From an uncultured Gammaproteobacteria bacterium (GTDB lineage Bacteria > Patescibacteriota > Microgenomatia > Levybacterales > UBA12049): a stretch of 61,807 nt of DNA. Below are positions 1-61,807 of this stretch, piece by piece. The notes below the pieces were generated by a model. That model was not told the DNA's origin, ran no database searches, and was given only the letters and a program-made list of their open reading frames with translations. The position numbers and the translations under genes are program-made. The stretch spans positions 1 to 61,807 of the forward strand of contig CAZRWL010000003.1 of the NCBI GenBank assembly GCA_964603935.1, read 5' to 3'. Each line of letters starts with the position of its first letter. Position 1 is the stretch's first letter.

Positions 1-544
1 ATGCTCCTATCACTCCGTCTATTGAAAACGTTGAATCCAAAACCTCAAGATATGCGATCTTACTTATATCTGACATATTCCCGGAAATAAGTTTCCGCTC
101 CTGTTCTTCCGCAAATTGCCTGAATCCATGAATAATAAAAAACGATGTAGATCCTACCACTGCAGCAAATGCAAGCATCGGATCTTTCTGTAAAGCAAAC
201 CAGACGATTGCCGAAAGAAGAACTGAGACGATAGCGAAAAACCACGCTCCCTGAGCTTGGAAAAATCTTTCTCCCTTCAAACCATAGTTTTTAGGTTCCA
301 AAAAAAGCCAACTGAAGAATAAGAAGACCATGAACACTCCTCCGCCCAAAAGAAGTAAAGGCGATGTCGCTTCAATCGCCTGCGCGACTTTAGGGTCCTG
401 AGAAAACGCAGCGAAAAATACTCCAACCAAGCCAATCTGCGGATTCGCAATCCAAACAATCAAAAGCGGCAAGAGTCCGCGGACAACGAAAACCGCAAAG
501 AGAAATCCCCACAATAAAAACCATCTTCTCGCTTTTTGACTCAT
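1..544 (-). CDS. DUF475/TerC-like integral membrane protein (partial, runs off window start)
   Basis: Manual minus-strand translation from ATG at 542-544 gives MSQKARRWFLLWGFLFAV...KIAYLEVLDSTFSIDGVIGA, open to position 1. It is multi-TM, and the LEvlDxxFSxDgV motif is typical of DUF475. It is absent from the ORF track because there is no stop in the window. Confidence 0.6.
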   Translation of the reverse strand, partial: MSQKARRWFLLWGFLFAVFVVRGLLPLLIVWIANPQIGLVGVFFAAFSQDPKVAQAIEATSPLLLLGGGVFMVFLFFSWLFLEPKNYGLKGERFFQAQGAWFFAIVSVLLSAIVWFALQKDPMLAFAAVVGSTSFFIIHGFRQFAEEQERKLISGNMSDISKIAYLEVLDSTFSIDGVIGA

Positions 545-563
545 CCCCCTTAATACTTCCGCG

Positions 564-1373
564 TTGATAATCGCATTATCAACGCTTGTTATTATTTCAA
601 AAAGCGAAAGCCCTACGACAGTTAATATAATAAATCCAAAATCCATAAATCGTATTGTATCAAAAAAAAATAAGTTGGTATATAATATTTCGGTGATATT
701 AAAAACTTTTTATTGGATTATTGACTATTTTTACTTGGCTTACGGAACTTTGTTAATGCTTGTCCACAAAAATCCTCCGAAGCATTTTTTAAGTCTTGCC
801 GCCAAAGGAAAAACTTCGGTAATCTTAATTCCCGGAATCTCCAACAAATGGGGATTTTTAAAAAAATTAGGGGACAGCATTTCTGCGAAAGGTTATCCCG
901 TATACGTTGTTAAAAAGCTCAAATTTAATCTTTTCGACATTCCGACTTCGGCCAAAATTGTCAGAGAAATTATCGACAAAAACAATTTGGAAAAAGCAGT
1001 AATTGTCGGCCACAGCAAGGGAGGATTGATCGGCAAATACTGTCTTATTCGTGAAAATAAAGACAATAAAGTAAAAGGATTAATAGCAGTAGGCGCTCCG
1101 TTTTCCGGCTCGCTTCTTGCGAAAATTTCCCCCGCATCTCACAAAGAATTAACTCCGGAAAGTAAAATAATTAAAAGTCTTAATTCTAATAAAAAAGTTA
1201 ATTCCAGAATTATCTCAATCATGCCCGTGTTTGACAACCATGTCTGGCACAAAAACGGAAGTTATCTTAAAGGAGCAATTAATATTACGGTTCCAATAAA
1301 AGGCCACCACAAAATCGTTTTTGACAAAATGTCGATAAGCAAAATAGCCGGACAGATCGAAAAGTTTAATTAA
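564..1373 (+). CDS. alpha/beta hydrolase, lipase/esterase-like
   Basis: Nucleophile elbow VIVGHSKGG (GxSxG). The start is uncertain: the TTG at 564 is doubtful, and in-frame GTG 693 or ATG 756 are more plausible. Confidence 0.6.
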   Translation: MIIALSTLVIISKSESPTTVNIINPKSINRIVSKKNKLVYNISVILKTFYWIIDYFYLAYGTLLMLVHKNPPKHFLSLAAKGKTSVILIPGISNKWGFLKKLGDSISAKGYPVYVVKKLKFNLFDIPTSAKIVREIIDKNNLEKAVIVGHSKGGLIGKYCLIRENKDNKVKGLIAVGAPFSGSLLAKISPASHKELTPESKIIKSLNSNKKVNSRIISIMPVFDNHVWHKNGSYLKGAINITVPIKGHHKIVFDKMSISKIAGQIEKFN

Positions 1374-1893
1374 TTTTATATTTTAACTGCAGCGTTCCCT
1401 GTTTGTTTAATTTCTTGACACTTATCAATTTAAATGATAAATCTAAATTCTCATCCGCTATTAAATTTTTTCCTGTGCCGAAAACTTTGGGTTCTAGGGT
1501 TAGATATAATTCGTGTACCAAATTATGTTTTAAAAATAAACTATTAATGGCTGCTCCTCCAACTAACAGCATTTTTTTGTATCCCCCATTTTCTAATCTT
1601 TTTATAAGCTCAGGAGGAGTTTCACTGCTGAATTCCAACATTCCCCCTACGGTTTCTTTTAAATATTTTCCTGGATTTTTTGTCAAAACAATTCTTAATT
1701 TATTTTTCTTGTGTTTGATAAATTTACGAGCTGATTCATAAGTTTTGCTTCCCATTACAATTAAAGTATGCTGCTCTATCAGTGAGAAGAAAAACTTTGA
1801 ATCTTCTTTAGACGTCCAGGAGTAAATATTGGGATTTTTCCCTTTCGTGATCTTTCCGTTCAAAGAGGAAACTGCAACCATTATAACTTTCAT
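1366..1893 (-). CDS. RibD C-terminal domain / dihydrofolate-reductase-like family protein
   Basis: The pattern MKVIMVAVSSLNGKI...IVMGSKTYES...LLVGGAAINSLF is typical of RibD_C/DHFR-fold reductases. Confidence 0.7.
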   Translation of the reverse strand: MKVIMVAVSSLNGKITKGKNPNIYSWTSKEDSKFFFSLIEQHTLIVMGSKTYESARKFIKHKKNKLRIVLTKNPGKYLKETVGGMLEFSSETPPELIKRLENGGYKKMLLVGGAAINSLFLKHNLVHELYLTLEPKVFGTGKNLIADENLDLSFKLISVKKLNKQGTLQLKYKIN

Positions 1894-2543
1894 TTCTTAT
1901 CCTTTTTAAGCCAGCTTACTCCCAAATAAACAAGAGGCGTTTCGATAACAGACATCGAACACTTTAACAACCAATAGGGAAGAATTAAACCGGCCAAAAA
2001 AATAAAATTATTATTAAAAGACTTATCGAAAGCATAAAACGCTAAAAACATAAAAACAGAAGTATCTATAAATTGGGAAACGAAATTTGATGCGTTATTC
2101 CGCAACCACAATGCTTTTTTTCCGAGTAATTTTCTAATTTTTACAAAGACCAGGACATCCATAAATTCTGCCAATGTAAAAGCCGTAAGAGATGCTGCCG
2201 CTATCCTGGCTGACAGCCCAAAGATTGCATCGTACGCTTTTTCGGAAATCTGAAATCTTGAGGATGGAGGCAAACTGGTCGCGATTACTGAAAATATTAA
2301 GATGAGAAAAATAACGAATAATCCCGATCTGATAACGCTTCTCGTTCTTTCTTTCCCGTAAACCTCCGTAATCACATCGTTAATGGTAAAAATTAACGGC
2401 AAAACAAAAATCGCAACGCTTGCGCTCAGCTTAAATGTTCCGATTGCAAAAAGCGGAAAAGTTTTTGCGCCCATGAGCTCTGAAACCGCAATGCAAAAAA
2501 TGTAAATGGAAATAAGGAAATCAAATTTCTGTATTTTAAGCAT
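1890..2543 (-). CDS. queuosine precursor transporter (YhhQ/VUT family)
   Basis: Multi-TM protein with the TINDVITEVYG motif characteristic of YhhQ/DUF165. There is a 4-nt overlap with the downstream gene. Confidence 0.75.
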   Translation of the reverse strand: MLKIQKFDFLISIYIFCIAVSELMGAKTFPLFAIGTFKLSASVAIFVLPLIFTINDVITEVYGKERTRSVIRSGLFVIFLILIFSVIATSLPPSSRFQISEKAYDAIFGLSARIAAASLTAFTLAEFMDVLVFVKIRKLLGKKALWLRNNASNFVSQFIDTSVFMFLAFYAFDKSFNNNFIFLAGLILPYWLLKCSMSVIETPLVYLGVSWLKKDKK

Positions 2544-2573
2544 ATTGCAGATTATATTTGAATATTCAAACGC

Positions 2574-3263
2574 CTAAGGATTTTCAGTATTCCCGCGGCC
2601 GGAGTTATTCTCTTTTTCATTTTCATCCTTGCGGCTTTCACTGTCTTTGCCACTCTTGGAATTATCTTCCTCTACCTCGTTGTTTTCTAAGTTCTTTCCT
2701 GAAGAATCACTCCCTGATTTTTCTTCCAATTCCTTGCGCTGACGATCATCGGCTTTCTCCCAAGCCTTTTCAATATTTCTCCTGCTTTCCTCAACCTTAA
2801 CAACATCATGCTCTGTTTTGCCTTTTTCTTCGTTGTAATCTTCTACTGCTTTTTTAATAAACCCGCCGTTTTTCTTTTTTTCAACCAGTTCCCTTACCTC
2901 CCTGCTTCTTCGGACAAGCATCTCATTTCTAAATTCAGGATTCAGGGAAGACACAGCATTTTCAGACAAACGCTTTAAGGAATATAGGGGTTCCCCGGGC
3001 AAACTGCTTTGAGATGCAAATACAGAAGCAGTACCAATAAGAATCAAGAGTATGAATGCTGCCGCAGGGGCAAAAATTATCCTGGGCCAAAAAATCGGCT
3101 CCGGTTCCTCTAAGAATTTTCTCTTAGTAGAGTACGGTCTCTCAATTTCTGAAAAACCGGATAACTTATTCAGGATAGGATTAAAATCCCTAATTTCCTT
3201 CTTCGAAGCTCCTGATAATCTCAGTTCTTTTGTTAATTGCTTTATAAACTCAATATCTTTCAT
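2574..3263 (-). CDS. putative anti-sigma factor-like membrane protein (DUF5667-like)
   Basis: The start overlaps the stop of the ECF sigma gene by 4 nt. It has a single TM followed by a SLPGEPLYSLKR motif and a charged coiled tail. Confidence 0.5.
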   Translation of the reverse strand: MKDIEFIKQLTKELRLSGASKKEIRDFNPILNKLSGFSEIERPYSTKRKFLEEPEPIFWPRIIFAPAAAFILLILIGTASVFASQSSLPGEPLYSLKRLSENAVSSLNPEFRNEMLVRRSREVRELVEKKKNGGFIKKAVEDYNEEKGKTEHDVVKVEESRRNIEKAWEKADDRQRKELEEKSGSDSSGKNLENNEVEEDNSKSGKDSESRKDENEKENNSGRGNTENP

Positions 3264-3763
3264 TTTTTAAAAAACTTTTTTAATTTCTTCAATGCTCTGT
3301 ATTGCAACACCCTCACATTAACTTCTGAGATTTTCAGAATCAGCGCTGTTTCCTTAGCTGACAAGTCTTCTATAAATCTTAATATTACAACATCTTTAAG
3401 ATTTTTAGGCAAATATGCAATAGCGCCATTTATATGTCTTATATTCTCGTCTTTTTGTATATTTTCAATAAAATCTTCATTATAACGCGGCTCCAGTCCC
3501 GTTTCTATAACTTCCTCCAGGGAAAATTCTTTTTTTTCTTTCTTTTTTCTCCAATAATCTATCAAAATGTTCCTTGCTATCTTAAAAAGCAATGCCTGAA
3601 TAAAATCAAACCTTATACTTTCCCATTTTTTCCACAACCGTAAAAATACCTCACTCGTGATATCTTCGGATAAATACGGATTTCTTGTATGAATATACAG
3701 ATATCTGTAAATTCTGTCCGAATATTCTAAATATATAGCATCAAAATCCCTCTGGAATTTCAT
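3260..3763 (-). CDS. RNA polymerase ECF-type sigma-70 factor
   Basis: Region 2 (SEDITSEVFLRLWKKW) and region 4 HTH (LSAKETALILKISEVNVRVLQYRALKKLK). A TGtTAAAAT extended -10 lies 6 nt upstream of the ATG. Confidence 0.85.
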   Translation of the reverse strand: MKFQRDFDAIYLEYSDRIYRYLYIHTRNPYLSEDITSEVFLRLWKKWESIRFDFIQALLFKIARNILIDYWRKKKEKKEFSLEEVIETGLEPRYNEDFIENIQKDENIRHINGAIAYLPKNLKDVVILRFIEDLSAKETALILKISEVNVRVLQYRALKKLKKFFKK

Positions 3764-3864
3764 GCCTATATTTTAACATATATCCTTCTACCTATATGTA
3801 ACGATATTTAGCGCGTTTCGTTATAAGTAAAATTTTGCCTAAAATAATTGGGGACGGTTTGAGT

Positions 3865-4485
3865 TTAATTCTTGGTTCCGATAATTACAACTATCGGAGT
3901 TGAGGCGTCCTCCGGTAAAATTTCTACCGCACCAACGGTAAACGTATTTCCTAAAACATCTTTTAATCTATCTGTAAAAGCCTTAGCAACTGTCTTTTTC
4001 GCTTTTATAATTGTCTCCGTATAATCAGAATTGTCCGCGTTTCCAATTGCTGAGACTGTGAATCCTTCTTCTTCCAGGCTTATTTTTTGCCTTCCTGCCT
4101 CCCCGCTAATTCCTCCGCCATTTAGCATTTCAATTTCATATTGCGCAAGATCGATCACCGGCGTAGGTGATGGCTCAACTGTTGGCGTCGGAGTTATGGA
4201 AACAACATTGACTGTTTCCTTTTTGAATATTCCTTGTCTGTAAATAAAAATCCCTGTCAGTAAAACCAAAACTATGATAAAAATGAACAGTATTGGCCAC
4301 ATGTAGCTTTTTTCCTGAGGACTATCCGGCAAAGGCTGCTCTTCCTCAGCCATCTTTTCTTTGAAATCAGTCAGAGGATCCGCCTCTTGGATTACTTCAA
4401 TTCTTTCTGAAGTTTGAGTTATAACATCAGCAACAATCACTTGCTCCTTTTTTGTTTCTTTGTCTTTTTTTTGAACAGCGCTCAT
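3865..4485 (-). CDS. LytR_C domain-containing membrane protein
   Basis: N-terminal TM and a C-terminal IEMLNGGGISGEAGR...AIGNAD pattern typical of the LytR C-terminal domain. Confidence 0.55.
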   Translation of the reverse strand: MSAVQKKDKETKKEQVIVADVITQTSERIEVIQEADPLTDFKEKMAEEEQPLPDSPQEKSYMWPILFIFIIVLVLLTGIFIYRQGIFKKETVNVVSITPTPTVEPSPTPVIDLAQYEIEMLNGGGISGEAGRQKISLEEEGFTVSAIGNADNSDYTETIIKAKKTVAKAFTDRLKDVLGNTFTVGAVEILPEDASTPIVVIIGTKN

Positions 4486-4509
4486 CCTAGAATTACCCCA
4501 TTTATTATC

Positions 4510-5613
4510 CTAATCCCTTTTTAAATATTTGTCAAAGAATTCAACGGAACGCGTAATAGCAACGTTAAAATTGTTGGCAATATTATGATCGTCTTCGGGA
4601 TAAACAACTAATTCAACTGTTTTATTCTCCGCTTTTAATTCTTTCTCCAGCTTTTCGGAAAATTCTATCGGCACTGATGCGTCCGCTGTTCCATGATGAA
4701 GCTGAATTGGGCCCGAAATATCTTTAAGATAGGAGTTTGCAGAAATAGACTCCCAAAACGCGGGGTTCTTCGCAGGCGTTCCAAATCGGGTAATCAAAAG
4801 ATCTCTCCATCTTCTGGCCCCTGATGGCAAAGGAGACGGGGTAAAAGTTGATCTTCTCCAATTATAAACCAGGTCTTCGTAAGACGCGACAACTCCTCCC
4901 CAAATCACTCCTGCTTTTATGTCCTTGGAAACTACCATTGAACGCAGAGTGATAAATCCTCCCATGGAATGTCCCCACATTCCGATTCGATTTGCATCAA
5001 CAAGGGGAAAGGGTAAAGCGTTAAGCGTTAAATCTCTTCCCCCTTCACCCTTGACGCTTTCCCCTAGTCTCTTAATTGAACTAACTGCATTAAGAACATC
5101 TATCGTATATGCAGGCGAGCCATATCCGCCTGCTGCCTCCCCCTCGGAACTCCCATGTCCGCGATAATCTGGCTTCAAAACTACGTAGCCTGCTCTTGAA
5201 AATGCATCCGTATATGCAATATATTTTTCTGTAGTTCTGTATTCTTTTGGCGGAATATAACCATGGTTAAAAATTATCACCGGCCATCCCCGATTTGGCG
5301 TATCTTCTTGCGGAATTGTAAGCAAAGCATATATTTTCAATCCATCCGACTTATACGAAACAATATATCTCTCGTAATTTGAGCCGCTTGGAAGAGTTTG
5401 TTCAATAGTAATTTCACTTCCGGGATATTCTTGAATCCGCATGTACTCAATAGATAAGGGGTATGGCGAATCGATTACTCCTCCCCTATCTTCAAGATTG
5501 TTTAAGCTATCCACAGTATTGGTTGGTTGATTTTTTTGCGGCTTATTCTGAAAACCCCAAAACAAGGAGAAAGATATTATTGTAATAACTATTACAGCAA
5601 TTAATGTCTTCAT
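4510..5613 (-). CDS. S9-family (prolyl oligopeptidase/acylaminoacyl peptidase-like) alpha/beta hydrolase
   Basis: Signal/TM N-terminus, GHSMGG nucleophile elbow, and a C-terminal DDH region. It carries the REP-D in-frame insert just upstream of the elbow. Confidence 0.7.
   Translation of the reverse strand: MKTLIAVIVITIISFSLFWGFQNKPQKNQPTNTVDSLNNLEDRGGVIDSPYPLSIEYMRIQEYPGSEITIEQTLPSGSNYERYIVSYKSDGLKIYALLTIPQEDTPNRGWPVIIFNHGYIPPKEYRTTEKYIAYTDAFSRAGYVVLKPDYRGHGSSEGEAAGGYGSPAYTIDVLNAVSSIKRLGESVKGEGGRDLTLNALPFPLVDANRIGMWGHSMGGFITLRSMVVSKDIKAGVIWGGVVASYEDLVYNWRRSTFTPSPLPSGARRWRDLLITRFGTPAKNPAFWESISANSYLKDISGPIQLHHGTADASVPIEFSEKLEKELKAENKTVELVVYPEDDHNIANNFNVAITRSVEFFDKYLKRD
5004..5065. repeat. REP-D element (LTLNA family), in-frame inside the S9 peptidase gene
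   Basis: Sequence ggggaaagggtaaagcgttaagcgttaaatctcttcccccttcacccttgacgctttcccc. It shares the words gcgttaagcgttaa, gggtgaag/cttcaccc and ggggaaag/ctttcccc with 15377-15450. Confidence 0.6.
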
Positions 5614-5660
5614 AAAGTAAATTTAAAACAGATCTAATTATTATATAATTTAGAAGAAAC

Positions 5661-6791
5661 ATGTCAAACAAGAAATGGATACTATTAATTATCGCAGGAT
5701 TGGTATTGGTTTTGGGCGCTGCCTACATTAATTCTGCGCAAAAAAGAAGCATTCTGGTATCTGTAAATAATGCTCAATCACAAGAGGCTGCCCCTGCGCT
5801 TTCGGTTGTGACGGCAAATTTGGAAATCCCCTGGGCGCTGGTTTTTCTTCCCGATAAAAGCGCTTTATTGACGGAACGTCCCGGACGAGTAAGGATTATC
5901 GACAGTAATGGAGTTTTAAACCCCAATCCCGCAGCTGTTATCAGTGATGTTTTAGCACAAGGTGAAGGCGGACTCCTGGGGATTACGATTCATCCGGATT
6001 TTTCCAAAAATCATTTTATTTATTTATACTATACCTACTCCAGCATTAATGATAATACTCTTAACCGGGTTGCAAGATTTGAATTTGAAAATAACACATT
6101 GCAAAACCCAAAAATTATAGTAGACAGTATTCCCGGCGCATCTAATCATAATGGAGGAAGAATAAAATTCGGGCCGGATAATTTTCTCTACATAACAACC
6201 GGAGACGCTCAGAATCCCTCTCTTGCCCAAGACACAAATTCACTGGCCGGAAAAATACTAAGAGTAACTGATAATGGCGAACCTGCGCCGGATAATCCTT
6301 TTGGAAATTTGATTTGGAGTTTCGGACACAGGAACCCTCAGGGGTTGGCATGGGATGAAGGCGGAAAATTATGGGAAACCGAACACGGACAAAGCGCGCT
6401 GGATGAACTAAATATAATTGAGAAAGGCAAAAACTACGGCTGGCCGGCAATTGCAGGAAATCAAACAGGAAGTAACATGGAAATCCCAATATTAAACAGC
6501 GGCTCGGAAACCTGGGCGCCAAGCGGAACTGCTTTCTTAAACGGTTCCATATTTTTTGCGGGACTGCGGGGACAAGCGCTGTTTGAATATAATATTGAAA
6601 GTAAAATCCTTACGCCTCATCTCAAAGAAGAAATTGGCAGAATCAGGGAAGTTGTTGTCGGACCCGCTTCGCCCGCTCAGCGAGGCGAGCCGGACAATCT
6701 GCTTTATATAACTACGAATAATCGGGATGGCCGCGGCGCTCCGAATAGCGCAGATGACAAAATAATCCGCGTCAATCCCGCCAAACTCTAA
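5661..6791 (+). CDS. PQQ-dependent soluble sugar (glucose/sorbosone) dehydrogenase
   Basis: Motifs GGLLGITIHPDF, HNGGRIKFGPDNFLYITTGD and GHRNPQGLAWD. It has an N-terminal signal anchor. Confidence 0.8.
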   Translation: MSNKKWILLIIAGLVLVLGAAYINSAQKRSILVSVNNAQSQEAAPALSVVTANLEIPWALVFLPDKSALLTERPGRVRIIDSNGVLNPNPAAVISDVLAQGEGGLLGITIHPDFSKNHFIYLYYTYSSINDNTLNRVARFEFENNTLQNPKIIVDSIPGASNHNGGRIKFGPDNFLYITTGDAQNPSLAQDTNSLAGKILRVTDNGEPAPDNPFGNLIWSFGHRNPQGLAWDEGGKLWETEHGQSALDELNIIEKGKNYGWPAIAGNQTGSNMEIPILNSGSETWAPSGTAFLNGSIFFAGLRGQALFEYNIESKILTPHLKEEIGRIREVVVGPASPAQRGEPDNLLYITTNNRDGRGAPNSADDKIIRVNPAKL

Positions 6792-6822
6792 ATAGCTTCT
6801 TGTGTGGTAAAATAATCTTTCA

Positions 6823-7773
6823 ATGAAGAATTTTTGGAACAATCTTCAAAAACCGATTTTAATTCAGGCGCCCATGGAAGATGTTACGGACACGGTTTTC
6901 CGGCAAATTATTGTTAAGTGCGGGTGTCCGGATGTATTTTTTACGGAATTTACCAATGTTGAGGGTATGTGTTCCCGTGGACGCGATAAGGTCGGCAAAA
7001 GATTTATTTATACAAAAATTGAACACCCGATTGTGGCGCAGATTTGGGGATTGGATCCTGCAAAATTTTTGGAAACTGCAAAGCTAATAAAGCTCAGGGG
7101 ATTTGACGGAATAGATATTAACATGGGGTGTCCGGAAAAATCAGTGGTCAAAAAAGGCGCGTGCGCAGCGTTAATCAATAACCCCCAACTAGCAAAAGAG
7201 ATAATTATGGCAACTCGCGAAGGGGCTGGCGGATTGCCTATTAGCGTCAAGACCAGAATTGGAATTAAAGATATCCAAACAGAAAAATGGGCAGGCTTTC
7301 TGCTGGGATTAAATCTTGATGCTTTGACAATCCATGGACGGACAGCCGCGGAAATGTCTGATGTCCCCAACCATTGGGATGAAATTGAAAAAGTAGTAAG
7401 GCTTCGAGATTCGCTGAAATTAAAAACATTAATTATTGGAAATGGCGATGTAGAAAGCCGTGAAGATGCAATGGAAAAAGTAAAAAAGTACGGCGTTGAT
7501 GGAGTTATGATCGGCCGCGGAATTTTTAATAATCTTTGGATCTACAATAAAAACATTGATCCGGCCAAAATTTCCTATCAGAAGAAGTTAAAATTATTAA
7601 TTGAACACATTACTCTTTTTGATAAAACTTGGGGCAAAAATAAAAACTTCTCAATCATGAAAAAATTCTACAAAATCTACATTTCGGGGATGCCCAACGC
7701 CAGCGAAATTAGAACAAAACTCATGTCATTCCAAACTGCAGAAGAAACTCTAAATTTCCTCAGATCACTTTGA
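6823..7773 (+). CDS. dus: tRNA-dihydrouridine synthase
   Basis: Motifs APMEDVTDTVFRQI and DINMGCP, with a TIM-barrel Dus pattern. Confidence 0.85.
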   Translation: MKNFWNNLQKPILIQAPMEDVTDTVFRQIIVKCGCPDVFFTEFTNVEGMCSRGRDKVGKRFIYTKIEHPIVAQIWGLDPAKFLETAKLIKLRGFDGIDINMGCPEKSVVKKGACAALINNPQLAKEIIMATREGAGGLPISVKTRIGIKDIQTEKWAGFLLGLNLDALTIHGRTAAEMSDVPNHWDEIEKVVRLRDSLKLKTLIIGNGDVESREDAMEKVKKYGVDGVMIGRGIFNNLWIYNKNIDPAKISYQKKLKLLIEHITLFDKTWGKNKNFSIMKKFYKIYISGMPNASEIRTKLMSFQTAEETLNFLRSL

Positions 7774-7861
7774 GGTTAATAAAAATCCTAAAATTGCAAT
7801 CAATATTCCGATAGAAGAAATTATAAATCCATAAGCTAAGACCTTTGCAAAACTTAAATTA

Positions 7862-9286
7862 TCAAATTTTTTCAATTTCCACTCCCTTTTTCGTATCCTT
7901 AATATTATACCCTAATTTTTTTATCTTATTCCTAACATGGTCTGCCTGAGTATAGCTTCCCTGTTTTCTCAAATGATTGCGCTGTTCAATCAATATTTGC
8001 ACCTCATTTGGCACAACAACTTTTATAAGTTTTCTTTTCTCGCGCGCATTTTCAAAATCAAGCCCCAACACCTGATCCATTTTGAACAAACTTTCCGCTT
8101 TGGCAGAATCGGGATAATCGGATTTTATTAATTCCCAAACGATTGCAAGCGCTTTCGCCATATTCAAATCATCATTGACTGCTTCCAAAAATCTTCCTTC
8201 ATATTCCGCGCAGCCAATTTTGGGATTGCGCAATTTGGAAACTTCTTCAATTAACCTTTTGTATGCAATTTGCGCTCCCTCCAAAGCATCCCAGGTAAAA
8301 TTCATCTCCTGCCTGTAATGAGTTTGCAAGAATAAATAGCGCAAAGCCAGCGGATCAAACCCTTTTTTCACAACATCTTCCACGGTAAAAATGTTTCCAA
8401 TGCTTTTACTCATCTTATTGCCGTCAACGTGCAGAAAATTATGATGAATCCAATATTTTACAAATTCTTTTTCTGTGGCGGCTTCCGATTGAGCAATCTC
8501 GTTGGTATGGTGAATTGGAATATGGTCAATCCCGCCTGTATGAATATCCAGAGTTTCTGTTTCCAAACCTTTGATGGCCATTGTCGAACACTCGATATGC
8601 CAGCCCGGAAATCCAACTCCCCAAGGACTTGCCCATTCCATCTGACGACGCGAAGCGGAGTCATCCTGAGCGGAGTCGAAGGATCTCCCTTCTGGATAAC
8701 TAAATTTCCAAAGCGCAAAATCAGTAACATTTTTCTTACCCTTAACAAATTCTACTCGTGCTCCTTTTTTTAACTCTTCTGACCTCTGACCTGTCAGAAT
8801 TCCGTAATCCGGAAACTTGGAAGTATCAAAATAAATTCCGTCCGAAATTTTGTAAGTAAAGCCTTTTTTCTCCAGCGCCTCAATAAAAACAATCTGTTCT
8901 TTTATGTAATCTGTCGCGTGCATCAGAATATCCGGTCTTTGAATATTTAAAACATCTATCGAATTGAAAAATTGTTTTTCAAATTTTTTCGCGATATCCC
9001 AGACGCTCATACCGAATTTACGTGCACCCTTTTCCATTTTGTCTTCACCCGTGTCGGAATCCGATGTCAAATGCCCCACATCCGTAATATTCATGGCCTG
9101 CTTTACTCTGAAACCGTTAAATTCCAAAACGCGAATGAGAATGTCGTCGCCAACATATCGCCTCATGTGTCCAATATGCTGATAATCATAAACCGTGGGC
9201 CCGCAAGTGTACATATTTACAATAGGCGGCTTAACCGGTTTAAAATCTTCTATTTTTCTTGTTAAGATATTGTATAGCTTCAACAT
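7862..9286 (-). CDS. cysS: cysteine--tRNA ligase
   Basis: HIGH (HIGHMR) and KMSKS motifs, and typical CysRS length. It contains a GC-rich in-frame insert (SFDSAQDDSASRR). Confidence 0.95.
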   Translation of the reverse strand: MLKLYNILTRKIEDFKPVKPPIVNMYTCGPTVYDYQHIGHMRRYVGDDILIRVLEFNGFRVKQAMNITDVGHLTSDSDTGEDKMEKGARKFGMSVWDIAKKFEKQFFNSIDVLNIQRPDILMHATDYIKEQIVFIEALEKKGFTYKISDGIYFDTSKFPDYGILTGQRSEELKKGARVEFVKGKKNVTDFALWKFSYPEGRSFDSAQDDSASRRQMEWASPWGVGFPGWHIECSTMAIKGLETETLDIHTGGIDHIPIHHTNEIAQSEAATEKEFVKYWIHHNFLHVDGNKMSKSIGNIFTVEDVVKKGFDPLALRYLFLQTHYRQEMNFTWDALEGAQIAYKRLIEEVSKLRNPKIGCAEYEGRFLEAVNDDLNMAKALAIVWELIKSDYPDSAKAESLFKMDQVLGLDFENAREKRKLIKVVVPNEVQILIEQRNHLRKQGSYTQADHVRNKIKKLGYNIKDTKKGVEIEKI

Positions 9287-9395
9287 AATAGAGTTTCTAA
9301 TTTCTAATTCTTAATTTCTAATCAAATCCAAATGTTTTAAAATTTAATAATTGAAAATTCAATAAAAATTAAAAATTTAAAATTAATAATTAAGC

Positions 9396-9977
9396 CTATC
9401 CCGCTGCTCCCCTGAACATTTCTGCTTTGTTTTGCTCTCTTGTTACTACCAGAGGCTGGGGTTTTTTTTCTTCTTTTTCTTGCAAATCCATCATTTCTTG
9501 TTTTTTCTCCTGCTCTACTTTTTCTGCGGGTCTTTCTTCCTGTTTTTTTATCGGATTAAATGTCGGATCATAATAAACTTCTTTATGCAGCTGTTGCCTT
9601 AACTGCATCAGCTCTTTTTGTTCCTCAGAAGACTTATCTTTTATCTGTTCCTGAAATTCTGATGGCTTTTGATTTTCAACACTTGTCAAGGGATTTGCGC
9701 TGGTTTGCTTTACTTCCGGTTTTTTCTCCGTTGATGAAGCCTTCTCTGAAGACCCATACAATCCTTTCAAAAACTTTACTCTTTCCTCATCCGACTGCCA
9801 TTGTTTCGGCTCTGGAGTTTTATTCTCTCCTGCATTCTGTCTTACAGAACCAACCTGCCTGCCTAAATCCGCAGCCATCTCTTCCGGTATTTTTACAACC
9901 TGCTTTGCCGTCTGCTTCACAGCCTGCCCAAGTTGTCCAAGCGTTGCCCCTAAAATCGTCGTATCATCCATATTCAA
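9396..9977 (-). CDS. hypothetical charged low-complexity protein
   Basis: ORF only, with no recognisable motif. It lies divergent from the 10028 gene. Confidence 0.35.
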   Translation of the reverse strand: MNMDDTTILGATLGQLGQAVKQTAKQVVKIPEEMAADLGRQVGSVRQNAGENKTPEPKQWQSDEERVKFLKGLYGSSEKASSTEKKPEVKQTSANPLTSVENQKPSEFQEQIKDKSSEEQKELMQLRQQLHKEVYYDPTFNPIKKQEERPAEKVEQEKKQEMMDLQEKEEKKPQPLVVTREQNKAEMFRGAAG

Positions 9978-9988
9978 ATTTTATATTT

Positions 9989-10017
9989 TTGACAATCCAA
10001 AAGCAATATGATATAAA
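9989..10017 (+). promoter_or_regulatory. sigma-70-like promoter (TTGACA-17-TATAAA), 10 nt before ATG 10028
   Basis: The hexamers were read directly: TTGACA at 9989-9994 and TATAAA at 10012-10017. Confidence 0.5.
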
Positions 10018-10027
10018 TGCATTTATT

Positions 10028-10927
10028 ATGGCAGGAACCCCTGAAAAAAGCGCTGCTTCGAATTTAGATCATGAGCAAGCAAAAAGAAAAATAGGAGAAT
10101 TTTACCTAAGAGGAGTGCTCTCCAACGATGAAAGGACAAGAGGCGATAGTCAGAATTTGGAATTTCGGCATGCTATGCAAAAAATGTCCGAAAAGGCAAG
10201 AGTCGGACTTCCATCCTCTTTTATCGAAGATTTGGGCTTAAAGCAATTGGTATGGAAAAAGGTAAGCGGTTATTATCATTTACCTTTAATCCTAACAGGT
10301 TTTCCTGACGGAAAAGAAACTTCTATCAACAACGCTCTGGCAACTATTGAAGTTGCGCAAAGAATAACGAGTTCTGTTCGGCAGCAAACCGAGCCTCTTT
10401 TTTTGCGGATCGCAGGCGTGCATCAAGATGATTCAATAACCGGAAATAAAAGAATTGTTGCCGCAACTTATGATTTAATCGAAAACGGCCGCCTTACTAG
10501 CTTAGATGTTTCGGTATGCAAAGACGAATATCCTCAAGAATCTATTGAGGAAATTGCAGGCAACGGGAATCACAGTCCTCGCCGTTATCGTTTACAAAAC
10601 ATAATGGTGGCCTTACCTTCAGATAGAGAAAAACCATACAAGACAGCCGCACTGGTAACTCCGGGAATGGTTAACGCTATCCGGACAGACGAACCTCCTT
10701 TATACGCATTGTCTATTAAGTTAGATCCTGCAGACAGCTCCTTTTTTGGACCGCCTCATTATAATAACCCTGGCTTTGTCAAGATTATAACCGATAGATT
10801 GGGTTACTACGCAGAAAGAAAAGATGGATTAACAAAAGCCGGATTAACTGAAGAAGGCGCGGAAAAAAGAGGCCTTACTCCTTGGCAAATTTCCATCCCC
10901 GCATCTCTCCCAAAAATCTTAAACTAA
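10028..10927 (+). CDS. hypothetical protein
   Basis: The track ORF starts at 9560, but its first 156 codons are antisense to ORF 9396-9977. ATG 10028 (MAGTPEKS...) sits just after a consensus promoter. Confidence 0.5.
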   Translation: MAGTPEKSAASNLDHEQAKRKIGEFYLRGVLSNDERTRGDSQNLEFRHAMQKMSEKARVGLPSSFIEDLGLKQLVWKKVSGYYHLPLILTGFPDGKETSINNALATIEVAQRITSSVRQQTEPLFLRIAGVHQDDSITGNKRIVAATYDLIENGRLTSLDVSVCKDEYPQESIEEIAGNGNHSPRRYRLQNIMVALPSDREKPYKTAALVTPGMVNAIRTDEPPLYALSIKLDPADSSFFGPPHYNNPGFVKIITDRLGYYAERKDGLTKAGLTEEGAEKRGLTPWQISIPASLPKILN

Positions 10928-10933
10928 AGTAAG

Positions 10934-10961
10934 TGCTTTAATGATTTAAATCATTAAAGCA
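10934..10961. terminator. perfect 28-nt palindrome between convergent genes (possible bidirectional terminator)
   Basis: The sequence tgctttaatgattt/aaatcattaaagca has perfectly complementary arms. No clear U-tract follows it. Confidence 0.45.
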
Positions 10962-11010
10962 AATTCGATGGATAATTCTTTGAAATTAGGATTAGAATTG
11001 CTTGTACTAT

Positions 11011-12090
11011 TTATTGTTTTTGTGTTTGAGGATTGGGGCGGGGCAAAGGCTTCGCCAAAAACTCATCCAGCTCCTGTTCTGTTTTGGGCAGAATTATTCC
11101 TTTTTGATCAAGTTTTGTAAAAAATAACTCATTTGATCTTCTCCTCTTCTTATTTTTACCCTTAACCATAAGCGCAGCATTGTAGATTTCTTCCACGTCC
11201 TTTATATCAAACGCATCTATAATTTTTCTTACAAAAGCGATCTTTTCCCCCCCATCTTTATCTTTTCTGCTGGGATACTTATTTGACAATTCTTTCCAAA
11301 ACCAAGAATCTAACAGCGCCTTTGCAGCCAATTGGTCGCTTACCTCCTTGTCAAATGAATACCTTCTGCGTACCTCGTTTTGAAAATCAAATAAATAAGG
11401 CCTCCTGTTAAATTCTCTTTTCGTATCCAATCCGCTTTGCTGAAAATTCTGACCGACTGCAGTATGCAATGATCCCAAAGTCATAAGAATTTTTAATTCT
11501 TTTTTCTTTTTAAGATTGGGAAAACGCTCCAAAACTTCTTGAATTGCGGGAAACAAATGAGATATCATATAATCTTCTCTTTCTTTATTCAGTTCCGCAA
11601 ATCTTCTGAAGTTTTCTTTAAATGCATTAAACATGTCTGAAAATCCGCCGCGGTAAACAATACTATTTAAGGTTTTATTGTATTCCTTCATGATAGGATG
11701 ACCGGCAGGCAAATCTATTATCGTAATTGGTTTAAGAGAATTTCGGATTGCCCTAATTTGCTCAGCGAAAAAGCCACCGTTTCTTGAAAAACCCAGAATC
11801 ATATCTGTGGGATTTCTCAACGCTCTTATCCCTCCGAAAGAAAGATCGTTAAACCTTCTTAGAGTTTCCTTGCGCCATCCGCTTGATTCAGGAATGTATA
11901 TGTCTGATTCTTTTAGTCTCTCTCTAAAACCAGCCAAATCTTCTCTAGTCTCATGTCTTGCATAAAGAATATCGATTGATATTTTTGGAAAATCTTTTAG
12001 AGCCTCTTTTTTGATAGCTTGCGCAAATCTTTGTCCTAAATTATTTTCTCCTGTATCTCTTGGAGCTTCTTGAAAACCGCTTCCTTCCAT
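11011..12090 (-). CDS. hypothetical protein, translationally adjacent to recR
   Basis: The ATG lies 1 nt after the recR stop. I recognise no motif. Confidence 0.5.
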   Translation of the reverse strand: MEGSGFQEAPRDTGENNLGQRFAQAIKKEALKDFPKISIDILYARHETREDLAGFRERLKESDIYIPESSGWRKETLRRFNDLSFGGIRALRNPTDMILGFSRNGGFFAEQIRAIRNSLKPITIIDLPAGHPIMKEYNKTLNSIVYRGGFSDMFNAFKENFRRFAELNKEREDYMISHLFPAIQEVLERFPNLKKKKELKILMTLGSLHTAVGQNFQQSGLDTKREFNRRPYLFDFQNEVRRRYSFDKEVSDQLAAKALLDSWFWKELSNKYPSRKDKDGGEKIAFVRKIIDAFDIKDVEEIYNAALMVKGKNKKRRRSNELFFTKLDQKGIILPKTEQELDEFLAKPLPRPNPQTQKQ

Positions 12091-12091
12091 A

Positions 12092-12700
12092 TCAATACTC
12101 CCTTCTCCCTTCCATTGCCCGCTGGAGAGTTAGTTCGTCGGCGTATTCGATGTCCGCGCCAGTCGGCAAACCCCTCCCAATCCTTGTAATTTTGACTTTT
12201 GCATTTTGATTTTTGATTTGCTTTGCAATGTACATCGCTGTTGCTTCTCCTTCCATGGTTGGATTCGTCGCTAAAATGATTTCGCGGATTTCCGACTGAT
12301 CCCCGCTGATTCGATCGAGAAGTTGTTTGATATAAATTTCATCCGGTCCGATATTGTTCAAAGGGTCTATTTTCCCATGCAGAACATGATACACGCCGTG
12401 AAATTTACCATTCTTCTCAAGCGCCAAAACATCCAATGGTTCTTCCACCACGCAGATTATTGACTTATCGCGTTGAGAATCCTCACAAATGTCGCAGGGA
12501 TTTGTTTCCGCAATCGTAAAGCAAGCAGAACAAATTATTGTATTCTTTTTAAGATTTTGGATTGCCTGAGAAAAACTGTCCAACTCATTTTGCGGAACAT
12601 GCAATAAATAAAAAGTAAGTCTTTGGGCTGTTTTTTGGCCAATGCCCGGCAGCTTTTCAAAAGACTCAATCAAGTTTTGTATCGCCTTCGGAATCTTCAT
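12092..12700 (-). CDS. recR: recombination protein RecR
   Basis: LPGIGQKTAQRLTFYLL HhH motif, a C4 zinc finger (CSACFTI...CDIC) and a Toprim region. Confidence 0.95.
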   Translation of the reverse strand: MKIPKAIQNLIESFEKLPGIGQKTAQRLTFYLLHVPQNELDSFSQAIQNLKKNTIICSACFTIAETNPCDICEDSQRDKSIICVVEEPLDVLALEKNGKFHGVYHVLHGKIDPLNNIGPDEIYIKQLLDRISGDQSEIREIILATNPTMEGEATAMYIAKQIKNQNAKVKITRIGRGLPTGADIEYADELTLQRAMEGRREY

Positions 12701-12714
12701 AATATCTCCCTCGT

Positions 12715-12784
12715 GTCATTCCGAACTTGTTTCGGAATCTCAATTTTAAAATACGAGATGCTGAAATAAATTCAGCATGACACC
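12715..12784. repeat. REP-A element (variant lacking the central hairpin)
   Basis: gtcattccgaacttgtttcggaatctc ... gagatgctgaaataaattcagcatgacacc. It has two terminal hairpins in inverted orientation. Confidence 0.75.
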
Positions 12785-12792
12785 GTTAAAAT

Positions 12793-13692
12793 TCAGGATG
12801 ACAACGATGTGGCAATCAAATTGCTTACTGACAATATTTCAAGCTTGGGAAACCTTTTTTCAACTGGCGCAAAAATCGTATCTGTTACGAAAACTTTTTT
12901 AACCTCTGACTCCTGAAGAATTTTTGGCGCTTTATCTGAAAATACAGGATGGGTTGCAAAAACATATATTTCTTTTACTCCTTGTTTTTTCAAAATTTTT
13001 GCAGCCAAAGCAATGGTGCCTCCGCTTGAAATCATATCGTCAACTATGATTGCCCTTTCCCCAATTTTCCCCTCAATTTTATTTGCGGTAACTTTTCCGG
13101 TTGCCAGATCTCTGTTTTTTTCAATAACCGCAAAGGGCATACCGCCAAGCATTTTTGAAAGAATTTTTATTCTCCTTATTCCCCCCATGTCCGGAGAAAC
13201 AAGCGTTGTCGAATTTTTATCCCATTTTTTATCTTTTATATATTTGGCAAAAATTGACAAAGCGGATAAATGAATAACGGAAATATTGAAAGCTTCTTCT
13301 ATTTTTACTGAATGTAAGTCTACCGCAATCAGCTTGTTTATTCCAAGCAATTCCAAAATCTCGGCAATAACTTTGACGGAAACAGCTTCTCCTTCGCGAA
13401 ACATATGGTCTTGTCTCTGGTAACCAAAATACGCAATAACGACAGCTATGGATTTAGCGCCGGCTCTTTTTAACGCATCCAGAATGAAAAATAACTGCAT
13501 GTAATTTTCATCTGTGGGGAAAGAAGCTGACTGAACCACAAAAACATCCTCGCCCAAAACTTTTTCCAAAACCCTTACTCTTTTCTCCCCATCGGGAAAC
13601 ACAAAAACTTCCAAATCGGAAAGTTTTAAGCCTAAATCTTTGGCGATTTTTTCAGCTAAAGGTTTATTCGAAGTCCCGCTAAAAATCTTCAT
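12793..13692 (-). CDS. prs: ribose-phosphate pyrophosphokinase
   Basis: Typical PRPP synthetase pattern, including the PRPP-binding loop IIVDDMISSGGT. Confidence 0.95.
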   Translation of the reverse strand: MKIFSGTSNKPLAEKIAKDLGLKLSDLEVFVFPDGEKRVRVLEKVLGEDVFVVQSASFPTDENYMQLFFILDALKRAGAKSIAVVIAYFGYQRQDHMFREGEAVSVKVIAEILELLGINKLIAVDLHSVKIEEAFNISVIHLSALSIFAKYIKDKKWDKNSTTLVSPDMGGIRRIKILSKMLGGMPFAVIEKNRDLATGKVTANKIEGKIGERAIIVDDMISSGGTIALAAKILKKQGVKEIYVFATHPVFSDKAPKILQESEVKKVFVTDTIFAPVEKRFPKLEILSVSNLIATSLSS

Positions 13693-13697
13693 TAAAA

Positions 13698-13982
13698 TTA
13701 TTGCCCTCCTCCCAAAAGACCGCTTAATCCTCCCTGCATTTGGGAAAGTTTCTTAGCTGCAACTTCCTGAGATTTTTTGATCGCTTCGTTAACTGCGTCT
13801 CTTATATCATTGTCCGATTGCCCGTTGGATGAAAGTTCTTTTATCTTCTGGTCTCCGGAAATAACAATATGTACGCCGTTTTTATCAACAACCACTTCTT
13901 CTCCCTGAAGTTCTCTTTGGATCTGCATAGCCTGATCGCGCATTCTTTTAATATCTCCCAGTTGTTTAAATGGATTTATCAT
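13698..13982 (-). CDS. ybaB: YbaB/EbfC family nucleoid-associated protein
   Basis: MINPFKQLGDIKRMRDQAMQIQ... matches YbaB. The track start at 14012 lies inside REP-A, whereas ATG 13982 is preceded by GAGGTGA. Confidence 0.85.
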   Translation of the reverse strand: MINPFKQLGDIKRMRDQAMQIQRELQGEEVVVDKNGVHIVISGDQKIKELSSNGQSDNDIRDAVNEAIKKSQEVAAKKLSQMQGGLSGLLGGGQ

Positions 13983-14007
13983 AATCTTCTCACCTCGCAT
14001 TCTTAAT

Positions 14008-14096
14008 GTCATGCTGAACTTGTTTCAGCATCTCCTTTGACTGCAAACAAGTCTGCCTGCTGGCAGGAGATCCTGAAATGAATTCAGGATGACACC
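14008..14096. repeat. REP-A element (complete tri-hairpin copy)
   Basis: Three hairpins: gtcatgctgaacttgtttcagcatctc, then ctgcctgctggcagg, then gagatcctgaaatgaattcaggatgacacc. Confidence 0.85.
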
Positions 14097-14102
14097 GATA
14101 GG

Positions 14103-15629
14103 TTACTTACTTTTCAAAACTACTTCTATTCTAACATTTTTCTTCGTAACATCTTTTATTGTTTTATTCAATATCTCCTGCGTTTTTGGCTCGCTTAATT
14201 TATCTTTATGAAATTTGAAATTGGTTTCTAAAATTAAACTTTTATTATCATAACTTTTTATTCTGCATCCGCGCAAGACCCCGGCTATAGAATGATTGTA
14301 AGCTTTTACTTTGTCTATCAGCGCGTTCCACAACGCATCATTCTCGCTGTATTTTGTCATGTCTTGTTGGGTAACGTTAAGCGGAACATCGGGCAAACGG
14401 GTGGCGGACAAAGGTGGACGGGTGGCAGAAGAGGAAGGGCTCCCGACAACGCGGACTGAGCTTGACGAAGGAGCATTGGCGGGAGGGAAACTTCTGACAG
14501 GACCCGATCCCACAACGGCCAAACCCCACTCGACGATTACTAACTCCAAAGGAATTTGCGGCAGAACTGCGTACTTTAATTCACCATACGCTTTTGACAA
14601 CAACTCTATTAGTTTTTTTACCTCCCCCATTTCCAAACTTGTCTGCGCTGCGAAACCCAAACGCTCTGACAAATTCTGAACTTCTGCTTTTAACAATAGG
14701 CTATTGTGCAAGGACTCAATAAGATTTTGCATAAAATGTCCAATGTCTATTCCTTCACCTACAAGCTTTGCAACTCCCTCCAAAGCGCTTTTTGTCTCTT
14801 TATTTTCAAAATTTCTTATCATTTGCGCTATTTGATATTCCATACTTGAGATTTTATGCTTGCTTTCAATCAAGTCTTTCGTAATCTTACCGTCTTTGGA
14901 AATTTGGGCCATCTCTTCCAAAATTTTTACCCCGTCCCTGAAACTTCCATCCGAAAGTCCGGCAATTAAGCTTAAAGCCTCTTTATCCGCAATTAAACCT
15001 TCTTTTTTTATTATTCTTTCGAATGACCTGACCAATTCTCCTCTTGTCGCTTTTTTGAATTGTATGCGCAAACAACGGGACAAAATCGTGTCGGGAACTT
15101 TGTGAGATTCAGTTGTGCAAAGAATAAAGACCACATGACTTGGAGGTTCTTCCAAAGTCTTAAGAAGCGCGTTAAATGCCTCCGTAGTTAACATGTGGAC
15201 TTCATCAATGATATAAACTTTTTTGCGCGCGCTTATCGGCGAAAGCTTTACTTTTTCACGCAGATCTCTTATCTCATCTATTCCCCTGTTAGAGGCTCCG
15301 TCTATTTCCAGAATATCCAAATTAGTTCCATTTGTAATGGACTTGCATTGATCGCACTTGTTGCACGGCTCCACATTAGCGTTAAGCGTTAAGGGTGAAG
15401 AGTGAAGGTTTTTTTTGTCTTTCCCCTTTCCGCTTTCCCCTTTCCCTTCACAATTAAGGGCCTTTGCGATAATCCGGGCAGTTGATGTTTTTCCCAGACC
15501 TTTGGGACCTGTGAAAAGAAAAGCATGCGAAATTTCGGAGCTCTCCAAAACACTATGGAGCTTATCTCTAACCTCTTTACTGTCTAATTCATCTATTGTC
15601 TGCGGACGGTATTTTCGATAAAAAACCAT
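14103..15629 (-). CDS. dnaX: DNA polymerase III subunit gamma/tau
   Basis: Walker A GPKGLGKTS, zinc module NC...EPCNKCDQC, and SRC motif SRCLRIQF. It carries REP-B and REP-D in-frame inserts. Confidence 0.95.
   Translation of the reverse strand: MVFYRKYRPQTIDELDSKEVRDKLHSVLESSEISHAFLFTGPKGLGKTSTARIIAKALNCEGKGESGKGKDKKNLHSSPLTLNANVEPCNKCDQCKSITNGTNLDILEIDGASNRGIDEIRDLREKVKLSPISARKKVYIIDEVHMLTTEAFNALLKTLEEPPSHVVFILCTTESHKVPDTILSRCLRIQFKKATRGELVRSFERIIKKEGLIADKEALSLIAGLSDGSFRDGVKILEEMAQISKDGKITKDLIESKHKISSMEYQIAQMIRNFENKETKSALEGVAKLVGEGIDIGHFMQNLIESLHNSLLLKAEVQNLSERLGFAAQTSLEMGEVKKLIELLSKAYGELKYAVLPQIPLELVIVEWGLAVVGSGPVRSFPPANAPSSSSVRVVGSPSSSATRPPLSATRLPDVPLNVTQQDMTKYSENDALWNALIDKVKAYNHSIAGVLRGCRIKSYDNKSLILETNFKFHKDKLSEPKTQEILNKTIKDVTKKNVRIEVVLKSK
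14420..14505. repeat. REP-B element (86-bp GC-rich), in-frame inside dnaX
   Basis: gggtggcagaagaggaagggctcccgacaacgcggactgagcttgacgaaggagcattggcgggagggaaacttctgacaggaccc aligns to 47968-48055 with only a handful of mismatches. Confidence 0.85.
15377..15450. repeat. REP-D element (LTLNA family), in-frame inside the dnaX zinc module
   Basis: tagcgttaagcgttaagggtgaagagtgaagg...ctttcccctttccgctttcccctttcccttcac. It encodes GKGESGKGKDKKNLHSSPLTLNA between NC and EPC. Confidence 0.6.
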
Positions 15630-15645
15630 ATCTTATTATTCCTTG

Positions 15646-15764
15646 TCATGCTGAACTGCGCCACCTCCGCTGAGGAAAGTCCTCTTGGAGGATTTCAGCA
15701 TCTTATTATAGTAAAGAAGCCTGCCTGTTGGCAGGAGATCCCGAAATAAATTCGGGATGACACC
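15646..15764. repeat. REP-A element with a nested ~38-nt insertion in the first hairpin loop
   Basis: Sequence reads gtcatgctgaa[ctgcgccacctccgctgaggaaagtcctcttggaggat]ttcagcatc ... ctgcctgttggcagg ... gagatcccgaaataaattcgggatgacacc. Confidence 0.8.
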
Positions 15765-15766
15765 GA

Positions 15767-16156
15767 TTAAGTCTCATGGTTTATACCCAAAAGATGCAGT
15801 AATCCATGCTCAATCAACTCATCCACCTTGTCATCAACCAAAACTTCTTCTTCCGATGCTTCTTTAATAACTTGAGGATAGGATATAACTATATCTCCAA
15901 GTCTCAAAATTTCACTCGGAAGATACGTTGATTCTCCTTCAGATAAGGAAAAGGATAAAATATTTCTTGTTTTATCCTCTCCCTTGTATTTAAGACTCAA
16001 AGCGCGCATTTTCCTGTCTCCGACAATAGCAACCGAAACCTCAACCGGGCCTTTGATTTCGTGTTGCGTTAATATCTTGAAAACAGTTTTTTTTATGCGT
16101 TTCCTATTAACCTTATACCTGCTTTCTACGAAAATGGGGATATTAACCTGCTCCAT
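15767..16156 (-). CDS. ybeY: rRNA maturation RNase YbeY
   Basis: C-terminal HGLLHLLGINHE metal-binding motif (HxxxHxxxxxH). Confidence 0.85.
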   Translation of the reverse strand: MEQVNIPIFVESRYKVNRKRIKKTVFKILTQHEIKGPVEVSVAIVGDRKMRALSLKYKGEDKTRNILSFSLSEGESTYLPSEILRLGDIVISYPQVIKEASEEEVLVDDKVDELIEHGLLHLLGINHET

Positions 16157-16159
16157 AAG

Positions 16160-16354
16160 TTATTGGTTGATGTATGCCCGCTGTTTTTTAAGCCGGCGGT
16201 TATCCTGAATCTTCTGCTTGCGGGCAAGAGATGGCTTTAAATAAAAAGCGCGTCTTTTCGCCTCAGGAATTATTCCCTCATTCACAACTTTTCTTTGAAA
16301 TTTTCGGATAAGCGTATCATCACTGTCCCCCGGCATTCTTCTCACTGTTACCAT
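16160..16354 (-). CDS. rpsU: 30S ribosomal protein S21
   Basis: 64 aa and basic. The pattern LIRKFQRKVVNEGI...KRRAFYLKPSLARKQK is S21-like. Confidence 0.85.
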   Translation of the reverse strand: MVTVRRMPGDSDDTLIRKFQRKVVNEGIIPEAKRRAFYLKPSLARKQKIQDNRRLKKQRAYINQ

Positions 16355-16377
16355 AATTCAACACCACCATTCTCAAT

Positions 16378-16465
16378 GTCATGCCGAATTTATTTCGGCA
16401 TCTCCTAGATACTAAGCAAACCTGTCTACTGGCAGGAGATCCTGAAATAAATTCAGGATGACACC
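16378..16465. repeat. REP-A element (complete)
   Basis: gtcatgccgaatttatttcggcatctc ... ctgtctactggcagg ... gagatcctgaaataaattcaggatgacacc. Confidence 0.85.
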
Positions 16466-16530
16466 AGCAAAACTATATTCTTATTTTACTCCAAACCCAA
16501 AACAGAGTAAATACCCAATCCTTTTAAATT

Positions 16531-16559
16531 TTGCAAGCGCAACTCATTTTTGCTATACT
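16531..16559 (+). promoter_or_regulatory. sigma-70-like promoter (TTGCAA-17-TATACT), 8 nt before ATG 16568
   Basis: The hexamers were read directly. The spacing implies a leaderless or near-leaderless mRNA. Confidence 0.5.
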
Positions 16560-16567
16560 TTACGACT

Positions 16568-17548
16568 ATGGGATTACTACAAGAAGGGTTAAGACCAATT
16601 GAAATACAGCCAACTTTTTCTGGTATAAACCCTGGCTTTCAAGAAGCAACATGTAATCCACCTTTAATAAAAGAAGCCGGGCAAGAAGCAAGACTTCGCG
16701 AGCTTTCCCAACTGTTTTTTGCTGAACAAAACAAGGAAGAAGGTCCTGAAAAACAACCGCAAAGTCAAACCTCAAGAAGAGGCGGTTTTGAGCCATTTGT
16801 TAATCCGGAACCCACAGAAAACCCCCTCTTTATAAATGGTTATACTGGAAGTTTTGCACAACAGATGGAATTGAACCGAAAAGGTATTGAAAGAGTTTTA
16901 AAAATTGCTCATCTTGACGGAAAAGCTATCCTTACTTCTCTTAATCCTCTTCGCCAAAGATCAATAGAGGCAAATCCTGATGGCTCTGTTACAAGAAAAC
17001 GATTTCTCCTCTTTGGAGAAAAAATAAAAGATGAGGACATCAATCCTCTTCGCCGAGTAGTATCAACTCTGGAAGGTTGGAGAATAGAGATAAATGACAC
17101 AGGGATCAGAGAGGAACTGGAAAAGAAAAACCTAACCGGCAAAAAACTGCAAACTGAATTTATTCAACAATTCAACAGACAGTTCAAGCGAGGAATTTTG
17201 GAATCTATTTGGAGAGAAAAGCTTTCAAGTGAAAAAGACAGAAATTTTAGACAGAGACTTTTTTATTCTACTGTACCACCACTTCCCTATGCTTTACTAA
17301 AATTACTAAAGGGAGCAACAATGGATATTCCTGCAATTGAAGGTATTATCCTTGGCGCTCTTTCTGTCTTCGCGATCATTAATATTATCGGCAGAAAAAT
17401 ACCAATGCTACCCCATAGAATTAATGTAGACTCCCCTATTGAGATTTTTATGCCCTATGTTGAAATTGATAAAGTTATAAGATCAGCATTCTTTCTTGGC
17501 GTAAAAAGCAGTACTCTTATTAAAGAAAGAAAACCAGAAGTAAAATAA
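16568..17548 (+). CDS. hypothetical protein with C-terminal TM segment
   Basis: The ORF is trimmed to ATG 16568, immediately after a promoter. No motif recognised. Confidence 0.5.
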   Translation: MGLLQEGLRPIEIQPTFSGINPGFQEATCNPPLIKEAGQEARLRELSQLFFAEQNKEEGPEKQPQSQTSRRGGFEPFVNPEPTENPLFINGYTGSFAQQMELNRKGIERVLKIAHLDGKAILTSLNPLRQRSIEANPDGSVTRKRFLLFGEKIKDEDINPLRRVVSTLEGWRIEINDTGIREELEKKNLTGKKLQTEFIQQFNRQFKRGILESIWREKLSSEKDRNFRQRLFYSTVPPLPYALLKLLKGATMDIPAIEGIILGALSVFAIINIIGRKIPMLPHRINVDSPIEIFMPYVEIDKVIRSAFFLGVKSSTLIKERKPEVK

Positions 17549-17552
17549 ACTT

Positions 17553-17882
17553 TTACATTTTCGCAGATTTTCCTAGGGGTCCTAAGAGGTGGAAATGCAA
17601 ATGATCAATTAACTGCGCTCCTCCGCCATTTATTGCAATCCTGTATCCTTTATCTTCCAGTCCGAATTTTCTAATCATTTCCTGAGTTATCTTTACTAAC
17701 TTCATCATTAATAATTTATTATTTATCATTAATAAATCTTCAACATGTTTTTTGGGAATAATAAGTAAATGTATTGGCTTTAAAGGATTAATGTCCGGAA
17801 AAACCATCACCCAATCATCTTCATAGGTAAATTCTTTTGGTATTATCCTGTCTCTAATTTTACAAAAAATACAATCAGCCAT
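17553..17882 (-). CDS. HIT family (histidine triad) protein
   Basis: CIFCKI and HLHFHLLG (HxHxHxx). The track start at 17918 lies within REP-C, so ATG 17882 (MADCIFCKI) is preferred. Confidence 0.85.
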   Translation of the reverse strand: MADCIFCKIRDRIIPKEFTYEDDWVMVFPDINPLKPIHLLIIPKKHVEDLLMINNKLLMMKLVKITQEMIRKFGLEDKGYRIAINGGGAQLIDHLHFHLLGPLGKSAKM

Positions 17883-18000
17883 AATACTGCCAATACTACC
17901 AATTTCAAATACTACCAATCAATCATCAAATATAGAATCCAAAATTCTGCGTTAAGTTTTTTTGCATTGATTTGCTTATTGGGTTATTTGTTTATTTGAT
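17883..18000. repeat. REP-C element (AT-rich imperfect palindrome)
   Basis: aatactgccaatactaccaatttcaaatactaccaatcaatcatcaaatatagaat ... tttgcattgatttgcttattgggttatttgtttatt. The left arm is near-identical to 39044-39100. Confidence 0.8.
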
Positions 18001-18002
18001 TA

Positions 18003-18956
18003 TTACACTTTCTTTAAAACTTCTATTATTTTTTCTAAAGAAAGTGTTGTTGGTCTCATTTTAGGATTTTTTACAGATCCGTTGAGAAGCATCTTTTTTG
18101 ACACATGTAAATACCAAGTGGCATCAGAATCCATCTTGCTAAGTCTTTCGCAAACTAAAGTTAAGTCAATATTTGTTTTCCCATCCGATGGAACCGCCTT
18201 TATCCTTACATATCCTTTTCTCGGGTCTTTTCTTAAAACAATTGCATACCCCATTTTTTGGGATAATTTGATAACAGAGTCGTTAATTGTCTCAAATCCG
18301 ATTCCCTTCCCAAAACGGGTTTCGAATTCATGTCCGTTTTGCGCAATTTCTTTCTCAGCCCAAAGCCTATTTTCAAATGTGTGCAAAACCGCATCCAGAG
18401 ATTTACTTACAAATTCAACGTAATAATCATCTTGATTTGGAAATTGAATTTTAAGTCCCTCTAAAATACCCGCCAGATCAAATTCATGATAGTCAGCCAA
18501 CGGATCTTTGCGAAAAACCTCCTTAAAATGATCTATATCCACAACCACCTTCACCATTCTGCCAACCGCTTCCATTCTGTCCTCCCACTTCCTGCTCTCG
18601 TTACCCTGAACCACGAACTCTGAACCACGAACTCGTTTGACAAAGTCAAACGTAAGGCTTGCGCCACAAACTTTATCCGAAGCTGTCTGATGATGATCCA
18701 AAGGCCCCAAACCAGTATCAACATGAATAACCTCATCTTCCCCAATCTTCTCAATAGCGTCTAGCGCCGAGCGTCTAGCGTTCAGTTCTTCGCTTGAACT
18801 AGACGCTGAGCGCTGATTAACTAGACGCTGGAGACGCTCTCCTGCAGGAACGAATTTAACCAAAGCATCGCTCCAGTCGGGCAAAAACTTTTTAATCAGC
18901 CAAACCGAAGTAATCGCATCCATGTCAGGAGAACTGTGTGTAACAACAATTTTCAT
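18003..18956 (-). CDS. DHH family phosphoesterase
   Basis: HSSPDMDAITS (DxD) and GPLDHHQ (DHH) motifs. The likely start is MKIVVTH at 18956. It contains a compound palindromic insert and a 14-bp tandem repeat. Confidence 0.75.
   Translation of the reverse strand: MKIVVTHSSPDMDAITSVWLIKKFLPDWSDALVKFVPAGERLQRLVNQRSASSSSEELNARRSALDAIEKIGEDEVIHVDTGLGPLDHHQTASDKVCGASLTFDFVKRVRGSEFVVQGNESRKWEDRMEAVGRMVKVVVDIDHFKEVFRKDPLADYHEFDLAGILEGLKIQFPNQDDYYVEFVSKSLDAVLHTFENRLWAEKEIAQNGHEFETRFGKGIGFETINDSVIKLSQKMGYAIVLRKDPRKGYVRIKAVPSDGKTNIDLTLVCERLSKMDSDATWYLHVSKKMLLNGSVKNPKMRPTTLSLEKIIEVLKKV
18757..18838. repeat. compound GC-rich palindrome inside the DHH gene
   Basis: agcgtctagcg occurs twice, then a loop, then ctagacgct occurs twice (nested inverted repeats). 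It is translated in-frame as QRSASSSSEELNARRSALD. Confidence 0.7.
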
Positions 18957-19024
18957 AATTTTAAGTATACAGTAGTAATCCCCACTTGACAAACTTATTG
19001 AAATAAAAGACTATAATAATGTAT

Positions 19025-19510
19025 ATGGATCCGCAAAAACTTTCACAACTTGATCCCAAATTAAGAGACGCATATCAGCGCGTCATGGGAACTGTTATTC
19101 CTGACCCTCCGGTTCCCGCTCCTCAACCAACACCTCAGCCTGAACCAACTCCAGCACCGATCGCCGAACCTGCTCCAGCCATCGAAGAACCGGCAGTTCC
19201 TCCGGCAGAGCCGCCAGCTGCTCCTTCGATACCTCAACAGCCTATTTCCGAACCTGAGCTAACAATTAATCCTCAGCCGCAAGCTGCAAATTTCGTACAG
19301 ATGAACTCAGAGATTTCAGCTGCTCCGGACGTGGCTGCGGTCCCTGACTCAAACTTCGCAATGCCGGCTCAAGCCCAAACAGCAACTATAAAAAAGAAGA
19401 GTAACGCATTAATGCCAATATTATTCGTAATTGCCGGTGTGGTTTTTATCGTAATTTATGCTCTTTTCTGGACAAAAGTTTTTAACCTCAAACTCCCATT
19501 CTTAGGCTAA
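19025..19510 (+). CDS. proline-rich protein with C-terminal membrane anchor
   Basis: PxP-rich low-complexity region followed by a TM (LMPILFVIAGVVFIVIYALFW). TATAAT at 19012-19017 lies 7 nt before ATG 19025. ATG 19019 is also in frame. Confidence 0.45.
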   Translation: MDPQKLSQLDPKLRDAYQRVMGTVIPDPPVPAPQPTPQPEPTPAPIAEPAPAIEEPAVPPAEPPAAPSIPQQPISEPELTINPQPQAANFVQMNSEISAAPDVAAVPDSNFAMPAQAQTATIKKKSNALMPILFVIAGVVFIVIYALFWTKVFNLKLPFLG

Positions 19511-19521
19511 AGAGGAAATGC

Positions 19522-19731
19522 TTATTTAAGCCTTATTGGTTCTTTTCCATCAGCGAATCCATTCAATCCCGTAATCTTGTTTAGCAAACTATTTCTCCTC
19601 TGCGCCCTTCTCTCCGCCTCCCAAATCGCGCCTGACACAACGCCTAAAGGGGTATCATCATTTTGATAATTATGATCATATCCTACAAAACCTCTTGTAG
19701 CTGCGCGACCTGGTCGTCGTTCTTTACTCAT
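19522..19731 (-). CDS. small hypothetical protein coupled to proS
   Basis: Its ATG overlaps the proS TGA (ATGA overlap), which suggests translational coupling. No motif recognised. Confidence 0.35.
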   Translation of the reverse strand: MSKERRPGRAATRGFVGYDHNYQNDDTPLGVVSGAIWEAERRAQRRNSLLNKITGLNGFADGKEPIRLK

Positions 19732-20984
19732 TTATTCCTCACGTTCTTGATGTTCAATTGGCTTATTCTGTCAATTATTTCTTCAAAAGTCAATAGCTCC
19801 GTCTTATCCAAATTTCTTTTTTTAAACTCAATCTTATTTCCATTTCTATCCGAAACTACTAATCTAATCGGAATTCCAATTAAATCCGCGTCTGCGAATT
19901 TCGCGCCTGCCGAAACATCTCTGTCATCATACAAAACCTCGACCCCCGCCTTAATCAGTTTTTCATAAACATCGTTTCCAAAACTTTTGACTTTTGAATT
20001 TTGAATTTCTACCAAATGCGCATCATACGGCGCAACCGATTTCGGCCAAATAATCCCCTTATCATCATGATGCGCCTCAACAATCGCGCCCATCAATCTG
20101 GAAATTCCAATTCCGTAACAGCCCATCACAACCGGCGCATCCTTTCCCTCTTTGTTTTTGTAGGTCAAACCAAAAGCGTCTGAGTATTTTGTTTTCAGAG
20201 GAAAAATATTTCCAACTTCAATTGCTTTTGCTTTTTGCAAAGGCCCGTGTCCCAAGTCGCATTGCTTGCCTTCCTTAACCGGGCTGATCTCAATATTCGC
20301 GGAGAAATCTCCTCCAGGACAGTAAATAATCTCATCTTCCCCGGCATCTGTAACCACCTGGTATTCATGAGAGAGCTTGCTGAACGCTCCTCCGCTTGCC
20401 TGTGTTTCTATAGCGTTTAATTTCACCCGGTCAAACACCTTTTTGTATGCTTTTTTTACAATTTCATAATATCTGCTGAAATCTTTTTCATCCGCGTGGA
20501 AAGAATATAAATCTTTCATCAAAAATTCCCGTCCTCTTAAAATTCCGCTTTTGGCTCTTTTTTCATCCCTGAATTTTGTCTGGATTTGATAAACGGATAA
20601 AGGCAAATCTTTGTAGGAACTGATAAATTGCTTTGCAAGCGGAACAACTACCTCTTCGTGTGTTGGCCCCAAAGGATATTCGCGGTCCAAAACGCTGGTC
20701 AGCTTGAAAAGGGCGTCAAAATTATTCCATCTTCCGGTTTTTTCCCAGGACTCTTTATTCTGAAGAGAACTCAATAACAGTTCTTGACCGCCGATAGCGC
20801 TCATCTCCTCCCGCACAATATTGGAAATATTTTCAATTACTCTTAAACCAAGCGGTAAATAATTGTAAACGCCGGAAACTTCTCTGCGGATAAACCCCGC
20901 GCGGATCAAAAGCTTGGCATTCAGCGAAACTTCATCCTTCGGCGCGTCTTTAATTGTCTTCCCGAACAAATCCGAATACCTCAT
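19728..20984 (-). CDS. proS: proline--tRNA ligase
   Basis: Class II aaRS ProRS pattern (MRYSDLFGKTIKD..., FRDEKRAKSGILRGREF, GCYGIGISR). The track's N-terminal 36 aa overlap the divergent promoter and were trimmed. Confidence 0.95.
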   Translation of the reverse strand: MRYSDLFGKTIKDAPKDEVSLNAKLLIRAGFIRREVSGVYNYLPLGLRVIENISNIVREEMSAIGGQELLLSSLQNKESWEKTGRWNNFDALFKLTSVLDREYPLGPTHEEVVVPLAKQFISSYKDLPLSVYQIQTKFRDEKRAKSGILRGREFLMKDLYSFHADEKDFSRYYEIVKKAYKKVFDRVKLNAIETQASGGAFSKLSHEYQVVTDAGEDEIIYCPGGDFSANIEISPVKEGKQCDLGHGPLQKAKAIEVGNIFPLKTKYSDAFGLTYKNKEGKDAPVVMGCYGIGISRLMGAIVEAHHDDKGIIWPKSVAPYDAHLVEIQNSKVKSFGNDVYEKLIKAGVEVLYDDRDVSAGAKFADADLIGIPIRLVVSDRNGNKIEFKKRNLDKTELLTFEEIIDRISQLNIKNVRNK

Positions 20985-21002
20985 GCAAAAAGTATAGCAT
21001 AT

Positions 21003-21032
21003 TTGCAAATTCAAAGCGGAGTAGTATATAAT
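21003..21032 (+). promoter_or_regulatory. sigma-70-like promoter (TTGCAA-18-TATAAT), 9 nt before ATG 21042
   Basis: The hexamers were read directly. Confidence 0.5.
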
Positions 21033-21041
21033 CGGAAAATT

Positions 21042-21422
21042 ATGGCAAACCCGGAAAAAGATTTTGGACATACAAAATTTTATTGCGCTCAAAGCACAAG
21101 GGACAATAGGCCATTTGGACTTCGTTTTGATCCGGCTATATTCTACGATGACGCACTAAGAATCATGTTAGCAACTCAAGTCAATTACGTCTTAAGCGGA
21201 TACGGCTTTGTAAGCATGCGACTTTCAAACTCAAAAGGAGAAACCACAAAAAAAATCAACATAAGCCAATTAAGCATAATGAAGCAGATTGCTGAAGGAA
21301 AAAATTCAATAGGAGAGCTGTTTTCGAAAGTAAGAAGACCAGGCGTTACAAAAGTAGTAATTGTGCAAGAAAAATCTGCCGCTAGAAGATTTATAGAAGA
21401 AGAGATGCTGGTTGATTGTTAG
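21042..21422 (+). CDS. hypothetical protein
   Basis: The ORF is trimmed to ATG 21042 (MANPEKDF...). No motif recognised. Confidence 0.4.
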   Translation: MANPEKDFGHTKFYCAQSTRDNRPFGLRFDPAIFYDDALRIMLATQVNYVLSGYGFVSMRLSNSKGETTKKINISQLSIMKQIAEGKNSIGELFSKVRRPGVTKVVIVQEKSAARRFIEEEMLVDC

Positions 21423-21444
21423 ATAGTTTTTCCTCTTCTTCTTT

Positions 21445-22380
21445 TTACTTTTTTTTCACTTCATGACCTCCGAAGGCGTTACGCAAAACTGCGACTAATT
21501 TTGCAGAAAAACTTTTTTGAATTTTTAAGTCTGTCTGGGAACGCCGCCTAAACTCCAATGACCTTTCTATAATTTCAACATCCGCACCCTCTTCTTTCGC
21601 AGTCTCAACAGTCCATTTTGCTTCTCCTGATTCCGCAATAATTCCCTGAATATTTTCCATATGCGGATCTTTAGCAAGCGCTTCGGCTGCGCGGTCCAGC
21701 ATAAAACCCGACACCAGAGTTCCCTTTTGATAAAGTTTTGCAATTTTTAATAAATCCAAATCGTACGGAGATTTTTCCAAAACCCCAAATCCTTCACCCA
21801 GGGACTGCATAATTCCGTATTCAATTCCGTTGTGGACCATTTTGACAAAATGCCCGGCTCCGCCTTCCCCAAAATATTCATGCCCTCCGCGAGGTTTGGC
21901 AAGAGAATCTAAAATTGGTTTTATAAATTCGTAAGCGTTTTTATCTCCGCCAACCATCATCGGATATCCTTCTGTTGCTGCGATTATCCCCCCTGAAACT
22001 CCAATCCCCAAATATTTAATCCCCGTTTGTCTAGCTAGTTCAAACCTGGTTTGTGTATCTGCAAAATGCGCATTTCCACCGTCAATCACAATATCGTCTT
22101 TTCCTGCGAGCTTTGAGATTTCATCCAAAATATTCTGTGTTGCCTCCCCTGCCGGCACCATCGACCAAACAATTCTTGGTTTATCTAATTGCTTAACTAA
22201 ATCCCCAATATTTTTTGCAATTTTTAAATTTATATTTGATTGAAAATTTGAAATTTGAAATTTGAAATTTGAAATTCCTTCAGGAGATCTGTTCCAAACA
22301 ATAACTTCATGACCCTCTTGCAAAAGCTTACTTACCATCCTCGCCCCCATCTTCCCTAAACCAATAAATCCTATTTTCAT
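21445..22380 (-). CDS. gnd: 6-phosphogluconate dehydrogenase (short, decarboxylating Gnd-like)
   Basis: N-terminal Rossmann fold IGFIGLGKMGARM and GAGHFVKMVHNGIEYG. It carries a heptanucleotide tandem repeat insert. Confidence 0.85.
   Translation of the reverse strand: MKIGFIGLGKMGARMVSKLLQEGHEVIVWNRSPEGISNFKFQISNFQSNINLKIAKNIGDLVKQLDKPRIVWSMVPAGEATQNILDEISKLAGKDDIVIDGGNAHFADTQTRFELARQTGIKYLGIGVSGGIIAATEGYPMMVGGDKNAYEFIKPILDSLAKPRGGHEYFGEGGAGHFVKMVHNGIEYGIMQSLGEGFGVLEKSPYDLDLLKIAKLYQKGTLVSGFMLDRAAEALAKDPHMENIQGIIAESGEAKWTVETAKEEGADVEIIERSLEFRRRSQTDLKIQKSFSAKLVAVLRNAFGGHEVKKK
22241..22276. repeat. (gaaattt)n heptanucleotide tandem repeat inside gnd
   Basis: tgaaaatttgaaatttgaaatttgaaatttgaaatt, translated as ISNFKFQISNFQ. 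Confidence 0.85.
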
Positions 22381-22394
22381 AACTTAATCATAAT

Positions 22395-23189
22395 TTAAAA
22401 AAACTCCAAGGTCAAACACTTGACGCTTCCTCCGCCTTTTCTGTACTCATCCATCTCAACTTCATGCGCTCTAAAACCATGCTTTTCAAAATCATTTCTT
22501 AATTCTTCCGAAATTCCTTTTCCGACCACAACACTCTTGCCAACCACAACCAAATTACATGAAAAAATCTTATTATCCTGATCATTTGCGATAATTACAT
22601 TTTCAAAAGCACTATAAATTTTATCAAGTCCTTCCCTATCGAAAGAATTTTTGTTAATCACAACCGTACTCTTATTTAATGGCGCAAAAGACATGTCCAG
22701 ATGATAAAAATACGGGTCCGAAAGCTTGAGTTCGATAATTTCCGCCCGCAGAAATTTTTCTAAATATTTTTTTGCCTCAAGAGACGATCTTTTCCCATAA
22801 CCCATAAAATATTTTCCGTTTGCGGTTAATAAATCTCCCTGTCCCTCAAAAAAAAGCCCACTTGGCATTTCTGCAATTTCAAAACCTATTTTTTCAAAAT
22901 ATTTTTTGGAATAAAAAGACTCTTTTTGACGTTCTCTATATTTAAAATTAGATTTTATAAACAAATTATTTTTTACAAATCCGAGATTAGCAGCATAAAC
23001 CATGTCCGGTAATCCCTTTACGGGCTCTATTTCTAAAACTTCTAAACCTAAAAATTGATAAGTATCTTTTAATGTTTCGTACTCTCTTAAAACTTTTTCT
23101 TTACTTACTTTATTTTTAACATGCATCCAGGGATTTATCTCGTATTCAATGCTATAAAATGTCGGCGGACACAATAAGACTTTCTTCAT
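22395..23189 (-). CDS. amidinotransferase / dimethylargininase-like (guanidino-group modifying enzyme superfamily)
   Basis: The C-terminal GGGSVKCLTLEF carries the catalytic Cys typical of this superfamily. Confidence 0.65.
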   Translation of the reverse strand: MKKVLLCPPTFYSIEYEINPWMHVKNKVSKEKVLREYETLKDTYQFLGLEVLEIEPVKGLPDMVYAANLGFVKNNLFIKSNFKYRERQKESFYSKKYFEKIGFEIAEMPSGLFFEGQGDLLTANGKYFMGYGKRSSLEAKKYLEKFLRAEIIELKLSDPYFYHLDMSFAPLNKSTVVINKNSFDREGLDKIYSAFENVIIANDQDNKIFSCNLVVVGKSVVVGKGISEELRNDFEKHGFRAHEVEMDEYRKGGGSVKCLTLEFF

Positions 23190-23203
23190 AATTACTTCTC
23201 GTT

Positions 23204-23230
23204 GTCATGCTGAACTTATTTCAGCATCTC
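23204..23230. repeat. REP-A half element (first hairpin only)
   Basis: gtcatgctgaacttatttcagcatctc. Confidence 0.75.
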
Positions 23231-23239
23231 AGTTGAAAT

Positions 23240-23563
23240 TTACCTGATTAAACTTCCCGGCGGTATCTCCTTGTCAGGATGAAGAAGCGCTACTCCGTCC
23301 GGTATTCCTGCCGCCAGAATCATCCCCTGGCTTTCAACCCCCATAATAGTTCTTGGCTCAAGGTTAACAACAAACGGACACTCTTTCCCGAGTAAATCTT
23401 CGGGCTTATAAAATTCCGCAATACCCGACACAATTTGCCGTTTATAGTCAGCGAAATCAACTTCCAATTTTAATAACCTGTCTGCTCCTTCAATCTTCTC
23501 CGCGCTCAAAATTTTCCCAATCCTTATCTCTAATTTCTTGAAATCTTCAAAACTTACATTCAT
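23240..23563 (-). CDS. tRNA-binding domain protein (CsaA/EMAPII-like)
   Basis: FEDFKKLEIRIGKILSAEKIEGADRLLKLEVDF is typical of the OB-fold tRNA-binding domain. Confidence 0.8.
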   Translation of the reverse strand: MNVSFEDFKKLEIRIGKILSAEKIEGADRLLKLEVDFADYKRQIVSGIAEFYKPEDLLGKECPFVVNLEPRTIMGVESQGMILAAGIPDGVALLHPDKEIPPGSLIR

Positions 23564-24339
23564 AAATTTTCTTTAAAAAACTTAATAGTTTCCCTATCTG
23601 CTTCTTCTGCGTGCTTGGGATTATCATGAAATCCATGCTCCGCGCCTTTTACAATAACCAGCTTTCCATTCTTAACAAGTTTTGCATATTTAACCGAATC
23701 TTTGTGGGAAATATACGAGTCAGCATCTCCATGAATAAAAAGAATGGGAAGTTCAAGTTTCAATAGTTCTTGCCATGGTTTCAAAGCGCTAATTTCCAGC
23801 ATTAAATTTCTGCCGATTTTGAATTTCCTGCTCCCCACCTCTGTAAATCCGTATTTCTCAATCCTCTCAAACGCCGGCTTTCCCCAATATTTTTTCACCC
23901 ATGGGGTCATAGAGCTTTCACTTGATCCATAATCAATCAGTGAATTCCAAAACACAAGCGCTTTAACAATATCCTGATGTTTTACAGTATAGAAACAGGC
24001 TGCGCCTCCGGCGAAACTTGCCGCAAGGATTCCGAATTTTTTAAATCCTTTTTGCTGCAAAAATTTTACTCCCGCCCCTAAATCTTCTGCTTCTCCTTTA
24101 ATTGTCATGTCTGTTGATCTGCCTTCGCTTTCTCCATGCCCCCGAAAATCAAAACGAAAAACAGCAAAACCCTGCTTCATTAATTGTTTTGCCAAATTAG
24201 TAAATATTCCGTCTTCTTCTTTATCAACAGTTATTCCATGACAAAGAATTATGCATTTCTGCGTTTTTTGTCTTGGAATTGACAAAATGCCACACAACTT
24301 TAATTCATCCGAGGTTTGAAAAAAAACTTTTTTTTCCAT
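23560..24339 (-). CDS. alpha/beta hydrolase
   Basis: HG oxyanion region (ILCHGITV) and C-terminal GAEHGFHD. The nucleophile elbow is atypical (AASFAGG). Confidence 0.6.
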   Translation of the reverse strand: MEKKVFFQTSDELKLCGILSIPRQKTQKCIILCHGITVDKEEDGIFTNLAKQLMKQGFAVFRFDFRGHGESEGRSTDMTIKGEAEDLGAGVKFLQQKGFKKFGILAASFAGGAACFYTVKHQDIVKALVFWNSLIDYGSSESSMTPWVKKYWGKPAFERIEKYGFTEVGSRKFKIGRNLMLEISALKPWQELLKLELPILFIHGDADSYISHKDSVKYAKLVKNGKLVIVKGAEHGFHDNPKHAEEADRETIKFFKENL

Positions 24340-24346
24340 GTGCCAA

Positions 24347-25807
24347 TTATATCAGACAAAATGCGGGATAAGGCTCAAGCCATTTCCGACCATCTTTTTC
24401 TATAAGATCAAAAGCCTCTTTTGGTCCCCAACTCCCTGCTTTATAAAATCTTGTCGGCGTCCTATTCTTAGACAGTGGGTCAATAAATCTCCATTGCGCT
24501 TCAACTTCTTCTGAGGTGTTGAAAAACGTATGTCTCCCGGCAAATACATCCTGCAACAATTTTTCATAGGCGTCAAACGTTTGTCCTGGGAAATGATGCT
24601 TGTAACAGAATTGCATATAGGTTGGCTCAACTTTCAATTCAAGACCGGGTTTTTTTGTAAATAATTTTACTGCGATACCCTCATTTGGTTGCACTCTAAT
24701 AGTAAGCACATTTTTATATTGCTCCTCACCTTTAAAAACATAAGAAATTTCCGTTAACCACATAGCCATCTGTTTACCAGCCCGGATATAGACAGGAATG
24801 TTTTTGAATCTTACATTGTTAACATATGCCTTCATTGCAAAAAAAGTATCTGTTTTGGAATTTTTAGGAACGGACTCTTCATTGCGATATGCAACAGCAT
24901 CTTTCCCATGAACAACTCCAGCATCATACTGCCCATAAACTATGTCTTTAGGATCTGTTGTCAAACTTTTTATTAATTTTAATCTTTCTCCGATCATAGC
25001 CTCATCGCTATCATCTTTCGGTTGTTCCATAGTTGCAATTGCCAACATTTGTAAAATATGATTTTGCCCAACATCTTTCAAAGCTCCTGTCGCATCATAA
25101 AATTTTCCCCTTTTGAAAATGCTAAAATCCTCCGATGAAGTTATTTGGATATGATCAAGGTTTTTCGCATTTAGCATTGGTTCAAAAATACTATTCTTAA
25201 ACCTAAACACTAAAGCATTCTCAAGAGTTTCTTTACCCAAATAGTGATCTAGTCTGAAAATTTGATCTTCGGAAAAAGCAGAAGTAATGATCTTATCTAG
25301 CTTCCTTGCTGAAACTTCATCCTCACCAATTGGTTTTTCAACAATAACACGTGTCCATCCGCACGGACTTTTATCCAAACCGCTTTTCTTCATATTGGTA
25401 AAAATTGTTTGATATAGCGACTGAGGAACTCCTGCGTAAAAAAGCCTATTCCCGCATGGCAATCCTTCAGCAACAAGCTTATCCAGATATTTTGAAAGTC
25501 CTTTGTAAAAATTGGGGTCAGTATTGTCTCCCTGATAGAAATATATATGTTTTTCCAAGCTCTTAAATATATCGTTGTCTACCGAATGCTTGTGGTGACG
25601 ATTGTCTGAAGTCAGAGAGTGTTCAAAGAAATTATAAAATTCTTCTTGCGTATACTTACGCCCTGTGGCGATAATTGCGTAGTCTTGGGGAAGATGTCCT
25701 TTCTCAGCTATATCATAAAGTGCCGGGTATATTTTTTGATAGGAATTGTCACCGCTTCCTCCAAAAATTATTAGCGCAAAAGGACCTCCTTCTTTTGAAT
25801 AAACCAT
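24347..25807 (-). CDS. zwf: glucose-6-phosphate dehydrogenase
   Basis: N-terminal FGGSGDNSYQKIYPAL dinucleotide motif and the active-site signature FRLDHYLGKE. Confidence 0.95.
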   Translation of the reverse strand: MVYSKEGGPFALIIFGGSGDNSYQKIYPALYDIAEKGHLPQDYAIIATGRKYTQEEFYNFFEHSLTSDNRHHKHSVDNDIFKSLEKHIYFYQGDNTDPNFYKGLSKYLDKLVAEGLPCGNRLFYAGVPQSLYQTIFTNMKKSGLDKSPCGWTRVIVEKPIGEDEVSARKLDKIITSAFSEDQIFRLDHYLGKETLENALVFRFKNSIFEPMLNAKNLDHIQITSSEDFSIFKRGKFYDATGALKDVGQNHILQMLAIATMEQPKDDSDEAMIGERLKLIKSLTTDPKDIVYGQYDAGVVHGKDAVAYRNEESVPKNSKTDTFFAMKAYVNNVRFKNIPVYIRAGKQMAMWLTEISYVFKGEEQYKNVLTIRVQPNEGIAVKLFTKKPGLELKVEPTYMQFCYKHHFPGQTFDAYEKLLQDVFAGRHTFFNTSEEVEAQWRFIDPLSKNRTPTRFYKAGSWGPKEAFDLIEKDGRKWLEPYPAFCLI

Positions 25808-25845
25808 AAAATTTATTATACTCTATGAATATACCTTTGCAATCT

Positions 25846-27027
25846 TCATTTGGGGAGCAGCTTACCTATATCCTTGAATGTAATCAAAACCATTAATCCC
25901 AAAAGCAATATCATGCCGATTGTATGTGTTAAAGATTCAAATTTCTGATTTACCTTACGGCCTGTTACAGCTTCTATTAAAATGAAGAATAATCTTCCTC
26001 CGTCAAGAGCCGGAATCGGCAGGACATTGAAGAATGCCAAAGAAATGGACAAAATACCTGCCAAATTAAGAAGCTGCAGAATTTTTTCTTTTAAATTTTG
26101 TATTTCAAGAATTGACCCTGTTAGAGAAGCGATTCCAACGGGGCCGGTTACTCCCTGAGTCAAAGGAGCTGTTGTTTTCTTCTCAAAAGAAACCTTAATT
26201 AATTTTCCCATAACATTGAGATTGTATGCCATCAAATTTATGGGGTGCGTTACGCCCGAAAAGATTTTCTGAACCGGAGTTGAATAATTTAAAACTGCTG
26301 TTGACAAAGAAAAAAGCCCCACTCCCAAAGCTCCTTCATTCTTGGGAATAATTATCCGCGGAGTAACTCTTGTTTTATGAACATCCTGCGTTTGTAAATT
26401 GCTCCAGGCAATTTCAATTTCTTTTCCCTTGTTAAGGCTAACAATATTTATAAAACTTTTTGAGTCCGTTATTTTCTGTCCATTTACAGCTATAACTTTT
26501 GTTAATGGTTTCAGCCCTTGTTTTTCTGCCGGAGAATTTTTGGCAATCGCGGATATTACAACTTCTTGAATATTTGTCTGATTTACCCCAAAGAATTTGT
26601 AATCTGACAAAAGCGGTAAGTCTGTTTTGAATCCTGAAATTCCCAAGAATATGTAAAAAATAACTGCAGCCAAAACCGCATTCATCACAACGCCTGCAAT
26701 AATTACAATAGCTCTCTGCCATGCTGTCTTTGCAAAAAATGCTCTTTTTAAATCCTCCTTTTTGTTTCGAGTTTCGATATTCGATATTCGAATTTTTCCA
26801 CCGCCTGCCTCATCTTCCCCGTAAAGCTTGACAAACCCGCCAATCGGCAGCCAGTTGATGGAGTAAATTGTCTCGCCTCTTTTTATGCTAAAAGCGCGGG
26901 GAGGAAACCCGAACCCAAACTCTTCGACTTTTATTCCGAATTTTTTGGCCACAAAAAAATGCCCGGCTTCATGGATTAAAACCAACAATGAAAGTATTAG
27001 TAGAAAAACAAGAATAGTTATAATCAT
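25846..27027 (-). CDS. rseP: RIP site-2 metalloprotease RseP (M50)
   Basis: HEAGHFFVAKKF (HExxH), a PDZ region and a C-terminal NVLPIPALDGG motif. Confidence 0.9.
   Translation of the reverse strand: MIITILVFLLILSLLVLIHEAGHFFVAKKFGIKVEEFGFGFPPRAFSIKRGETIYSINWLPIGGFVKLYGEDEAGGGKIRISNIETRNKKEDLKRAFFAKTAWQRAIVIIAGVVMNAVLAAVIFYIFLGISGFKTDLPLLSDYKFFGVNQTNIQEVVISAIAKNSPAEKQGLKPLTKVIAVNGQKITDSKSFINIVSLNKGKEIEIAWSNLQTQDVHKTRVTPRIIIPKNEGALGVGLFSLSTAVLNYSTPVQKIFSGVTHPINLMAYNLNVMGKLIKVSFEKKTTAPLTQGVTGPVGIASLTGSILEIQNLKEKILQLLNLAGILSISLAFFNVLPIPALDGGRLFFILIEAVTGRKVNQKFESLTHTIGMILLLGLMVLITFKDIGKLLPK
26767..26797. repeat. heptanucleotide tandem repeat (cgatatt-like) inside rseP
   Basis: tcgagtttcgatattcgatattcgaattttt, translated as KIRISNIETRN. 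Confidence 0.7.
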
Positions 27028-27037
27028 AGATTGCTTG

Positions 27038-27163
27038 ACGATAGAAAATCGAAGATAGAAAATAGAACTTTGAAGATTGAAGATGGAAAACTAGATCATA
27101 GAATCTATTTTCCAACATCTACCGTCAAAATTCTACCATCTACTTTCTACTATCTACCGTCTA
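27038..27163. repeat. long imperfect inverted repeat between rseP and frr
   Basis: The left arm gacgatagaaaatcgaagatagaaaatagaactttgaagattgaagatggaaaa faces the right arm ttttccaacatctaccgtcaaaattctaccatctactttctactatctaccgtc. The arms match with many mismatches. Confidence 0.6.
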
Positions 27164-27166
27164 TAT

Positions 27167-27727
27167 TTAGATTTGCAAGAGTTCCTCTTCTTTTCTTCTC
27201 CCCATCTCATCAACAGGACTCATAATTTCATCTGTTATTTTTTGGATTTCCTGATCTGTTCTGTACATCTGCTCTTCGGAAATTTCTTTATCATTATGCT
27301 GTTTTCTGACAATATTTCTTGCGTCCTGCCTGATCTGCCTAATGGCAATCCGGCCATTTTCCAGTTTCTGCTTCATGAGTTTTATCAGTTCAACTCTCCG
27401 TTCCTGGGACAATGGCGGAATAGAAATTCTGATAATATTTCCATCCGATGATGGAGTTAAACCGACATTAGCTTCCATTATTCCCTTCTGAATTTCACCG
27501 GCGATAGACGGATCAAATGGCTGAAGAACCAGGGTTTGAGGATCGGACGCTGAGATGGTTGCAAGTTCTTTGATTCTTAATCTTTGCGCGCCCGCATAAA
27601 CACTAACTACTACATTTTCAACCAAAGACGGCATGGCGCGTCCTGTTCTGACTGTTGCCAAATCCTCCTGCAAAACCATCAAAGCCTTCTGCATTCTTCC
27701 CCGCATTTCCGCCACCACATTATCCAT
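27167..27727 (-). CDS. frr: ribosome recycling factor
   Basis: Typical RRF length and pattern (LATVRTGRA...LTPSSDGNIIRISIPPLSQERR). Confidence 0.95.
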   Translation of the reverse strand: MDNVVAEMRGRMQKALMVLQEDLATVRTGRAMPSLVENVVVSVYAGAQRLRIKELATISASDPQTLVLQPFDPSIAGEIQKGIMEANVGLTPSSDGNIIRISIPPLSQERRVELIKLMKQKLENGRIAIRQIRQDARNIVRKQHNDKEISEEQMYRTDQEIQKITDEIMSPVDEMGRRKEEELLQI

Positions 27728-27821
27728 AAGCTCGTATTAGATTATCAGAAAATGCCTTTTTAATCAATGGTAAAATTAAATAAAACCAAGTTTGAAAATC
27801 TTAATATTCACAACAGAAAAT

Positions 27822-28544
27822 TTAAGAGGAGCCGGGATTTAGAGATTGGGGAGGTGGAAAATTTTGATCTGGCGGTAAAATGTCTGGTTTATCTTTTCCA
27901 AAAAAAGAGTCTAATTGTTTCGTAAAATTTTGAAGTCCTTCCTGTTTTGCCTTTTCCCGAGTTACTTTAAGTTCTTTTGCAAGACTCAACGATTGGCTTA
28001 CTGCCTCTGATATTTGAGGTAAGTCTTGCAGGTTTTTGCTTGAAAGCGCAATTTTGCTATGTATAGGAAGCCAAGTCGATTCAACACGATCAACTCCTCC
28101 CCAACTATGCGTTAATTCTAATGGCTCAGTATTCGGAGAAAATAGTTCTTTATAATTTTCTTTTAAAGCTTCTTTTTCCAAAGCAGAACCACTGGAAGCG
28201 CGCAACTGAATAACCAAAATACTGCCATTTCTTAAAATCACTACGTGTTTTTCTTGATCCTCCCGAACAGGAAGAATATATCCCGCTAAAAAATCTTTGT
28301 TTTGTTGAGTTCTTTCTTCAGGATCTGAAACATCTTTACCTTGAATATTAGCTATTATTTTTTCTGCTCTTGCTATTCTATCTGCTTGAGGATCCTTTTT
28401 GACTATAATTGCTCTTCCGAGCTGTTCGAATTTTAACCTCTCTAACCTTTCCGAAAGACCGGGAGCAGCTCCTTCCATTTGCTCTTCTAAATTTCTGAAA
28501 AACTCTTCGCTACCTTCCGTTGGAATGCCTTTTTCACCATTCAT
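27822..28544 (-). CDS. hypothetical protein (sits where pyrH usually lies)
   Basis: ORF only. It lacks the UMP kinase GGGN motifs. Confidence 0.45.
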   Translation of the reverse strand: MNGEKGIPTEGSEEFFRNLEEQMEGAAPGLSERLERLKFEQLGRAIIVKKDPQADRIARAEKIIANIQGKDVSDPEERTQQNKDFLAGYILPVREDQEKHVVILRNGSILVIQLRASSGSALEKEALKENYKELFSPNTEPLELTHSWGGVDRVESTWLPIHSKIALSSKNLQDLPQISEAVSQSLSLAKELKVTREKAKQEGLQNFTKQLDSFFGKDKPDILPPDQNFPPPQSLNPGSS

Positions 28545-28573
28545 ATAAAAATGATACCTAATCTAAGTTTGCA

Positions 28574-29370
28574 TGTCAACAGATCAACAAATCCCACCTC
28601 GAAGGTGGATTAGCTTGGCACCCTTTCTTTCTACACCTTGTCTTCCAAGGTTAGGTGCTTGATTTGTTCTAGCCGTCTTGCGTAATCAACCCTGTCCATA
28701 ACAAACTGTCTATATTTTTCTTTTGACGGAAACAAATCTAAAACAATTTCTTTATCTGCAATCTGGGTCTTTTGATTTCCCAAATATTCTGGATAAGACG
28801 ACCATTGATAATTTTCCAACTGTTCCGGCTCCACCAAAAATGATGACGTCGGATTCAAATGTATATATCTTGATACATGCATCAACTGCTCGTCCGATTC
28901 AACCCTAACTCCCTTAAACGCTCCTTGAAACAGGGGGCCAATCCGCTCATGTTTGGTATTAAAATATTTAGTATAGCTATTTGTAAAATTAGCTGCAAAA
29001 ATTGAGACGCCGTTTTTTATCATCTGCTTAACTAAAAAGTGAAAATGGTTAGGCATTAAACAATAAGAGATAATTTTAATTAGCTTCTGATTTTCGCCGT
29101 GAACTTTTTCAATCAGTTTGATTTTTTCAGGCTCGGAAAGAACTAAGAATTTAGATAGCTTAAAGGGTAAATTTGCAAATCTATAAAAATCAAGCGTTTT
29201 CACCCCCCTCTCAAATTCCCTTTTGCTTGTGAATGTAGGTCTTTTTTCAACCCCTCGATTAAAAATGTGGTAAATCTCATCGTTAGCAAAAACGAACTTT
29301 CTATTAGTAGCCATAACTATACCTTACAGTAAAAAAGAGGATGTGTCAAGCTAGACCACCTCGAAGGTGG
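28574..29370 (-). mobile_element. IS200/IS605-like or RAYT unit: Y1 transposase gene flanked by identical hairpins
   Basis: tgtcaa...ccacctcgaaggtggat occurs on both sides of the gene, with hairpins at 28594-28608 and 29356-29370. Confidence 0.7.
28631..29314 (-). CDS. IS200-like / REP-associated tyrosine (HUH Y1) transposase
   Basis: HUH motif YCLMPNHFHFLV and catalytic Tyr region SRYIHLNP. Confidence 0.8.
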   Translation of the reverse strand: MATNRKFVFANDEIYHIFNRGVEKRPTFTSKREFERGVKTLDFYRFANLPFKLSKFLVLSEPEKIKLIEKVHGENQKLIKIISYCLMPNHFHFLVKQMIKNGVSIFAANFTNSYTKYFNTKHERIGPLFQGAFKGVRVESDEQLMHVSRYIHLNPTSSFLVEPEQLENYQWSSYPEYLGNQKTQIADKEIVLDLFPSKEKYRQFVMDRVDYARRLEQIKHLTLEDKV

Positions 29371-29383
29371 ATGTTGTTTGCGT

Positions 29384-29842
29384 TTACTCCCCGATTGCGA
29401 ATCTTTGAAGTCGTTTTATAACAATATTTTCACCAAGTTTTGCGATTGCTTCTTTTACCAAGCTGTCAATGGTTTTCGAGCTGTCTCTAATGTATTCTTG
29501 CTGCAAAAGCGCTGAAACATCTTTCGGATTCATGGCTGCTGTCTGCATACAAATTTCGTGTACAAGATTTTTAAATACGTCGGTTCTGGCAACGAAATCA
29601 GTCTCGCATAAAACTTCGACCAAAGCCCCAACCCTGCCATTTTGATGGATGTAAGATTCAACCAGCCCTTGCGAGGTTTCACGATCAGATTTTTTCGCAG
29701 CTTTTTCCAGACCTTTTGCTCTTATCCATTCTTTGGCTTTGGCGTAATCTCCTTTCGCTTCTTCCAAAGCCTTCCTGCAATCCGCAATCCCTGCAGACGT
29801 TTCAAGTCTTAATTTCTTTAGCAAAGTCAAATCGACACTCAT
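29384..29842 (-). CDS. tsf: elongation factor Ts (compact 152-aa form)
   Basis: UBA-like N-terminus LKKLRLETSAGIADCRKALEEA, core motif CETDFVAR, and a GENIVIKR...IGE end. Confidence 0.85.
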   Translation of the reverse strand: MSVDLTLLKKLRLETSAGIADCRKALEEAKGDYAKAKEWIRAKGLEKAAKKSDRETSQGLVESYIHQNGRVGALVEVLCETDFVARTDVFKNLVHEICMQTAAMNPKDVSALLQQEYIRDSSKTIDSLVKEAIAKLGENIVIKRLQRFAIGE

Positions 29843-29877
29843 AATAATTTATAATTTACTGTCCTTTCTCGCTAAAA

Positions 29878-30291
29878 TCACGAATTCGTTTGCGAACTTC
29901 GCGAATTATTAATAATGCGTTTATATGTTACTCCGTTGCTGCCAAAATAAGCAAGGATTCCAAGCTTCAAACCAGTCGTCTTTAGGTACATTAAAACTTG
30001 CTTAATATCCGACATATTGTTTTTATTACCCTTCTTAAGCTCTAATATAACAGACTCATTGATCAAAAAATCCAAATAATGCTTACCAATTGAATTATTG
30101 TCAATAGTAATTTGAACCAAAACTTCTCTCTTAAATGGAATTTTCCGTTTTGTCAAAAATATTTCAACCGCCTTCTGACAATACTTTTCTTGATAATTAG
30201 ATCCTAAATTCTTAAAAGCATCAAACAAAGCTCCCACAATCTCATAGCTCAACTCTTTATGTAAAATTTTATCACTTTGTTGATTTTTCAC
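29878..30291 (-). CDS. GxxExxY / PD-(D/E)XK nuclease-fold protein
   Basis: N-terminal helix ELSYEIVGALFDAFKNLGSNYQEKY and a D...ELK core (DFLINESVILELKK). It overlaps the rpsB 3' end by 20 nt. Confidence 0.65.
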   Translation of the reverse strand: MKNQQSDKILHKELSYEIVGALFDAFKNLGSNYQEKYCQKAVEIFLTKRKIPFKREVLVQITIDNNSIGKHYLDFLINESVILELKKGNKNNMSDIKQVLMYLKTTGLKLGILAYFGSNGVTYKRIINNSRSSQTNS

Positions 30292-31123
30292 CTTTAGATT
30301 TTTTTACGTTTTTCTTTACCTTTGGCTTAATATCTTTAACTTCCGTCTTTTTTGCGTCTTTCGCGAGCCCTTCTTCTTTCGCGACTTTCGCTTCTTGTTC
30401 GCGTTTTTCGCGAGACACATTTTGCTCGAACTGTTTTCTTCCTTCAATCCACGAATCTATTATATAACCAACAACGAGCTTTATGCTGCCGACAGCGTCA
30501 TCATTGGCGGGAATTGGATAATCAACAAGAGCGGGATCCGCATTAGTATCAACCAGAGCGACCGTCGGAACATGAGTAGACAGCGCTTCCCTGACTGCCA
30601 AATCCTCCAAATGAGAATCAATTATAAAAAGAGCATCGGGTTTCCTGGTGATCTTAGCAACCCCGCCGTAAAGATTTTCCAGCTTGTTCTTTTCTTTCTC
30701 CCATCCGCCAATTTCTTTTTTCGTGTATCTTGCTTTTACCTCATCATCCTGCAGATCAGTTATAAAATCATGTAGTTTTCTAAAGTTTTTGGAAACCTCC
30801 TGAAAATTAGTCAGAAGCCCTCCCACCCAACGATTGGTAATGTAGAAAAGATTGACATCGCTAGCGCGTTTTACTTCCTCTTCAACTATTGCCCTTGCCT
30901 GTCTTTTTGTCCCTACGATTACTAAACTGCTTCCTTTGGAGGCCAAAGCCTTTATAAAGGCGGCGGCCTCTTCAAGCCCTTCTTTTGTTTTAGCTAAATC
31001 AATAATGTGGATGTTATCGCGGGCTTCAAAAATAAAATCCCGGGCTTTGGGGTTACTTCGTGTAACTTGGTGGCCGAAATGACACCCTGCTTCCAATAAT
31101 TCTTCTAATGTAATTTCTCTCAT
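30272..31123 (-). CDS. rpsB: 30S ribosomal protein S2
   Basis: LLEAGCHFGHQVTRSNPK and the general S2 pattern, with a lysine-rich C-terminal tail. Confidence 0.95.
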   Translation of the reverse strand: MREITLEELLEAGCHFGHQVTRSNPKARDFIFEARDNIHIIDLAKTKEGLEEAAAFIKALASKGSSLVIVGTKRQARAIVEEEVKRASDVNLFYITNRWVGGLLTNFQEVSKNFRKLHDFITDLQDDEVKARYTKKEIGGWEKEKNKLENLYGGVAKITRKPDALFIIDSHLEDLAVREALSTHVPTVALVDTNADPALVDYPIPANDDAVGSIKLVVGYIIDSWIEGRKQFEQNVSREKREQEAKVAKEEGLAKDAKKTEVKDIKPKVKKNVKKSKGEKSTK

Positions 31124-31206
31124 AATAACCCCTTAAAACCTCCTCTGATTAACCAAGTCTAACTTGGCAGGGATAGAAATCAGAGTGCTAAGATATTCTC
31201 ATTATA
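31124..31206 (-). promoter_or_regulatory. rpsB promoter (-10 TATAAT) and structured leader
   Basis: On the minus strand, TATAAT lies at 31201-31206. The leader has an outer stem CUCUGAUU/AAUCAGAG enclosing an inner perfect hairpin CCAAGU-UAG-ACUUGG. The 3' arm of the outer stem abuts the GAGGAGG SD. Confidence 0.4.
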
Positions 31207-31232
31207 ATAAAAATTCTTTGAAAATGCAATGT

Positions 31233-31421
31233 TCACTTGGGTTTTGGAGGAATAATAACGTTTGGCTGCGGTTGTCTCCCTAACATACCGCGCATAAATC
31301 TTCTTTCTCCAACAGCCAGCCTACGAGCCCTGCGCTGATTCACGCTAATTCTACCATCAGCCTCAAGCATTATTTGATGCGGGGATATTCTTGTCCCATT
31401 TCCTTTTGTTTCAATGTTCAT
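31233..31421 (-). CDS. small basic hypothetical protein
   Basis: ORF only, with no SD and no motif. Confidence 0.2.
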   Translation of the reverse strand: MNIETKGNGTRISPHQIMLEADGRISVNQRRARRLAVGERRFMRGMLGRQPQPNVIIPPKPK

Positions 31422-31435
31422 ATCTATATTTTAAG

Positions 31436-31663
31436 CTATGTTTTGCCTAAATTCAAGCCTTTTGACGGACCAAGACGAACAACGTTTTTCATCTTCGGCC
31501 CCAAAGGTCCTCTTTGCAGTCTTTTTTCGCCTTCTCTTTTTTGTTTAGGAGTGGGATGACTGAATCGCCGTCTGCTTTTGGGTTTAGGAGTCTTTTGAAA
31601 AGACTGTACCCCTTCGGTGTCTGCTGTTAATAATCCTTCCCTTACACTTCGTTCTTTTCCCAT
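31436..31663 (-). CDS. small basic hypothetical protein
   Basis: ORF only. It is K/R/P-rich and has no motif. Confidence 0.2.
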   Translation of the reverse strand: MGKERSVREGLLTADTEGVQSFQKTPKPKSRRRFSHPTPKQKREGEKRLQRGPLGPKMKNVVRLGPSKGLNLGKT

Positions 31664-31681
31664 AAATTTATCAATAAAATT

Positions 31682-33025
31682 CTAGGGTAAAGGAAATTTT
31701 TGGCAAAGATATTTCACTTCTTTTGCGATTTTCAAAAGTTTTTTATTTTTTATAACATCTACTCTAAATCTTCTCCAAAATTCTTTTCTTTTTTCTTTTA
31801 TGGTGAGCTTGTCGAACCCATTGTCATTTGGCAAAACCTGATTTGAAACTTCGCTGATAACCTCATTTATCCATTTTCCAATTTTGACCATTTCTTTTTC
31901 TTTCATTCCCCGGGTTGTAATTGCCGGAGTGCCAAGACGGATTCCTGAGGGATAAAAAGGAGGCAGCGTGTCTTCTGGGACTGCATTTTTGTTAACCACA
32001 ATTCCCGCGACCTCCAAAGCTAAAGCAGCAACCGCGCCGTTTACTTTCTTATTCGACAAATCGATTAGCAATAAATGGTTGTCCGTTCCCCCGCTTATCA
32101 AATTAAAATCAAAACTTGCAAGCTCATCGGCTAGAACTTTCGCATTCTTAACAATCTGCTGTCCGTATTTTTTAAACGAAGCTTTGCTTGCTTCCAAAAG
32201 AGCAACCGCAATTGCTGCAGTTTGGTTATCATGCGGGCCTCCCTGCAAACCCGGAAATACCGCTTTATCAATTTTATCTCCTAATTCCGGATCTTTTTTG
32301 AGTCCTTTTTGCGTAACCATAAGCATTGCACCCCGAGGACCTCTTAAAGTTTTGTGCGTTGTAGTCATAATAATATGAACATGCGGAGCAGGCGATGGAT
32401 GCGCTCCGGCGATTATCAAACCTGTAATGTGTGAAATGTCCGCCAGCAAATACGCCCCGACTTTGTCCGCGATTTCCCCAAATCTTTTGAAATCAATAAT
32501 TCTGGGATATGCGGTTGCTCCGCAGACAATAATCTTGGGTTTTTCTTTCAAAGCCAGTTTTTCGATTGCGCCATAATCCAAGTAACCGTTTTTGTCTAAT
32601 TCGTAAGAAACAATTGTGAAGTATTTTCCGGAAAAGCTGACCGGTGATCCGTGAGTTAAATGTCCCCCAAAGGCTAAGGATAAGCCCATGATTTTGTCTT
32701 TGGGCTGCAAAAGCGCGAAATAAACTGCGGTATTCGCAGGACTTCCGGAATAAGGCTGAACATTTACATGGGCAACGCCGAACAATTTTTTCGCCCGTTC
32801 CATAGCCAAAATTTCAACCGAATCTATAAATTTATTTCCCTGATAATATCTTTTTTTAGCGTACCCTTCCGAATATTTGTTAGTCAGAACCGAACCCAAA
32901 GCTTCCATTACAGCAGGTGATGCATAATTTTCCGAAGGAATCATTTCCAAAACATCTTCTTGCCTTTTTTCTTCTTGCTTTATGAGATCAAAAATCCACG
33001 GATCGACAACCTTTAAGTTCTTCAC
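31682..33025 (-). CDS. glyA: serine hydroxymethyltransferase
   Basis: SENYAS, the PLP lysine region TTTHKTLRGPRG. GTG 33025 (VKNLKVVDPWIFD) is the preferred start, because the track start at 33094 would overlap the divergent promoter and gene. Confidence 0.93.
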   Translation of the reverse strand: MKNLKVVDPWIFDLIKQEEKRQEDVLEMIPSENYASPAVMEALGSVLTNKYSEGYAKKRYYQGNKFIDSVEILAMERAKKLFGVAHVNVQPYSGSPANTAVYFALLQPKDKIMGLSLAFGGHLTHGSPVSFSGKYFTIVSYELDKNGYLDYGAIEKLALKEKPKIIVCGATAYPRIIDFKRFGEIADKVGAYLLADISHITGLIIAGAHPSPAPHVHIIMTTTHKTLRGPRGAMLMVTQKGLKKDPELGDKIDKAVFPGLQGGPHDNQTAAIAVALLEASKASFKKYGQQIVKNAKVLADELASFDFNLISGGTDNHLLLIDLSNKKVNGAVAALALEVAGIVVNKNAVPEDTLPPFYPSGIRLGTPAITTRGMKEKEMVKIGKWINEVISEVSNQVLPNDNGFDKLTIKEKRKEFWRRFRVDVIKNKKLLKIAKEVKYLCQKFPLP

Positions 33026-33044
33026 GCAATTATTATATGTTGTC

Positions 33045-33074
33045 TTGACAAAATAATCAACGATTTGATATACT
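33045..33074 (+). promoter_or_regulatory. sigma-70-like promoter (TTGACA-18-TATACT), 6 nt before ATG 33081
   Basis: The hexamers were read directly. Confidence 0.55.
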
Positions 33075-33080
33075 TTACTT

Positions 33081-33746
33081 ATGGAAGTTACCAATGGAAT
33101 GGATCGCCATCAAGAAAACGAAGAAAGTAGAAGAATAAAAGAACGTTTAAAGCAAAATGGATTCTTGATTGTTCATATAGAACCAAAGTCTCTTCGGCAA
33201 ATTTGGCAAGAAGAAGGATATCTTCCCGCTGACTTACAAGGACCAGACGATCTAATAGATGCTGCTCCTGAAGAAATGGATGTTGCTATTGATCTTGGTC
33301 TAAAAACTCTCCCTAGCGATGGCGTTACTCCTCAACCAAAAGCTCCATTTATGCAAACACGTCATAACAAGGAGATAAGAAATCCCGCTAAACTTCTTGA
33401 ACAATACGAGAAGGGGTTGAGAAAACAGAATCTCTTGGGATCACCAAGCTATGGCGCACATATGCATCCAATAAGCAATCCAATCTTTGCAGCCTTTGGT
33501 TCTGTGCTTGCGCAAATAGATAAAGCTTCCAAAGACATATATCCCCAGGGACAAAAACAGGGTATTTTTGAAAGACACTTTTTTGAAGGACTTATCGATA
33601 ATAGCTTACCCAATACTTATACTACTTATGGCTGGGACCATAGACCAGTAGTCCGCGTGCACGATGACAAGAGTTTGGGACGTACGCGTGTTGTACCCGT
33701 AGTGTTTATTCCACGACAAAACTTACACATACCGCCTCCGAGATAA
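33081..33746 (+). CDS. hypothetical protein
   Basis: ORF directly after a consensus promoter. No motif recognised. Confidence 0.45.
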   Translation: MEVTNGMDRHQENEESRRIKERLKQNGFLIVHIEPKSLRQIWQEEGYLPADLQGPDDLIDAAPEEMDVAIDLGLKTLPSDGVTPQPKAPFMQTRHNKEIRNPAKLLEQYEKGLRKQNLLGSPSYGAHMHPISNPIFAAFGSVLAQIDKASKDIYPQGQKQGIFERHFFEGLIDNSLPNTYTTYGWDHRPVVRVHDDKSLGRTRVVPVVFIPRQNLHIPPPR

Positions 33747-33773
33747 TCTTTCAACTACACCTACCAAAGAATT

Positions 33774-34280
33774 TTATCTTTCCAACTCCAAAAATTTATA
33801 TTTGTACTTCCCGTTATCATGCGCTTCTTCAAAAACCACTTTTTTAAAACCTGAATAATCCGGGAAAAAAGTATCAGCGTCAAATTCCCCCTCAACAATT
33901 GTCAGATATAATTTGTCTGTGGCACCAATTGTTTGTTGAAAAATTTTCTCTCCTCCAATAATAAAAACTTCCTCTTTTTCTTTTTGCCTAGCTATCTTAA
34001 GCGCCTCTTCGATCGAATACGCAGCAAAACCATATTTTGGATCAACAGAATAATTTTTGTTGTGAGTTACAACAATATGCGTTCTCATGGACATTGTGGG
34101 CTTTCCGCTTTTTTGATAATAGGAAAGCATTGATTCATATGTTGTTCTTCCCAAAATAACAGTATGCCCAACAGTTAAGTTCTTAAGTCGGACCAAATCC
34201 TCCTTGATATGCCATGGAATTTTGTTATCTTTTCCAATTCCCCTCTTCTTATCCATCACGGCAATTATTGAAACTTTCAT
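33774..34280 (-). CDS. folA: dihydrofolate reductase
   Basis: IIAVMDKKRGIGKDNKIPWHIKEDL and VILGRTTYES. There is a 4-nt overlap with thyA. Confidence 0.9.
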   Translation of the reverse strand: MKVSIIAVMDKKRGIGKDNKIPWHIKEDLVRLKNLTVGHTVILGRTTYESMLSYYQKSGKPTMSMRTHIVVTHNKNYSVDPKYGFAAYSIEEALKIARQKEKEEVFIIGGEKIFQQTIGATDKLYLTIVEGEFDADTFFPDYSGFKKVVFEEAHDNGKYKYKFLELER

Positions 34281-35272
34281 TTTTTCTTCCCCTCGTACAA
34301 TCCTCCCGCGACTGTTAATTCTCCCTTTATTGCCGGATGGGGGTTGTAATTTTCAAGAATTATTTTGTCCGGAGTAAAATCGGAAAGTTCTCCCATTTTG
34401 CCAATAATTTTTATTGTCGGGAAAGGACGGGGTTCCCTTTTGAGCTGTTCTTTGACCTGCTCGATATGATTTTCGTAAATATGCACATCGCCAAAAGTAT
34501 GGATAAATTCTCCGGGCTGTAAGCCCGCAATTTTAGCAAGAATTATTGTCAATAAAGCATACGATGCGATGTTAAACGGCACGCCCAAAAATAAATCCGC
34601 GCTTCTTTGATAAAGCTGCAAAGATAATTTTCCATTTCTATTGCTTATTTGATACATATTGTGGCAGATTGGAAATCTTGAAGCGTCTCTGTTAGTTGCC
34701 ATAGTGTAAAGATATTCCGGATTCCAGGAATTAACTATTAAATTTTTGGCATCCGGATCATCTTTCATCTCCTGCATCACCCATTTTAATTGATCAATCG
34801 TCCTTCCTTTTTTGCGGGCTTGCCCTGAGCTTGCCGAATGGGTGGGCCAGCTTCTCCACATTTCCCCATAAATTCTGGGCAAATTCCCCCAACGCTTTGC
34901 AAACTTATTATCAGTTGCAATTCTATTTATAAATTCTTCTTTGGACATTTGAGATTTGAGATTTGAGATTTGAGATTTAAATTTACCGCAGTAAATTTTA
35001 TATGGGTAATCATCCCAAATGTGCACATTATTGTCGACTAAATACTTAATGTTGGTCTGTCCTGAAAAAAACCAATAAAGTTCGTGCAAAACTCCTTTCC
35101 AATAAACTCGTTTTGTAGTCAAAAGCGGAAATCCTTTTGAAAGATCATATCTTGTCTGCCGTCCAAACAAACTATAAAGTTTGATATTTGTCCCGCGGTC
35201 AATCTTTTTAATCCCATGCTCCAACGCCTCTCTCACCAAATCCAAATACTGATATTCTCCGTGCTTATTCAT
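34277..35272 (-). CDS. thyA: thymidylate synthase (ThyA)
   Basis: Motifs YQYLDL, WRSWP, PICHNMYQ (catalytic Cys) and DVHIYENH. The track start at 35290 lies within a REP-A hairpin, so ATG 35272 is preferred. The gene carries two in-frame inserts. Confidence 0.93.
   Translation of the reverse strand: MNKHGEYQYLDLVREALEHGIKKIDRGTNIKLYSLFGRQTRYDLSKGFPLLTTKRVYWKGVLHELYWFFSGQTNIKYLVDNNVHIWDDYPYKIYCGKFKSQISNLKSQMSKEEFINRIATDNKFAKRWGNLPRIYGEMWRSWPTHSASSGQARKKGRTIDQLKWVMQEMKDDPDAKNLIVNSWNPEYLYTMATNRDASRFPICHNMYQISNRNGKLSLQLYQRSADLFLGVPFNIASYALLTIILAKIAGLQPGEFIHTFGDVHIYENHIEQVKEQLKREPRPFPTIKIIGKMGELSDFTPDKIILENYNPHPAIKGELTVAGGLYEGKKK
34951..34978. repeat. (gagattt)4 heptanucleotide tandem repeat inside thyA
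   Basis: gagatttgagatttgagatttgagattt, translated as KSQISNLKSQ. Confidence 0.85.
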
Positions 35273-35285
35273 ATCTTTCCCCTGT

Positions 35286-35312
35286 GTCATGCTGAACTCG
35301 TTTCAGCATCTC
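35286..35312. repeat. REP-A half element (first hairpin only)
   Basis: gtcatgctgaactcgtttcagcatctc. Confidence 0.75.
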
Positions 35313-35412
35313 ATTTTTGCTTTTCTACAATAACAAAAAGCTCAAGAAACTACAAGAGGAAATGTTGTGCAAACCAGGTTTGAAATAGCTAGACAATGCG
35401 GATGCAATGCTT

Positions 35413-35670
35413 TTATCTGTACAGTTTGCTGTGGGAGTCAATTTTTACAAAGACTGCGTTTTCTAAAGTTTTTATATAAATTGCTCGTAAATCGCCACCT
35501 ATATTTATACTTCTGTATCCCTGATATTCTCCGCTTAAAGCGTGATTGTTCAATATTGGATTGAATGGATCTTTTTCAAAAAGAAGTTGTCTCTCCTGAA
35601 ATTTTTTCTTTATTTTAGAAGGAAGTTTCTTGAAATATTTTAATAAGTCCTTATGATAGTTAATTATCAT
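35413..35670 (-). CDS. type II toxin, RelE/ParE superfamily
   Basis: 85 aa with 4-nt overlap to the upstream antitoxin gene. The pattern LSGEYQGYRSINIGGDLRAIY is RelE/YafQ-like. Confidence 0.75.
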   Translation of the reverse strand: MIINYHKDLLKYFKKLPSKIKKKFQERQLLFEKDPFNPILNNHALSGEYQGYRSINIGGDLRAIYIKTLENAVFVKIDSHSKLYR

Positions 35671-35942
35671 AGGGAATCAAGATATTTATTTGCTTCTATA
35701 GCGCTTTGAAAAGGACCAACTATATTTCTTTTGTGCTTAATGTCTTTTTCAACTCTAGCTACCAGTTTTTCAAGTTCCGGAGTCATTTGCGGAGTATCGG
35801 AAAAAATCACTTCTCTGGTTCTTATAAAATTTCGAAGCGCGGCATTAATAACATCACTAAGGCTCAAACCCAGCGCTTTGGCAGCCTCGGCCGCATTTTT
35901 CTTAACTTCCTTATCTGCTCTGATATGAATTACGGTTTGCAT
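35667..35942 (-). CDS. type II antitoxin, RelB/DinJ family
   Basis: MQTVIHIRADKEVKKNAAEAAKALGLSLSDVINAALRNFI has an RHH DinJ-like N-terminus. Upstream TTGACA-18-TATACT lies at 35954-35983 on the minus strand. Confidence 0.75.
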   Translation of the reverse strand: MQTVIHIRADKEVKKNAAEAAKALGLSLSDVINAALRNFIRTREVIFSDTPQMTPELEKLVARVEKDIKHKRNIVGPFQSAIEANKYLDSL

Positions 35943-36029
35943 AATATAACAAAAGTATACACAAATGTTACTTAATTTGTCAATACCCAAAATGTGCAAC
36001 CAAAGTTTTTCCGCGGATGCAATTATTTT

Positions 36030-36614
36030 TTATTTTAGCAAACCTTCTTTTTTAATTCGCCTGAATAAAACCATTGAGGAGACCTTAAATTTTTCCGGAA
36101 GAAATTCCAAATACGGGATTGCGAAATCTTCTTCTTTTGAAAGCTGGTTCTTCAAAGCTTTGTTGACTTCCTCTTTCAATGGCTTATCGGGAACCAAAAC
36201 GCAACCGGCAAAAATGTTCGCTTGTCTTTCCAGCCAATCATAATCTTCATTAGACATATTATCTTGATATCTAAAATATTCCTCAGGGGTATTAAATAAC
36301 CCCATGCAATATATTTCTTTATGCAGAATCATGTGTCCAATTTCATGCGCTAAGGTAAATCTCGTTCTTTCTAAAAACTTTTCAAACACAGATGAATCAA
36401 TGGTTATCTCATCACATTTTGAGTTAATGAATCCGTCTATATCGAATTTTTCCTTTAAACCTAATACCGCAGTTAACTTAATTCCGAGCCTTAGCTCTAT
36501 GATTTCATCTATTGGTATGGGAATTGTTCTCTCTTTATGATGCTTTTCCAAAAAAATCTCTGTCTGTTTCTTTATGGCGGAGTAAGTGAGGATTGGGGCG
36601 GAAATTTTATTCAT
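36030..36614 (-). CDS. ImmA/IrrE family metallo-endopeptidase (COG2856/DUF955)
   Basis: HEIGHMILH zinc motif. There is an 8-nt overlap with the upstream XRE gene. Confidence 0.8.
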   Translation of the reverse strand: MNKISAPILTYSAIKKQTEIFLEKHHKERTIPIPIDEIIELRLGIKLTAVLGLKEKFDIDGFINSKCDEITIDSSVFEKFLERTRFTLAHEIGHMILHKEIYCMGLFNTPEEYFRYQDNMSNEDYDWLERQANIFAGCVLVPDKPLKEEVNKALKNQLSKEEDFAIPYLEFLPEKFKVSSMVLFRRIKKEGLLK

Positions 36615-36993
36615 GCCTTGTCTTATCTCCGCCTTTTTTCAAGAAATCGATCAGCTTTTTGGCCTTTTCCTTATTTATTTTTTTATTATCTGCTGTTCTT
36701 AAAAAGGCAGGCAAAAGTGAATTTAGATCAGGAATTGCTTTCTTAATATCTTTCGAGACCTCCTCATTAGCGATATAAGCGAGATCAAAAAATATCACCC
36801 ATTCTTCAGTTTCTTTTTTTAGCTTAAGAGAAATTGCCAATGCTTGCAATTTACCTTCTTCTTTTGGCGGTTTTATTACATTGTTTTCCAAACGACTGAT
36901 GTATGCCGGATCAAAACCATATCTTTCACAGAAAGACCTTAACGTTAATCTTGAACTTAATCTTTTTTGCCTAAAGAAATCACCGAATTTCAT
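36607..36993 (-). CDS. XRE family helix-turn-helix transcriptional regulator
   Basis: FRQKRLSSRLTLRSFCERYGFDPAYISRLENN is an HTH_3-type motif. Confidence 0.8.
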   Translation of the reverse strand: MKFGDFFRQKRLSSRLTLRSFCERYGFDPAYISRLENNVIKPPKEEGKLQALAISLKLKKETEEWVIFFDLAYIANEEVSKDIKKAIPDLNSLLPAFLRTADNKKINKEKAKKLIDFLKKGGDKTRHE

Positions 36994-37004
36994 AATTTCC
37001 TCCT

Positions 37005-37039
37005 GTTGTATTTATAATACAACAACTAACGCTTGTCAA
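37005..37039 (-). promoter_or_regulatory. promoter (TTGACA-17-TATAAA) with overlapping inverted-repeat operator for the xre-immA pair
   Basis: On the minus strand, TTGACA lies at 37034-37039 and TATAAA at 37011-37016. The palindrome gttgtat-n5-atacaac (37005-37023) overlaps the -10, and AGGAGG lies 6 nt before the ATG. Confidence 0.55.
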
Positions 37040-37136
37040 CCCCAAAAATAGCCTCGTTTTAGCCACAAAAATCAAAGAAATTAGGTCATTATTGTCTTTA
37101 CGATAACAAAGCATCCCCGCCAACACAACAGACTTA

Positions 37137-37673
37137 TTAACTAAAATCCGGCCGATCTAGCAAATTTAATCCAAATTCAATGACTTTTAAGCTCATATCG
37201 TCCATTAATTTAATTGCATCCTCTAATTCTTTTAGCTCTACTGATTTTCTGGCTTTTGATAAGTTAAATCTTTTCCCCCGCTCAAATGCGTCACGAGTAT
37301 TGATTTTTTCCGCTTGAAGATTATCTTTATCAACGCCATATCGGATAAACCATAATGAATGGGCCATGTCATTCCTTGCTTCACAACATTTTTGAAGATT
37401 TTTATATATATCCAAAGTGAATTCCTTTCCCTTTTCTTCACCATATCTTTCAATAATTAAAGCTCGCAATAAATCAGCCTTTTGCATAAACTCTAATTTA
37501 TGAGTTATATGTCTACCTATTGTTTGTCTAACTCCTGCATCACCTTTTGCTCCTATGAATTCCCACAGTACAAATTCCATCATCCCTTCCAGATGGCTTA
37601 ACATTGTGATAACTTCCCCAATTTTTTCTAAATATTCTTTCGTTTTTGGATCGCTTTTATCAATTATTTTCAT
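37137..37673 (-). CDS. hypothetical protein with HEPN-like Rx4H motif
   Basis: All-helical-looking 178-aa protein with CEARNDMAHS (R-N-x3-H). It starts 6 nt after the Dcd-fold paralog's stop. Confidence 0.4.
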   Translation of the reverse strand: MKIIDKSDPKTKEYLEKIGEVITMLSHLEGMMEFVLWEFIGAKGDAGVRQTIGRHITHKLEFMQKADLLRALIIERYGEEKGKEFTLDIYKNLQKCCEARNDMAHSLWFIRYGVDKDNLQAEKINTRDAFERGKRFNLSKARKSVELKELEDAIKLMDDMSLKVIEFGLNLLDRPDFS

Positions 37674-37679
37674 GAGGGT

Positions 37680-38255
37680 TTATACCTGCTTTTCCTTCTT
37701 TCGGGCTGTTACCCGGCCGCCTTGCCACTGGCCGCGGTAAAGATTGCCACCACCCTTGACCTCATTAAACTGGATATGTACAAACCTCGCGCCCATTTCG
37801 ATTTCAACAGTTACCGGCCCTTCATTTTTCAGACCAAAAATCAGTCCTCCACAATAACCCGGCGGAACATTGCCTGTACGAAGAAACAAACCTGAACGAT
37901 AAGTCGTACTTCTTGGAGTAATACTTGCGGTTAAATTATTTGGCATGTTAACCGTCTCAATGGTCTTAACCAGAAAAAAATCCCCGGGTTTTATGGTAAT
38001 TTTTTCTTTTCCCTTATTTAACGATTTCGAGCGGCCGCTTGCATTTATTAAATGATTATATTTTGCTATTAACTCTATTTCTGCGGTCTTTCGATGAGTT
38101 TCTCCCAAAAAAGCGTCTCCGGATATTGAATAAACTTCCCCCAAGCGCAAATCAAACCCCGCGCCCTCAGGATTAGTCAGCTCGCGCTCACTCAAACCCT
38201 CAACGAGTTTTTTGGTTTTTACAAGTTGCAATAATTTTTTCGGCCCCAAAACCAT
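37680..38255 (-). CDS. dCTP deaminase/dUTPase-fold paralog (catalytic residues apparently substituted)
   Basis: PRSTTYRSGLF...GNVPPGYCGGLIFGLKNEG aligns by eye to Dcd GRSSLARLG...RIDPGWSGCIVLEFYNSG, with Asp replaced by Pro and Glu replaced by Gly. Confidence 0.65.
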   Translation of the reverse strand: MVLGPKKLLQLVKTKKLVEGLSERELTNPEGAGFDLRLGEVYSISGDAFLGETHRKTAEIELIAKYNHLINASGRSKSLNKGKEKITIKPGDFFLVKTIETVNMPNNLTASITPRSTTYRSGLFLRTGNVPPGYCGGLIFGLKNEGPVTVEIEMGARFVHIQFNEVKGGGNLYRGQWQGGRVTARKKEKQV

Positions 38256-38261
38256 ACATTC

Positions 38262-38375
38262 AATAACCCAATACTACCAGTAAACAAATAGTCCAATCAA
38301 TAAACCAATTCCCAATTCTAAATTCTGTATTTTACATTGATTTGTTTATTGGGTTATTTGCCTATTTGTTTATTA
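38262..38375. repeat. REP-C element (divergent copy)
   Basis: aataacccaatactaccagtaaacaaatagtccaatcaataaaccaatt ... ttacattgatttgtttattgggttatttgcctatttgtttatta. The right arm supplies the last tmk codons (VINK stop). Confidence 0.7.
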
Positions 38376-39039
38376 CCGAAATAATCTCGGTTGTTACTTC
38401 TCCCACCTCTCCCTCCCCATCCACAACCGTTATTTCTTTGCCAAACTTCCCCGCCAGCCAATCATAGCCTTCAATTACTTTCCTAAGCTTTTCCGAATCT
38501 TCATAAATTTCCTTTACATCGTCTTTTCCTGAAATTCTGAAGATGGCTGTTTGCAGAGAAACTTTCAGCAAAAAAGTGTAATCCGGCACTATGAATTGAT
38601 GATACATTGATAAAATTGACTGGGAGATAAGCAGCGCGTCTGCCATTCTGTAATCATAATCATTTTTCATCCTGTCCAAAATCCCGTACACAACCGCGGA
38701 CCAAAAGCACCTGTCCGAAATTACGACACTTCCCGCTTGAAGAGCCGGGATAATTACTTCCTCCTGATGCAAAACGCGGTCTGTGGAAAATAAATATTGA
38801 AGAGCAACCGAGGACATTTTTATTTTCCCGGTTAAAACTCTCTGGATAATGTCTCCAACCAGCCCATCTCTTCTCGGTTCCCGCGTTCTCACCACCAGCC
38901 TTCCTTTTTTCTCAAAATATTTTGCCAATTTTTCGGCTTGAGTTGTTTTTCCCGACCCGTCAATTCCCTCCAGGACAATGTACAACCCTTTGTACGGATT
39001 TCTTTTGAGGTCAATGTCTAATTCAACGTGATACTTCAT
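38362..39039 (-). CDS. tmk: thymidylate kinase
   Basis: P-loop EGIDGSGKTTQ and a DR(C/Y) motif (ISDRCFWS). Confidence 0.9.
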   Translation of the reverse strand: MKYHVELDIDLKRNPYKGLYIVLEGIDGSGKTTQAEKLAKYFEKKGRLVVRTREPRRDGLVGDIIQRVLTGKIKMSSVALQYLFSTDRVLHQEEVIIPALQAGSVVISDRCFWSAVVYGILDRMKNDYDYRMADALLISQSILSMYHQFIVPDYTFLLKVSLQTAIFRISGKDDVKEIYEDSEKLRKVIEGYDWLAGKFGKEITVVDGEGEVGEVTTEIISVINK

Positions 39040-39043
39040 GCGT

Positions 39044-39150
39044 TAATACTACCAATACTACCAATTTCAAATACTACCAATCAATCATCAAATATAGAAT
39101 TTTAAATTTTGCATTGATTTGCATATTGGGTTATTTGTTTATTGGGTTAT
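39044..39150. repeat. REP-C element
   Basis: taatactaccaatactaccaatttcaaatactaccaatcaatcatcaaatatagaat ... tttgcattgatttgcatattgggttatttgtttattgggttatttt. The right arm encodes the dcd C-terminus (NNPINK stop). Confidence 0.8.
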
Positions 39151-39715
39151 TTTCCTCGTGTATTCTGCTTTCGTTCGGGCCGTTTTGAATTTTGTATTTT
39201 GCTTGGGCTTTTTTCGCGTATGGAACTTCCGCGGCGCTTGTTAGTTCTTCAAAAGTCATGGCGCAAATTCTCATTCCCGGAGTTAATTTGACAGCCATTC
39301 TTCCCAAATTACCAAGCTCCAAAACGCATTTCCCGTCCCATCCCGGATCAAAAATTGAAGCTGTTGAATGGACAACTATTCCTAGCCTTCCCAAAGAACT
39401 TCTTCCTTCAAGCCTGCCCATCAGATCCGGGGCGATTTTTACTCTTTCCAAAGTTACAGCCAGCACGAAATCTCCGGGCTGCATCACAAAACTTTCTCCT
39501 TTTTTCACTTTTACTTCTTTGGTAATTTCGTTGGAATAATCTTTTTTTGCGGGATCAATGTAAGCGTTTCTGCTGTGGTCAAAAACCCGGAAAGTACTGC
39601 CAAGACGAAGATCAATGGAGCAAGAACCAAGCTGAGTTTTCAGATCGGGTTTGGGAGTGATAATAATTCTGTCTTGCAGAAAAGCTTTTTTAATATCCCC
39701 ATCCGCCAAAATCAT
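39131..39715 (-). CDS. dcd: dCTP deaminase
   Basis: GSCSIDLRLG and GRSSLGRLGIVVHSTASIFDPGWDGKCVLELGN, with the catalytic Glu retained. Confidence 0.9.
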   Translation of the reverse strand: MILADGDIKKAFLQDRIIITPKPDLKTQLGSCSIDLRLGSTFRVFDHSRNAYIDPAKKDYSNEITKEVKVKKGESFVMQPGDFVLAVTLERVKIAPDLMGRLEGRSSLGRLGIVVHSTASIFDPGWDGKCVLELGNLGRMAVKLTPGMRICAMTFEELTSAAEVPYAKKAQAKYKIQNGPNESRIHEENNPINK

Positions 39716-39770
39716 AAAATGAGTTTATCAGGAAAACCTGCATTTGTGAAGAGGAAAAAACCAATTATTA

Positions 39771-42173
39771 TTATTTACCCTTAACTATTAACTTTACTCC
39801 TCTTTTGATCATTTCCGTAACAAATAACTGCCACGCCACATCATCAATCAAAGCGTCAACAATCTTTTGACCATTCCTTCTTTTTGCCACTAAATCTGGG
39901 TATTTTTTACCTATGGCATTCAAAGATTGCTCAACCAAATCTCCCCACCCATCATTTCCTCTAAGATTAAATGTTGAGCTGATGTAGTTAAGACTTGTTA
40001 AGTGATCCGTACTTTTTACATCCTCTAGCTGCGACTGTAAATATGCTCCCTTTTTACACATTTCTTTAATAAACAAATCTCTGTCTGTAACCGCAACTAT
40101 AGTCTTTGTATGATTCTTTCTCTGCGCTATTAAATCTGGATTTCTCTCTCGCACAGCCTGCAAAGCTGCATCTATTATGTGTTTCATCTTTTCATTCCCT
40201 AAATTAATAAATGTTTCATTAAGATTGACCTGATTTATCGCAAAATCCGTTTCCCTAATATTTTCAACGGGTTGTTTTAAAACAACCTTCAGCTTAATCA
40301 TTTCATCAATAAACCTTTGCCTATCTGTAACTACATCAACAGTAAATCCCTTACTGCTTCTTCTTACCGCTACCAATTCTGGATTTTTTTCCCGTATTGC
40401 TTTTAAAGCTTGATCAGCTAAAGATCTAAGCTTTGAAGAGTTACCTTCAAATGCTGACTTAAGACTGATAGTATTTACGGCAAAATCAGTTACTTCAACA
40501 TCCTTTATGTCAATCCGTCTTGCAACAGCTCCCAATTTAACCATTTCATCTATAAACCTTTGCCTATTCGTAACTACATCTACAAGTCTTTTGCCATTCC
40601 ATCTTTTTAGCACTAAGCCTGGGTCTTCTTCCCACATCAATGTTAACGCCTTCTGACGCAAGCTCAATGCCTCTTTCGATCTTATTCCAACGAACATCTC
40701 CTGAAGAGTATCTATGTCTACTGAAAAGTCTGTTTCCTGTACTTCCAATAGCCCTTCTTTTTGCAATTCGCTAAGCGGTTTTATATCGGCTTGTTTCCCC
40801 ATAGATTTCACTTGAGATGATTGAGTTAGCTTATTGATATCTGCTTCGCGGCCAAGATACAAAAGACCATTATTGAGCTGTTTCACATTTTCTTTCATCC
40901 ACATTCCCATGTTGTATGACCAGTTATATTGGTTGGTTTGATACAAAAAGTCCAGTATTGTTCCGTACGCCTTGCCTTCAGCGTTTCTCGCAAGTCTTCC
41001 CGTATACTGTGTGTATCTTAATTCGGAATCGGTTGGCGACGCCCAAACAAGCGCTTCTGTGGCAGGCGCGTCAAATCCTTCACCCAAAATATAAGGAGAT
41101 ACAATTACCTGCAAGCTTCTTTCATCTTTTTCAGGAAGTTTATATCTTTCTATGCTATCTAGCGCGGGTATTTCTTCCGAATGTATCTGCCTTGCTGCCT
41201 GCTGATTTACCGCAACTCCTACTTTTATACCTTTTGCTTTCAATAATCTTGCCAGCTCCTCTGCTTCCCATACGAAATTAACTGCAATAACTGTTTTGTA
41301 ATGCTTTCCTTCAGCAGAGATAACTCCCGCTACTTTGTCTGCAATACAAGGTCTTAGATTGGGGCTTTCTTTGAGAAGTCTCTCAAGCTTAACATAGTCA
41401 ATTTTTCCATTCATTGTCATTGGAACCTCCTTAACAAGGCCGGATGTATCTACTTGCATTCCGATAAGAGGGGGAAGAAAACCTAAATTTTGCGCTTCAG
41501 GCAATGGCAAAGATTTTACTATTTTAAACCCATAATCCTCAGGATTTCTCAATACTCCGGAGTGTCTATACGCGGTGGCTGTAAAACCAACAGCATTTTT
41601 GAATTTTTCAACAGTTGCTTTCCTCAATGGAGTCCCCATGTTATGCACTTCATCAACAATGCAAAAATAATCATCGGGTTTTAATAATCCTCTTCTTATT
41701 TGAGACTGTACGGTCTGAATAGTCGCTATATGAACATTTGAATTCTTATCTCCTAATTCCCCCGTCTTGTACAAAAAAGGCTTTTCATCTACCAAAGGAT
41801 TTTCATCTATAGAAGTTGTTTCCGATGTTAGTCTATCGTCATCTTCGGACTCCATATAGCCCTCCAAAGCTTCATGAGATTGCTCAACGAGAGTAGTTTT
41901 TGTTCCGGCAATAAGAAGAACTTTAGAATGCCTATCTCTGCGCATTTGTTTTTCTATTATTCTGTGAATTACGTTCCCTTTCCCAAAACCCGTTGCCATT
42001 GCAGCCATTGGGAATGGATCACCTTCTTTCCTCTGATCCAGATAGTCAATGCAGGTGTTCGCAGTTTCTTCTTGAATATGATTGCGAAGCTGTTGCTGTT
42101 CCGGAGTTAAAAGACCGTCTTTGCCGGCCTCGCCTGTAAAACCGTGAATTGTCCGCTCTTGACTTGCTAGCAT
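39771..42173 (-). CDS. SF2 (DEAH/ResIII-type) helicase with four tandem ~80-aa C-terminal repeats
   Basis: Walker A ATGFGKG, DEVH box (IVDEVHN), motif III GFTATA, motif V GEGFDAP and motif VI YTQYTGRLAR. Residues ~476-800 form four repeats sharing TDF..., ...NP(E/D)L(V/I)..R, and VVTDRQRFIDEM.K. Confidence 0.8.
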   Translation of the reverse strand: MLASQERTIHGFTGEAGKDGLLTPEQQQLRNHIQEETANTCIDYLDQRKEGDPFPMAAMATGFGKGNVIHRIIEKQMRRDRHSKVLLIAGTKTTLVEQSHEALEGYMESEDDDRLTSETTSIDENPLVDEKPFLYKTGELGDKNSNVHIATIQTVQSQIRRGLLKPDDYFCIVDEVHNMGTPLRKATVEKFKNAVGFTATAYRHSGVLRNPEDYGFKIVKSLPLPEAQNLGFLPPLIGMQVDTSGLVKEVPMTMNGKIDYVKLERLLKESPNLRPCIADKVAGVISAEGKHYKTVIAVNFVWEAEELARLLKAKGIKVGVAVNQQAARQIHSEEIPALDSIERYKLPEKDERSLQVIVSPYILGEGFDAPATEALVWASPTDSELRYTQYTGRLARNAEGKAYGTILDFLYQTNQYNWSYNMGMWMKENVKQLNNGLLYLGREADINKLTQSSQVKSMGKQADIKPLSELQKEGLLEVQETDFSVDIDTLQEMFVGIRSKEALSLRQKALTLMWEEDPGLVLKRWNGKRLVDVVTNRQRFIDEMVKLGAVARRIDIKDVEVTDFAVNTISLKSAFEGNSSKLRSLADQALKAIREKNPELVAVRRSSKGFTVDVVTDRQRFIDEMIKLKVVLKQPVENIRETDFAINQVNLNETFINLGNEKMKHIIDAALQAVRERNPDLIAQRKNHTKTIVAVTDRDLFIKEMCKKGAYLQSQLEDVKSTDHLTSLNYISSTFNLRGNDGWGDLVEQSLNAIGKKYPDLVAKRRNGQKIVDALIDDVAWQLFVTEMIKRGVKLIVKGK

Positions 42174-42265
42174 ATCCGTATTGTATCAAATAACCCTATA
42201 GTTATCAAGCCTGGACGAAATCGTAAAATGGGTTTACCACAAAGAAAATTTTTTACCAATTGTCA

Positions 42266-42946
42266 TTAATCCGGACTCAAACGCATCAGTATTTCTTTGT
42301 ATGTAGGCAGAATTGCTGACAGCGCTTCTCCTGCTAAAGGCTGTAATTCGTAAATAAATACATAAACCGCCTGAGGCAAAAGCGCACGTTGATAAGAAGA
42401 TCTTTGAATAAAAGATAAAAATGTCATATCTCTCTTTTCGCTTCTTTCGCTCAAGATGCTTCTTATAATTTGCGTTTGCTCTTGAGACGTACGCAATCTC
42501 GAACCATCCTTTTGCTGATGCCTCCTTAATGCAGCTTTGATGTCTGTTAATTTAGCTTGAGGTATAGGCGTTCCCTTAACTGTTTCATTCAGATTGTCAA
42601 CAAAAACCTTATCATCCCATCCAAAAACCCCTTGCTCCAAAGCATGCAATACGCTTCCTAATATAACCTCACCAAAACCATATAGAAATTTTTCTTTTGA
42701 CCAATCGTTTAATCCACTGACAATAGATTGCATACTTAAGGTATCGGAATTGCCGGACAGCAATTCTTTCAAGTTAGCGCTTCCTTCATCTTTCATAACC
42801 AATCCAAGGGCAACAGGTTTTGAAACCGCATTTCCCCCCATTTTCTGTTCCTGCCATCTTTTTTCGGCTTTATCCGCAAGTACTTCAGGTATTTCAAAAT
42901 GCTCACCCCTCAATAGGGGAAATTCAGGCCCATTCATAGAAAACAA
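42266..42946 (-). CDS. hypothetical protein upstream of the helicase
   Basis: ORF only, on the same strand, 92 nt upstream of the helicase start. Confidence 0.4.
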   Translation of the reverse strand: MFSMNGPEFPLLRGEHFEIPEVLADKAEKRWQEQKMGGNAVSKPVALGLVMKDEGSANLKELLSGNSDTLSMQSIVSGLNDWSKEKFLYGFGEVILGSVLHALEQGVFGWDDKVFVDNLNETVKGTPIPQAKLTDIKAALRRHQQKDGSRLRTSQEQTQIIRSILSERSEKRDMTFLSFIQRSSYQRALLPQAVYVFIYELQPLAGEALSAILPTYKEILMRLSPD

Positions 42947-42960
42947 ATTCTACCATAGAT

Positions 42961-43019
42961 TTATTTTTTATCCAAACCGTTAATTAAACCCCTTATCTCC
43001 CCAACCAAATATAAAGTCC
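42961..43019 (-). pseudogene. relic of a folC/Mur-ligase 3' end
   Basis: The minus-strand translation ...TLYLVGEIRGLINGLDKK-stop contains a 25-nt exact copy (42992-43016) of the folC codons for LYLVGEIR at 47161-47185. Confidence 0.55.
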
Positions 43020-43089
43020 TTATCACCATTGACGGAAACGCAAAAGGTATGTAACATTAAATACAATTAACAGAAATTAGTTTTCAATT

Positions 43090-43806
43090 ATGACTCAAGA
43101 AATTGCAACAAAAATAGCAGTCTTTCAAAAAAAAGAGATACGCAAAATCATCCATAAAAATGAATGGTGGTTTTCAATTATAGATATTATTGAAGCTTTA
43201 ACTGGTACAAAAAGACCAAGAAAATATTGGAATGATCTCAAAAAGAAACTAATAAAAGAGGGTTATTCCGAAGTGTCCGAAAATATCGGACAGTTGAAAA
43301 TAACCGCTCCAGATGGGAAAAAACGAGAAACCGATTGCGCCAACACGGAAACTGTTTTTCGTATAATTCAAACCATCCCGTCATCTAAAGCCGAGCCATT
43401 CAAGCGTTGGTTAGCAAAAGTGGGATATGAGCGAGTGCAAGAAATTGAAGATCCGGAACTTGCAACTAAAAGAACCAAGATGCTCTATAAGCTTAAGGGG
43501 TATTCTGAAAATTGGATAGAAAAACGAATACGTGGAATTGCTATCCGCGAAGAATTGACGGATGAATGGCAAAAACGAGGCGTAAAAGAACAAAAAGAAT
43601 ATGAAATATTAACTGCCGAAATTTCCAAAGCAACCTTCGGCGTGACACCGAGTGAATATAAAAAATTAAAAGGACTGAAGCGGCAGAATTTACGCGACCA
43701 CATGAATGACTTGGAATTAATTTTCAATATGCTCGGTGAGCGAGTAACAACAGAAATCTCTCAGCAAGAAAAACCGGATAAACTATTTGCCAAAATCAGA
43801 AGATAA
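43090..43806 (+). CDS. Bro-N domain / DinD-like (phage antirepressor-type) protein
   Basis: FQKKEIRKIIHKNEWWFSIIDIIEAL... and KAEPFKRWLAKVGYERVQEIEDPE are typical of Bro-N family proteins. Confidence 0.65.
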   Translation: MTQEIATKIAVFQKKEIRKIIHKNEWWFSIIDIIEALTGTKRPRKYWNDLKKKLIKEGYSEVSENIGQLKITAPDGKKRETDCANTETVFRIIQTIPSSKAEPFKRWLAKVGYERVQEIEDPELATKRTKMLYKLKGYSENWIEKRIRGIAIREELTDEWQKRGVKEQKEYEILTAEISKATFGVTPSEYKKLKGLKRQNLRDHMNDLELIFNMLGERVTTEISQQEKPDKLFAKIRR

Positions 43807-43856
43807 AAAAATATTGAAATAATATTCTGTAGTATTAAATACAATCAAGATAATTT

Positions 43857-46800
43857 ATGTTTGCAAGAATCCGAGAAAAAGTAATTGCCCTCAGACAAAA
43901 AATCGCCCTCTCTAATAAAAAACTCATCGGTCTTGTCATAGTCCTTCTTACGGTAATCGCATTGCCTTTAATAGTTATTGCCTCCCAGCAAGAACAGGAT
44001 ATCCGCCAGCACGCCTCCGAACCAACATCTTCGCCTAACTTAACCAATCAACAAGAGGCATCATCTGCGACGACTAAAGATGCCGAACAAATTGAACTAC
44101 TAACTAATCAATTATTCCAATTCAATAAAAAACTAACTGGCGATGTAGGATCTTTATCGGAAGAAGATCAAACAGCGAGAAACAGGGCAACCGCTAATCT
44201 TACAGAAATAGCTAAAAAGCGAAAGGCTTTACTTCTACAAGTTATAGAAGAAGACCCGGAACTCTTTTTGTCTATTGCTTTGAAACAGACTATGCAATCC
44301 TCCATGCCTGCTGCAATTCAAGAATATCTTGAAAAGGAAGTGACTGTTGAAGGGAAAACAGAAGTGCTTCATATTGATGATTTTAAAAATCCCGCTAATT
44401 CCAGATTCAATTATTTTTTGAAGATAGGCAATGAGAAGATTAATTTATTTCCTACTCAAGAACTTCCCATTCCATCCGGGGTTAAAGTCAGAATTAAAGG
44501 CATTCAATTGGATAACAATATCGTTACAACTGCAGATAGCATGTCTTTTCAAGTTTTGGAAGCAGCGCCCAAACCCGAGTCAGTCGGAGATCAGAAAACA
44601 CTGGTACTGCTCATACGATTCAAAGATTCAGGAGATCCTCCTTTCACCAAAGAAAAAGCCCATGATCTTATTTTTAATGGGCAATTCCAGAAATTTTACA
44701 AGGAACAATCATATAATCAAGTTTCTTTCAGCGGAGATGTATTCGGATGGTTTTCTTTAACATACAATAATACTCATCAAGCTTGCGATGTCATTTACAG
44801 CAAGACTATTTCTAACGTCATTGATATTCCCAAACTTGTTGCTGACAACAATATTGAATTGGGAATCTACAGCCGGCTTATTTTTGTGGTTGACACTAAT
44901 TATAGCGGATGCTCTTTTGTTGGAACATTTGAAACAACTATTAATGGTAAAACTTATCGCTTCTCCGAAGCTGCTGTTGGCGCTCATAATTACACTAACC
45001 CCTGGTTCAATCACCCGTTCGAATGGACAGAGCTTGATTTCACTTTAAGTCACGAGTTGGGACATAGTCTTGGAGTGCTACACGCAAATGGCTGGGACTG
45101 TAAGGATCAGACATTATACGGGGACTGCACTCATATAGAATACGGCAATTATTTTGATACCATGGGGATTGGCTCATTTTCGCTTCACTTCAATGCTTTC
45201 TACAAAGAACTGCTTGGCTGGATGAATTCTTCTTCGACTTTACTAATCAGCACTTCCGGCGTGTATACACTTAACCCTTTGGAATTAGATTCGGATAAAA
45301 AATTCGCCAAAATACAGATTCAAAACTCCAATGTTATCCCTTATGATTTGGAATATAGAAAAGGCATAGGCTTTGATGCAAATCTCAATAATGTCACGCT
45401 CTTATCTAACCAATCAGGCTTATTTATTAACCACATAATGACAGACCCTGCATTACCATTAAATTATTCTTATACTCATCTTTTAGATATTACTCCCTCA
45501 TCAAAGTTTTGGGCTGATGATATCGACGACGCTGCATTAAATGGAGAAAAGATTTTTACAGACCCGGGCAGAGGAATAGCGATTGGCCCCATCATAAAAA
45601 CAGACGCATCTTCTATAACTTTTGAAGTTAATCTTGCCATTCCATCTTGTGTTCGTCAGAAACCTTTGGCAAGCACTGTTTATATTTCTAACCCTGTGGT
45701 AGCCGGAGGTTTTGGCACCATAGATATCAAGCTTACGAATGCCGATGGCTTTGGTTGCGGCGAATCAAAATTCCATATAACACCCACCTTACCCTTAGGC
45801 TGGAAAATAATTGACATACATCCTTCCGACAATATCGTTATTGATGCAGACGGAAAATCTTCCATATATATTACTTTTAATCCTCCTGAAAATACTCCGG
45901 TTGGTGATTATTCGTTGAGTTATGATATTGTAAACCTACAGAGCGGTCTTAAAACGCATGCAGAACTTACTACAACAATTAAGCCTGCTCTTAAGATTTC
46001 GAAAATTGATCCGCAAACAGGAAATATTGGCACAGAAATTACAATTTTTGGCTCGGGATTCAGCGAAGACGCAAGCTATAATAAAATCTCTTTTTCTAAT
46101 CCCCAAGGATATGCGATAACCAATTCAAAATTATTTCAATTACCAACTAATGAACAGGTATTAAAATTTACTGTTCCGGAGACAATATGCGCAAGCGGTG
46201 GATTGGGTGCTCCTGGAATACTTGGAGGGGGATGTTCGCCTAAATCAACCCCTTCGGGTACTTACGGAATAAATGTATACAATGACTTTAGTGGCAGTAA
46301 TACTATGAACTTTCAGGTTATTGAACCTCCCACCCCCACCCCGGACTTAACCCCTATCCCCATCAACTGGAAAACTGATTCTGTTTCTCTTCAAGCTGAC
46401 AATTTCTTTATTAAAATGGACAATAGAATATTTAAACCAAACTCTAACTTTAAACTTCATTCAGATTCAGGTAAACCAACCTTCACTACCAGCACTCTAG
46501 AAGCAACGTGGCTTGAGGGAAAAACAGAAATGAGACTTTTTATCTACTTTAGCATTGATGCCAACAATCAATGGAAGGTAACAGAAATGAGAACGTATGA
46601 CGGCAAGACTCCCGGAAATTGGCTATACTATTTAGGAGGAGAGTCAGGCAAACTCGGCGTTCCATTTGCTAACAGCAACTACAGTAAGCAAAGCAAAGAC
46701 GGCAAAGGATATGTTAATTTTGGAAAAATAAAATTAGAGCCCTTCTTAAATCTTGTCACTCCCACCCCAACTCCTAAGCCAACGGCTACTCCTACACTCA

Positions 46801-47153
46801 AACCTACACCAACACCCACCCCTATTCCCGTAAAAACAGTTAGCGTTTTAAATAAAGGAAGTTTTCCATTGTCAATTATAAATGTCTCTGATTCCAGCAT
46901 TAACTTCACATGGAGAGATATTGGCACAGCTTACAAATATACTGTTGAATATTTCTATGGAGCTGCCAATATAAAATATAGTGTAAATAATACTCTTTCT
47001 TTATCTCCTGTTACCGCTCCTCCCGTTAATAGGCAGTATAAAAGTACGGTTAATTTGAGCACAAAACAAAGTATGCATATGCGAATGAAAGCTTGCAGAG
47101 GAATAAACGCTAATTGTTCATTTTCGGATGAACTTTTTATCACTACTAAATAG
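43857..47153 (+). CDS. large secreted/anchored metzincin-like zinc metalloprotease with IPT/TIG and Pro/Thr linkers
   Basis: N-terminal signal anchor, HELGHSLGVLHA (HExxHxxGxxH), an IPT/TIG-like segment KISKIDPQTGNIGTEITIFGSGF, and TPTPTPKPTATPTLKPTPTPTP linkers. Confidence 0.7.
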   Translation: MFARIREKVIALRQKIALSNKKLIGLVIVLLTVIALPLIVIASQQEQDIRQHASEPTSSPNLTNQQEASSATTKDAEQIELLTNQLFQFNKKLTGDVGSLSEEDQTARNRATANLTEIAKKRKALLLQVIEEDPELFLSIALKQTMQSSMPAAIQEYLEKEVTVEGKTEVLHIDDFKNPANSRFNYFLKIGNEKINLFPTQELPIPSGVKVRIKGIQLDNNIVTTADSMSFQVLEAAPKPESVGDQKTLVLLIRFKDSGDPPFTKEKAHDLIFNGQFQKFYKEQSYNQVSFSGDVFGWFSLTYNNTHQACDVIYSKTISNVIDIPKLVADNNIELGIYSRLIFVVDTNYSGCSFVGTFETTINGKTYRFSEAAVGAHNYTNPWFNHPFEWTELDFTLSHELGHSLGVLHANGWDCKDQTLYGDCTHIEYGNYFDTMGIGSFSLHFNAFYKELLGWMNSSSTLLISTSGVYTLNPLELDSDKKFAKIQIQNSNVIPYDLEYRKGIGFDANLNNVTLLSNQSGLFINHIMTDPALPLNYSYTHLLDITPSSKFWADDIDDAALNGEKIFTDPGRGIAIGPIIKTDASSITFEVNLAIPSCVRQKPLASTVYISNPVVAGGFGTIDIKLTNADGFGCGESKFHITPTLPLGWKIIDIHPSDNIVIDADGKSSIYITFNPPENTPVGDYSLSYDIVNLQSGLKTHAELTTTIKPALKISKIDPQTGNIGTEITIFGSGFSEDASYNKISFSNPQGYAITNSKLFQLPTNEQVLKFTVPETICASGGLGAPGILGGGCSPKSTPSGTYGINVYNDFSGSNTMNFQVIEPPTPTPDLTPIPINWKTDSVSLQADNFFIKMDNRIFKPNSNFKLHSDSGKPTFTTSTLEATWLEGKTEMRLFIYFSIDANNQWKVTEMRTYDGKTPGNWLYYLGGESGKLGVPFANSNYSKQSKDGKGYVNFGKIKLEPFLNLVTPTPTPKPTATPTLKPTPTPTPIPVKTVSVLNKGSFPLSIINVSDSSINFTWRDIGTAYKYTVEYFYGAANIKYSVNNTLSLSPVTAPPVNRQYKSTVNLSTKQSMHMRMKACRGINANCSFSDELFITTK

Positions 47154-48668
47154 ATAGCTTCTTATCTCCCCAACCAAATATAAAGAACCCGTAACGACAA
47201 TAATTGCCCTATTGTTAAATTGCTTCATTGCTAAATTGCTCATAACTAATGCTTTCTCCAGGGCTTTTTGCGAGTCTTTTTCAACGGCAACCTTAACATC
47301 TTTCTTAATACTTAATACTTCATACTTAATACTTTCCGCGTCCGCGGAAGCGTGTAAGCTAACATCTGTTTTTGCGCTAAACTCCGTAACAATAATTTCA
47401 TCCGCTACTTTTACAATTTCCCTAAGCATTTTTTTAATATCTTTATCGAATTTAAAACCAATTATAAAAATCTTCTTTTTTTTTGGGAAGAGTTTTTTAA
47501 GACTTTTTAGAAACTCTTTCATTTTTACGGGATTATGCGCGCCGTCGAGAACAATTGTTGCCTTCTTGTCATGCTGAACTGGTTTCAGCATCTCATTCTT
47601 TCGTAAAGAGACCTGCCTGCGGGCAGGAGATCCCGAAACAAGTTCGGGATGACATTTTATAACCTCAAACCGCCCCGGGAAAAAGGCTGTTGACAAAGCT
47701 TTTCTAATATCTTTTTCCAAAACTTTCTTGTCCCTCGAAGCTTCAGCGAAGTGGGAAAACCCAAACTTTTTTAATTGCAATACTGCTTCAACTGCCAAAC
47801 TCGCATTCTCTTTCTGATAATCTCCCAACAAAGATAATTTGTAATTTTCAATAATTGACTCATCAAAATCTTTTCCAAGTCTGAATAATTTTGCTCCAAC
47901 CTTTTCACATCTATCTTCAATTATTTTAATTACCGAAGACTTCTTTACTCCCGATATGACAACTAAAGGGGTGGCAAAAGAGGAAGGGCTCCCGACAGCG
48001 CGGACTGAGCCTGTCGAAGGAGCACTGGCGGGAGGGATTACTTTTGACAGGACCCCGTGTAATTTTATAATCCCCGCTTTGGTTCTGGCGATTTTCTCAA
48101 TTGTTTTTCCCAAAATATCCGTGTGGTCCAAACCCACATTAGTCAGAACCGCAACCAAAGGATAAAGCGTGTTCGTCGCGTCAAACTCCCCTCCCATCCC
48201 CACTTCCGCAACCGCGATATCTACTTTCCGGTCTACAAAGTATTTAAACGCCATTGCTATTAAAATCTCAAAATACGACGGAGCTCCAACCGGCATCTTC
48301 CTCATTAGTTCAATAGTCTGAATCATTGAACTGACAATGTCCGTAAATTTTTCATCCGAAATTTGCTCCCCATTTATTTGCAATCTTTCATTTACTTTTT
48401 GCAGGTGCGGGGAGATTGTTAAACCAACCTTATAACCTGCGGTTTTCAAAATATGGGAAATTAGATATGCAGTTGAACCTTTCCCTGATGTTCCGCCAAC
48501 CAAAATTGATTTAAATTTTTCCTGCGGGTCCCCCAAAAGAGACAAAAAAATCCGCATTCTTTCCAGCGGATCATGATGTCTTAGGAATTGCGGATCGATT
48601 TTATAATAAATCTTTCCAATAAAACTTTCCAGATATTCCAGGGCTTGCTTATAATTATTAGTCTTCAT
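47118..48668 (-). CDS. folC: folylpolyglutamate synthase / dihydrofolate synthase
   Basis: Mur ligase P-loop GTSGKGST, with FPGRFEVI ... LDGAHNP. It contains complete REP-A and REP-B copies in-frame. Its last 14 codons lie antisense to the end of the metalloprotease gene. Confidence 0.9.
   Translation of the reverse strand: MKTNNYKQALEYLESFIGKIYYKIDPQFLRHHDPLERMRIFLSLLGDPQEKFKSILVGGTSGKGSTAYLISHILKTAGYKVGLTISPHLQKVNERLQINGEQISDEKFTDIVSSMIQTIELMRKMPVGAPSYFEILIAMAFKYFVDRKVDIAVAEVGMGGEFDATNTLYPLVAVLTNVGLDHTDILGKTIEKIARTKAGIIKLHGVLSKVIPPASAPSTGSVRAVGSPSSFATPLVVISGVKKSSVIKIIEDRCEKVGAKLFRLGKDFDESIIENYKLSLLGDYQKENASLAVEAVLQLKKFGFSHFAEASRDKKVLEKDIRKALSTAFFPGRFEVIKCHPELVSGSPARRQVSLRKNEMLKPVQHDKKATIVLDGAHNPVKMKEFLKSLKKLFPKKKKIFIIGFKFDKDIKKMLREIVKVADEIIVTEFSAKTDVSLHASADAESIKYEVLSIKKDVKVAVEKDSQKALEKALVMSNLAMKQFNNRAIIVVTGSLYLVGEIRSYLFSSDKKFIRK
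47161..47185. repeat. 25-nt exact direct repeat partner of 42992-43016
   Basis: cttatctccccaaccaaatataaag is present at both coordinates in the same orientation. Confidence 0.9.
47568..47654. repeat. REP-A element (complete), in-frame inside folC
   Basis: gtcatgctgaactggtttcagcatctc ... ctgcctgcgggcagg ... gagatcccgaaacaagttcgggatgaca. It is translated as CHPELVSGSPARRQVSLRKNEMLKPVQHD. Confidence 0.85.
47968..48055. repeat. REP-B element, in-frame inside folC
   Basis: ggggtggcaaaagaggaagggctcccgacagcgcggactgagcctgtcgaaggagcactggcgggagggattacttttgacaggaccc. It is translated as PPASAPSTGSVRAVGSPSSFAT. Confidence 0.85.
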
Positions 48669-48686
48669 GAATATTGAATAATGCCC

Positions 48687-48715
48687 TTGACTATTTTAGA
48701 GTTTTCCATAATAAT
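48687..48715 (+). promoter_or_regulatory. candidate promoter of the hyf-like operon
   Basis: TTGACT lies at 48687-48692, followed after 16-17 nt by TAATAA/AATAAT, with a TGgTATATT slightly downstream. Confidence 0.4.
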
Positions 48716-48767
48716 GGTATATTGTTGATTTCATAGTTAAAGATTCCTTCTTTGGTCTTCAAAGTAA

Positions 48768-49316
48768 GTGAATCCAATCACTTACATGTTATCATTTTAT
48801 TATAAAATTGCGAGCACCAAACCCACACTTATATCCCTTGATTCCTTGAGGACTCAAGAGGATTTGGCAATTATCAAGAAAAATCTTAGCGAAAAAGTCA
48901 AAAAAATATTTAAAGGATCGTTGGCGATTAGAGAAGTTGATGCCGGCTCTACAAATGCTTGCGAGCAGGAACTAAATGCGTTAACCAATACTTTTTATGA
49001 CATTGAGCGGTTCGGAATTCATTTTGTCGCATCCCCAAGACATGCTGACATGCTTATAGTTACGGGACCTGTTACCAGAAACATGGAATATGCTTTGAAA
49101 AAAACCTATGAAGCAACGCCGGACCCAAAGATTGTTCTTGCTTTGGGAAACGACGCGATTGACGGCGGAATATTTAAAGGGTCTTACGCTGTTTTAGATG
49201 GAGTTCACAACGTAATACCGGTTGATTTTCAAATACCCGGAGATCCCCCAACAGCCAAAAACATATTGCGCTCACTCTTGCGAATTTTGGAAATTATAGA
49301 AAAAAATAAAAGTTAG
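48768..49316 (+). CDS. NuoB/HycG-like small subunit lacking the canonical 4Fe-4S cysteines
   Basis: ERFGIHFVASPRHADMLIVTGPVT is diagnostic of the NuoB/hydrogenase small-subunit family. The expected CxxC, GxC and GCPP appear here as AGST, GND and GDPP. Confidence 0.8.
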   Translation: MNPITYMLSFYYKIASTKPTLISLDSLRTQEDLAIIKKNLSEKVKKIFKGSLAIREVDAGSTNACEQELNALTNTFYDIERFGIHFVASPRHADMLIVTGPVTRNMEYALKKTYEATPDPKIVLALGNDAIDGGIFKGSYAVLDGVHNVIPVDFQIPGDPPTAKNILRSLLRILEIIEKNKS

Positions 49317-49324
49317 TTATTGTT

Positions 49325-51358
49325 ATGCTCTACGTATTTATTTTGCTGTTAAGTATTTTTTTTGCGGGCGCGCTGGGGTCGCTTCTTCTTCAGAAAAAAG
49401 AAAATCATGCGCATCTTTTTGCCGGTGTTTTTGCAATCACAGGATCACTAGCGGGAATCCTATTTTCTTTTTCCCTGCTTTTTACTCAAGGTAAATTCTC
49501 AGCAACAATTCCCACCTCTTTCCCTCTTTTAAAAATTTCCTTAAATATAGATTCTCTTTCAGCGCTTTTCATTTTAATAATTTCTACTGTTGCGCTTTGC
49601 TCCTCTATCTATGGGCTATCTTACATGAAACATTATTATCAAAAATATAACGTTGGCTTATTCGGCTTTTTTTATAACCTTTTTATCCTAAGCATGATTT
49701 TGGTTGCAACCGCAAACAACGGCCTTTATTTTCTATTTGTCTGGGAACTGATGTCTTTAGCTTCGTTTTTTTTGGTTATTTTCGAACATGATCGCAATGA
49801 GACAATACGAAGCGGTATTATTTATTTCATTATGGCTCACATCGGGACTGCTTTTATTCTTCTGGCATTTTTAATGCTTTATATTTCTACAGGCTCTTTT
49901 GAGTTTTTGGCAATTAAAAAAGCTTCAGGATCCATGCCTTTGCTCATTAAAAACGTTGTTTTCATACTAATGCTTCTGGGTTTCGGGACAAAAGCCGGAA
50001 TAATTCCGCTGCACATTTGGCTGCCCAAAGCTCATTCCGCTGCCCCTTCCCAAGTGTCATCCCTCATGTCCGGCGTGATGATAAAAATGGGAATTTTTAT
50101 GATGATAAGATTTTTTGTGGATATTTTTACACAAGCTCCGTTGTGGTGGGGTTTGACCATGCTTATAATAGGCGCTATTTCATCTGTTCTGGGAGTACTT
50201 TATGCTCTTTCAGAACACGACATAAAACGTCTTTTGGCATACCACAGCATTGAGAATGTAGGAATTATTTTACTGGGAGTCGGAGCGGGAATTACTTTTG
50301 CCTCTCTTGGTCTCTACTCATTTGGGGCGCTGGCAATTTTGGCCGGATTGTTCCATACGATAAACCATGCTATTTTCAAATCGCTTTTGTTTTTCGCGGC
50401 AGGATCCGTAATCAATCAAACGCATACCAGAAACATTGAAGAATATGGAGGCCTGATAAAACTCATGCCTTATACCGCTGTCTTTTTCCTGATCGGAAGT
50501 ATCGCAATTTCAGGGCTGCCTCCTTTCAATGGTTTCGTAAGCGAGTGGTTAACTTTCCAGGCTCTTTTTGCCGGCATTGGCTCAACTGTAGTTATTATCA
50601 AAAGTGTTTTTATTTTTGCCGCTGTCTGCCTTGCTCTAACAGGAGGACTTGCGGCTGCCTGTTTTGTCAAAGCCTTCGGTACGGCTTTTCTGGCCAGACC
50701 AAGAAGCAAAGAAGCAGAAAAAGCAAAAGAATCCGAATTCAGCCTTTTGTCCGCAATGGCTATTCTCGCATCGCTTTGCCTTGCCCTTGGAGTCCTCTCA
50801 AGCTTTTTTATTCCAATACTTACGAGGGTTTCACAAAGTCTTGGAAATTTTTCCTCAAAATCAACAGCCATCTCAACCAATTTAATATCTATCAGCGTTA
50901 ATAATAATTTCGGTCTTCTGAATATGCAGGCCGTATTGGGGGGATTATTACTGGCGCTTATTCTTGTTTTTATCGTTATTTATACATTCACAGGGAAACA
51001 AAAGATCAAATTTTCAGAAACCTGGGCCTGCGGTTTTTATTCTATAAATCCAAAAGCGGAAATCACTTCTACCGGTTTCTCCAGATCTCTTATTCTTATA
51101 TTTAGAGGCATCTTCCAACCGACAAAACAAAGTACTATGGACTATGTTGACGCGGATATCCGCTATTTTACAAAATCCAAAACTATCACCTTAACAACTG
51201 CAAATCTATACGAAAAATATATATATTATCCGGCCCAACGGATATTATTTTCTTTATCAAGACAGGTAAAGAAAATCCAAAGCGGGAACATTAATCAATA
51301 CCTGCTGTACATTTTCATAACGCTCATAGCCCTTCTTGTTTGGGCAAGATTTTTTTAA
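49325..51358 (+). CDS. HyfB/HycC/NuoL-like antiporter-type membrane subunit
   Basis: 677 aa and multi-TM. The pattern GTKAGIIPLHIWLPKAHSAAPSQVSSLMSGVMIK is typical of proton-conducting NuoL/M/N subunits. Confidence 0.85.
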   Translation: MLYVFILLLSIFFAGALGSLLLQKKENHAHLFAGVFAITGSLAGILFSFSLLFTQGKFSATIPTSFPLLKISLNIDSLSALFILIISTVALCSSIYGLSYMKHYYQKYNVGLFGFFYNLFILSMILVATANNGLYFLFVWELMSLASFFLVIFEHDRNETIRSGIIYFIMAHIGTAFILLAFLMLYISTGSFEFLAIKKASGSMPLLIKNVVFILMLLGFGTKAGIIPLHIWLPKAHSAAPSQVSSLMSGVMIKMGIFMMIRFFVDIFTQAPLWWGLTMLIIGAISSVLGVLYALSEHDIKRLLAYHSIENVGIILLGVGAGITFASLGLYSFGALAILAGLFHTINHAIFKSLLFFAAGSVINQTHTRNIEEYGGLIKLMPYTAVFFLIGSIAISGLPPFNGFVSEWLTFQALFAGIGSTVVIIKSVFIFAAVCLALTGGLAAACFVKAFGTAFLARPRSKEAEKAKESEFSLLSAMAILASLCLALGVLSSFFIPILTRVSQSLGNFSSKSTAISTNLISISVNNNFGLLNMQAVLGGLLLALILVFIVIYTFTGKQKIKFSETWACGFYSINPKAEITSTGFSRSLILIFRGIFQPTKQSTMDYVDADIRYFTKSKTITLTTANLYEKYIYYPAQRILFSLSRQVKKIQSGNINQYLLYIFITLIALLVWARFF

Positions 51359-51361
51359 AAT

Positions 51362-52288
51362 ATGGTATTGTTATTTTTACTTAAATTATTTTTAATCCCG
51401 ATGCTTTCCCCTCTTTGCGTGGGAATTATAAGAAAAGTAAAAGCGATAATGCAGAACAGGAAAGGCGCATCCATAATGCAGCCGTATTTTGATTTATATA
51501 AACTCTTTCATAAGGATGAGGTTATTTCCAAAAACGCATCATGGATTTTCCGCTTTGCTCCTTATCTTATATTTGCCATAAGCATACTAATACCTCTTGG
51601 AATTCCCCTGATAGCAAGCGCCGAATCAATCTCGCCTATTAGCGATTTCATAGTTATTGTTTATTTGCTTGCTCTTTCAACTTTTTTCTTAAGCCTAAGC
51701 GGAATAGATGTCGGGAGCGCTTTTGGAGGATTCGGGTCAAGCAGGGAAATGACACTTTCCGCTCTTACCGAAGGCGTGCTTATGTTTTCTATGATCCCAA
51801 TTGCGCTTATAGCCCAAACAACCAACTTAACCATGATGGCCGCTACAGCATCTTCTCTGCCTCTAAATGATTTCTTCCCAATCTCCATTGCTTTTGTAGG
51901 ATTTTTTATTGCGATGCTCTCTGAAACAGGACGAATTCCTTTTGATAATCCCGCGACTCATTTGGAACTGACAATGATCCATGAGGCAATGATCTTGGAG
52001 CATTCAGGCAAGCGTTTGGCTCTTATCGAATGGGCGTCAGCCAACAAACTTCTGATTTTTGCAGCCTTAGGTATAAACATGTTCTTTCCCTGGGGAATAG
52101 CTCATGACTTGACTTTGGATAAAATCGCAGTTTCCTTATTTTTTTTCCTTGTGAAGCTCTTGATTCTTATCGCCGCTATAGCCTTTATGGAGTCTAGCAC
52201 TGCGAAATTCAGACTCTTCAGACTGCCTGATGTTTTGTTAACAGGATTGATATTTGGCATAATCGCCATAATCACAACAATTATTTAA
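51362..52288 (+). CDS. HyfC/HycD/NuoH-like membrane subunit
   Basis: The pattern ETGRIPFDNPATHLELTMIHEAMILEHSG is characteristic of HycD/NuoH. Confidence 0.85.
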   Translation: MVLLFLLKLFLIPMLSPLCVGIIRKVKAIMQNRKGASIMQPYFDLYKLFHKDEVISKNASWIFRFAPYLIFAISILIPLGIPLIASAESISPISDFIVIVYLLALSTFFLSLSGIDVGSAFGGFGSSREMTLSALTEGVLMFSMIPIALIAQTTNLTMMAATASSLPLNDFFPISIAFVGFFIAMLSETGRIPFDNPATHLELTMIHEAMILEHSGKRLALIEWASANKLLIFAALGINMFFPWGIAHDLTLDKIAVSLFFFLVKLLILIAAIAFMESSTAKFRLFRLPDVLLTGLIFGIIAIITTII

Positions 52289-52289
52289 T

Positions 52290-52949
52290 ATGGAAATCTT
52301 AAATATGCAAACCGTATTTGTTTTCGAAGCAATCATTTTCGTATCAGCGGTTCTGATGCATGTTGTCAAAAGAAATTCTACGATAATTATTATTTATCTC
52401 TGCCAGTCACTAGCCCTGGTCGGACTTTTAGGCATTCACGCTTACCAGGAACAATCTACCGGCTCTTTCCTGATTGCATTAATTGTTCTTGTGATCAAAG
52501 TTCTAATTGCGCCAAGATTTTTCCTAAGACTGATTAATCGCAGCCACCAGAATCTTTCCGCTTCTACCTACATCAATGTCCCCATGACATTGGGTGTAAT
52601 AATCGGATTAATTTTCTTCGCTCAATCAGACATTTTCTCCCCCTTTAACAAGCTCCTGGGAGAAATGCCTGCACTGCGTATGATGCTTATATCTGCTATT
52701 TTCATATCTTTATTCCTTACGATCAACAGAAAAGGAGTTTTATCTCAAATTATAGGAGTTCTGTCTTTGGAGAATAGCATTGTGGCATTCGGATTTTTCG
52801 TAGGATTACGCCAGCCTTTTAACCTTGAACTGGGAATACTTTTCGATATTCTGATTTTGGTCATAGTTTCAACGGTTTTCGTATCAATGGTCTACAGACA
52901 ATTTGATTCTTACGATGTAACTCGCATGAAGCATCTTAAAGAGGAATAA
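52290..52949 (+). CDS. HyfE-like small membrane subunit
   Basis: 219 aa and multi-TM, with a LSLENSIVAFG motif resembling HyfE. Its position in the operon matches hyf order. Confidence 0.65.
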   Translation: MEILNMQTVFVFEAIIFVSAVLMHVVKRNSTIIIIYLCQSLALVGLLGIHAYQEQSTGSFLIALIVLVIKVLIAPRFFLRLINRSHQNLSASTYINVPMTLGVIIGLIFFAQSDIFSPFNKLLGEMPALRMMLISAIFISLFLTINRKGVLSQIIGVLSLENSIVAFGFFVGLRQPFNLELGILFDILILVIVSTVFVSMVYRQFDSYDVTRMKHLKEE

Positions 52950-52953
52950 TTTT

Positions 52954-54411
52954 ATGATACTATCTTTAGTTATTTTAGTGCCGTTGGCAGCTTCCATCCT
53001 TTCGCTTCTTGTAGCAAAAAGAGCGAAAAATTTATACAGAATAGCTGCTGCTGCCTCTTTCATTGAGCTTGCGGCTTCTTCAGCCGTAACTTATTCAATC
53101 GCAGTGAATAATTCTCCTTTCTCATGGACGCCTTATTTCTCGGTTGATTTCTTGGGAGCAATTTTGCTGATGTTGGTTGCAATCGTGGGACTTGCAACAT
53201 CAATATATTCTATCGGATACTTTAAAGCCGAAGTAGATAAAAAAATTATCGGCTTTCACAGAGTGAGAGAATATTTCATACTTTTGCATTTATTTTTAAT
53301 GGCAATGTTTTTTGCGATAACCACAACAAGCCCGGTTCTGATGTGGATTGCCATTGAAGCTACAACTCTCTCAACAGCCTTCCTCATAAGTTTTTATAAT
53401 AAGCCATCTGCCATGGAAGCGGCATGGAAATATCTGATTATCAATTCTATCGGACTTTTAATAGGATTCCTGGGCACATTGCTCTTTTTATCTATTGTTT
53501 CCCACCCCTATCCTATAAATTTAATAGACTGGAGCGCATTGGCAAAAAATGCTTCCAATGCAAATCCCCTTATAGTTAAAATTGCTTTTGTTCTTGTATT
53601 GATCGGGTACGGAACAAAAGTCGGGCTTGCGCCCATGCACACATGGCTGCCGGATGCCCACAGCAAAGCACCTGTACCTTTAAGCAGTCTTCTTTCCGGA
53701 GTCTTATTAAATGTTGCTTTCCTTGCAATCATACGTTTCAAAATAGTTACCGACTTGTCCGTAGGAGCTAACTTCTCACAAGGACTTCTGATATTCTTTG
53801 GAATTTTGTCTATCGTAATCGCCTCCCTTATTATTCTTATGCAGAAAAATTATAAGAGGCTTTTGGCGTACTCAAGCATTGAACATATGGGAATTATTGC
53901 TTTGGGATTTGGATTTGGAGGCATTGGAATTTTCGCGGCATTATTGCACATGGTATACCACTCGCTCGCAAAATCCATGCTGTTTTTAGCCTCAGGAAAT
54001 ATTTTCCTGAAATATAGTACCACTAGAATATCAAGCACAAAAGGAGCGATCTTCGTTCTCCCCGTTACGGGAGTTCTGTTCCTTGCCGGATTTTTGGCTA
54101 TAACAGGAATTCCGCCCTTTGGCACGTTTCTGACCGAGATATACATTGTTTCGGCCGGACTCAAAAATCATCCTGTCATTGTAATCACTGCTATTATCGC
54201 GCTTACTCTTGCTTTCGTAGGTTTTCTAAGAAGCGTTTTCTCTATGGCTTATGGCGAACCCGGAGAAATTACAAAAGGAGAGAAAAGCAAATGGACTACT
54301 CTTCCTCTGATTGCTATATTTATTATCTTGCTTGCATTAAGCTTATATTTGCCTGACTTCATAAAAGTCTTCATACAAAATGCCAGCGCTTTGATTTCTA
54401 AAACCATATGA
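52954..54411 (+). CDS. HyfF/NuoN/M-like antiporter-type membrane subunit
   Basis: GTKVGLAPMHTWLPDAHSKAPVPLSSLLSGVLLN. Confidence 0.85.
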   Translation: MILSLVILVPLAASILSLLVAKRAKNLYRIAAAASFIELAASSAVTYSIAVNNSPFSWTPYFSVDFLGAILLMLVAIVGLATSIYSIGYFKAEVDKKIIGFHRVREYFILLHLFLMAMFFAITTTSPVLMWIAIEATTLSTAFLISFYNKPSAMEAAWKYLIINSIGLLIGFLGTLLFLSIVSHPYPINLIDWSALAKNASNANPLIVKIAFVLVLIGYGTKVGLAPMHTWLPDAHSKAPVPLSSLLSGVLLNVAFLAIIRFKIVTDLSVGANFSQGLLIFFGILSIVIASLIILMQKNYKRLLAYSSIEHMGIIALGFGFGGIGIFAALLHMVYHSLAKSMLFLASGNIFLKYSTTRISSTKGAIFVLPVTGVLFLAGFLAITGIPPFGTFLTEIYIVSAGLKNHPVIVITAIIALTLAFVGFLRSVFSMAYGEPGEITKGEKSKWTTLPLIAIFIILLALSLYLPDFIKVFIQNASALISKTI

Positions 54412-55979
54412 AAGCATCAGAAATAATAAAACAATATATTCCGGAAGTAAAAAATGCCAAAACAGAGGGCAATTTGCTTCTTTTTGAGGTAACTGCATCA
54501 GAATTGGCAGCTAAATATTCTGAACTGTATGTAACGAATAAACTGCCTTTAAAAACTATAAAAGCAACTGACGAAAGAAAAAAAGACGGGTGCTTTAGAA
54601 TTTATTACATTTTCGGCGTGCCTTCGGAAAATATATTTATAGCCCCCTATTTGAGCCTGAAGGATACTGCCTCTTTCCCGTCAATTGTCCCGACAATTCA
54701 TGAAGCAACCCGCTATGAGCTGGAAATAAAATCATTTTTCGGTCTTGATCCGGCAGGACATCCCCAATCAGGCGAACAATTTATCCTGCAGGAAAACTGG
54801 CCATTAGATGCATTTCCTTTGCGTAAAGATTTTCTCTGGGACAAAAGGCCGCCGACGGCTCACAATCCCTATCATTTTCAGGAAGTTGAGGGAGAGGGAA
54901 TTTACGAAATACCGGTTGGGCCTGTTCATGCCGGAATAATTGAGCCAGGTCATTTTAGATTCAGCGTTGCAGGAGAAGAAATTGTTTCCCTTGAACCGCA
55001 GCTGGGATATACCCATAAAGGAAGCGAAAAATTATTTGAAATACTGCCTTTGGAAGACAAAATCAGACTTTCAGAAAGAATTTCCGGCGATAGCTCATTT
55101 GCTCATTCTCTGGCTTTCTGCATGGCCATGGAAAGCTTAAGCGATATAAAGACTTCTGCCCGCGCGGATTATCTAAGACTTATATTTGCCGAACTGGAGC
55201 GAATTGCCAATCACTTTGGCGATATTGGTTTCATTATGAATGACACGGGTTTTGCTTTCGGAGGAAGCAACGGAACAAGACTTCGCGAGTATATCATGCA
55301 ATGGAATGAAAAACTTACAGGAAGCAGATTTTTGCGCGGCGTTAACACAATTGGCACAGTTACCAAAGACATTTCAAGCTCCGACAAAAAAGAATTAACA
55401 GATTCCCTTGGAAAAATAGAAAAAGATTTTTCTGAAGTAATTAGTATCGCGGAAGATAACGAATCTTTAATTAACCGCCTCAAAGGAACCGGAACTCTAA
55501 ATCTGCAGGCAGGCTTGGATCATGGAATAACCGGCATAGCGGCGAAAGCACTGGGAATTCAATCTGATGCCAGAATAAATCATCCATACGGCGCTTACAA
55601 AGATCTTCCTCTCCATATCTCAACCGAGCAATCAGGAGATGTTTATAGTCGGTATCGCGTGAGAGTTAAAGAGGTAAATTCGTCAATTGCTCTTCTTAAA
55701 AAAGCTTTGGAAAAACTCCCTGAAAGCAATCTTGAAAACGGAAAGAATATCAAACTTAGGAAAAATTCCTACGCAGTCAGCGTTGCTGAAGGATGGCGCG
55801 GAGATATTGTTTATTTTGTAAAAACAGATGAAAAAGGAAATATTGAAAGAGTCGGAATCAGGGACTGCTCATTTCTAAATTGGGCTGCTCTGCCTCATGC
55901 AGTTTTGGGAAATATAATCCCCGATTTCCCATTAATTAACAAAAGCTTCAACCTCTCCTACTCCGGCAATGATAGGTAA
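54408..55979 (+). CDS. HycE/HyfG-like NuoC-NuoD fusion large subunit lacking the NiFe cysteines
   Basis: GPVHAGIIEPGHFRFSVAGEEIVSLEPQLGYTHKGSEK is diagnostic. The expected RxCGxC appears as ERISGDSS, and the C-terminal DPCxxCxxR appears as NLSYSGNDR. Confidence 0.85.
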   Translation: MKASEIIKQYIPEVKNAKTEGNLLLFEVTASELAAKYSELYVTNKLPLKTIKATDERKKDGCFRIYYIFGVPSENIFIAPYLSLKDTASFPSIVPTIHEATRYELEIKSFFGLDPAGHPQSGEQFILQENWPLDAFPLRKDFLWDKRPPTAHNPYHFQEVEGEGIYEIPVGPVHAGIIEPGHFRFSVAGEEIVSLEPQLGYTHKGSEKLFEILPLEDKIRLSERISGDSSFAHSLAFCMAMESLSDIKTSARADYLRLIFAELERIANHFGDIGFIMNDTGFAFGGSNGTRLREYIMQWNEKLTGSRFLRGVNTIGTVTKDISSSDKKELTDSLGKIEKDFSEVISIAEDNESLINRLKGTGTLNLQAGLDHGITGIAAKALGIQSDARINHPYGAYKDLPLHISTEQSGDVYSRYRVRVKEVNSSIALLKKALEKLPESNLENGKNIKLRKNSYAVSVAEGWRGDIVYFVKTDEKGNIERVGIRDCSFLNWAALPHAVLGNIIPDFPLINKSFNLSYSGNDR

Positions 55980-56083
55980 AATTAACGCTATGAACCGGAG
56001 CAGAAAGTTTATGTTTTTTTGTGATGCGAAATCTCAATTGATATAATTTTACGAACTCTAAATTAATACAACTGAAGGAACAG

Positions 56084-56932
56084 TTAAACCTTCAGTTTAA
56101 ACTTGTAAACCACTTTTCCCATTGCTTCAGCTCTGACTGTTTCTCCTTTAATTCTTACCCATATTCTGTAGGTAATAAATTCGTTGGGAACTCTGTATCT
56201 TTTTCCAAAAAGAGATATTGAAGAATCACGATAGACGAGTCTCCTAATGGTAATCGTCAGAAGTTCTTGGAGCTCCTGTTTAGGTTTTCTCTTTTCACAT
56301 GGAAGGTAAGCCTCAGCAGGAGTCCTTCCATTCATTCCAATGCCACTATGCTTAAACTCCTCATTAAACTTAATCTGCCATTTAAAGAATCTTCTATTTA
56401 GTTCTTCAAAGGATTTAACGTCAAGATTTTCTCTGGCAAAATCTTGTTGAACAAATCTCCAGAATTTTTCAATCTTACCTTTAGTCTGCACTCTATGAGT
56501 AAAAATCAGGTCAATTCCTAAAGCTTTTGCATAAAACCGGAAGGTTGACTGAGCATATTCACCCGTCTGAGTGTACCTTGCGTTTGCTTTGTATTGCGAG
56601 CCCTTGTCTTGAAGCATTTTCTTGGATAATCCCCATTGAAATAGACAGTGATACCAGACTCGAAAGACATTCATTTGTGTTTGTTGGGAAAACCATTTTC
56701 CCCCAAGGATAAACCTTGAATGGTCATCAATAGTTGCAACCAAATATGCATCACCCAAAAAGGGGAAATATAATTTTCCCTGAATATCTGACTGCCATAA
56801 ATCATTTGGGTAAGGCGCGACAAAACGGGTAATTGGCTTCAATCTCTCAACGTTTAGTTGATTTAAACCATACTCAACCCAGACCTGCTGAATTCTCCTT
56901 ATGGAAATGGCGGAAATGCTGGCCAATCTCAA
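56084..56932 (-). pseudogene. transposase DDE (rve) catalytic part
   Basis: Candidate DDE triad in WQSDI, DDHSR/QDKGSQY and KGKIEKFWRF. It lies in the +1 frame relative to the HTH part. Confidence 0.65.
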
Positions 56933-57200
56933 GAACTTTTCTAGCTGATCTCCAGTTGCCTTTTTTCTTTAATTTCAGCACCTCTGAAAGCTGTCTGGGA
57001 GTTAATTTGCGGTTGTTACTATGTCTCAAATCCCTTAGGGCATCCAATCCGCTTCTTGTAACTTTATTTAGGTAACGATAAATGGTTAATCTTTTACAAC
57101 CTAGTATACCTGCCGCTTCTTTACTGGCAATTTTGCCTTTTAAAAGTTTCCCTATTGTTTCCTTTTTAAATTCTAAACTTTGTCTTTTCAATTTTCTCAC
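56874..57200 (-). pseudogene. transposase N-terminal HTH part (split from the catalytic part)
   Basis: The HTH region ASKEAAGILGCKRLTIYRYL. The reading frame ends inside the overlap with the DDE ORF. Confidence 0.6.
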
Positions 57201-57323
57201 CTCCTATCTTTTTGGAAGATAAGTGTAACAATTCAGATTTCGTTTAGATGTATCTATTTAGATTTCGCGTAACATTTTTTTTAATTTTCTTGACAATAAA
57301 TTAAAACCGTGCAACAATAAGTT

Positions 57324-57686
57324 GTGGCAAAAACAAAAAAACAGAAAAGCATGTCTGAGGATACAAGGACAATTGTCGCTATTCTTCTTTTGCTTTTCGC
57401 ATATCCCGTTGGATTCATTTTCATGTTGGGCTGGACTAATTGGTCAAAGGGAGTAAAATGGCTTGTTAGTATTCCTCTGATTATTTCTATTTTAGCTTTT
57501 ATTATTTTTATTTTAGGAATACTATTCTATGCACGCACAGCACGTACCGATCCTTACATACCTACATCTAAACAACTCGACGAAGTGGGACGAAAAGCAA
57601 TCTGCCTTCAAAAATGCGGATTAGATACCAAAGATACTGCATGCATCAATACATGCATGAATAACCCTACTGCTCCCGCTCAATAA
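57324..57686 (+). CDS. small membrane protein with Cys-rich tail
   Basis: GTG start, two TM segments, and a C-terminal CLQKCG...CINTC. Confidence 0.35.
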   Translation: MAKTKKQKSMSEDTRTIVAILLLLFAYPVGFIFMLGWTNWSKGVKWLVSIPLIISILAFIIFILGILFYARTARTDPYIPTSKQLDEVGRKAICLQKCGLDTKDTACINTCMNNPTAPAQ

Positions 57687-57757
57687 CTACACAAACCGGG
57701 CTTGAATATATCAAATGCGTCTCGGGCTTTTGAGAATATCCAAAAAGAAATCGGACC

Positions 57758-58171
57758 CTATAATTCTTTAACTTTTTCAATAATAATTGCATAGGTTTTT
57801 TTGTTTTTATCTGAAAATATTTGTTGGCATTTATTAGCAACACACTGAGTATTTGTTTTCATAGCATCCGTATTGGATTTATTTGGCAAATAAATCGCCT
57901 CTATTGACACATTCTTTCCCAGATATTGATCTAAATTATCGCTACTTTTTGCAACATAAAAAGAGCCATCCGGAATATTGTGCGTACACGCTACGGTGTA
58001 AATACCATTTTTATCTTTTTGAATAGAACATATTGCATTTACACCTATTGCTGGATTAGGAGGACCAATTGGAGAAATCATTGCTTCATAGAAAAACCAC
58101 CCGATAAAACCCAAAGAACATACTAGAAGAACAGTAAGAGTAACCAGCTTCGCATTCATTAATAATAACAT
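57758..58171 (-). CDS. hypothetical membrane-anchored protein
   Basis: The ORF is trimmed to the internal Met (MLLLMNAKLVTLTVLLV...), because the track's N-terminus overlaps the fic promoter repeats. Confidence 0.35.
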   Translation of the reverse strand: MLLLMNAKLVTLTVLLVCSLGFIGWFFYEAMISPIGPPNPAIGVNAICSIQKDKNGIYTVACTHNIPDGSFYVAKSSDNLDQYLGKNVSIEAIYLPNKSNTDAMKTNTQCVANKCQQIFSDKNKKTYAIIIEKVKEL

Positions 58172-58220
58172 TATATCACTTTTATTCGTGCGCAAACCGG
58201 GTTTATTTCCCAGGCGGGAT

Positions 58221-58272
58221 TTACAATTAGCTTGACAATTAGCTTGACAATTCCCTGAAATATAGCTATAAT
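58221..58272 (+). promoter_or_regulatory. three tandem 12-bp units (ttgacaattagc-like), the last forming TTGACA-17-TATAAT for fic
   Basis: Sequence ttacaattagc ttgacaattagc ttgacaattccc ... tataat. The -10 lies at 58267-58272, 7 nt before ATG 58280. Confidence 0.55.
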
Positions 58273-58279
58273 GATGTTC

Positions 58280-59293
58280 ATGCATAGACCTACCTACACT
58301 ATTACCCCAAAACTCTTAAGCGCTGTAAGCGAAATAGAACGTTTGTACGGAAGACTGGAAGGAATGAAGGCGCCTCAAAGTCTGCTTCTTAATCTTGAGC
58401 GGGATAATCTTATCGAGTCCTCATATGCTTCCAATAGTATCGAGGGGAATTCTCTTTCTCAACCAGCCGTTACCAATCTACTGTTAAATGACAGAGTTCC
58501 GACCAACCGTGACGAAAAAGAAGTTGTCAATTATTTTCAGACTCTTAAGACTCTTGAAAAACGACTGAAGGAGCCCATAACTGTAACGGAGATTTTAAGT
58601 ATCCATGCTCAACTAATGTCCGGTATAGATGACAAAAATAAAGGACAAATAAGGAATGAAGAAATCATCGTGGGCAACCGTGACGCACAGGGAGAGTTTT
58701 TGATAAGACACAATCCTCCTTTTCACGATAGGGCAACTATTGAAAAAGCATTACGAGAATTAACAAGTTGGCTAGGAGTGAGCAAGGAACTTCCTATTCT
58801 TAAAGCCGGAATATTCCATCATCAATTTGTCTATATCCATCCTTTTGTCGATGGAAATGGTAGAACATGTCGCTTGACTACTGCTCTCATCTTTTTAAAA
58901 CATAATTACCTGATTAATAAATACTTTGTCCTGGATGATTACTATGACATTGATAGAAATAGCTATTCAGATAATCTACATTCCGCTGACAACGGAAATC
59001 AAACACAATGGCTTGAGTATTTCGCAGAGGGAGTAAAATTTTCTCTACAGAGCGCTCTTGGTCGTATTGAAGCTGGAATGAATCAACTCTCTTTTGGCAT
59101 GCGTCCCAGTCCACGAGAGACTGATGCATTAAAAATAATACAAAAATACCGACAAATGAATACAGCAGATTTGGTAAGAGAATTGAAAATTACCAGACAG
59201 CAAGCCTTCAATCTATTAAAAGCATTGACTGAAAAAGGATTTATAGAGAAGAAAGGAAGCACGAAAGATAGTTACTATATTCTAAAAGACTAA
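58280..59293 (+). CDS. Fic family protein (class II, with N-terminal inhibitory motif)
   Basis: Active site HPFVDGNGRTCR, inhibitory helix motif SNSIEG (SxxxEG), and a C-terminal wHTH. The start is set at ATG 58280 because 58271 overlaps the -10. Confidence 0.9.
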   Translation: MHRPTYTITPKLLSAVSEIERLYGRLEGMKAPQSLLLNLERDNLIESSYASNSIEGNSLSQPAVTNLLLNDRVPTNRDEKEVVNYFQTLKTLEKRLKEPITVTEILSIHAQLMSGIDDKNKGQIRNEEIIVGNRDAQGEFLIRHNPPFHDRATIEKALRELTSWLGVSKELPILKAGIFHHQFVYIHPFVDGNGRTCRLTTALIFLKHNYLINKYFVLDDYYDIDRNSYSDNLHSADNGNQTQWLEYFAEGVKFSLQSALGRIEAGMNQLSFGMRPSPRETDALKIIQKYRQMNTADLVRELKITRQQAFNLLKALTEKGFIEKKGSTKDSYYILKD

Positions 59294-59360
59294 AATTACT
59301 CGTGATTCGCATGGGGCCAAACCACACACGAACCGGGCTTGAAATAGATGAACAAATGAG

Positions 59361-59417
59361 GACTTTCCCATAATTAACAAAAGCTTCAACCTCTCCTACT
59401 CAGGCTCCGACCGCTAG
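59361..59417 (+). pseudogene. displaced 3'-end fragment of a HycE/HyfG-like large-subunit gene
   Basis: It encodes DFPIINKSFNLSYSGSDR-stop, against DFPLINKSFNLSYSGNDR-stop at 55923-55979. 45 of 57 nt are identical, including a ~30-nt exact core. Confidence 0.7.
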
Positions 59418-59424
59418 GGAATTT

Positions 59425-59835
59425 TTATAAGTCGGAGGCGAGTTTGAAGCCGAGTTTTTGATACCAAGTGTCAAAAGAAAATATTGTCTGCGCATTAAGT
59501 TTTTTGGCAGTAGCTGCAACAAGCGCGTCAAAAAAAGTATTCTTCTTGGAGCCTTTAGGATTATAGATTTCCGCAGCCTCTTGCATTATATACTCATCAA
59601 CATATTCCACCTCGAATAATCCTTTTTTATAGTGTTGGACTAATAAATCTGCAACAGTAGGATTTGCTAATTTTCGATGCAGCGTCGTAATTGCCTCTGC
59701 TATAGCAGTATTAGGAAAAATAACAGTGTGTCCCTCCGAATATAAATACTTGCTAATTTTCGATGCTTCTTCATAATGACTGTCTTCTTCCAGAAATAAA
59801 GCAATTAACACATCGGCATCGCCAATAATAATCAT
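59425..59835 (-). CDS. vapC: PIN domain toxin (VapC-like)
   Basis: MIIIGDADVLIA... (first acidic residue) and FFDALVAATA..., downstream of an RHH gene. Confidence 0.8.
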   Translation of the reverse strand: MIIIGDADVLIALFLEEDSHYEEASKISKYLYSEGHTVIFPNTAIAEAITTLHRKLANPTVADLLVQHYKKGLFEVEYVDEYIMQEAAEIYNPKGSKKNTFFDALVAATAKKLNAQTIFSFDTWYQKLGFKLASDL

Positions 59836-59840
59836 AACGT

Positions 59841-60116
59841 TTACACTCTAGCGTTAGGGTTTCTTTTCTTACCGCCCCATGTATAATAATCATGGTTTTC
59901 AGATAAATCTCTTGGACCCTTTATATGAAGTTTTTTTGCCAAATTTGCAATATCAATAAGCGCCCTCGCAGAAGAAGATTTTTTGGGCTCGACTATTTTT
60001 AAGCCCGCTTCCAAAATGTTTCGGGTAACTTCCGCCTTGCTTTTGCCTCTCAAACGGGCCAAATAAGCGATTTCCCTATTCATTTCTTCGGGTAAATAAA
60101 TATGTGTTCTTTGCAT
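59841..60116 (-). CDS. vapB: ribbon-helix-helix antitoxin (VapB/CopG-like)
   Basis: RTHIYLPEEMNREIAYLARLRGKSKAEVTRNILE has an RHH pattern. Confidence 0.7.
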   Translation of the reverse strand: MQRTHIYLPEEMNREIAYLARLRGKSKAEVTRNILEAGLKIVEPKKSSSARALIDIANLAKKLHIKGPRDLSENHDYYTWGGKKRNPNARV

Positions 60117-60123
60117 AATACAT

Positions 60124-60145
60124 ATTATAGCACATGTAACATGTG
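60124..60145 (-). promoter_or_regulatory. vapBC -10 (TATAAT) plus palindromic operator candidate
   Basis: On the minus strand, TATAAT lies at 60124-60129, 7 nt before the ATG at 60116. The perfect inverted repeat cacatgt-a-acatgtg lies at 60131-60145. Confidence 0.5.
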
Positions 60146-60173
60146 TATGTCAAGATTACACGGACTATTTACC

Positions 60174-60202
60174 TTGACTGTGGTAATTTTACTTGCTACA
60201 AT
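60174..60202 (+). promoter_or_regulatory. sigma-70-like promoter (TTGACT-17-TACAAT), 9 nt before ATG 60212
   Basis: The hexamers were read directly. Confidence 0.5.
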
Positions 60203-60211
60203 GCCTCACCT

Positions 60212-60898
60212 ATGATTGAAAGAGGAATTAATCCGCCTCAAAAAGATTCCATTAATAGTCTTGTTGAACTTAGGAGGGCATTTCGGAGGACGCACAACAA
60301 CCGTCAGCCCCTTAACGATGATACAATTGACAAAACTCTTGAACTTCCGCTTTTAGGAGATGACCAGGAACAGGGAGGCAAAGATGGGGAAGGATTTATC
60401 ACCGTTAACGGACGCGAGGAATTCATTGTTTATCAAGGAACTCCGTATAATCTTATTCGTGAGGGGATCAATTGGGTTAAACCAACATCTTCTGATGTAG
60501 TATACGATCTGGGATGCGGTTACGGAAGAGTCTGCCTGTATGGAGCACTTACAACACGTGCGAAATGGAAAGGAATAGACGTTGTCAAATCTCGGCTAAG
60601 TGCTGCTCGAAGAACAAAAAAAAGACTGAATATTCCGAATGTAGAATTTATTCAAGGGAATGTTGTGGATCAAGATTTGTCCGACGGAACTATATTTTAC
60701 TTATTTAACCCATTTAATGCAGATACGCAAGCTGAAGTAGTAAACAAGTTAAAAGAAATTGCAGAAAAGAAACCAATTCGTATTCTTTCATATTGGACTT
60801 GGTATTCTGAAACCGATCACAACAATATTCCCTCTTGGCTTAGGCTTATTAATCAAAGTCGTCAGAATTATTATTTTATGCAGCTCGCATCAAAATAA
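60212..60898 (+). CDS. class I SAM-dependent methyltransferase
   Basis: Motif I VVYDLGCGYGR, followed by IDVV and FLFNPF. The start is trimmed to ATG 60212 (MIERGINPP). Confidence 0.7.
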   Translation: MIERGINPPQKDSINSLVELRRAFRRTHNNRQPLNDDTIDKTLELPLLGDDQEQGGKDGEGFITVNGREEFIVYQGTPYNLIREGINWVKPTSSDVVYDLGCGYGRVCLYGALTTRAKWKGIDVVKSRLSAARRTKKRLNIPNVEFIQGNVVDQDLSDGTIFYLFNPFNADTQAEVVNKLKEIAEKKPIRILSYWTWYSETDHNNIPSWLRLINQSRQNYYFMQLASK

Positions 60899-60907
60899 GT
60901 ATTTTTG

Positions 60908-61000
60908 TGGATCGGGATGGAATCCTCCTTCGCTCCATTCGGAGCTTCGGAAGGACAAGTCGGACCATCTACTTGTCGCCTCAGGCGACCGTTCTACCAG
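60908..61000 (-). other. 5'-truncated tRNA-like copy with a 37-nt insertion in the T-loop and a non-canonical anticodon arm
   Basis: The minus strand reads CTGGTAGAAC G GTCGCC-TGA-GGCGAC AAGTA GATGG TCCG[37 nt]ATT CCATC CCGATCC A. It repeats the D-loop, variable, T-arm and acceptor 3' strand of the adjacent tRNA-Ile, but lacks the first 13 nt. Confidence 0.55.
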
Positions 61001-61072
61001 TGGATCGGGATGGAATCGGACCATCTACTTCTTCATTATCAGTGAAGCGTTCTACCAGTGAACTACCGATCC
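61001..61072 (-). tRNA. tRNA-Ile (anticodon GAU)
   Basis: Manual fold: GGATCGG TA GTTC ACTGGTA GAAC G CTTCA CTGATAA TGAAG AAGTA GATGG TCCGATT CCATC CCGATCC A. All four stems are perfectly paired, U33 and A37 are present, and no CCA is encoded. Confidence 0.85.
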
Positions 61073-61132
61073 AAATACAAAACATTATAGCAAATCATTC
61101 AACTTGATGTCACGGCATCACTTCTTGGAGTT

Positions 61133-61807
61133 TTAAGAATATCTAGGCTTTGGGTTATCTGTGCCAGTTTTTATGTACGCGTTAATCCTTGCTCCTTCTC
61201 CAAGTATTGCACTTCTAATATCAATAGCTCTTTTGGTTACGCTTTTTGAGTCTTTTGGTAGATCTTCTTTTGTTTTATCAGAAACAAAGTAAATAATGTT
61301 AGTATTATCCCAAAGTGGTTGTTGTTCTAAAACAGCTCTAGAATTAATAGTGCGGGCTATTCTTGGTAAATGCCATCTTGCCTGAACTAAAGCCATTCTT
61401 TGATTCTTCGCTATCAATTCTTCAAGCAATTCTTTTGGAAACCGTTGAAATTGAGTCAGAGTATTTGCATCTTTTGGATCGTCAGTTTCAGAAAGTGTTT
61501 CTATCTTAATTTTATTTGGGGGGATAGGAAAACTACCTGATTCTATAGCATCTCTAAATTGTTTATTTTGAAGATTTGTTCCGTTGTAAAAAAGAATTGG
61601 GCCGGACTTTTTAATATCGTCCATTAAAATATCTTTGACATTTTTATTTAGCCTTATAGCGGTAATTTCTCGGACAAGCTGTGCTGCAAAGTCTGTTTGC
61701 TGTCTGTCATCCTCCCTAAAAAGATCACTTTTGGCAAACTCTGGAGAACTTAGAAGATACGGAGTGGGTTCAGCGTTGTAAGCACCGCGTCCAGAAATAG
61801 CCCAGAC
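61133..61807 (-). CDS. hypothetical protein (partial, 5' end beyond window)
   Basis: The frame of track ORF 61133-61624 stays open upstream to the window edge (VWAISGRGAYNAEP...KDILMDDIKK), so the true start is probably outside the window. Confidence 0.45.
   Translation of the reverse strand, partial: VWAISGRGAYNAEPTPYLLSSPEFAKSDLFREDDRQQTDFAAQLVREITAIRLNKNVKDILMDDIKKSGPILFYNGTNLQNKQFRDAIESGSFPIPPNKIKIETLSETDDPKDANTLTQFQRFPKELLEELIAKNQRMALVQARWHLPRIARTINSRAVLEQQPLWDNTNIIYFVSDKTKEDLPKDSKSVTKRAIDIRSAILGEGARINAYIKTGTDNPKPRYS

Follow-up and report, generated by a model that had tools for sequence, protein, structure and literature searches.

A CPR-type Ehr operon in which the NiFe cysteines and three of four proximal cluster ligands are replaced

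Can a membrane complex related to group 4 hydrogenases and complex I work when the residues that would hold its metal cofactors are replaced? This question is raised by a six-gene operon in the window, the whole stretch of 61,807 nucleotides analyzed here. The host is a Levybacteria-like ultra-small CPR bacterium; all named top matches of the ribosomal protein S2 from the window were Candidatus Levybacteria, in agreement with the organism type assumed in an earlier sequence-only reading of the same DNA.

Gene content and family of the operon

The operon comprises six intact ORFs on the + strand (48768-55979) in the order ehrS-A-B-C-D-L, that is, with the small-subunit gene first (S-first; Table 1). 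The intergenic gaps range from -4 to +8 bases, and the ORFs are apparently translationally coupled. The six genes and family assignments proposed in the sequence-only reading held in Pfam and NCBIfam searches and in HMMER comparisons to solved structures. EhrA matched 7z0s_C (5e-78) and MbhH (5e-63), and PF00361 was matched in both EhrA and EhrD. EhrB is the connector of the peripheral arm with the membrane arm. Both matches of EhrC (NF008556, 3.7e-15; PF00420, 8e-4) were under their cut-offs. The database gene call starts EhrS at M7 (ATG 48786) and gives 176 aa, the length of P0271. An IS element lies directly 3' of the operon.

Table 1. Genes of the operon and codons at the former metal-ligand positions
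Feature	Position	Strand	Description	Match
ehrS	48768..49316	+	NuoB/HycG-like small subunit, 182 aa from GTG	PF01058 3e-25 (Pfam)
ehrA	49325..51358	+	HyfB/HycC/NuoL-like antiporter-like subunit, 677 aa	NF005086 691 bits, cut-off 667
ehrB	51362..52288	+	HyfC/HycD/NuoH-like subunit, 308 aa	PF00146 3e-44
ehrC	52290..52949	+	HyfE-like small membrane subunit, NuoK-like C-terminal half, 219 aa	
ehrD	52954..54411	+	HyfF/NuoN/NuoM-like antiporter-like subunit, 485 aa	NF005044 1.5e-131 (NCBIfam)
ehrL	54408..55979	+	NuoC-NuoD fusion, HycE-like large subunit, 523 aa	PF00329 + PF00346 (Pfam)
EhrS T62	48951-48953	+	cluster-ligand position	
EhrS C65	48960-48962	+	cluster-ligand position	
EhrS D129	49152-49154	+	cluster-ligand position	
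EhrS D159	49242-49244	+	cluster-ligand position	
EhrL S226	55083-55085	+	former NiFe ligand position	
EhrL S229	55092-55094	+	former NiFe ligand position	
EhrL S517	55956-55958	+	former NiFe ligand position	
EhrL G520	55965-55967	+	former NiFe ligand position	

The six proteins contain 11 Cys in 2394 residues and not one CxxC pair. ORF and Pfam analysis of the operon identified no NuoA/I/J/E/F/G and no MrpB, E, F, or G genes, and no hyp gene was identified among the window ORFs scanned. No real ferredoxin-type ORF (CxxCxxCxxxC) was present in the 61.8-kb window, where the single match was an out-of-frame chance occurrence inside an M50 peptidase gene. The earlier claim that a ferredoxin subunit is absent was thereby confirmed for the operon and the window ORFs. 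The missing NuoI-type subunit, to which that claim also referred, is true of the operon but not distinctive, being common to many ordinary Ehr operons.

The operon very probably encodes an Ehr (energy-converting hydrogenase-related) complex, EhrS-A-B-C-D-L, an already named family (EhrABCDLS; PMC7894505) that the sequence-only reading had missed. Ehr complexes were first named in Geobacter sulfurreducens and also occur in Nitrospira, ammonia-oxidising archaea, Margulisbacteria, and others; their function was still called unknown in papers up to 2025. The window complex is a CPR-type variant, descended from group 4 membrane-bound [NiFe] hydrogenases. Jaffe et al. (2020; BMC Biol 18:69, PMC7304191) described a monophyletic Ehr clade from CPR genomes that is without NiFe cysteines and "likely cannot interact with H2", and the clade of the window is almost certainly the same. 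What is already known is the system itself (Ehr and its CPR clade), and the operon is not a new kind of system. The parts of PMC7304191 considered here cover the large-subunit L1/L2 motifs only (Fig. S6b) and mention neither the small-subunit cluster ligands nor the missing ferredoxin module nor the ATP synthase linkage. No earlier report of small-subunit Cys loss, peripheral and ion-path conservation, or atp adjacency was found in those portions of the literature that were examined.

The best solved-structure matches for L, S, and the HyfB-like subunit came from E. coli hydrogenase 4/formate hydrogenlyase (HyfBCEFGI; Hyc, 7z0s), and NCBIfam labels the window membrane subunits Hyf B, E, and F. 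However, the NiFe site, proximal cluster, HycF/HyfH and HyfA ferredoxins, formate dehydrogenase partner, and hyp/hycI maturation genes of those systems were not found in the window operon and ORFs. The features of a group 4 [NiFe] hydrogenase, namely, NiFe Cys, a proximal cluster, and a HycF/NuoI-type 2x[4Fe-4S] protein, are likewise missing from the window complex.

Metal ligands of the peripheral subunits

EhrL was aligned by HMMER to E. coli HycE (7z0s_E; 2e-67), with RISGDSSFAHS on RVCGICGFAHS and NLSYSGNDR on DPCYSCTDR. Therefore, all four NiFe cysteines are replaced, which bears out the earlier claim that the NiFe ligands of the large subunit are substituted. The last residue of EhrL is the Arg of the L2 motif; no C-terminal extension follows. 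The comparison set consisted of 163 related loci, and the 120 closest homologues of each peripheral subunit served as close-homologue sets. The motifs [RK][IVL]SGD[ST]SF.H and NLSY[ST]G.D. were present in 120/120 closest homologues of EhrL, and the L1 (RxCGxC) and L2 (DPCxxC) cysteines were missing in 155 of the 163 related large subunits.

HMMER alignments of EhrS to HycG (7z0s_G, 6.5e-29), MbhJ (6cfw_J), and PSST of complex I placed VDAGSTNACE on VDCGGCNGCE / SGSCNGCD / ..CCAVE, GNDA on G(A/S)C, and GDPP on GCPP. The ligands of the proximal (N2-type) [4Fe-4S] cluster are replaced at three of four positions, by T62, D129, and D159. At the fourth, the second Cys of the CxxC / CC motif persists as C65, both in the window and in 102/120 closest homologues (85%). 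The earlier claim that all FeS ligands are substituted is thus correct for three positions and incorrect for C65. Among the 120 homologues, the ligand columns read T/S62, C/E65, D/G129, and D/N159, with Glu at position 65 in 18 and no Cys at all in 11. Across the wider clade these positions show still more variation (T/D/S/N; C/E/A/V; D/G/E/A; D/N/S), and therefore no fixed ligand set exists. Together with the lack of a ferredoxin and of any CxxC, these alignments support the earlier statement that no obvious redox cofactor is left, and the window complex is likely to have neither an Fe-S nor a NiFe cofactor.

A competing explanation is that the complex is still a redox enzyme, with a non-canonical cofactor (a cluster or mononuclear iron on C65 plus Asp/Thr) or an unlinked electron-delivering partner. 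The presence of C65 in 85% of close homologues and of mostly oxygen donors (Thr/Ser/Asp/Asn) at positions 62, 129, and 159 would allow a non-cluster metal site. Asp-ligated [4Fe-4S] clusters are known in other proteins, and one locus (L169) has a group 3b NiFe hydrogenase cluster as its back-to-back neighbor. We nevertheless consider this explanation improbable, given the homologues with Glu65 or without Cys, the variation in the wider clade, and the absence of any CxxC from all six subunits. A hydrogenase neighbor was found in just 1 of about 23 loci. Moreover, G227 of EhrL lies opposite the quinone-binding Tyr87 of T. thermophilus Nqo4 (NuoD), according to an approximate loop alignment. Complex I and the Mbx/MBS complexes of Pyrococcus share the NuoB-NuoCD-NuoH-antiporter module, and their NuoD and MbsL are also without NiFe cysteines, but they have N2/proximal and NuoI-type clusters and reduce quinone or polysulfide; in the window, three of the four N2 ligands are gone and the quinone Tyr position is Gly.

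The six genes were found in nearly all 163 related loci, ordered S-A-B-C-D-L or A-B-C-D-L-S. Ordinary Ehr complexes share the six subunits (NuoL-, NuoH-, HyfE-, NuoN-, NuoCD-, and NuoB-like), the SGD[ST]S ... NLSYSG.D pocket motif, and the beta1-beta2 loop, and NiFe cysteines are absent in every Ehr. Unlike the window, they usually have the four-Cys [4Fe-4S] small subunit: C-C-C-C was retained in 113/133 other paired Ehr operons. Small-subunit Cys loss was limited to the clade of the window and one divergent trio, and every operon without three or four of these Cys (19-20) was S-first. EhrS positions with a conservation of at least 90% in one group mostly shared their consensus residue with the other group, often at lower frequency; the four ligand columns were the exception. 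About half of the S-last Ehr operons encode a fused ferredoxin-like domain; no ferredoxin-like ORF or N-terminal Cys-rich extension was found in the clade of the window. This clade is S-first, is linked to ATP synthase genes, and has neither the cluster Cys set nor the fused ferredoxin-like domain.

Conservation and genomic context of the clade

The large subunits of the main cluster-less clade were grouped in 60/60 bootstraps and joined to Cys-bearing (CCCC) sequences in 0/60, in a tree made by NJ only, with few outgroups and without the HydDB reference set. The mean identity to the window was 0.60 for S, 0.58 for L, 0.55 for B, 0.53 for D, 0.52 for A, and 0.40 for C, making the peripheral subunits S and L the most conserved of the six. 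In EhrL, every position of the beta1-beta2 loop VGP[VI]HAGIIEPGHFRF was kept in at least 23/24 clade sequences, as was each of the former NiFe pocket residues S226, G227, D228, H233, S517, Y518, and D522. S226, D228, H233, S517, Y518, and D522 also occurred in 115-130 of 131 other Ehr, cluster-bearing ones included, and D228 and N515 were Ehr-specific relative to the Cys-bearing relatives. The preserved pocket hints at a specific ligand or reaction.

The membrane arm was conserved as well. The antiporter-like subunits match the MrpA/MrpD structures 6z16 and 7qru and have, as MrpA/MrpD do, the conserved TM5 Glu, TM7 Lys, TM8 Lys, and TM12 Glu/Lys. E141, K223, H230, K254, K352, and E407 of EhrA were kept in 19-20/20 members, and K222, H229, and K340 of EhrD in 24/24, with E135 in 23/24; the single misses were alignment gaps in both subunits. 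In EhrB, R128, E129, E188, D195, E202, and E208 were found in 21/21 clade members, R191 and E223 in 20/21, and E213 in 19/21, the remaining two having Asp. E161 of EhrC was invariant. Variable polar positions were EhrD N253 and EhrC E180, the latter replaced by Gln in 14/20. Overall, no fewer than 19 of 20-24 clade members had each of the checked Glu/Lys/His/Arg of the complex-I/Mrp-type ion path, except for EhrD position 395 (TM12), which is E or K.

These data bear on whether the operon is a functionless, decaying remnant of a hydrogenase operon. Of the eight metal ligands only one is left, and the IS element adjoins the operon, but the six ORFs are intact and closely spaced, and the ion-path residues are conserved. 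At least 8000 large-subunit homologues are present in the database, the closest 120 sharing 57-74% identity, and the same ligand substitutions recur across lineages spanning G+C 29 to 57%. Pseudogene decay, which the sequence-only reading had named as a way in which it could be wrong, was rejected since the substitutions were fixed in 120/120 close large and 120/120 close small subunits. The conservation data rule out the decaying-remnant reading, leaving it next to no probability.

In six loci (L001, L011, L076, L090, L115, and L165), the operon directly adjoins F-type ATP synthase genes of the same strand; in L003 and L091, such genes are close by. The clade operon is repeatedly fused to the end of the atp operon, and to its start in L091. 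The adjacent c subunits are without the Na+-binding signature. Among loci with at least 6 kb of flank, atp adjacency was found in 7/20 clade loci vs 0/75 other Ehr/hydrogenase loci (Fisher p = 7e-6), a statistic confounded by taxonomy and small genome size. No ATP synthase genes lie beside the operon in the window itself.

The repeated fusion, combined with a conserved cap that has no catalytic cofactor, could suit a regulator, sensor, or assembly/anchoring partner of the F1Fo ATP synthase or another envelope machine, in which ion conduction would serve only as a signal. Two full antiporter-like subunits and a NuoH-like channel with nearly all pumping residues kept would be a costly sensor, however; 13 of the 20 flanked loci are not beside atp genes, and the same membrane arm is conserved in non-CPR Ehr. 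We regard such a role as quite improbable.

Possible modes of action

With the NiFe site and nearly all ligands of the last cluster lost, the complex probably moves ions without electron transfer, which could not drive it if no redox cofactor is present. The earlier suggestion of an ion-translocating or sensing machine that something besides electron transfer would drive is compatible with the conserved ion-path residues and with the ATP synthase linkage. The best explanation as a whole, held with about as much confidence as doubt, is a redox-free CPR-type Ehr acting as a gradient-driven cation/proton transporter. The more specific proposal of an antiporter-type mechanism, in which an ion gradient would drive secondary cation/proton transport in the manner of an Mrp antiporter or gradient converter, is tentative. 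The complex and the H+-type F1Fo ATPase often encoded with it would have a proton circuit in common: the ATPase of a fermenting cell would build up the proton gradient, which the Ehr complex would spend or convert. The NuoB/NuoCD cap might then gate or regulate the NuoH-like channel and not serve as a catalytic site, but its status as the most conserved part is not expected of a mere plug or gate.

Mrp antiporters share with the window complex the MrpA/MrpD-type subunits, a NuoK-like subunit, and the lack of a redox cofactor, and their drive by an ion gradient is the proposed working analogy. The window complex differs from them in its NuoH-like subunit and NuoB/NuoCD cap and does not belong to the Mrp family. 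Because the MrpB/E/F/G-like subunits, to which the Na+ path of Mrp/MBH is attributed, are absent, Mrp-like antiport is an analogy and not a homology-based prediction.

Alternatively, the proton gradient from the ATPase may drive a non-redox reaction, or ligand binding, release, or transport, at the polar pocket in place of the NiFe site, as if complex I ran "backwards" without electrons. In-principle parallels are CO2 hydration by CupA on NDH-1MS or by DabAB. The top conservation of S and L among the six subunits, the pocket residues and beta1-beta2 loop kept almost throughout the clade, the Ehr-specific D228 and N515, and the ATP synthase linkage would all fit. On the other hand, there is no candidate substrate, and no accessory enzyme gene conserved beside the operon was found among the clade loci. 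Cluster-bearing Ehr also have an identical pocket, which is therefore no adaptation to cofactor loss. This alternative appears unlikely.

A bolder reading is that the complex-I-type coupling module can work without any redox chemistry. The cluster site would now be an oxygen-ligand (Thr/Asp/Asp with or without Cys/Glu) cation or proton site, which together with the polar NiFe-replacing pocket would couple the proton gradient of the F1Fo ATPase to a non-redox task. That task would be the exchange of cations by way of the former substrate cavity, or else a reaction or transport powered by the gradient. More broadly, all Ehr would be redox-independent at their core, the single cluster of ordinary Ehr being dispensable or regulatory. 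We consider this a rather doubtful, though not negligible, possibility.

Ehr complexes are widespread, with representatives in Nitrospira, ammonia-oxidising archaea, Acidobacteria, Firmicutes, and CPR bacteria. The usual depiction is of a redox-driven ion pump that still lacks its partner. In the large and strongly conserved clade described here, the last iron-sulfur cluster has been lost, yet the cap and the ion path have remained strongly constrained. Nature has thereby set up an experiment with two possible readings: complex-I-type machinery can act in a redox-free mode, or no Ehr complex was ever a redox enzyme. CPR bacteria live by fermentation and mostly have no electron transport chains; for them, the finding suggests a specific partner with which ATP synthase would maintain or convert the ion gradient across the membrane.

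The Ehr operon and its metal ligands

We are confident that the window operon encodes an energy-converting (Ech) hydrogenase-related (Ehr) complex, the subunits of which were named EhrA (NuoL-like), EhrB, EhrC (HyfE-like), EhrD, EhrL and EhrS in Geobacter. Pfam and NCBIfam searches assigned the six genes to the NuoB-like small subunit, HyfB/NuoL-like, NuoH/HyfC-like, HyfE-like, HyfF/NuoN-like and NuoC-NuoD fusion families; the HyfB/NuoL-like subunit passed the cut-off that NCBIfam sets for hydrogenase 4 subunit B, and the HyfE-like subunit gave weak matches only. The top solved structures were those of E. coli formate hydrogenlyase (HycG, HycC, and HycE), followed by Pyrococcus MBH and then complex I.

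HMMER alignment of the large subunit EhrL with HycE placed RISGDSSFAHS over RVCGICGFAHS and the C-terminal NLSYSGNDR over DPCYSCTDR. All four NiFe cysteines are substituted (S226, S229, S517, and G520), and the protein ends at the arginine of the second motif, without the extension for proteolytic maturation. In alignments of the small subunit EhrS with HycG, MbhJ, and PSST of complex I, T62 and C65 fell on the hydrogenase CxxC and A64-C65 on the complex I CC, and the cysteines of GxC and GCPP corresponded to D129 and D159, respectively. Because C65 is kept, seven of the eight metal ligands are lost. The sequence-only reading, which had aligned by eye and counted all eight as lost, was real and nearly exact in its observation, and the alignments to solved structures agree with it except at C65. 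The six proteins total 2394 residues, of which 11 are cysteines, and no CxxC pair occurs in them. We are fairly confident that the complex has neither an Fe-S nor a NiFe cofactor, and a hidden redox function is improbable.

Every named top match of ribosomal protein S2 from the window belonged to Candidatus Levybacteria (75–89% identity), indicating that the host is a CPR (Patescibacteria) bacterium, as had been guessed from the sequence. The remaining scanned ORFs of the window have housekeeping functions (e.g., tRNA synthetases, SHMT, ThyA, G6PD/6PGD, and PRPP synthetase), and no ATP synthase, hyp, or ferredoxin genes were found among them. Promoter and terminator scans gave no signal above background. 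Among the other features of the window, the 1098-aa protein is probably metalloprotease-like and either secreted or located at the surface, and the small ORF beside the PIN-domain toxin gene probably encodes its antitoxin. The IS element beside the operon is in keeping with published accounts of CPR Ehr genes as patchily distributed and laterally transferred.

Jaffe et al. (2020; PMC7304191) describe the CPR sequences as a monophyletic subclade of Ehr large subunits without metal-binding cysteines that "likely cannot interact with H2," and only the large-subunit L1/L2 motifs are displayed in their supplementary figure. The earlier interpretation of the operon as an ion-translocating or sensing machine driven by something other than electron transfer was reasonable, but it missed the known Ehr family and this known CPR clade. 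The small-subunit cluster loss, the conservation pattern, and the linkage to ATP synthase appear to be new; small-subunit cluster loss in some Ehr may be mentioned in the founding Ehr papers, Coppi (2005) and Marreiros et al. (2013).

Coordinates of features in the window and at related loci (handles beginning with L)
Feature	Sequence	Position	Strand	Description
ehrSABCDL operon	window	48768-55979	+	six ORFs; intergenic gaps of -4 to +8 bases
GSDH-family gene	window	5661-6791		PQQ-type glucose/sorbosone dehydrogenase in a Levybacteria-like genome
G6PD and 6-phosphogluconate dehydrogenase	window	21445-25807		oxidative branch of the pentose phosphate pathway; Levybacteria-like genome
Bro-N domain protein	window	43090-43806		
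1098-aa protein	window	43857-47153	+	N-terminal hydrophobic segment, HExxH motif (LSHELGHSLG), TIG domain; immediately 5' of a FolC/Mur-ligase-like gene
IS-type element	window	56084-57200	-	immediately downstream of the operon; rve integrase-core transposase (282 aa) and upstream HTH ORF (108 aa)
Fic/DOC protein	window	58271-59293		fused MarR-type HTH
PIN-domain toxin	window	59425-59835		
Small ORF	window	59841-60116		upstream of the PIN-domain toxin gene; no Pfam match
Ehr small subunit	L039 (Rokuibacteriota MAG)	4397-4906		first ligand motif a complex-I-like tandem Cys-Cys, not hydrogenase-type CxxC
Hydrogenase-like locus	L080 (Chloroflexota MAG; also P0178)	8330-12334		all four NiFe cysteines in large subunit; small subunit with E, C, E, D at the proximal-cluster positions and an N-terminal fusion to a 2x ferredoxin domain
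atpG-atpD-atpC	L001, L011, L076, L090, L115		same as operon	immediately upstream of operon; gap of 26 bp (L090) or 64 bp (L115)
atp and ehr operons	L165	1-17443		full atpB-E-F-H-A-G-D-C, then ehrSABCDL
atp genes	L091	9254-13734		downstream of ehr operon
atp genes	L003			nearby
Cluster-less ehr operon and group 3b NiFe hydrogenase cluster	L169 (Paceibacterota)	4715-9288 and 10001-17243		back-to-back; hydrogenase cluster with ferredoxin-like, NAD-binding, small and large subunits and HypA

Fixation and distribution of the cluster loss

At least 8000 database homologues of EhrL were scored, and the closest 120 (57–74% identical) were examined; [RK][IVL]SGD[ST]SF.H and NLSY[ST]G.D. are carried by 120/120. 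Among the closest 120 EhrS homologues (proteins P0271–P0390; 67–86% identical), position 62 is T in 112 and S in 8, position 65 is C in 102 and E in 18, position 129 is D in 114 and G in 6, and position 159 is D in 117 and N in 3; cysteine is entirely absent from 11. The source names include Levy-, Roizman-, Wildermuth-, Magasanik-, Howlett-, Davies-, and Falkowbacteria, Paceibacterota, and Saccharimonadales, among others, and the G + C content of the loci spans 29 to 57%. As the same substitutions run throughout the 120 closest EhrL and EhrS over this G + C range, functionless decay of the operon into a pseudogene cluster is excluded. Gly129 was always paired with Glu65 in these closest EhrS homologues (6/6), and a more distant clade member, L008 from a Saccharibacteria MAG, has Cys65 together with Gly129.

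The comparison set comprised 163 related loci from species-representative genomes and metagenomes, plus six obtained by exact look-up; at each locus, the six genes were located and the ligand columns were read. A contig search with a single large-subunit protein as query yielded no confirmed relative, and relatives were recovered with an alignment (A1) as query. Among operons with both subunits found, 113 Ehr operons without the NiFe cysteines retain all four small-subunit cysteines, and in 19–20 Ehr operons three or four of these are missing (cluster-less operons). The gene order is S-A-B-C-D-L in every one of the latter, and their large subunits fall either in the clade of the window or in a divergent trio (L046, L076, and L115). 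The main clade and the trio were each recovered in 60/60 neighbor-joining bootstraps and their union in only 20/60, so that the cluster may have been lost once or twice, and a single origin is not established.

About 17 of the best 150 EhrS clusters lacked the cysteines in a search of 50%-identity representatives, and these carry T/D/S/N, C/E/A/V, D/G/E/A, and D/N/S at the four positions. The usual residues at the former cysteine positions are T/S/D, C/E, D/E/G, and D/N, and the replacing residues are nearly always oxygen donors. Since residues at the four positions differ among members of the wider clade, no one substitute ligand set is fixed, which reduces a fixed substitute metal site to a hint; from these residues, a cation site or a hydrogen-bond network might occupy the cluster void.

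A Cys-rich, ferredoxin-like N-terminal extension, also described in the literature, is present on about half of the EhrS encoded last in the operon (S-last) and absent from most S-first and all cluster-less EhrS. The idea that a missing ferredoxin module is general to Ehr was thus wrong. The ligand states and the distribution of the ferredoxin domain across loci show a reduction series, from hydrogenase through Ehr with ferredoxin domain and proximal cluster and Ehr with proximal cluster only to cluster-less Ehr. The Chloroflexota locus L080 would encode a hydrogenase-like enzyme apparently without a canonical proximal cluster. Two complete Ehr operons stand in tandem on the same strand in L040, L070, L126, and L149 (Nitrospirota and others). 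The cluster-less clade was also seen under non-CPR labels or on large contigs (L164, 2.79 Mb, beside acyl-CoA dehydrogenase and nitroreductase genes; L081, 866 kb; L002, L006, L007, L009, and L010), including MAGs labelled Firestonebacteria, Fibrobacteria, Thermoleophilia, Endomicrobiales, and Bdellovibrionales, which reflects either lateral transfer beyond CPR bacteria or mislabelled bins.

ATP synthase linkage, sequence constraint, and possible function

The flanks vary between loci, with F-type ATP synthase genes as the sole recurrent neighbor, and no conserved gene other than atp genes was found in the flanks of cluster-less loci. With flanks of at least 6 kb, atp genes occurred at 7/20 cluster-less loci compared to 0/75 other Ehr or hydrogenase loci (Fisher p = 7e-6), a comparison confounded by taxonomy and genome size. 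The Na+ site of c-rings is marked by a Gln/Ser-Thr signature. This signature is absent from the c subunits of L165 and L091, the two adjacent ones, which therefore look H+-coupled. The window itself has no atp genes, and the IS element lies just downstream of its operon. In several lineages, the F-type atp operon and the cluster-less ehr operon are joined head-to-tail; a hydrogenase neighbor was seen once in about 23 loci, at L169.

At least 19 of the 20–24 cluster-less clade members retain the conserved charged residues along the membrane ion path: E141, K223, H230, K254, K352, and E407 in EhrA; E135, K222, H229, and K340 in EhrD; R128, E129, E188, R191, D195, E202, E208, E213, and E223 in EhrB; and E161 in EhrC. 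At position 395 of EhrD, the members have either E or K. With no redox centre and intact pumping residues, the likeliest function is gradient-driven cation/proton transport in the proton circuit of the ATPase, a mechanism that we infer. The ion gradient would be the only evident energy source, as no redox centre remains, and the proton circuit would be common with the ATPase. A functional likeness to Mrp is proposed for the Ehr complex, which lies outside the Mrp family. A regulatory role is about as improbable as hidden redox chemistry.

The strongest objection to a transporter is that the peripheral cap (EhrS and EhrL) is the best-conserved part. Mean identity to the window in the main clade is 0.60 for S, 0.58 for L, 0.55 for B, 0.53 for D, 0.52 for A, and 0.40 for C; with S and L the most identical, the cap is not vestigial. 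Outside the four ligand columns of EhrS, positions at least 90% conserved in the cluster-less or the cluster-bearing group mostly share their consensus with the other group, often at lower frequency. Each position of the EhrL beta1-beta2 loop VGP[VI]HAGIIEPGHFRF is retained in at least 23/24 cluster-less sequences, and the loop is near-invariant also in cluster-bearing Ehr and Cys-bearing relatives; D228 and N515 of EhrL are specific to Ehr. At least 23/24 clade sequences preserve the former NiFe pocket, as do 115–130 of 131 other Ehr, cluster-bearing ones included. The conservation of cap and pocket is more readily explained by a specific ligand or reaction than by a passive plug, and a gradient-driven non-redox machine with such a ligand or reaction at the former NiFe pocket is a less likely alternative to cation/proton transport.

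The function of Ehr was stated as unknown in 2023–2025 papers on Nitrospira and ammonia-oxidising archaea, and for Margulisbacteria an FDH-Ehr complex has been put forward. The cofactor-free natural variant makes the long-standing question of the role of Ehr testable.

Follow-up and report, generated by a model that had tools for sequence, protein, structure and literature searches.

Downstream of the hycE-like gene of a groundwater CPR bacterium, we found a small composite genomic island that, at a probability of roughly 60%, entered by recombination of the hycE end with a diverged look-alike. It lies within a 61,807-nt stretch of contig CAZRWL010000003.1 (assembly GCA_964603935.1; hereafter the window) between two copies of the last 18 codons of that gene, and spans 3.4 kb, or only 2.1 kb without an insertion sequence (Table 1). 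We read it best as what site-specific integration left behind, flanked by att sites and without an integrase. The kind of element is thus recognizable rather than new: the usual scar of such an event, here without a recombinase gene.

Table 1 Features of the hycE and folC islands and their borders in the window
Feature	Position	Strand	Basis or remark
Orphan folC 3′ fragment	42961..43029	−	ends in …LYLVGEIRGLINGLDKK-stop; core 42992-43016
Bro-N / PDC-S13 gene, folC island	43090..43806		Pfam; PADLOC PDC-S13 4.5e-105
TIG/M6-like surface protein, folC island	43857..47153		1098 aa
folC intact end	47118..47190	−	exact 25-nt core 47161-47185
Target gene: NuoC-NuoD fusion, HycE/HyfG-like large subunit, Ehr-type complex	54408..55979	+	523 aa
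Copy 1 (attL-like): final 18 codons and stop of the intact gene	55923..55979	+	DFPLINKSFNLSYSGNDR-stop
IS481-like insertion sequence	56020..57274	−	end alignment, three-frame translation, Pfam, NCBIfam
Small membrane protein, module 1 cargo	57351..57686	+	ORF list
Internal boundary motif	57685..57717	+	AACTACACAAACCGGGCTTGAATATATCAAATG; right after membrane-protein stop
133-aa protein with N-terminal hydrophobic anchor, module 2 cargo	57758..58159	−	ORF list
Fic promoter/operator region	58220..58279	+	flank alignment of four Fic loci; homology starts at 58220
Class II Fic, C-terminal winged-helix domain, SoFic-like	58280..59293	+	337 aa
Boundary motif copy 2	59320..59358	+	AACCACACACGAACCGGGCTTGAAATAGATGAACAAATG; abuts copy 2 on its left
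Copy 2 (attR-like): orphan 18-codon fragment and stop	59361..59417	+	DFPIINKSFNLSYSGSDR-stop
Right flank: vapC (PIN; 59425..59835) and RHH antitoxin (59841..60116)	59425..60116	−	Pfam

A mosaic repeat of the hycE end

The target gene closes an operon (48768-55979). Its product carries Complex1_30kDa and Complex1_49kDa domains (Pfam), matches NuoD-type NCBIfam models below their equivalog cut-offs, and has the four [NiFe] cysteines substituted (RISGDSSFAH, NLSYSGNDR; read from the translation); the C-terminal 18 residues are almost invariant among 120 homologues. Copy 1 and copy 2 agree at 45 of 57 nt, exactly as an earlier note on this DNA had it down to coordinates and codon count, and the core that it put at about 30 nt measured 31 nt (TAATTAACAAAAGCTTCAACCTCTCCTACTC; 55933-55963 and 59371-59401). 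All 12 mismatches fall among the 26 positions outside this core (0/31 within it); with 12 mismatches placed at random, a match run of at least 31 nt has P = 1.6e-4 (1e-3 at the codon level). At the nucleotide level the core does vary: in relatives at 74% amino acid identity, 3-7 of its 31 positions depart from either copy. Beyond both ends of the copies, homology stops sharply (13-15/60 identities in register).

Eleven of the 12 differences are synonymous, keep the stop or exchange similar residues, arguing that copy 2 descends from a once-functional gene end; its Ile (the DFPI variant) occurred in none of 120 homologues. Divergence outside the core amounts to 46%, compared with 27-31% between copy 1 and 74%-identical orthologues, so that copy 2 is older or foreign. 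With its exact core, arms diverged on both sides and coding-preserving changes in a non-coding copy, the mosaic is consistent with two diverged homologous sites having recombined, but not with a tandem or target-site duplication. Incoming DNA would have carried a diverged look-alike of the last ~57 nt of the Ehr/HyfG-like large-subunit gene, and a crossover within the common 31-nt core would have kept the target gene whole (copy 1) while leaving the orphan copy 2 against the old neighbor, vapC. We infer that a site-specific recombinase made the joint and was then lost or acts in trans.

Two modules with a repeated boundary motif

The island consists of two modules with a repeated boundary motif between them, and the contents listed in the earlier note (IS481-like element, small membrane protein, anchored protein, class II Fic) were all recovered by ORFs and profiles. 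The membrane protein of module 1 (111 aa from an ATG, 120 aa from the GTG at 57324) has a Cys-rich C-terminus and no significant family in Pfam, NCBIfam or PADLOC. The internal boundary motif is a gapped copy of the sequence abutting copy 2 (Smith-Waterman score 38, reached by 0/2000 shuffles within the island and 1/300 against the whole window). The motif left of copy 2 is a candidate arm of an att site, and its repetition is as expected after tandem accretion. In module 2, the 133-aa anchored protein—annotated as a gene in L001—likewise gave no family match in Pfam, NCBIfam or PADLOC.

The Fic protein combines Fic and MarR-type wHTH domains (Pfam), and its translation contains an N-terminal SxxxEG inhibitory motif (SNSIEG) and the active-site motif HPFVDGNGRTCR. 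It matches the PADLOC SoFic model (5.3e-51, spanning 21-351 of 361) and reaches 63.9 bits against the NCBIfam SoFic equivalog, whose cut-off is 550. Its more than 2000 homologues, at up to 82% identity, come mostly from CPR genomes. Upstream of the gene lie direct repeats, TT(T/G)ACAATTAGC, followed by TATAAT, and (AACTTGACAATT)x3 is kept ahead of Fic homologues from three other genomes. The gene is probably an anti-phage gene of the abortive-infection type, and we infer a role in defense against phage. Besides this SoFic-like Fic AMPylase of class II, which comes with an operator and a winged-helix domain of its own, the cargo comprises two small envelope proteins.

The IS481-like element is an independent insertion that does not belong to the integration module and has its own inverted repeats and flanking T-runs. 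The repeats are imperfect, 51 nt long (56020-56070 and 57224-57274, by local alignment) and have TGT...ACA ends; the T-runs (56014-56019 and 57275-57282) could be a 6-bp target duplication. Its transposase, broken into ORFs of 108 and 282 aa by a frameshift within its DNA-binding N-terminal region, matches rve/HTH (Pfam) and, below the cut-off, transpos_IS481 (3e-31, NCBIfam). One section of the element occurs in multiple copies in the source metagenome, at a depth of 323 versus about 35. Insertion of this element, its transposase now broken, would have been a later step.

The hycE junction among relatives

The stops of vapC and copy 2 are 7 nt apart. Because the nearest syntenic relative (L253) has a homologous vapC (66% aa) and antitoxin (74% aa) downstream of hycE, adjoining tRNA-Ile, the vapBC-tRNA-Ile flank is ancestral. 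Directly after hycE, a different gene set stands in each of five genomes (L002, L003, L004, L253 and the window), which makes this junction an insertion hot spot; in L253 it holds an unrelated 1-kb insert without a hycE′ copy. A second C-terminal copy was present at 0 of 55 other hycE loci, and an empty site with the same flanks, which the earlier note had proposed to look for, was not found among the relatives.

The tails of these genes bear on the proposal of the earlier note that the element brought its own replacement 3′ end (an attP mimic). The mosaic itself supports the two-site recombination that this implies, rather than a simple tandem duplication, but a hybrid copy 1 predicts the native tail in copy 2, and here the relatives point in different directions. 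L253, the sole relative to share the right flank, has a tail of the copy-1 type (AAC GAT AGG TAA; 15/18 identical to copy 1, 9/18 to copy 2), which counts against the hybrid. Among three more distant relatives, the tails either do not discriminate or lean slightly toward copy 2.

Similar layouts at folC and in another genome

The resemblance that the earlier note saw to an island at folC held up: there, too, copies of a gene end share an exact core (25 nt) and enclose an island, of 4.1 kb, whose junctions are independently confirmed by k=31 unitigs that span them in three runs. Its Bro-N gene is a candidate defense gene, and cargo of both islands matches PADLOC defense models (SoFic, PDC-S13). 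The further suggestion of a shared integration mechanism was not supported: the two cores have no sequence in common, so one recombinase cannot account for both islands and their likeness is one of analogy only. On an unrelated contig (L088), the same layout surrounds a Fic gene 82% identical to that of the window. There, an unrelated gene has its last 37 nt repeated 2.9 kb downstream at 95% identity, with coding-preserving differences (ATA>ATC, TAG>TAA), and a partial repeat copy between two cassettes makes this locus an array.

Recombinase searches and alternative origins

In line with the earlier note, which had reported no integrase gene in cis, ORFs of at least 100 aa in the 62-kb window and 4 kb beyond it contained no recombinase domain. 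Nor was a recombinase gene found near four other Fic loci, and the circular or integrase-carrying forms that the note had proposed to search for were not found in viral, metagenome, phage and plasmid collections. Since it lacks a recombinase, the island may be what decay has left of one or two integrative elements, or else may be CIME-like or a cassette using a recombinase encoded elsewhere.

This same absence could mean that no dedicated recombinase was involved: circularized foreign CPR DNA, bearing a donor hycE tail and accessory genes, would have entered by a single RecA-type crossover in the 31 nt, with the folC island (25-nt identity) and the L088 array arising likewise and the 3′-end bias reflecting selection for a whole target gene. 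Two unrelated cores in one genome would fit, as would hycE tails so conserved across CPR that foreign DNA would often match. With 25-31 nt, the cores come close to the shortest length at which RecA can mediate exchange, a subject on which Shen and Huang reportedly worked in 1986. However, homologous recombination prefers long homology, and the three cases offer only 37-66 nt with sharp ends; a sharp left edge at a constant distance from the stop is expected of a defined att site, and the boundary motif repeated beside copy 2 suggests a defined element end. The required circular double-stranded intermediate is, moreover, not supplied by natural transformation. We therefore hold such an entry to be unlikely.

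The two copies stand within 3.4 kb of each other in the same genome, with an IS between them, and might be of local origin, through tandem or slipped-repair duplication of the last 57 nt, later insertion between the copies and decay of the orphan, with gene conversion keeping the core. Neutral decay should, however, neither be nearly all synonymous or conservative nor keep the stop, the divergence outside the core exceeds that from orthologues, and folC and L088 repeat the pattern, making this quite improbable. We give still less weight to an assembler having joined an empty-site chromosome and a free circle (A′-core-B′) at the common 31-mer. Logan k=31 unitigs break at 55934-55962 and 59372-59400, exactly at the core, and integrated and excised states have the same 31-mer sets, so these unitigs give no independent confirmation of integration. 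Yet two assemblies give the integrated order (the window and contig JACQKM010000005 of GCA_016204565.1, 99.97% identical), island depth equals flank depth (29.5 versus 27-29, run X2), and unitigs do span the analogous folC junctions.

That the island was moved by the IS481-like element, or by a composite transposon built from it, with the repeats as target duplication, has a DDE transposase gene in its favor but is contradicted by the anatomy (a single, frameshifted IS copy whose 51-nt inverted repeats and T-runs lie wholly within the island, and diverged repeats whose 57 nt exceed by far any DDE target duplication) and is highly improbable. Least credible is copy 2 as the last trace of a second, decayed hyf-like operon, for which nothing speaks beyond the fragment itself: as the earlier note had judged by eye, there is no upstream homology, tblastn with the whole HycE-like protein (E<=50, any frame) finding only residues 506-523 again and nothing else near 56-59.4 kb, while in-frame stops directly precede copy 2 and an intact same-strand Fic gene fills the upstream space, ending 67 nt before it.

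Relation to known elements

In E. coli, e14 and phage 21 integrate in icd, as Hill et al. (1989) and Campbell (1992) are said to have described. There, as proposed here, the element supplies an alternative gene 3′ end with mostly synonymous differences, and the displaced original end stays as an orphan (icd′) at the far border; unlike the hycE island, both elements bring genes for an integrase and an excisionase, and they duplicate about 165 bp rather than 57 nt. Islands with dusA-specific integrases likewise enter a conserved protein-coding gene site-specifically and restore its end, but at the 5′ end and with a dedicated tyrosine integrase beside the att site (PMC4482086), which the hycE island lacks.

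Att-flanked, integrase-less islands form an already described class, the CIMEs, whose tandem accretion at target-gene 3′ ends is documented (PMC5704250), as at the fda 3′ end in Streptococcus thermophilus for the ICESt1/ICESt3 family (Pavlovic 2004, Bellanger 2011, via PMC5704250). Shared features are a location at the 3′ end of a protein gene with a housekeeping role, flanking direct repeats (attL/attR) in which that gene end is contained, the lack of integrase or transfer genes, and internal att remnants and arrays from successive integrations. In contrast to CIMEs, no parent ICE/IME with an integrase is known for the lineage of the hycE island, whose CPR host has no known conjugation system, the island without its IS is very short, and cis-mobilization here is putative. 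Integron arrays, too, have short cassettes in series, with or without promoter, repeated recombination sites between them and no recombinase inside; the hycE island, however, has no IntI or attI, and its repeats copy the coding end of the upstream gene instead of forming attC hairpins. Single-strand folds of all boundaries were no better than those of shuffles (z −0.2 to +1.4).

As for the cargo, SoFic works via AMPylation and abortive infection (PMC12249575), and the island protein resembles it in acting as a single protein, a Fic AMPylase in the size range of about 340-360 aa, in having a C-terminal domain and in matching the profile over its full length (PADLOC; PMC12249575). It differs in falling below the NCBIfam equivalog cut-off, in that no AS1-like small gene was identified downstream, and in its subfamily, which extends across CPR and keeps a triple TTGACAATTAAC operator.

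Mosaic repeats border an island behind hycE

The repeats that border the 3.4-kb island downstream of hycE are real and non-random. The last 18 codons and the stop codon of this gene (copy 1) recur as an orphan sequence (copy 2); the two are identical at 45 of 57 nucleotides, encode DFPLINKSFNLSYSGNDR and DFPIINKSFNLSYSGSDR, each followed by a stop codon, and share an exact core of 31 nt. All 12 mismatches fall in the 26 flanking positions, and an identical run of at least 31 positions would arise by random placement with P = 1.6e-4 (1e-3 at the codon level). The core itself is variable in orthologues, those at 74% amino acid identity differing from either copy at 3–7 of its 31 positions. The coordinates, the identity and the core of about 30 nt described in the earlier note were thus borne out.

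Beyond the 57 nt, similarity is at background and in-frame stop codons lie upstream of copy 2, while copy 1 completes an ORF of 523 amino acids whose C terminus agrees with that of 120 homologues. Copy 2 might also have come from a second, decayed hyf operon; a tblastn search of the window with the whole 523-aa protein, at a very permissive threshold, found only residues 506–523 again, so this origin is ruled out, and the impression that no such operon extends leftward of 59361, first gained by eye, held up. The stop codon of copy 2 lies 7 nt from that of vapC, as would be expected if the two genes once formed a closely spaced convergent pair.

The gene hycE closes a complex-I/hydrogenase-4-like operon. 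Both NiFe-binding CxxC motifs of its product are replaced, with all four cysteines gone (RISGDSSFAH; NLSYSGNDR), and we therefore regard it as an Ehr-type subunit, not a hydrogenase; the earlier label, HycE/HyfG-like, does not extend to group 4 [NiFe]-hydrogenases and is better replaced by Ehr/NuoCD-like subunit. The operon is without a gene for a HycF-type 4Fe-4S subunit, and the Ehr-like complex is widespread in CPR bacteria (7999 homologues below 1e-20). The DNA stems from an uncultured member of the CPR/Patescibacteria living in groundwater. Window positions 46619–61807 are 99.97% identical to contig JACQKM010000005 of GCA_016204565.1, and MAGs of Levy-, Wildermuth-, Davies- and Paceibacteria supply the best named homologues of the window's proteins.

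Features of the hycE and folC islands and the intervening operon (window coordinates)
Feature	Position	Strand	Remarks
Second copy of folC end	42961-43029		last codons of folC; 25-nt exact core, diverged flanks
folC	47118..48668	minus	
Complex-I/hydrogenase-4-like operon	48768-55979		Oxidored_q6, Proton_antipo_M (two), NADHdh, 4L-like subunit, NuoC-NuoD fusion (last gene, hycE, 54408..55979)
Copy 1 (end of hycE)	55923-55979		core 55933-55963
IS481-like element	56020-57274		starts 40 nt after hycE stop; 51-nt imperfect inverted repeats, TGT/ACA tips
Membrane protein gene	57351..57686		111-120 aa
Boundary motif	57685-57717		33 nt; directly after membrane-protein stop; arm motif written AACCACACACGAACCGGGCTTGAAATAG
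Anchored protein gene	57758..58159	minus	133 aa
Fic gene	58280..59293		repeated TTGACAATTAGC (predicted operator) and TATAAT box upstream
Boundary motif, second occurrence	59320-59358		small gaps; abuts copy 2
Copy 2 (orphan)	59361-59417		core 59371-59401

Two modules and a Fic cargo

Within the island the IS481-like element lies nearest to hycE and is a self-contained later insertion. It has the inverted repeats and rve domain of the IS481 family, the transposase scoring below the NCBIfam cut-off; the flanking T-runs could be a 6-bp target duplication, and a frameshift within the N-terminal DNA-binding region splits the transposase ORF into 108 and 282 aa. Part of the element is multi-copy in the source community. 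As the mover of the island it is ruled out, being a single copy whose own inverted repeats and T-runs lie within the island. What remains without it—about 2.1 kb—consists of two modules, each closed by the same boundary motif, whose second occurrence reaches a score attained in none of 2000 shuffles within the island. An integron cassette array is likewise ruled out, given that the window gave no IntI/Phage_integrase hit and that the boundaries, unlike the imperfect hairpins of attC sites, fold no better than shuffled sequence.

The Fic protein (Pfam Fic, 3e-19) ends in a MarR-type winged helix and carries the motif HxFx(D/E)GNGRxxR as HPFVDGNGRTCR and, in the same chain, the inhibitory (S/T)xxxE(G/N) as an N-terminal SNSIEG, a placement that corresponds to class II in the scheme of Engel et al. 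Its match to the PADLOC SoFic profile covers the full length (5e-51); with the NCBIfam SoFic equivalog NF046030, whose cut-off is 550 bits, it scored 63.9, far below equivalog level. SoFic has been reported to protect by abortive infection through AMPylation (PMC12249575). CPR genomes very commonly carry members of the family, with more than 2000 homologues at up to 82% identity, and conservation among the loci spans the stretch from the operator repeats through the stop codon; the TTGACAATTAAC repeats upstream of the gene are the predicted operator. Alignment of the Fic protein against viral contigs gave at most 30% identity, and against metagenome contigs four loci only, at 53–57%.

The hycE/vapC junction in relatives

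Five different gene sets follow hycE in the five genomes compared (the window and the relatives' loci L002, L003, L004 and L253; orthologues about 74% identical). Two unknown genes lead to tRNA-Ile in L002; in L003, hycE abuts a PIN/antitoxin pair ahead of tRNA-Ile; other genes follow in L004; and L253 has an unrelated 190-aa gene, then a vapC and an antitoxin (66% and 74% identical to the window's) and tRNA-Ile. These differing contents mark the hycE/vapC junction as an insertion hot spot, and the downstream contexts, with the vapBC homologues of L253, argue that vapBC–tRNA-Ile is the ancestral right flank. A second copy of the hycE C terminus was present neither in these relatives nor in 55 further hycE loci; an alignment-based search had yielded 80 mostly distant loci, and a single-protein query none. 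No strictly empty site was found, as all four relatives without the island carry other inserts: L003 is ruled out by a PIN/antitoxin pair non-homologous to the window's, and L253 holds homologous vapBC but also an unrelated 1-kb insert.

Directly 3′ of tRNA-Ile(GAT) (61000–61072) lies a 5′-truncated tRNA-like stretch (60907–60999, minus strand) with the same 18-nt 3′ end and an insert of about 35 nt in the T-loop. It is kept in L002 (96.8%), L003 and L253, received no ARAGORN or Rfam call, and may represent either the scar of an integration or an RNA gene of unusual form.

Search for recombinases and mobile forms

The earlier claim that no integrase gene is present in cis stood: neither the window nor the 4 kb beyond contains a Phage_integrase, Resolvase or Recombinase domain in ORFs of at least 100 aa. 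Such domains were also lacking near five other Fic loci, and within the island Pfam, NCBIfam and PADLOC returned no integrase, excisionase or transfer gene, only the frameshifted DDE transposase of the separate IS. Circular or integrase-carrying forms, which the earlier note had proposed to look for, did not emerge from searches with exact cores and close relatives in viral, metagenome, phage and plasmid sets. Exact-core matches in viral and metagenome contigs numbered zero, island DNA matched no phage or plasmid record, no close Fic was present in viral, phage and plasmid collections, and the same searches revealed no parent ICE, IME or prophage with matching integrase and attP.

In Logan, the public k=31 unitigs and contigs of the source groundwater runs, the core length equals k and unitigs therefore break at both hycE copies. 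These data read equally for an integrated island and for a circle plus empty site, and support for the integrated order comes from the original assemblies and from the equal depth.

Islands of the same architecture

The resemblance of the hycE island to one at folC, asserted earlier, was confirmed. There, too, the end of a conserved gene recurs with an exact core and diverged flanks, here enclosing 4.1 kb that encode a surface protein of 1098 aa and a Bro-N protein, the latter matching the defence candidate PDC-S13 (4.5e-105). Logan k=31 unitigs of three runs cross both folC junctions, and the contigs of three runs include none that skip the island or join back. The earlier proposal to test whether the hycE core recurs at other island borders gave a negative result at folC: the two cores have no sequence in common, so a shared mechanism may be proposed as an architectural analogy only.

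A third case lies on an unrelated contig (L088), to which the closest Fic homologue (82%) led. Here an upstream gene ends in KNPIPFNWLIVN and a stop codon, and its final 37 nt have a 95%-identical copy 2.9 kb downstream; the differences (ATA to ATC, TGG to CGG, TAG to TAA) keep the coding, and a partial copy of the repeat separates two cassettes—Fic with a 91-aa gene, then a 329-aa gene. On another contig with a Fic homologue (L089), Fic adjoins tRNA-Gln and a degenerate copy of the tRNA-Gln 3′ end; 7.8 kb from the intact Fic, at 16686–16790, a degenerate tRNA-Gln 3′ end runs straight into the final ~90 nt of Fic. This remnant derives by deletion from a second Fic cassette.

A probable decayed or trans-dependent islet

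CPR mobile elements are poorly charted, as are the routes by which these tiny genomes gain accessory and defence genes. Three islands—two in the window and one in a second genome—place accessory genes behind a conserved gene, with mosaic end copies and no recombinase nearby, and the cargo of two of the three matches anti-phage models. Judged by sequence, the exact core, the diverged arms and the coding kept in the orphan copy are together the classic mark left by integrative elements with a gene 3′ end as their target. Reciprocal exchange between two related sites would leave an exact core with diverged homologous arms on both sides; the incoming element would bring a replacement gene end and leave the orphan copy against the old neighbour, with coding conserved in the non-translated copy 2. 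Tandem accretion would then yield arrays and internal remnants, and loss of the recombinase a CIME. Such a hybrid origin predicts that the tail of copy 2 is native. Three distant relatives are compatible with this, whereas the tail of L253—the sole relative with the window's right flank—resembles that of copy 1, which weakens the case for a native copy 2 tail.

Streptococcal CIMEs are integrative elements after recombinase loss (PMC5704250). The hycE island likewise has att-like border repeats and no recombinase: direct repeats with an identical core, an intact target gene plus an orphan fragment, and no integrase, excisionase or transfer genes; unlike for CIMEs, searches with exact cores and close relatives revealed no integrase-bearing parent. 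Given the mosaic repeats, the array and remnant pattern and the lack of any recombinase found, our preferred reading, with a probability of roughly 60%, is a site-specific islet that has either decayed or depends on a recombinase in trans. The earlier reading of an attP mimic is the best supported on core, diverged arms and conserved coding, but elements of the kind it describes are already known, the novelty being a member in a phylum that has been little explored. The main rival, a recombinase-independent single crossover at short identity, would be in keeping with the lack of recombinases, with two unrelated cores and with core lengths near the RecA minimum, but it sits poorly with repeats that are consistently short and sharply bounded and with a repeated arm motif, and we consider it unlikely.

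Taken as a single case, the hycE island is an ordinary integration scar. Should such islets be common, they would be predictable hot spots for new defence genes in CPR genomes and would suggest that insertion proceeds in trans or through homology. It is a long shot that they represent a widespread CPR class of miniature recombinase-less cassettes, often with defence genes (SoFic-like Fic), inserted serially where housekeeping genes and tRNAs have their conserved 3′ ends, each bringing a short replacement gene end, with a chromosomal recombinase in trans, or recombination at short homologies once DNA has been taken up, as the means of movement; if true, they would amount to integron-like accessory-gene exchange without the integron integrase.

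Other repeats and strain variation

The AACCNGGNTTGAA motif occurs also in gnd and in a gnd fragment, its tie to island borders running solely through the two island copies. A 27-nt internal piece of this 6-phosphogluconate dehydrogenase gene (22027–22053) has an inverted copy 13 kb away (35370–35396) that contains AACCNGGNTTGAA and borders an accessory block (35.3–43 kb), whose genes encode RelB, ImmA/IrrE+HTH, two dCTP-deaminase paralogues, Tmk and a helicase. Between these paralogues, direct repeats of 54–77 nt (81–90% identical; 38321–38374 and 39044–39151) bracket the thymidylate kinase gene; a third copy sits between HIT and DHH genes (17882–18004), and the repeats might serve as promoter/terminator modules between genes or mark the borders of cassettes.

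The folC gene carries two in-frame insertions (47562–47654 and 47969–48037) absent from the 59%-identical L003 orthologue. One is a REP-like double-hairpin repeat whose family has at least six members across the window. The second, a GC-rich repeat of 69–87 nt, has a 93%-identical in-frame copy in dnaX (14103..15629) at 14420–14488. The in-frame repeats of folC and dnaX resemble the in-frame palindromic-element insertions of Rickettsia. The REP-like TGTCATGCTGAAC...GTTTCAGCATCTC repeats may be mobilised by the product of a Y1_Tnp (IS200/RAYT-like) gene (28631..29314, minus strand), which in L003 is present beside folC. Finally, in one sequencing run of the source groundwater (X1), a co-existing strain has 786 other letters for 2.3 kb (44022–46363) of the gene for the 1098-aa surface protein, a replacement that represents strain-level variation.
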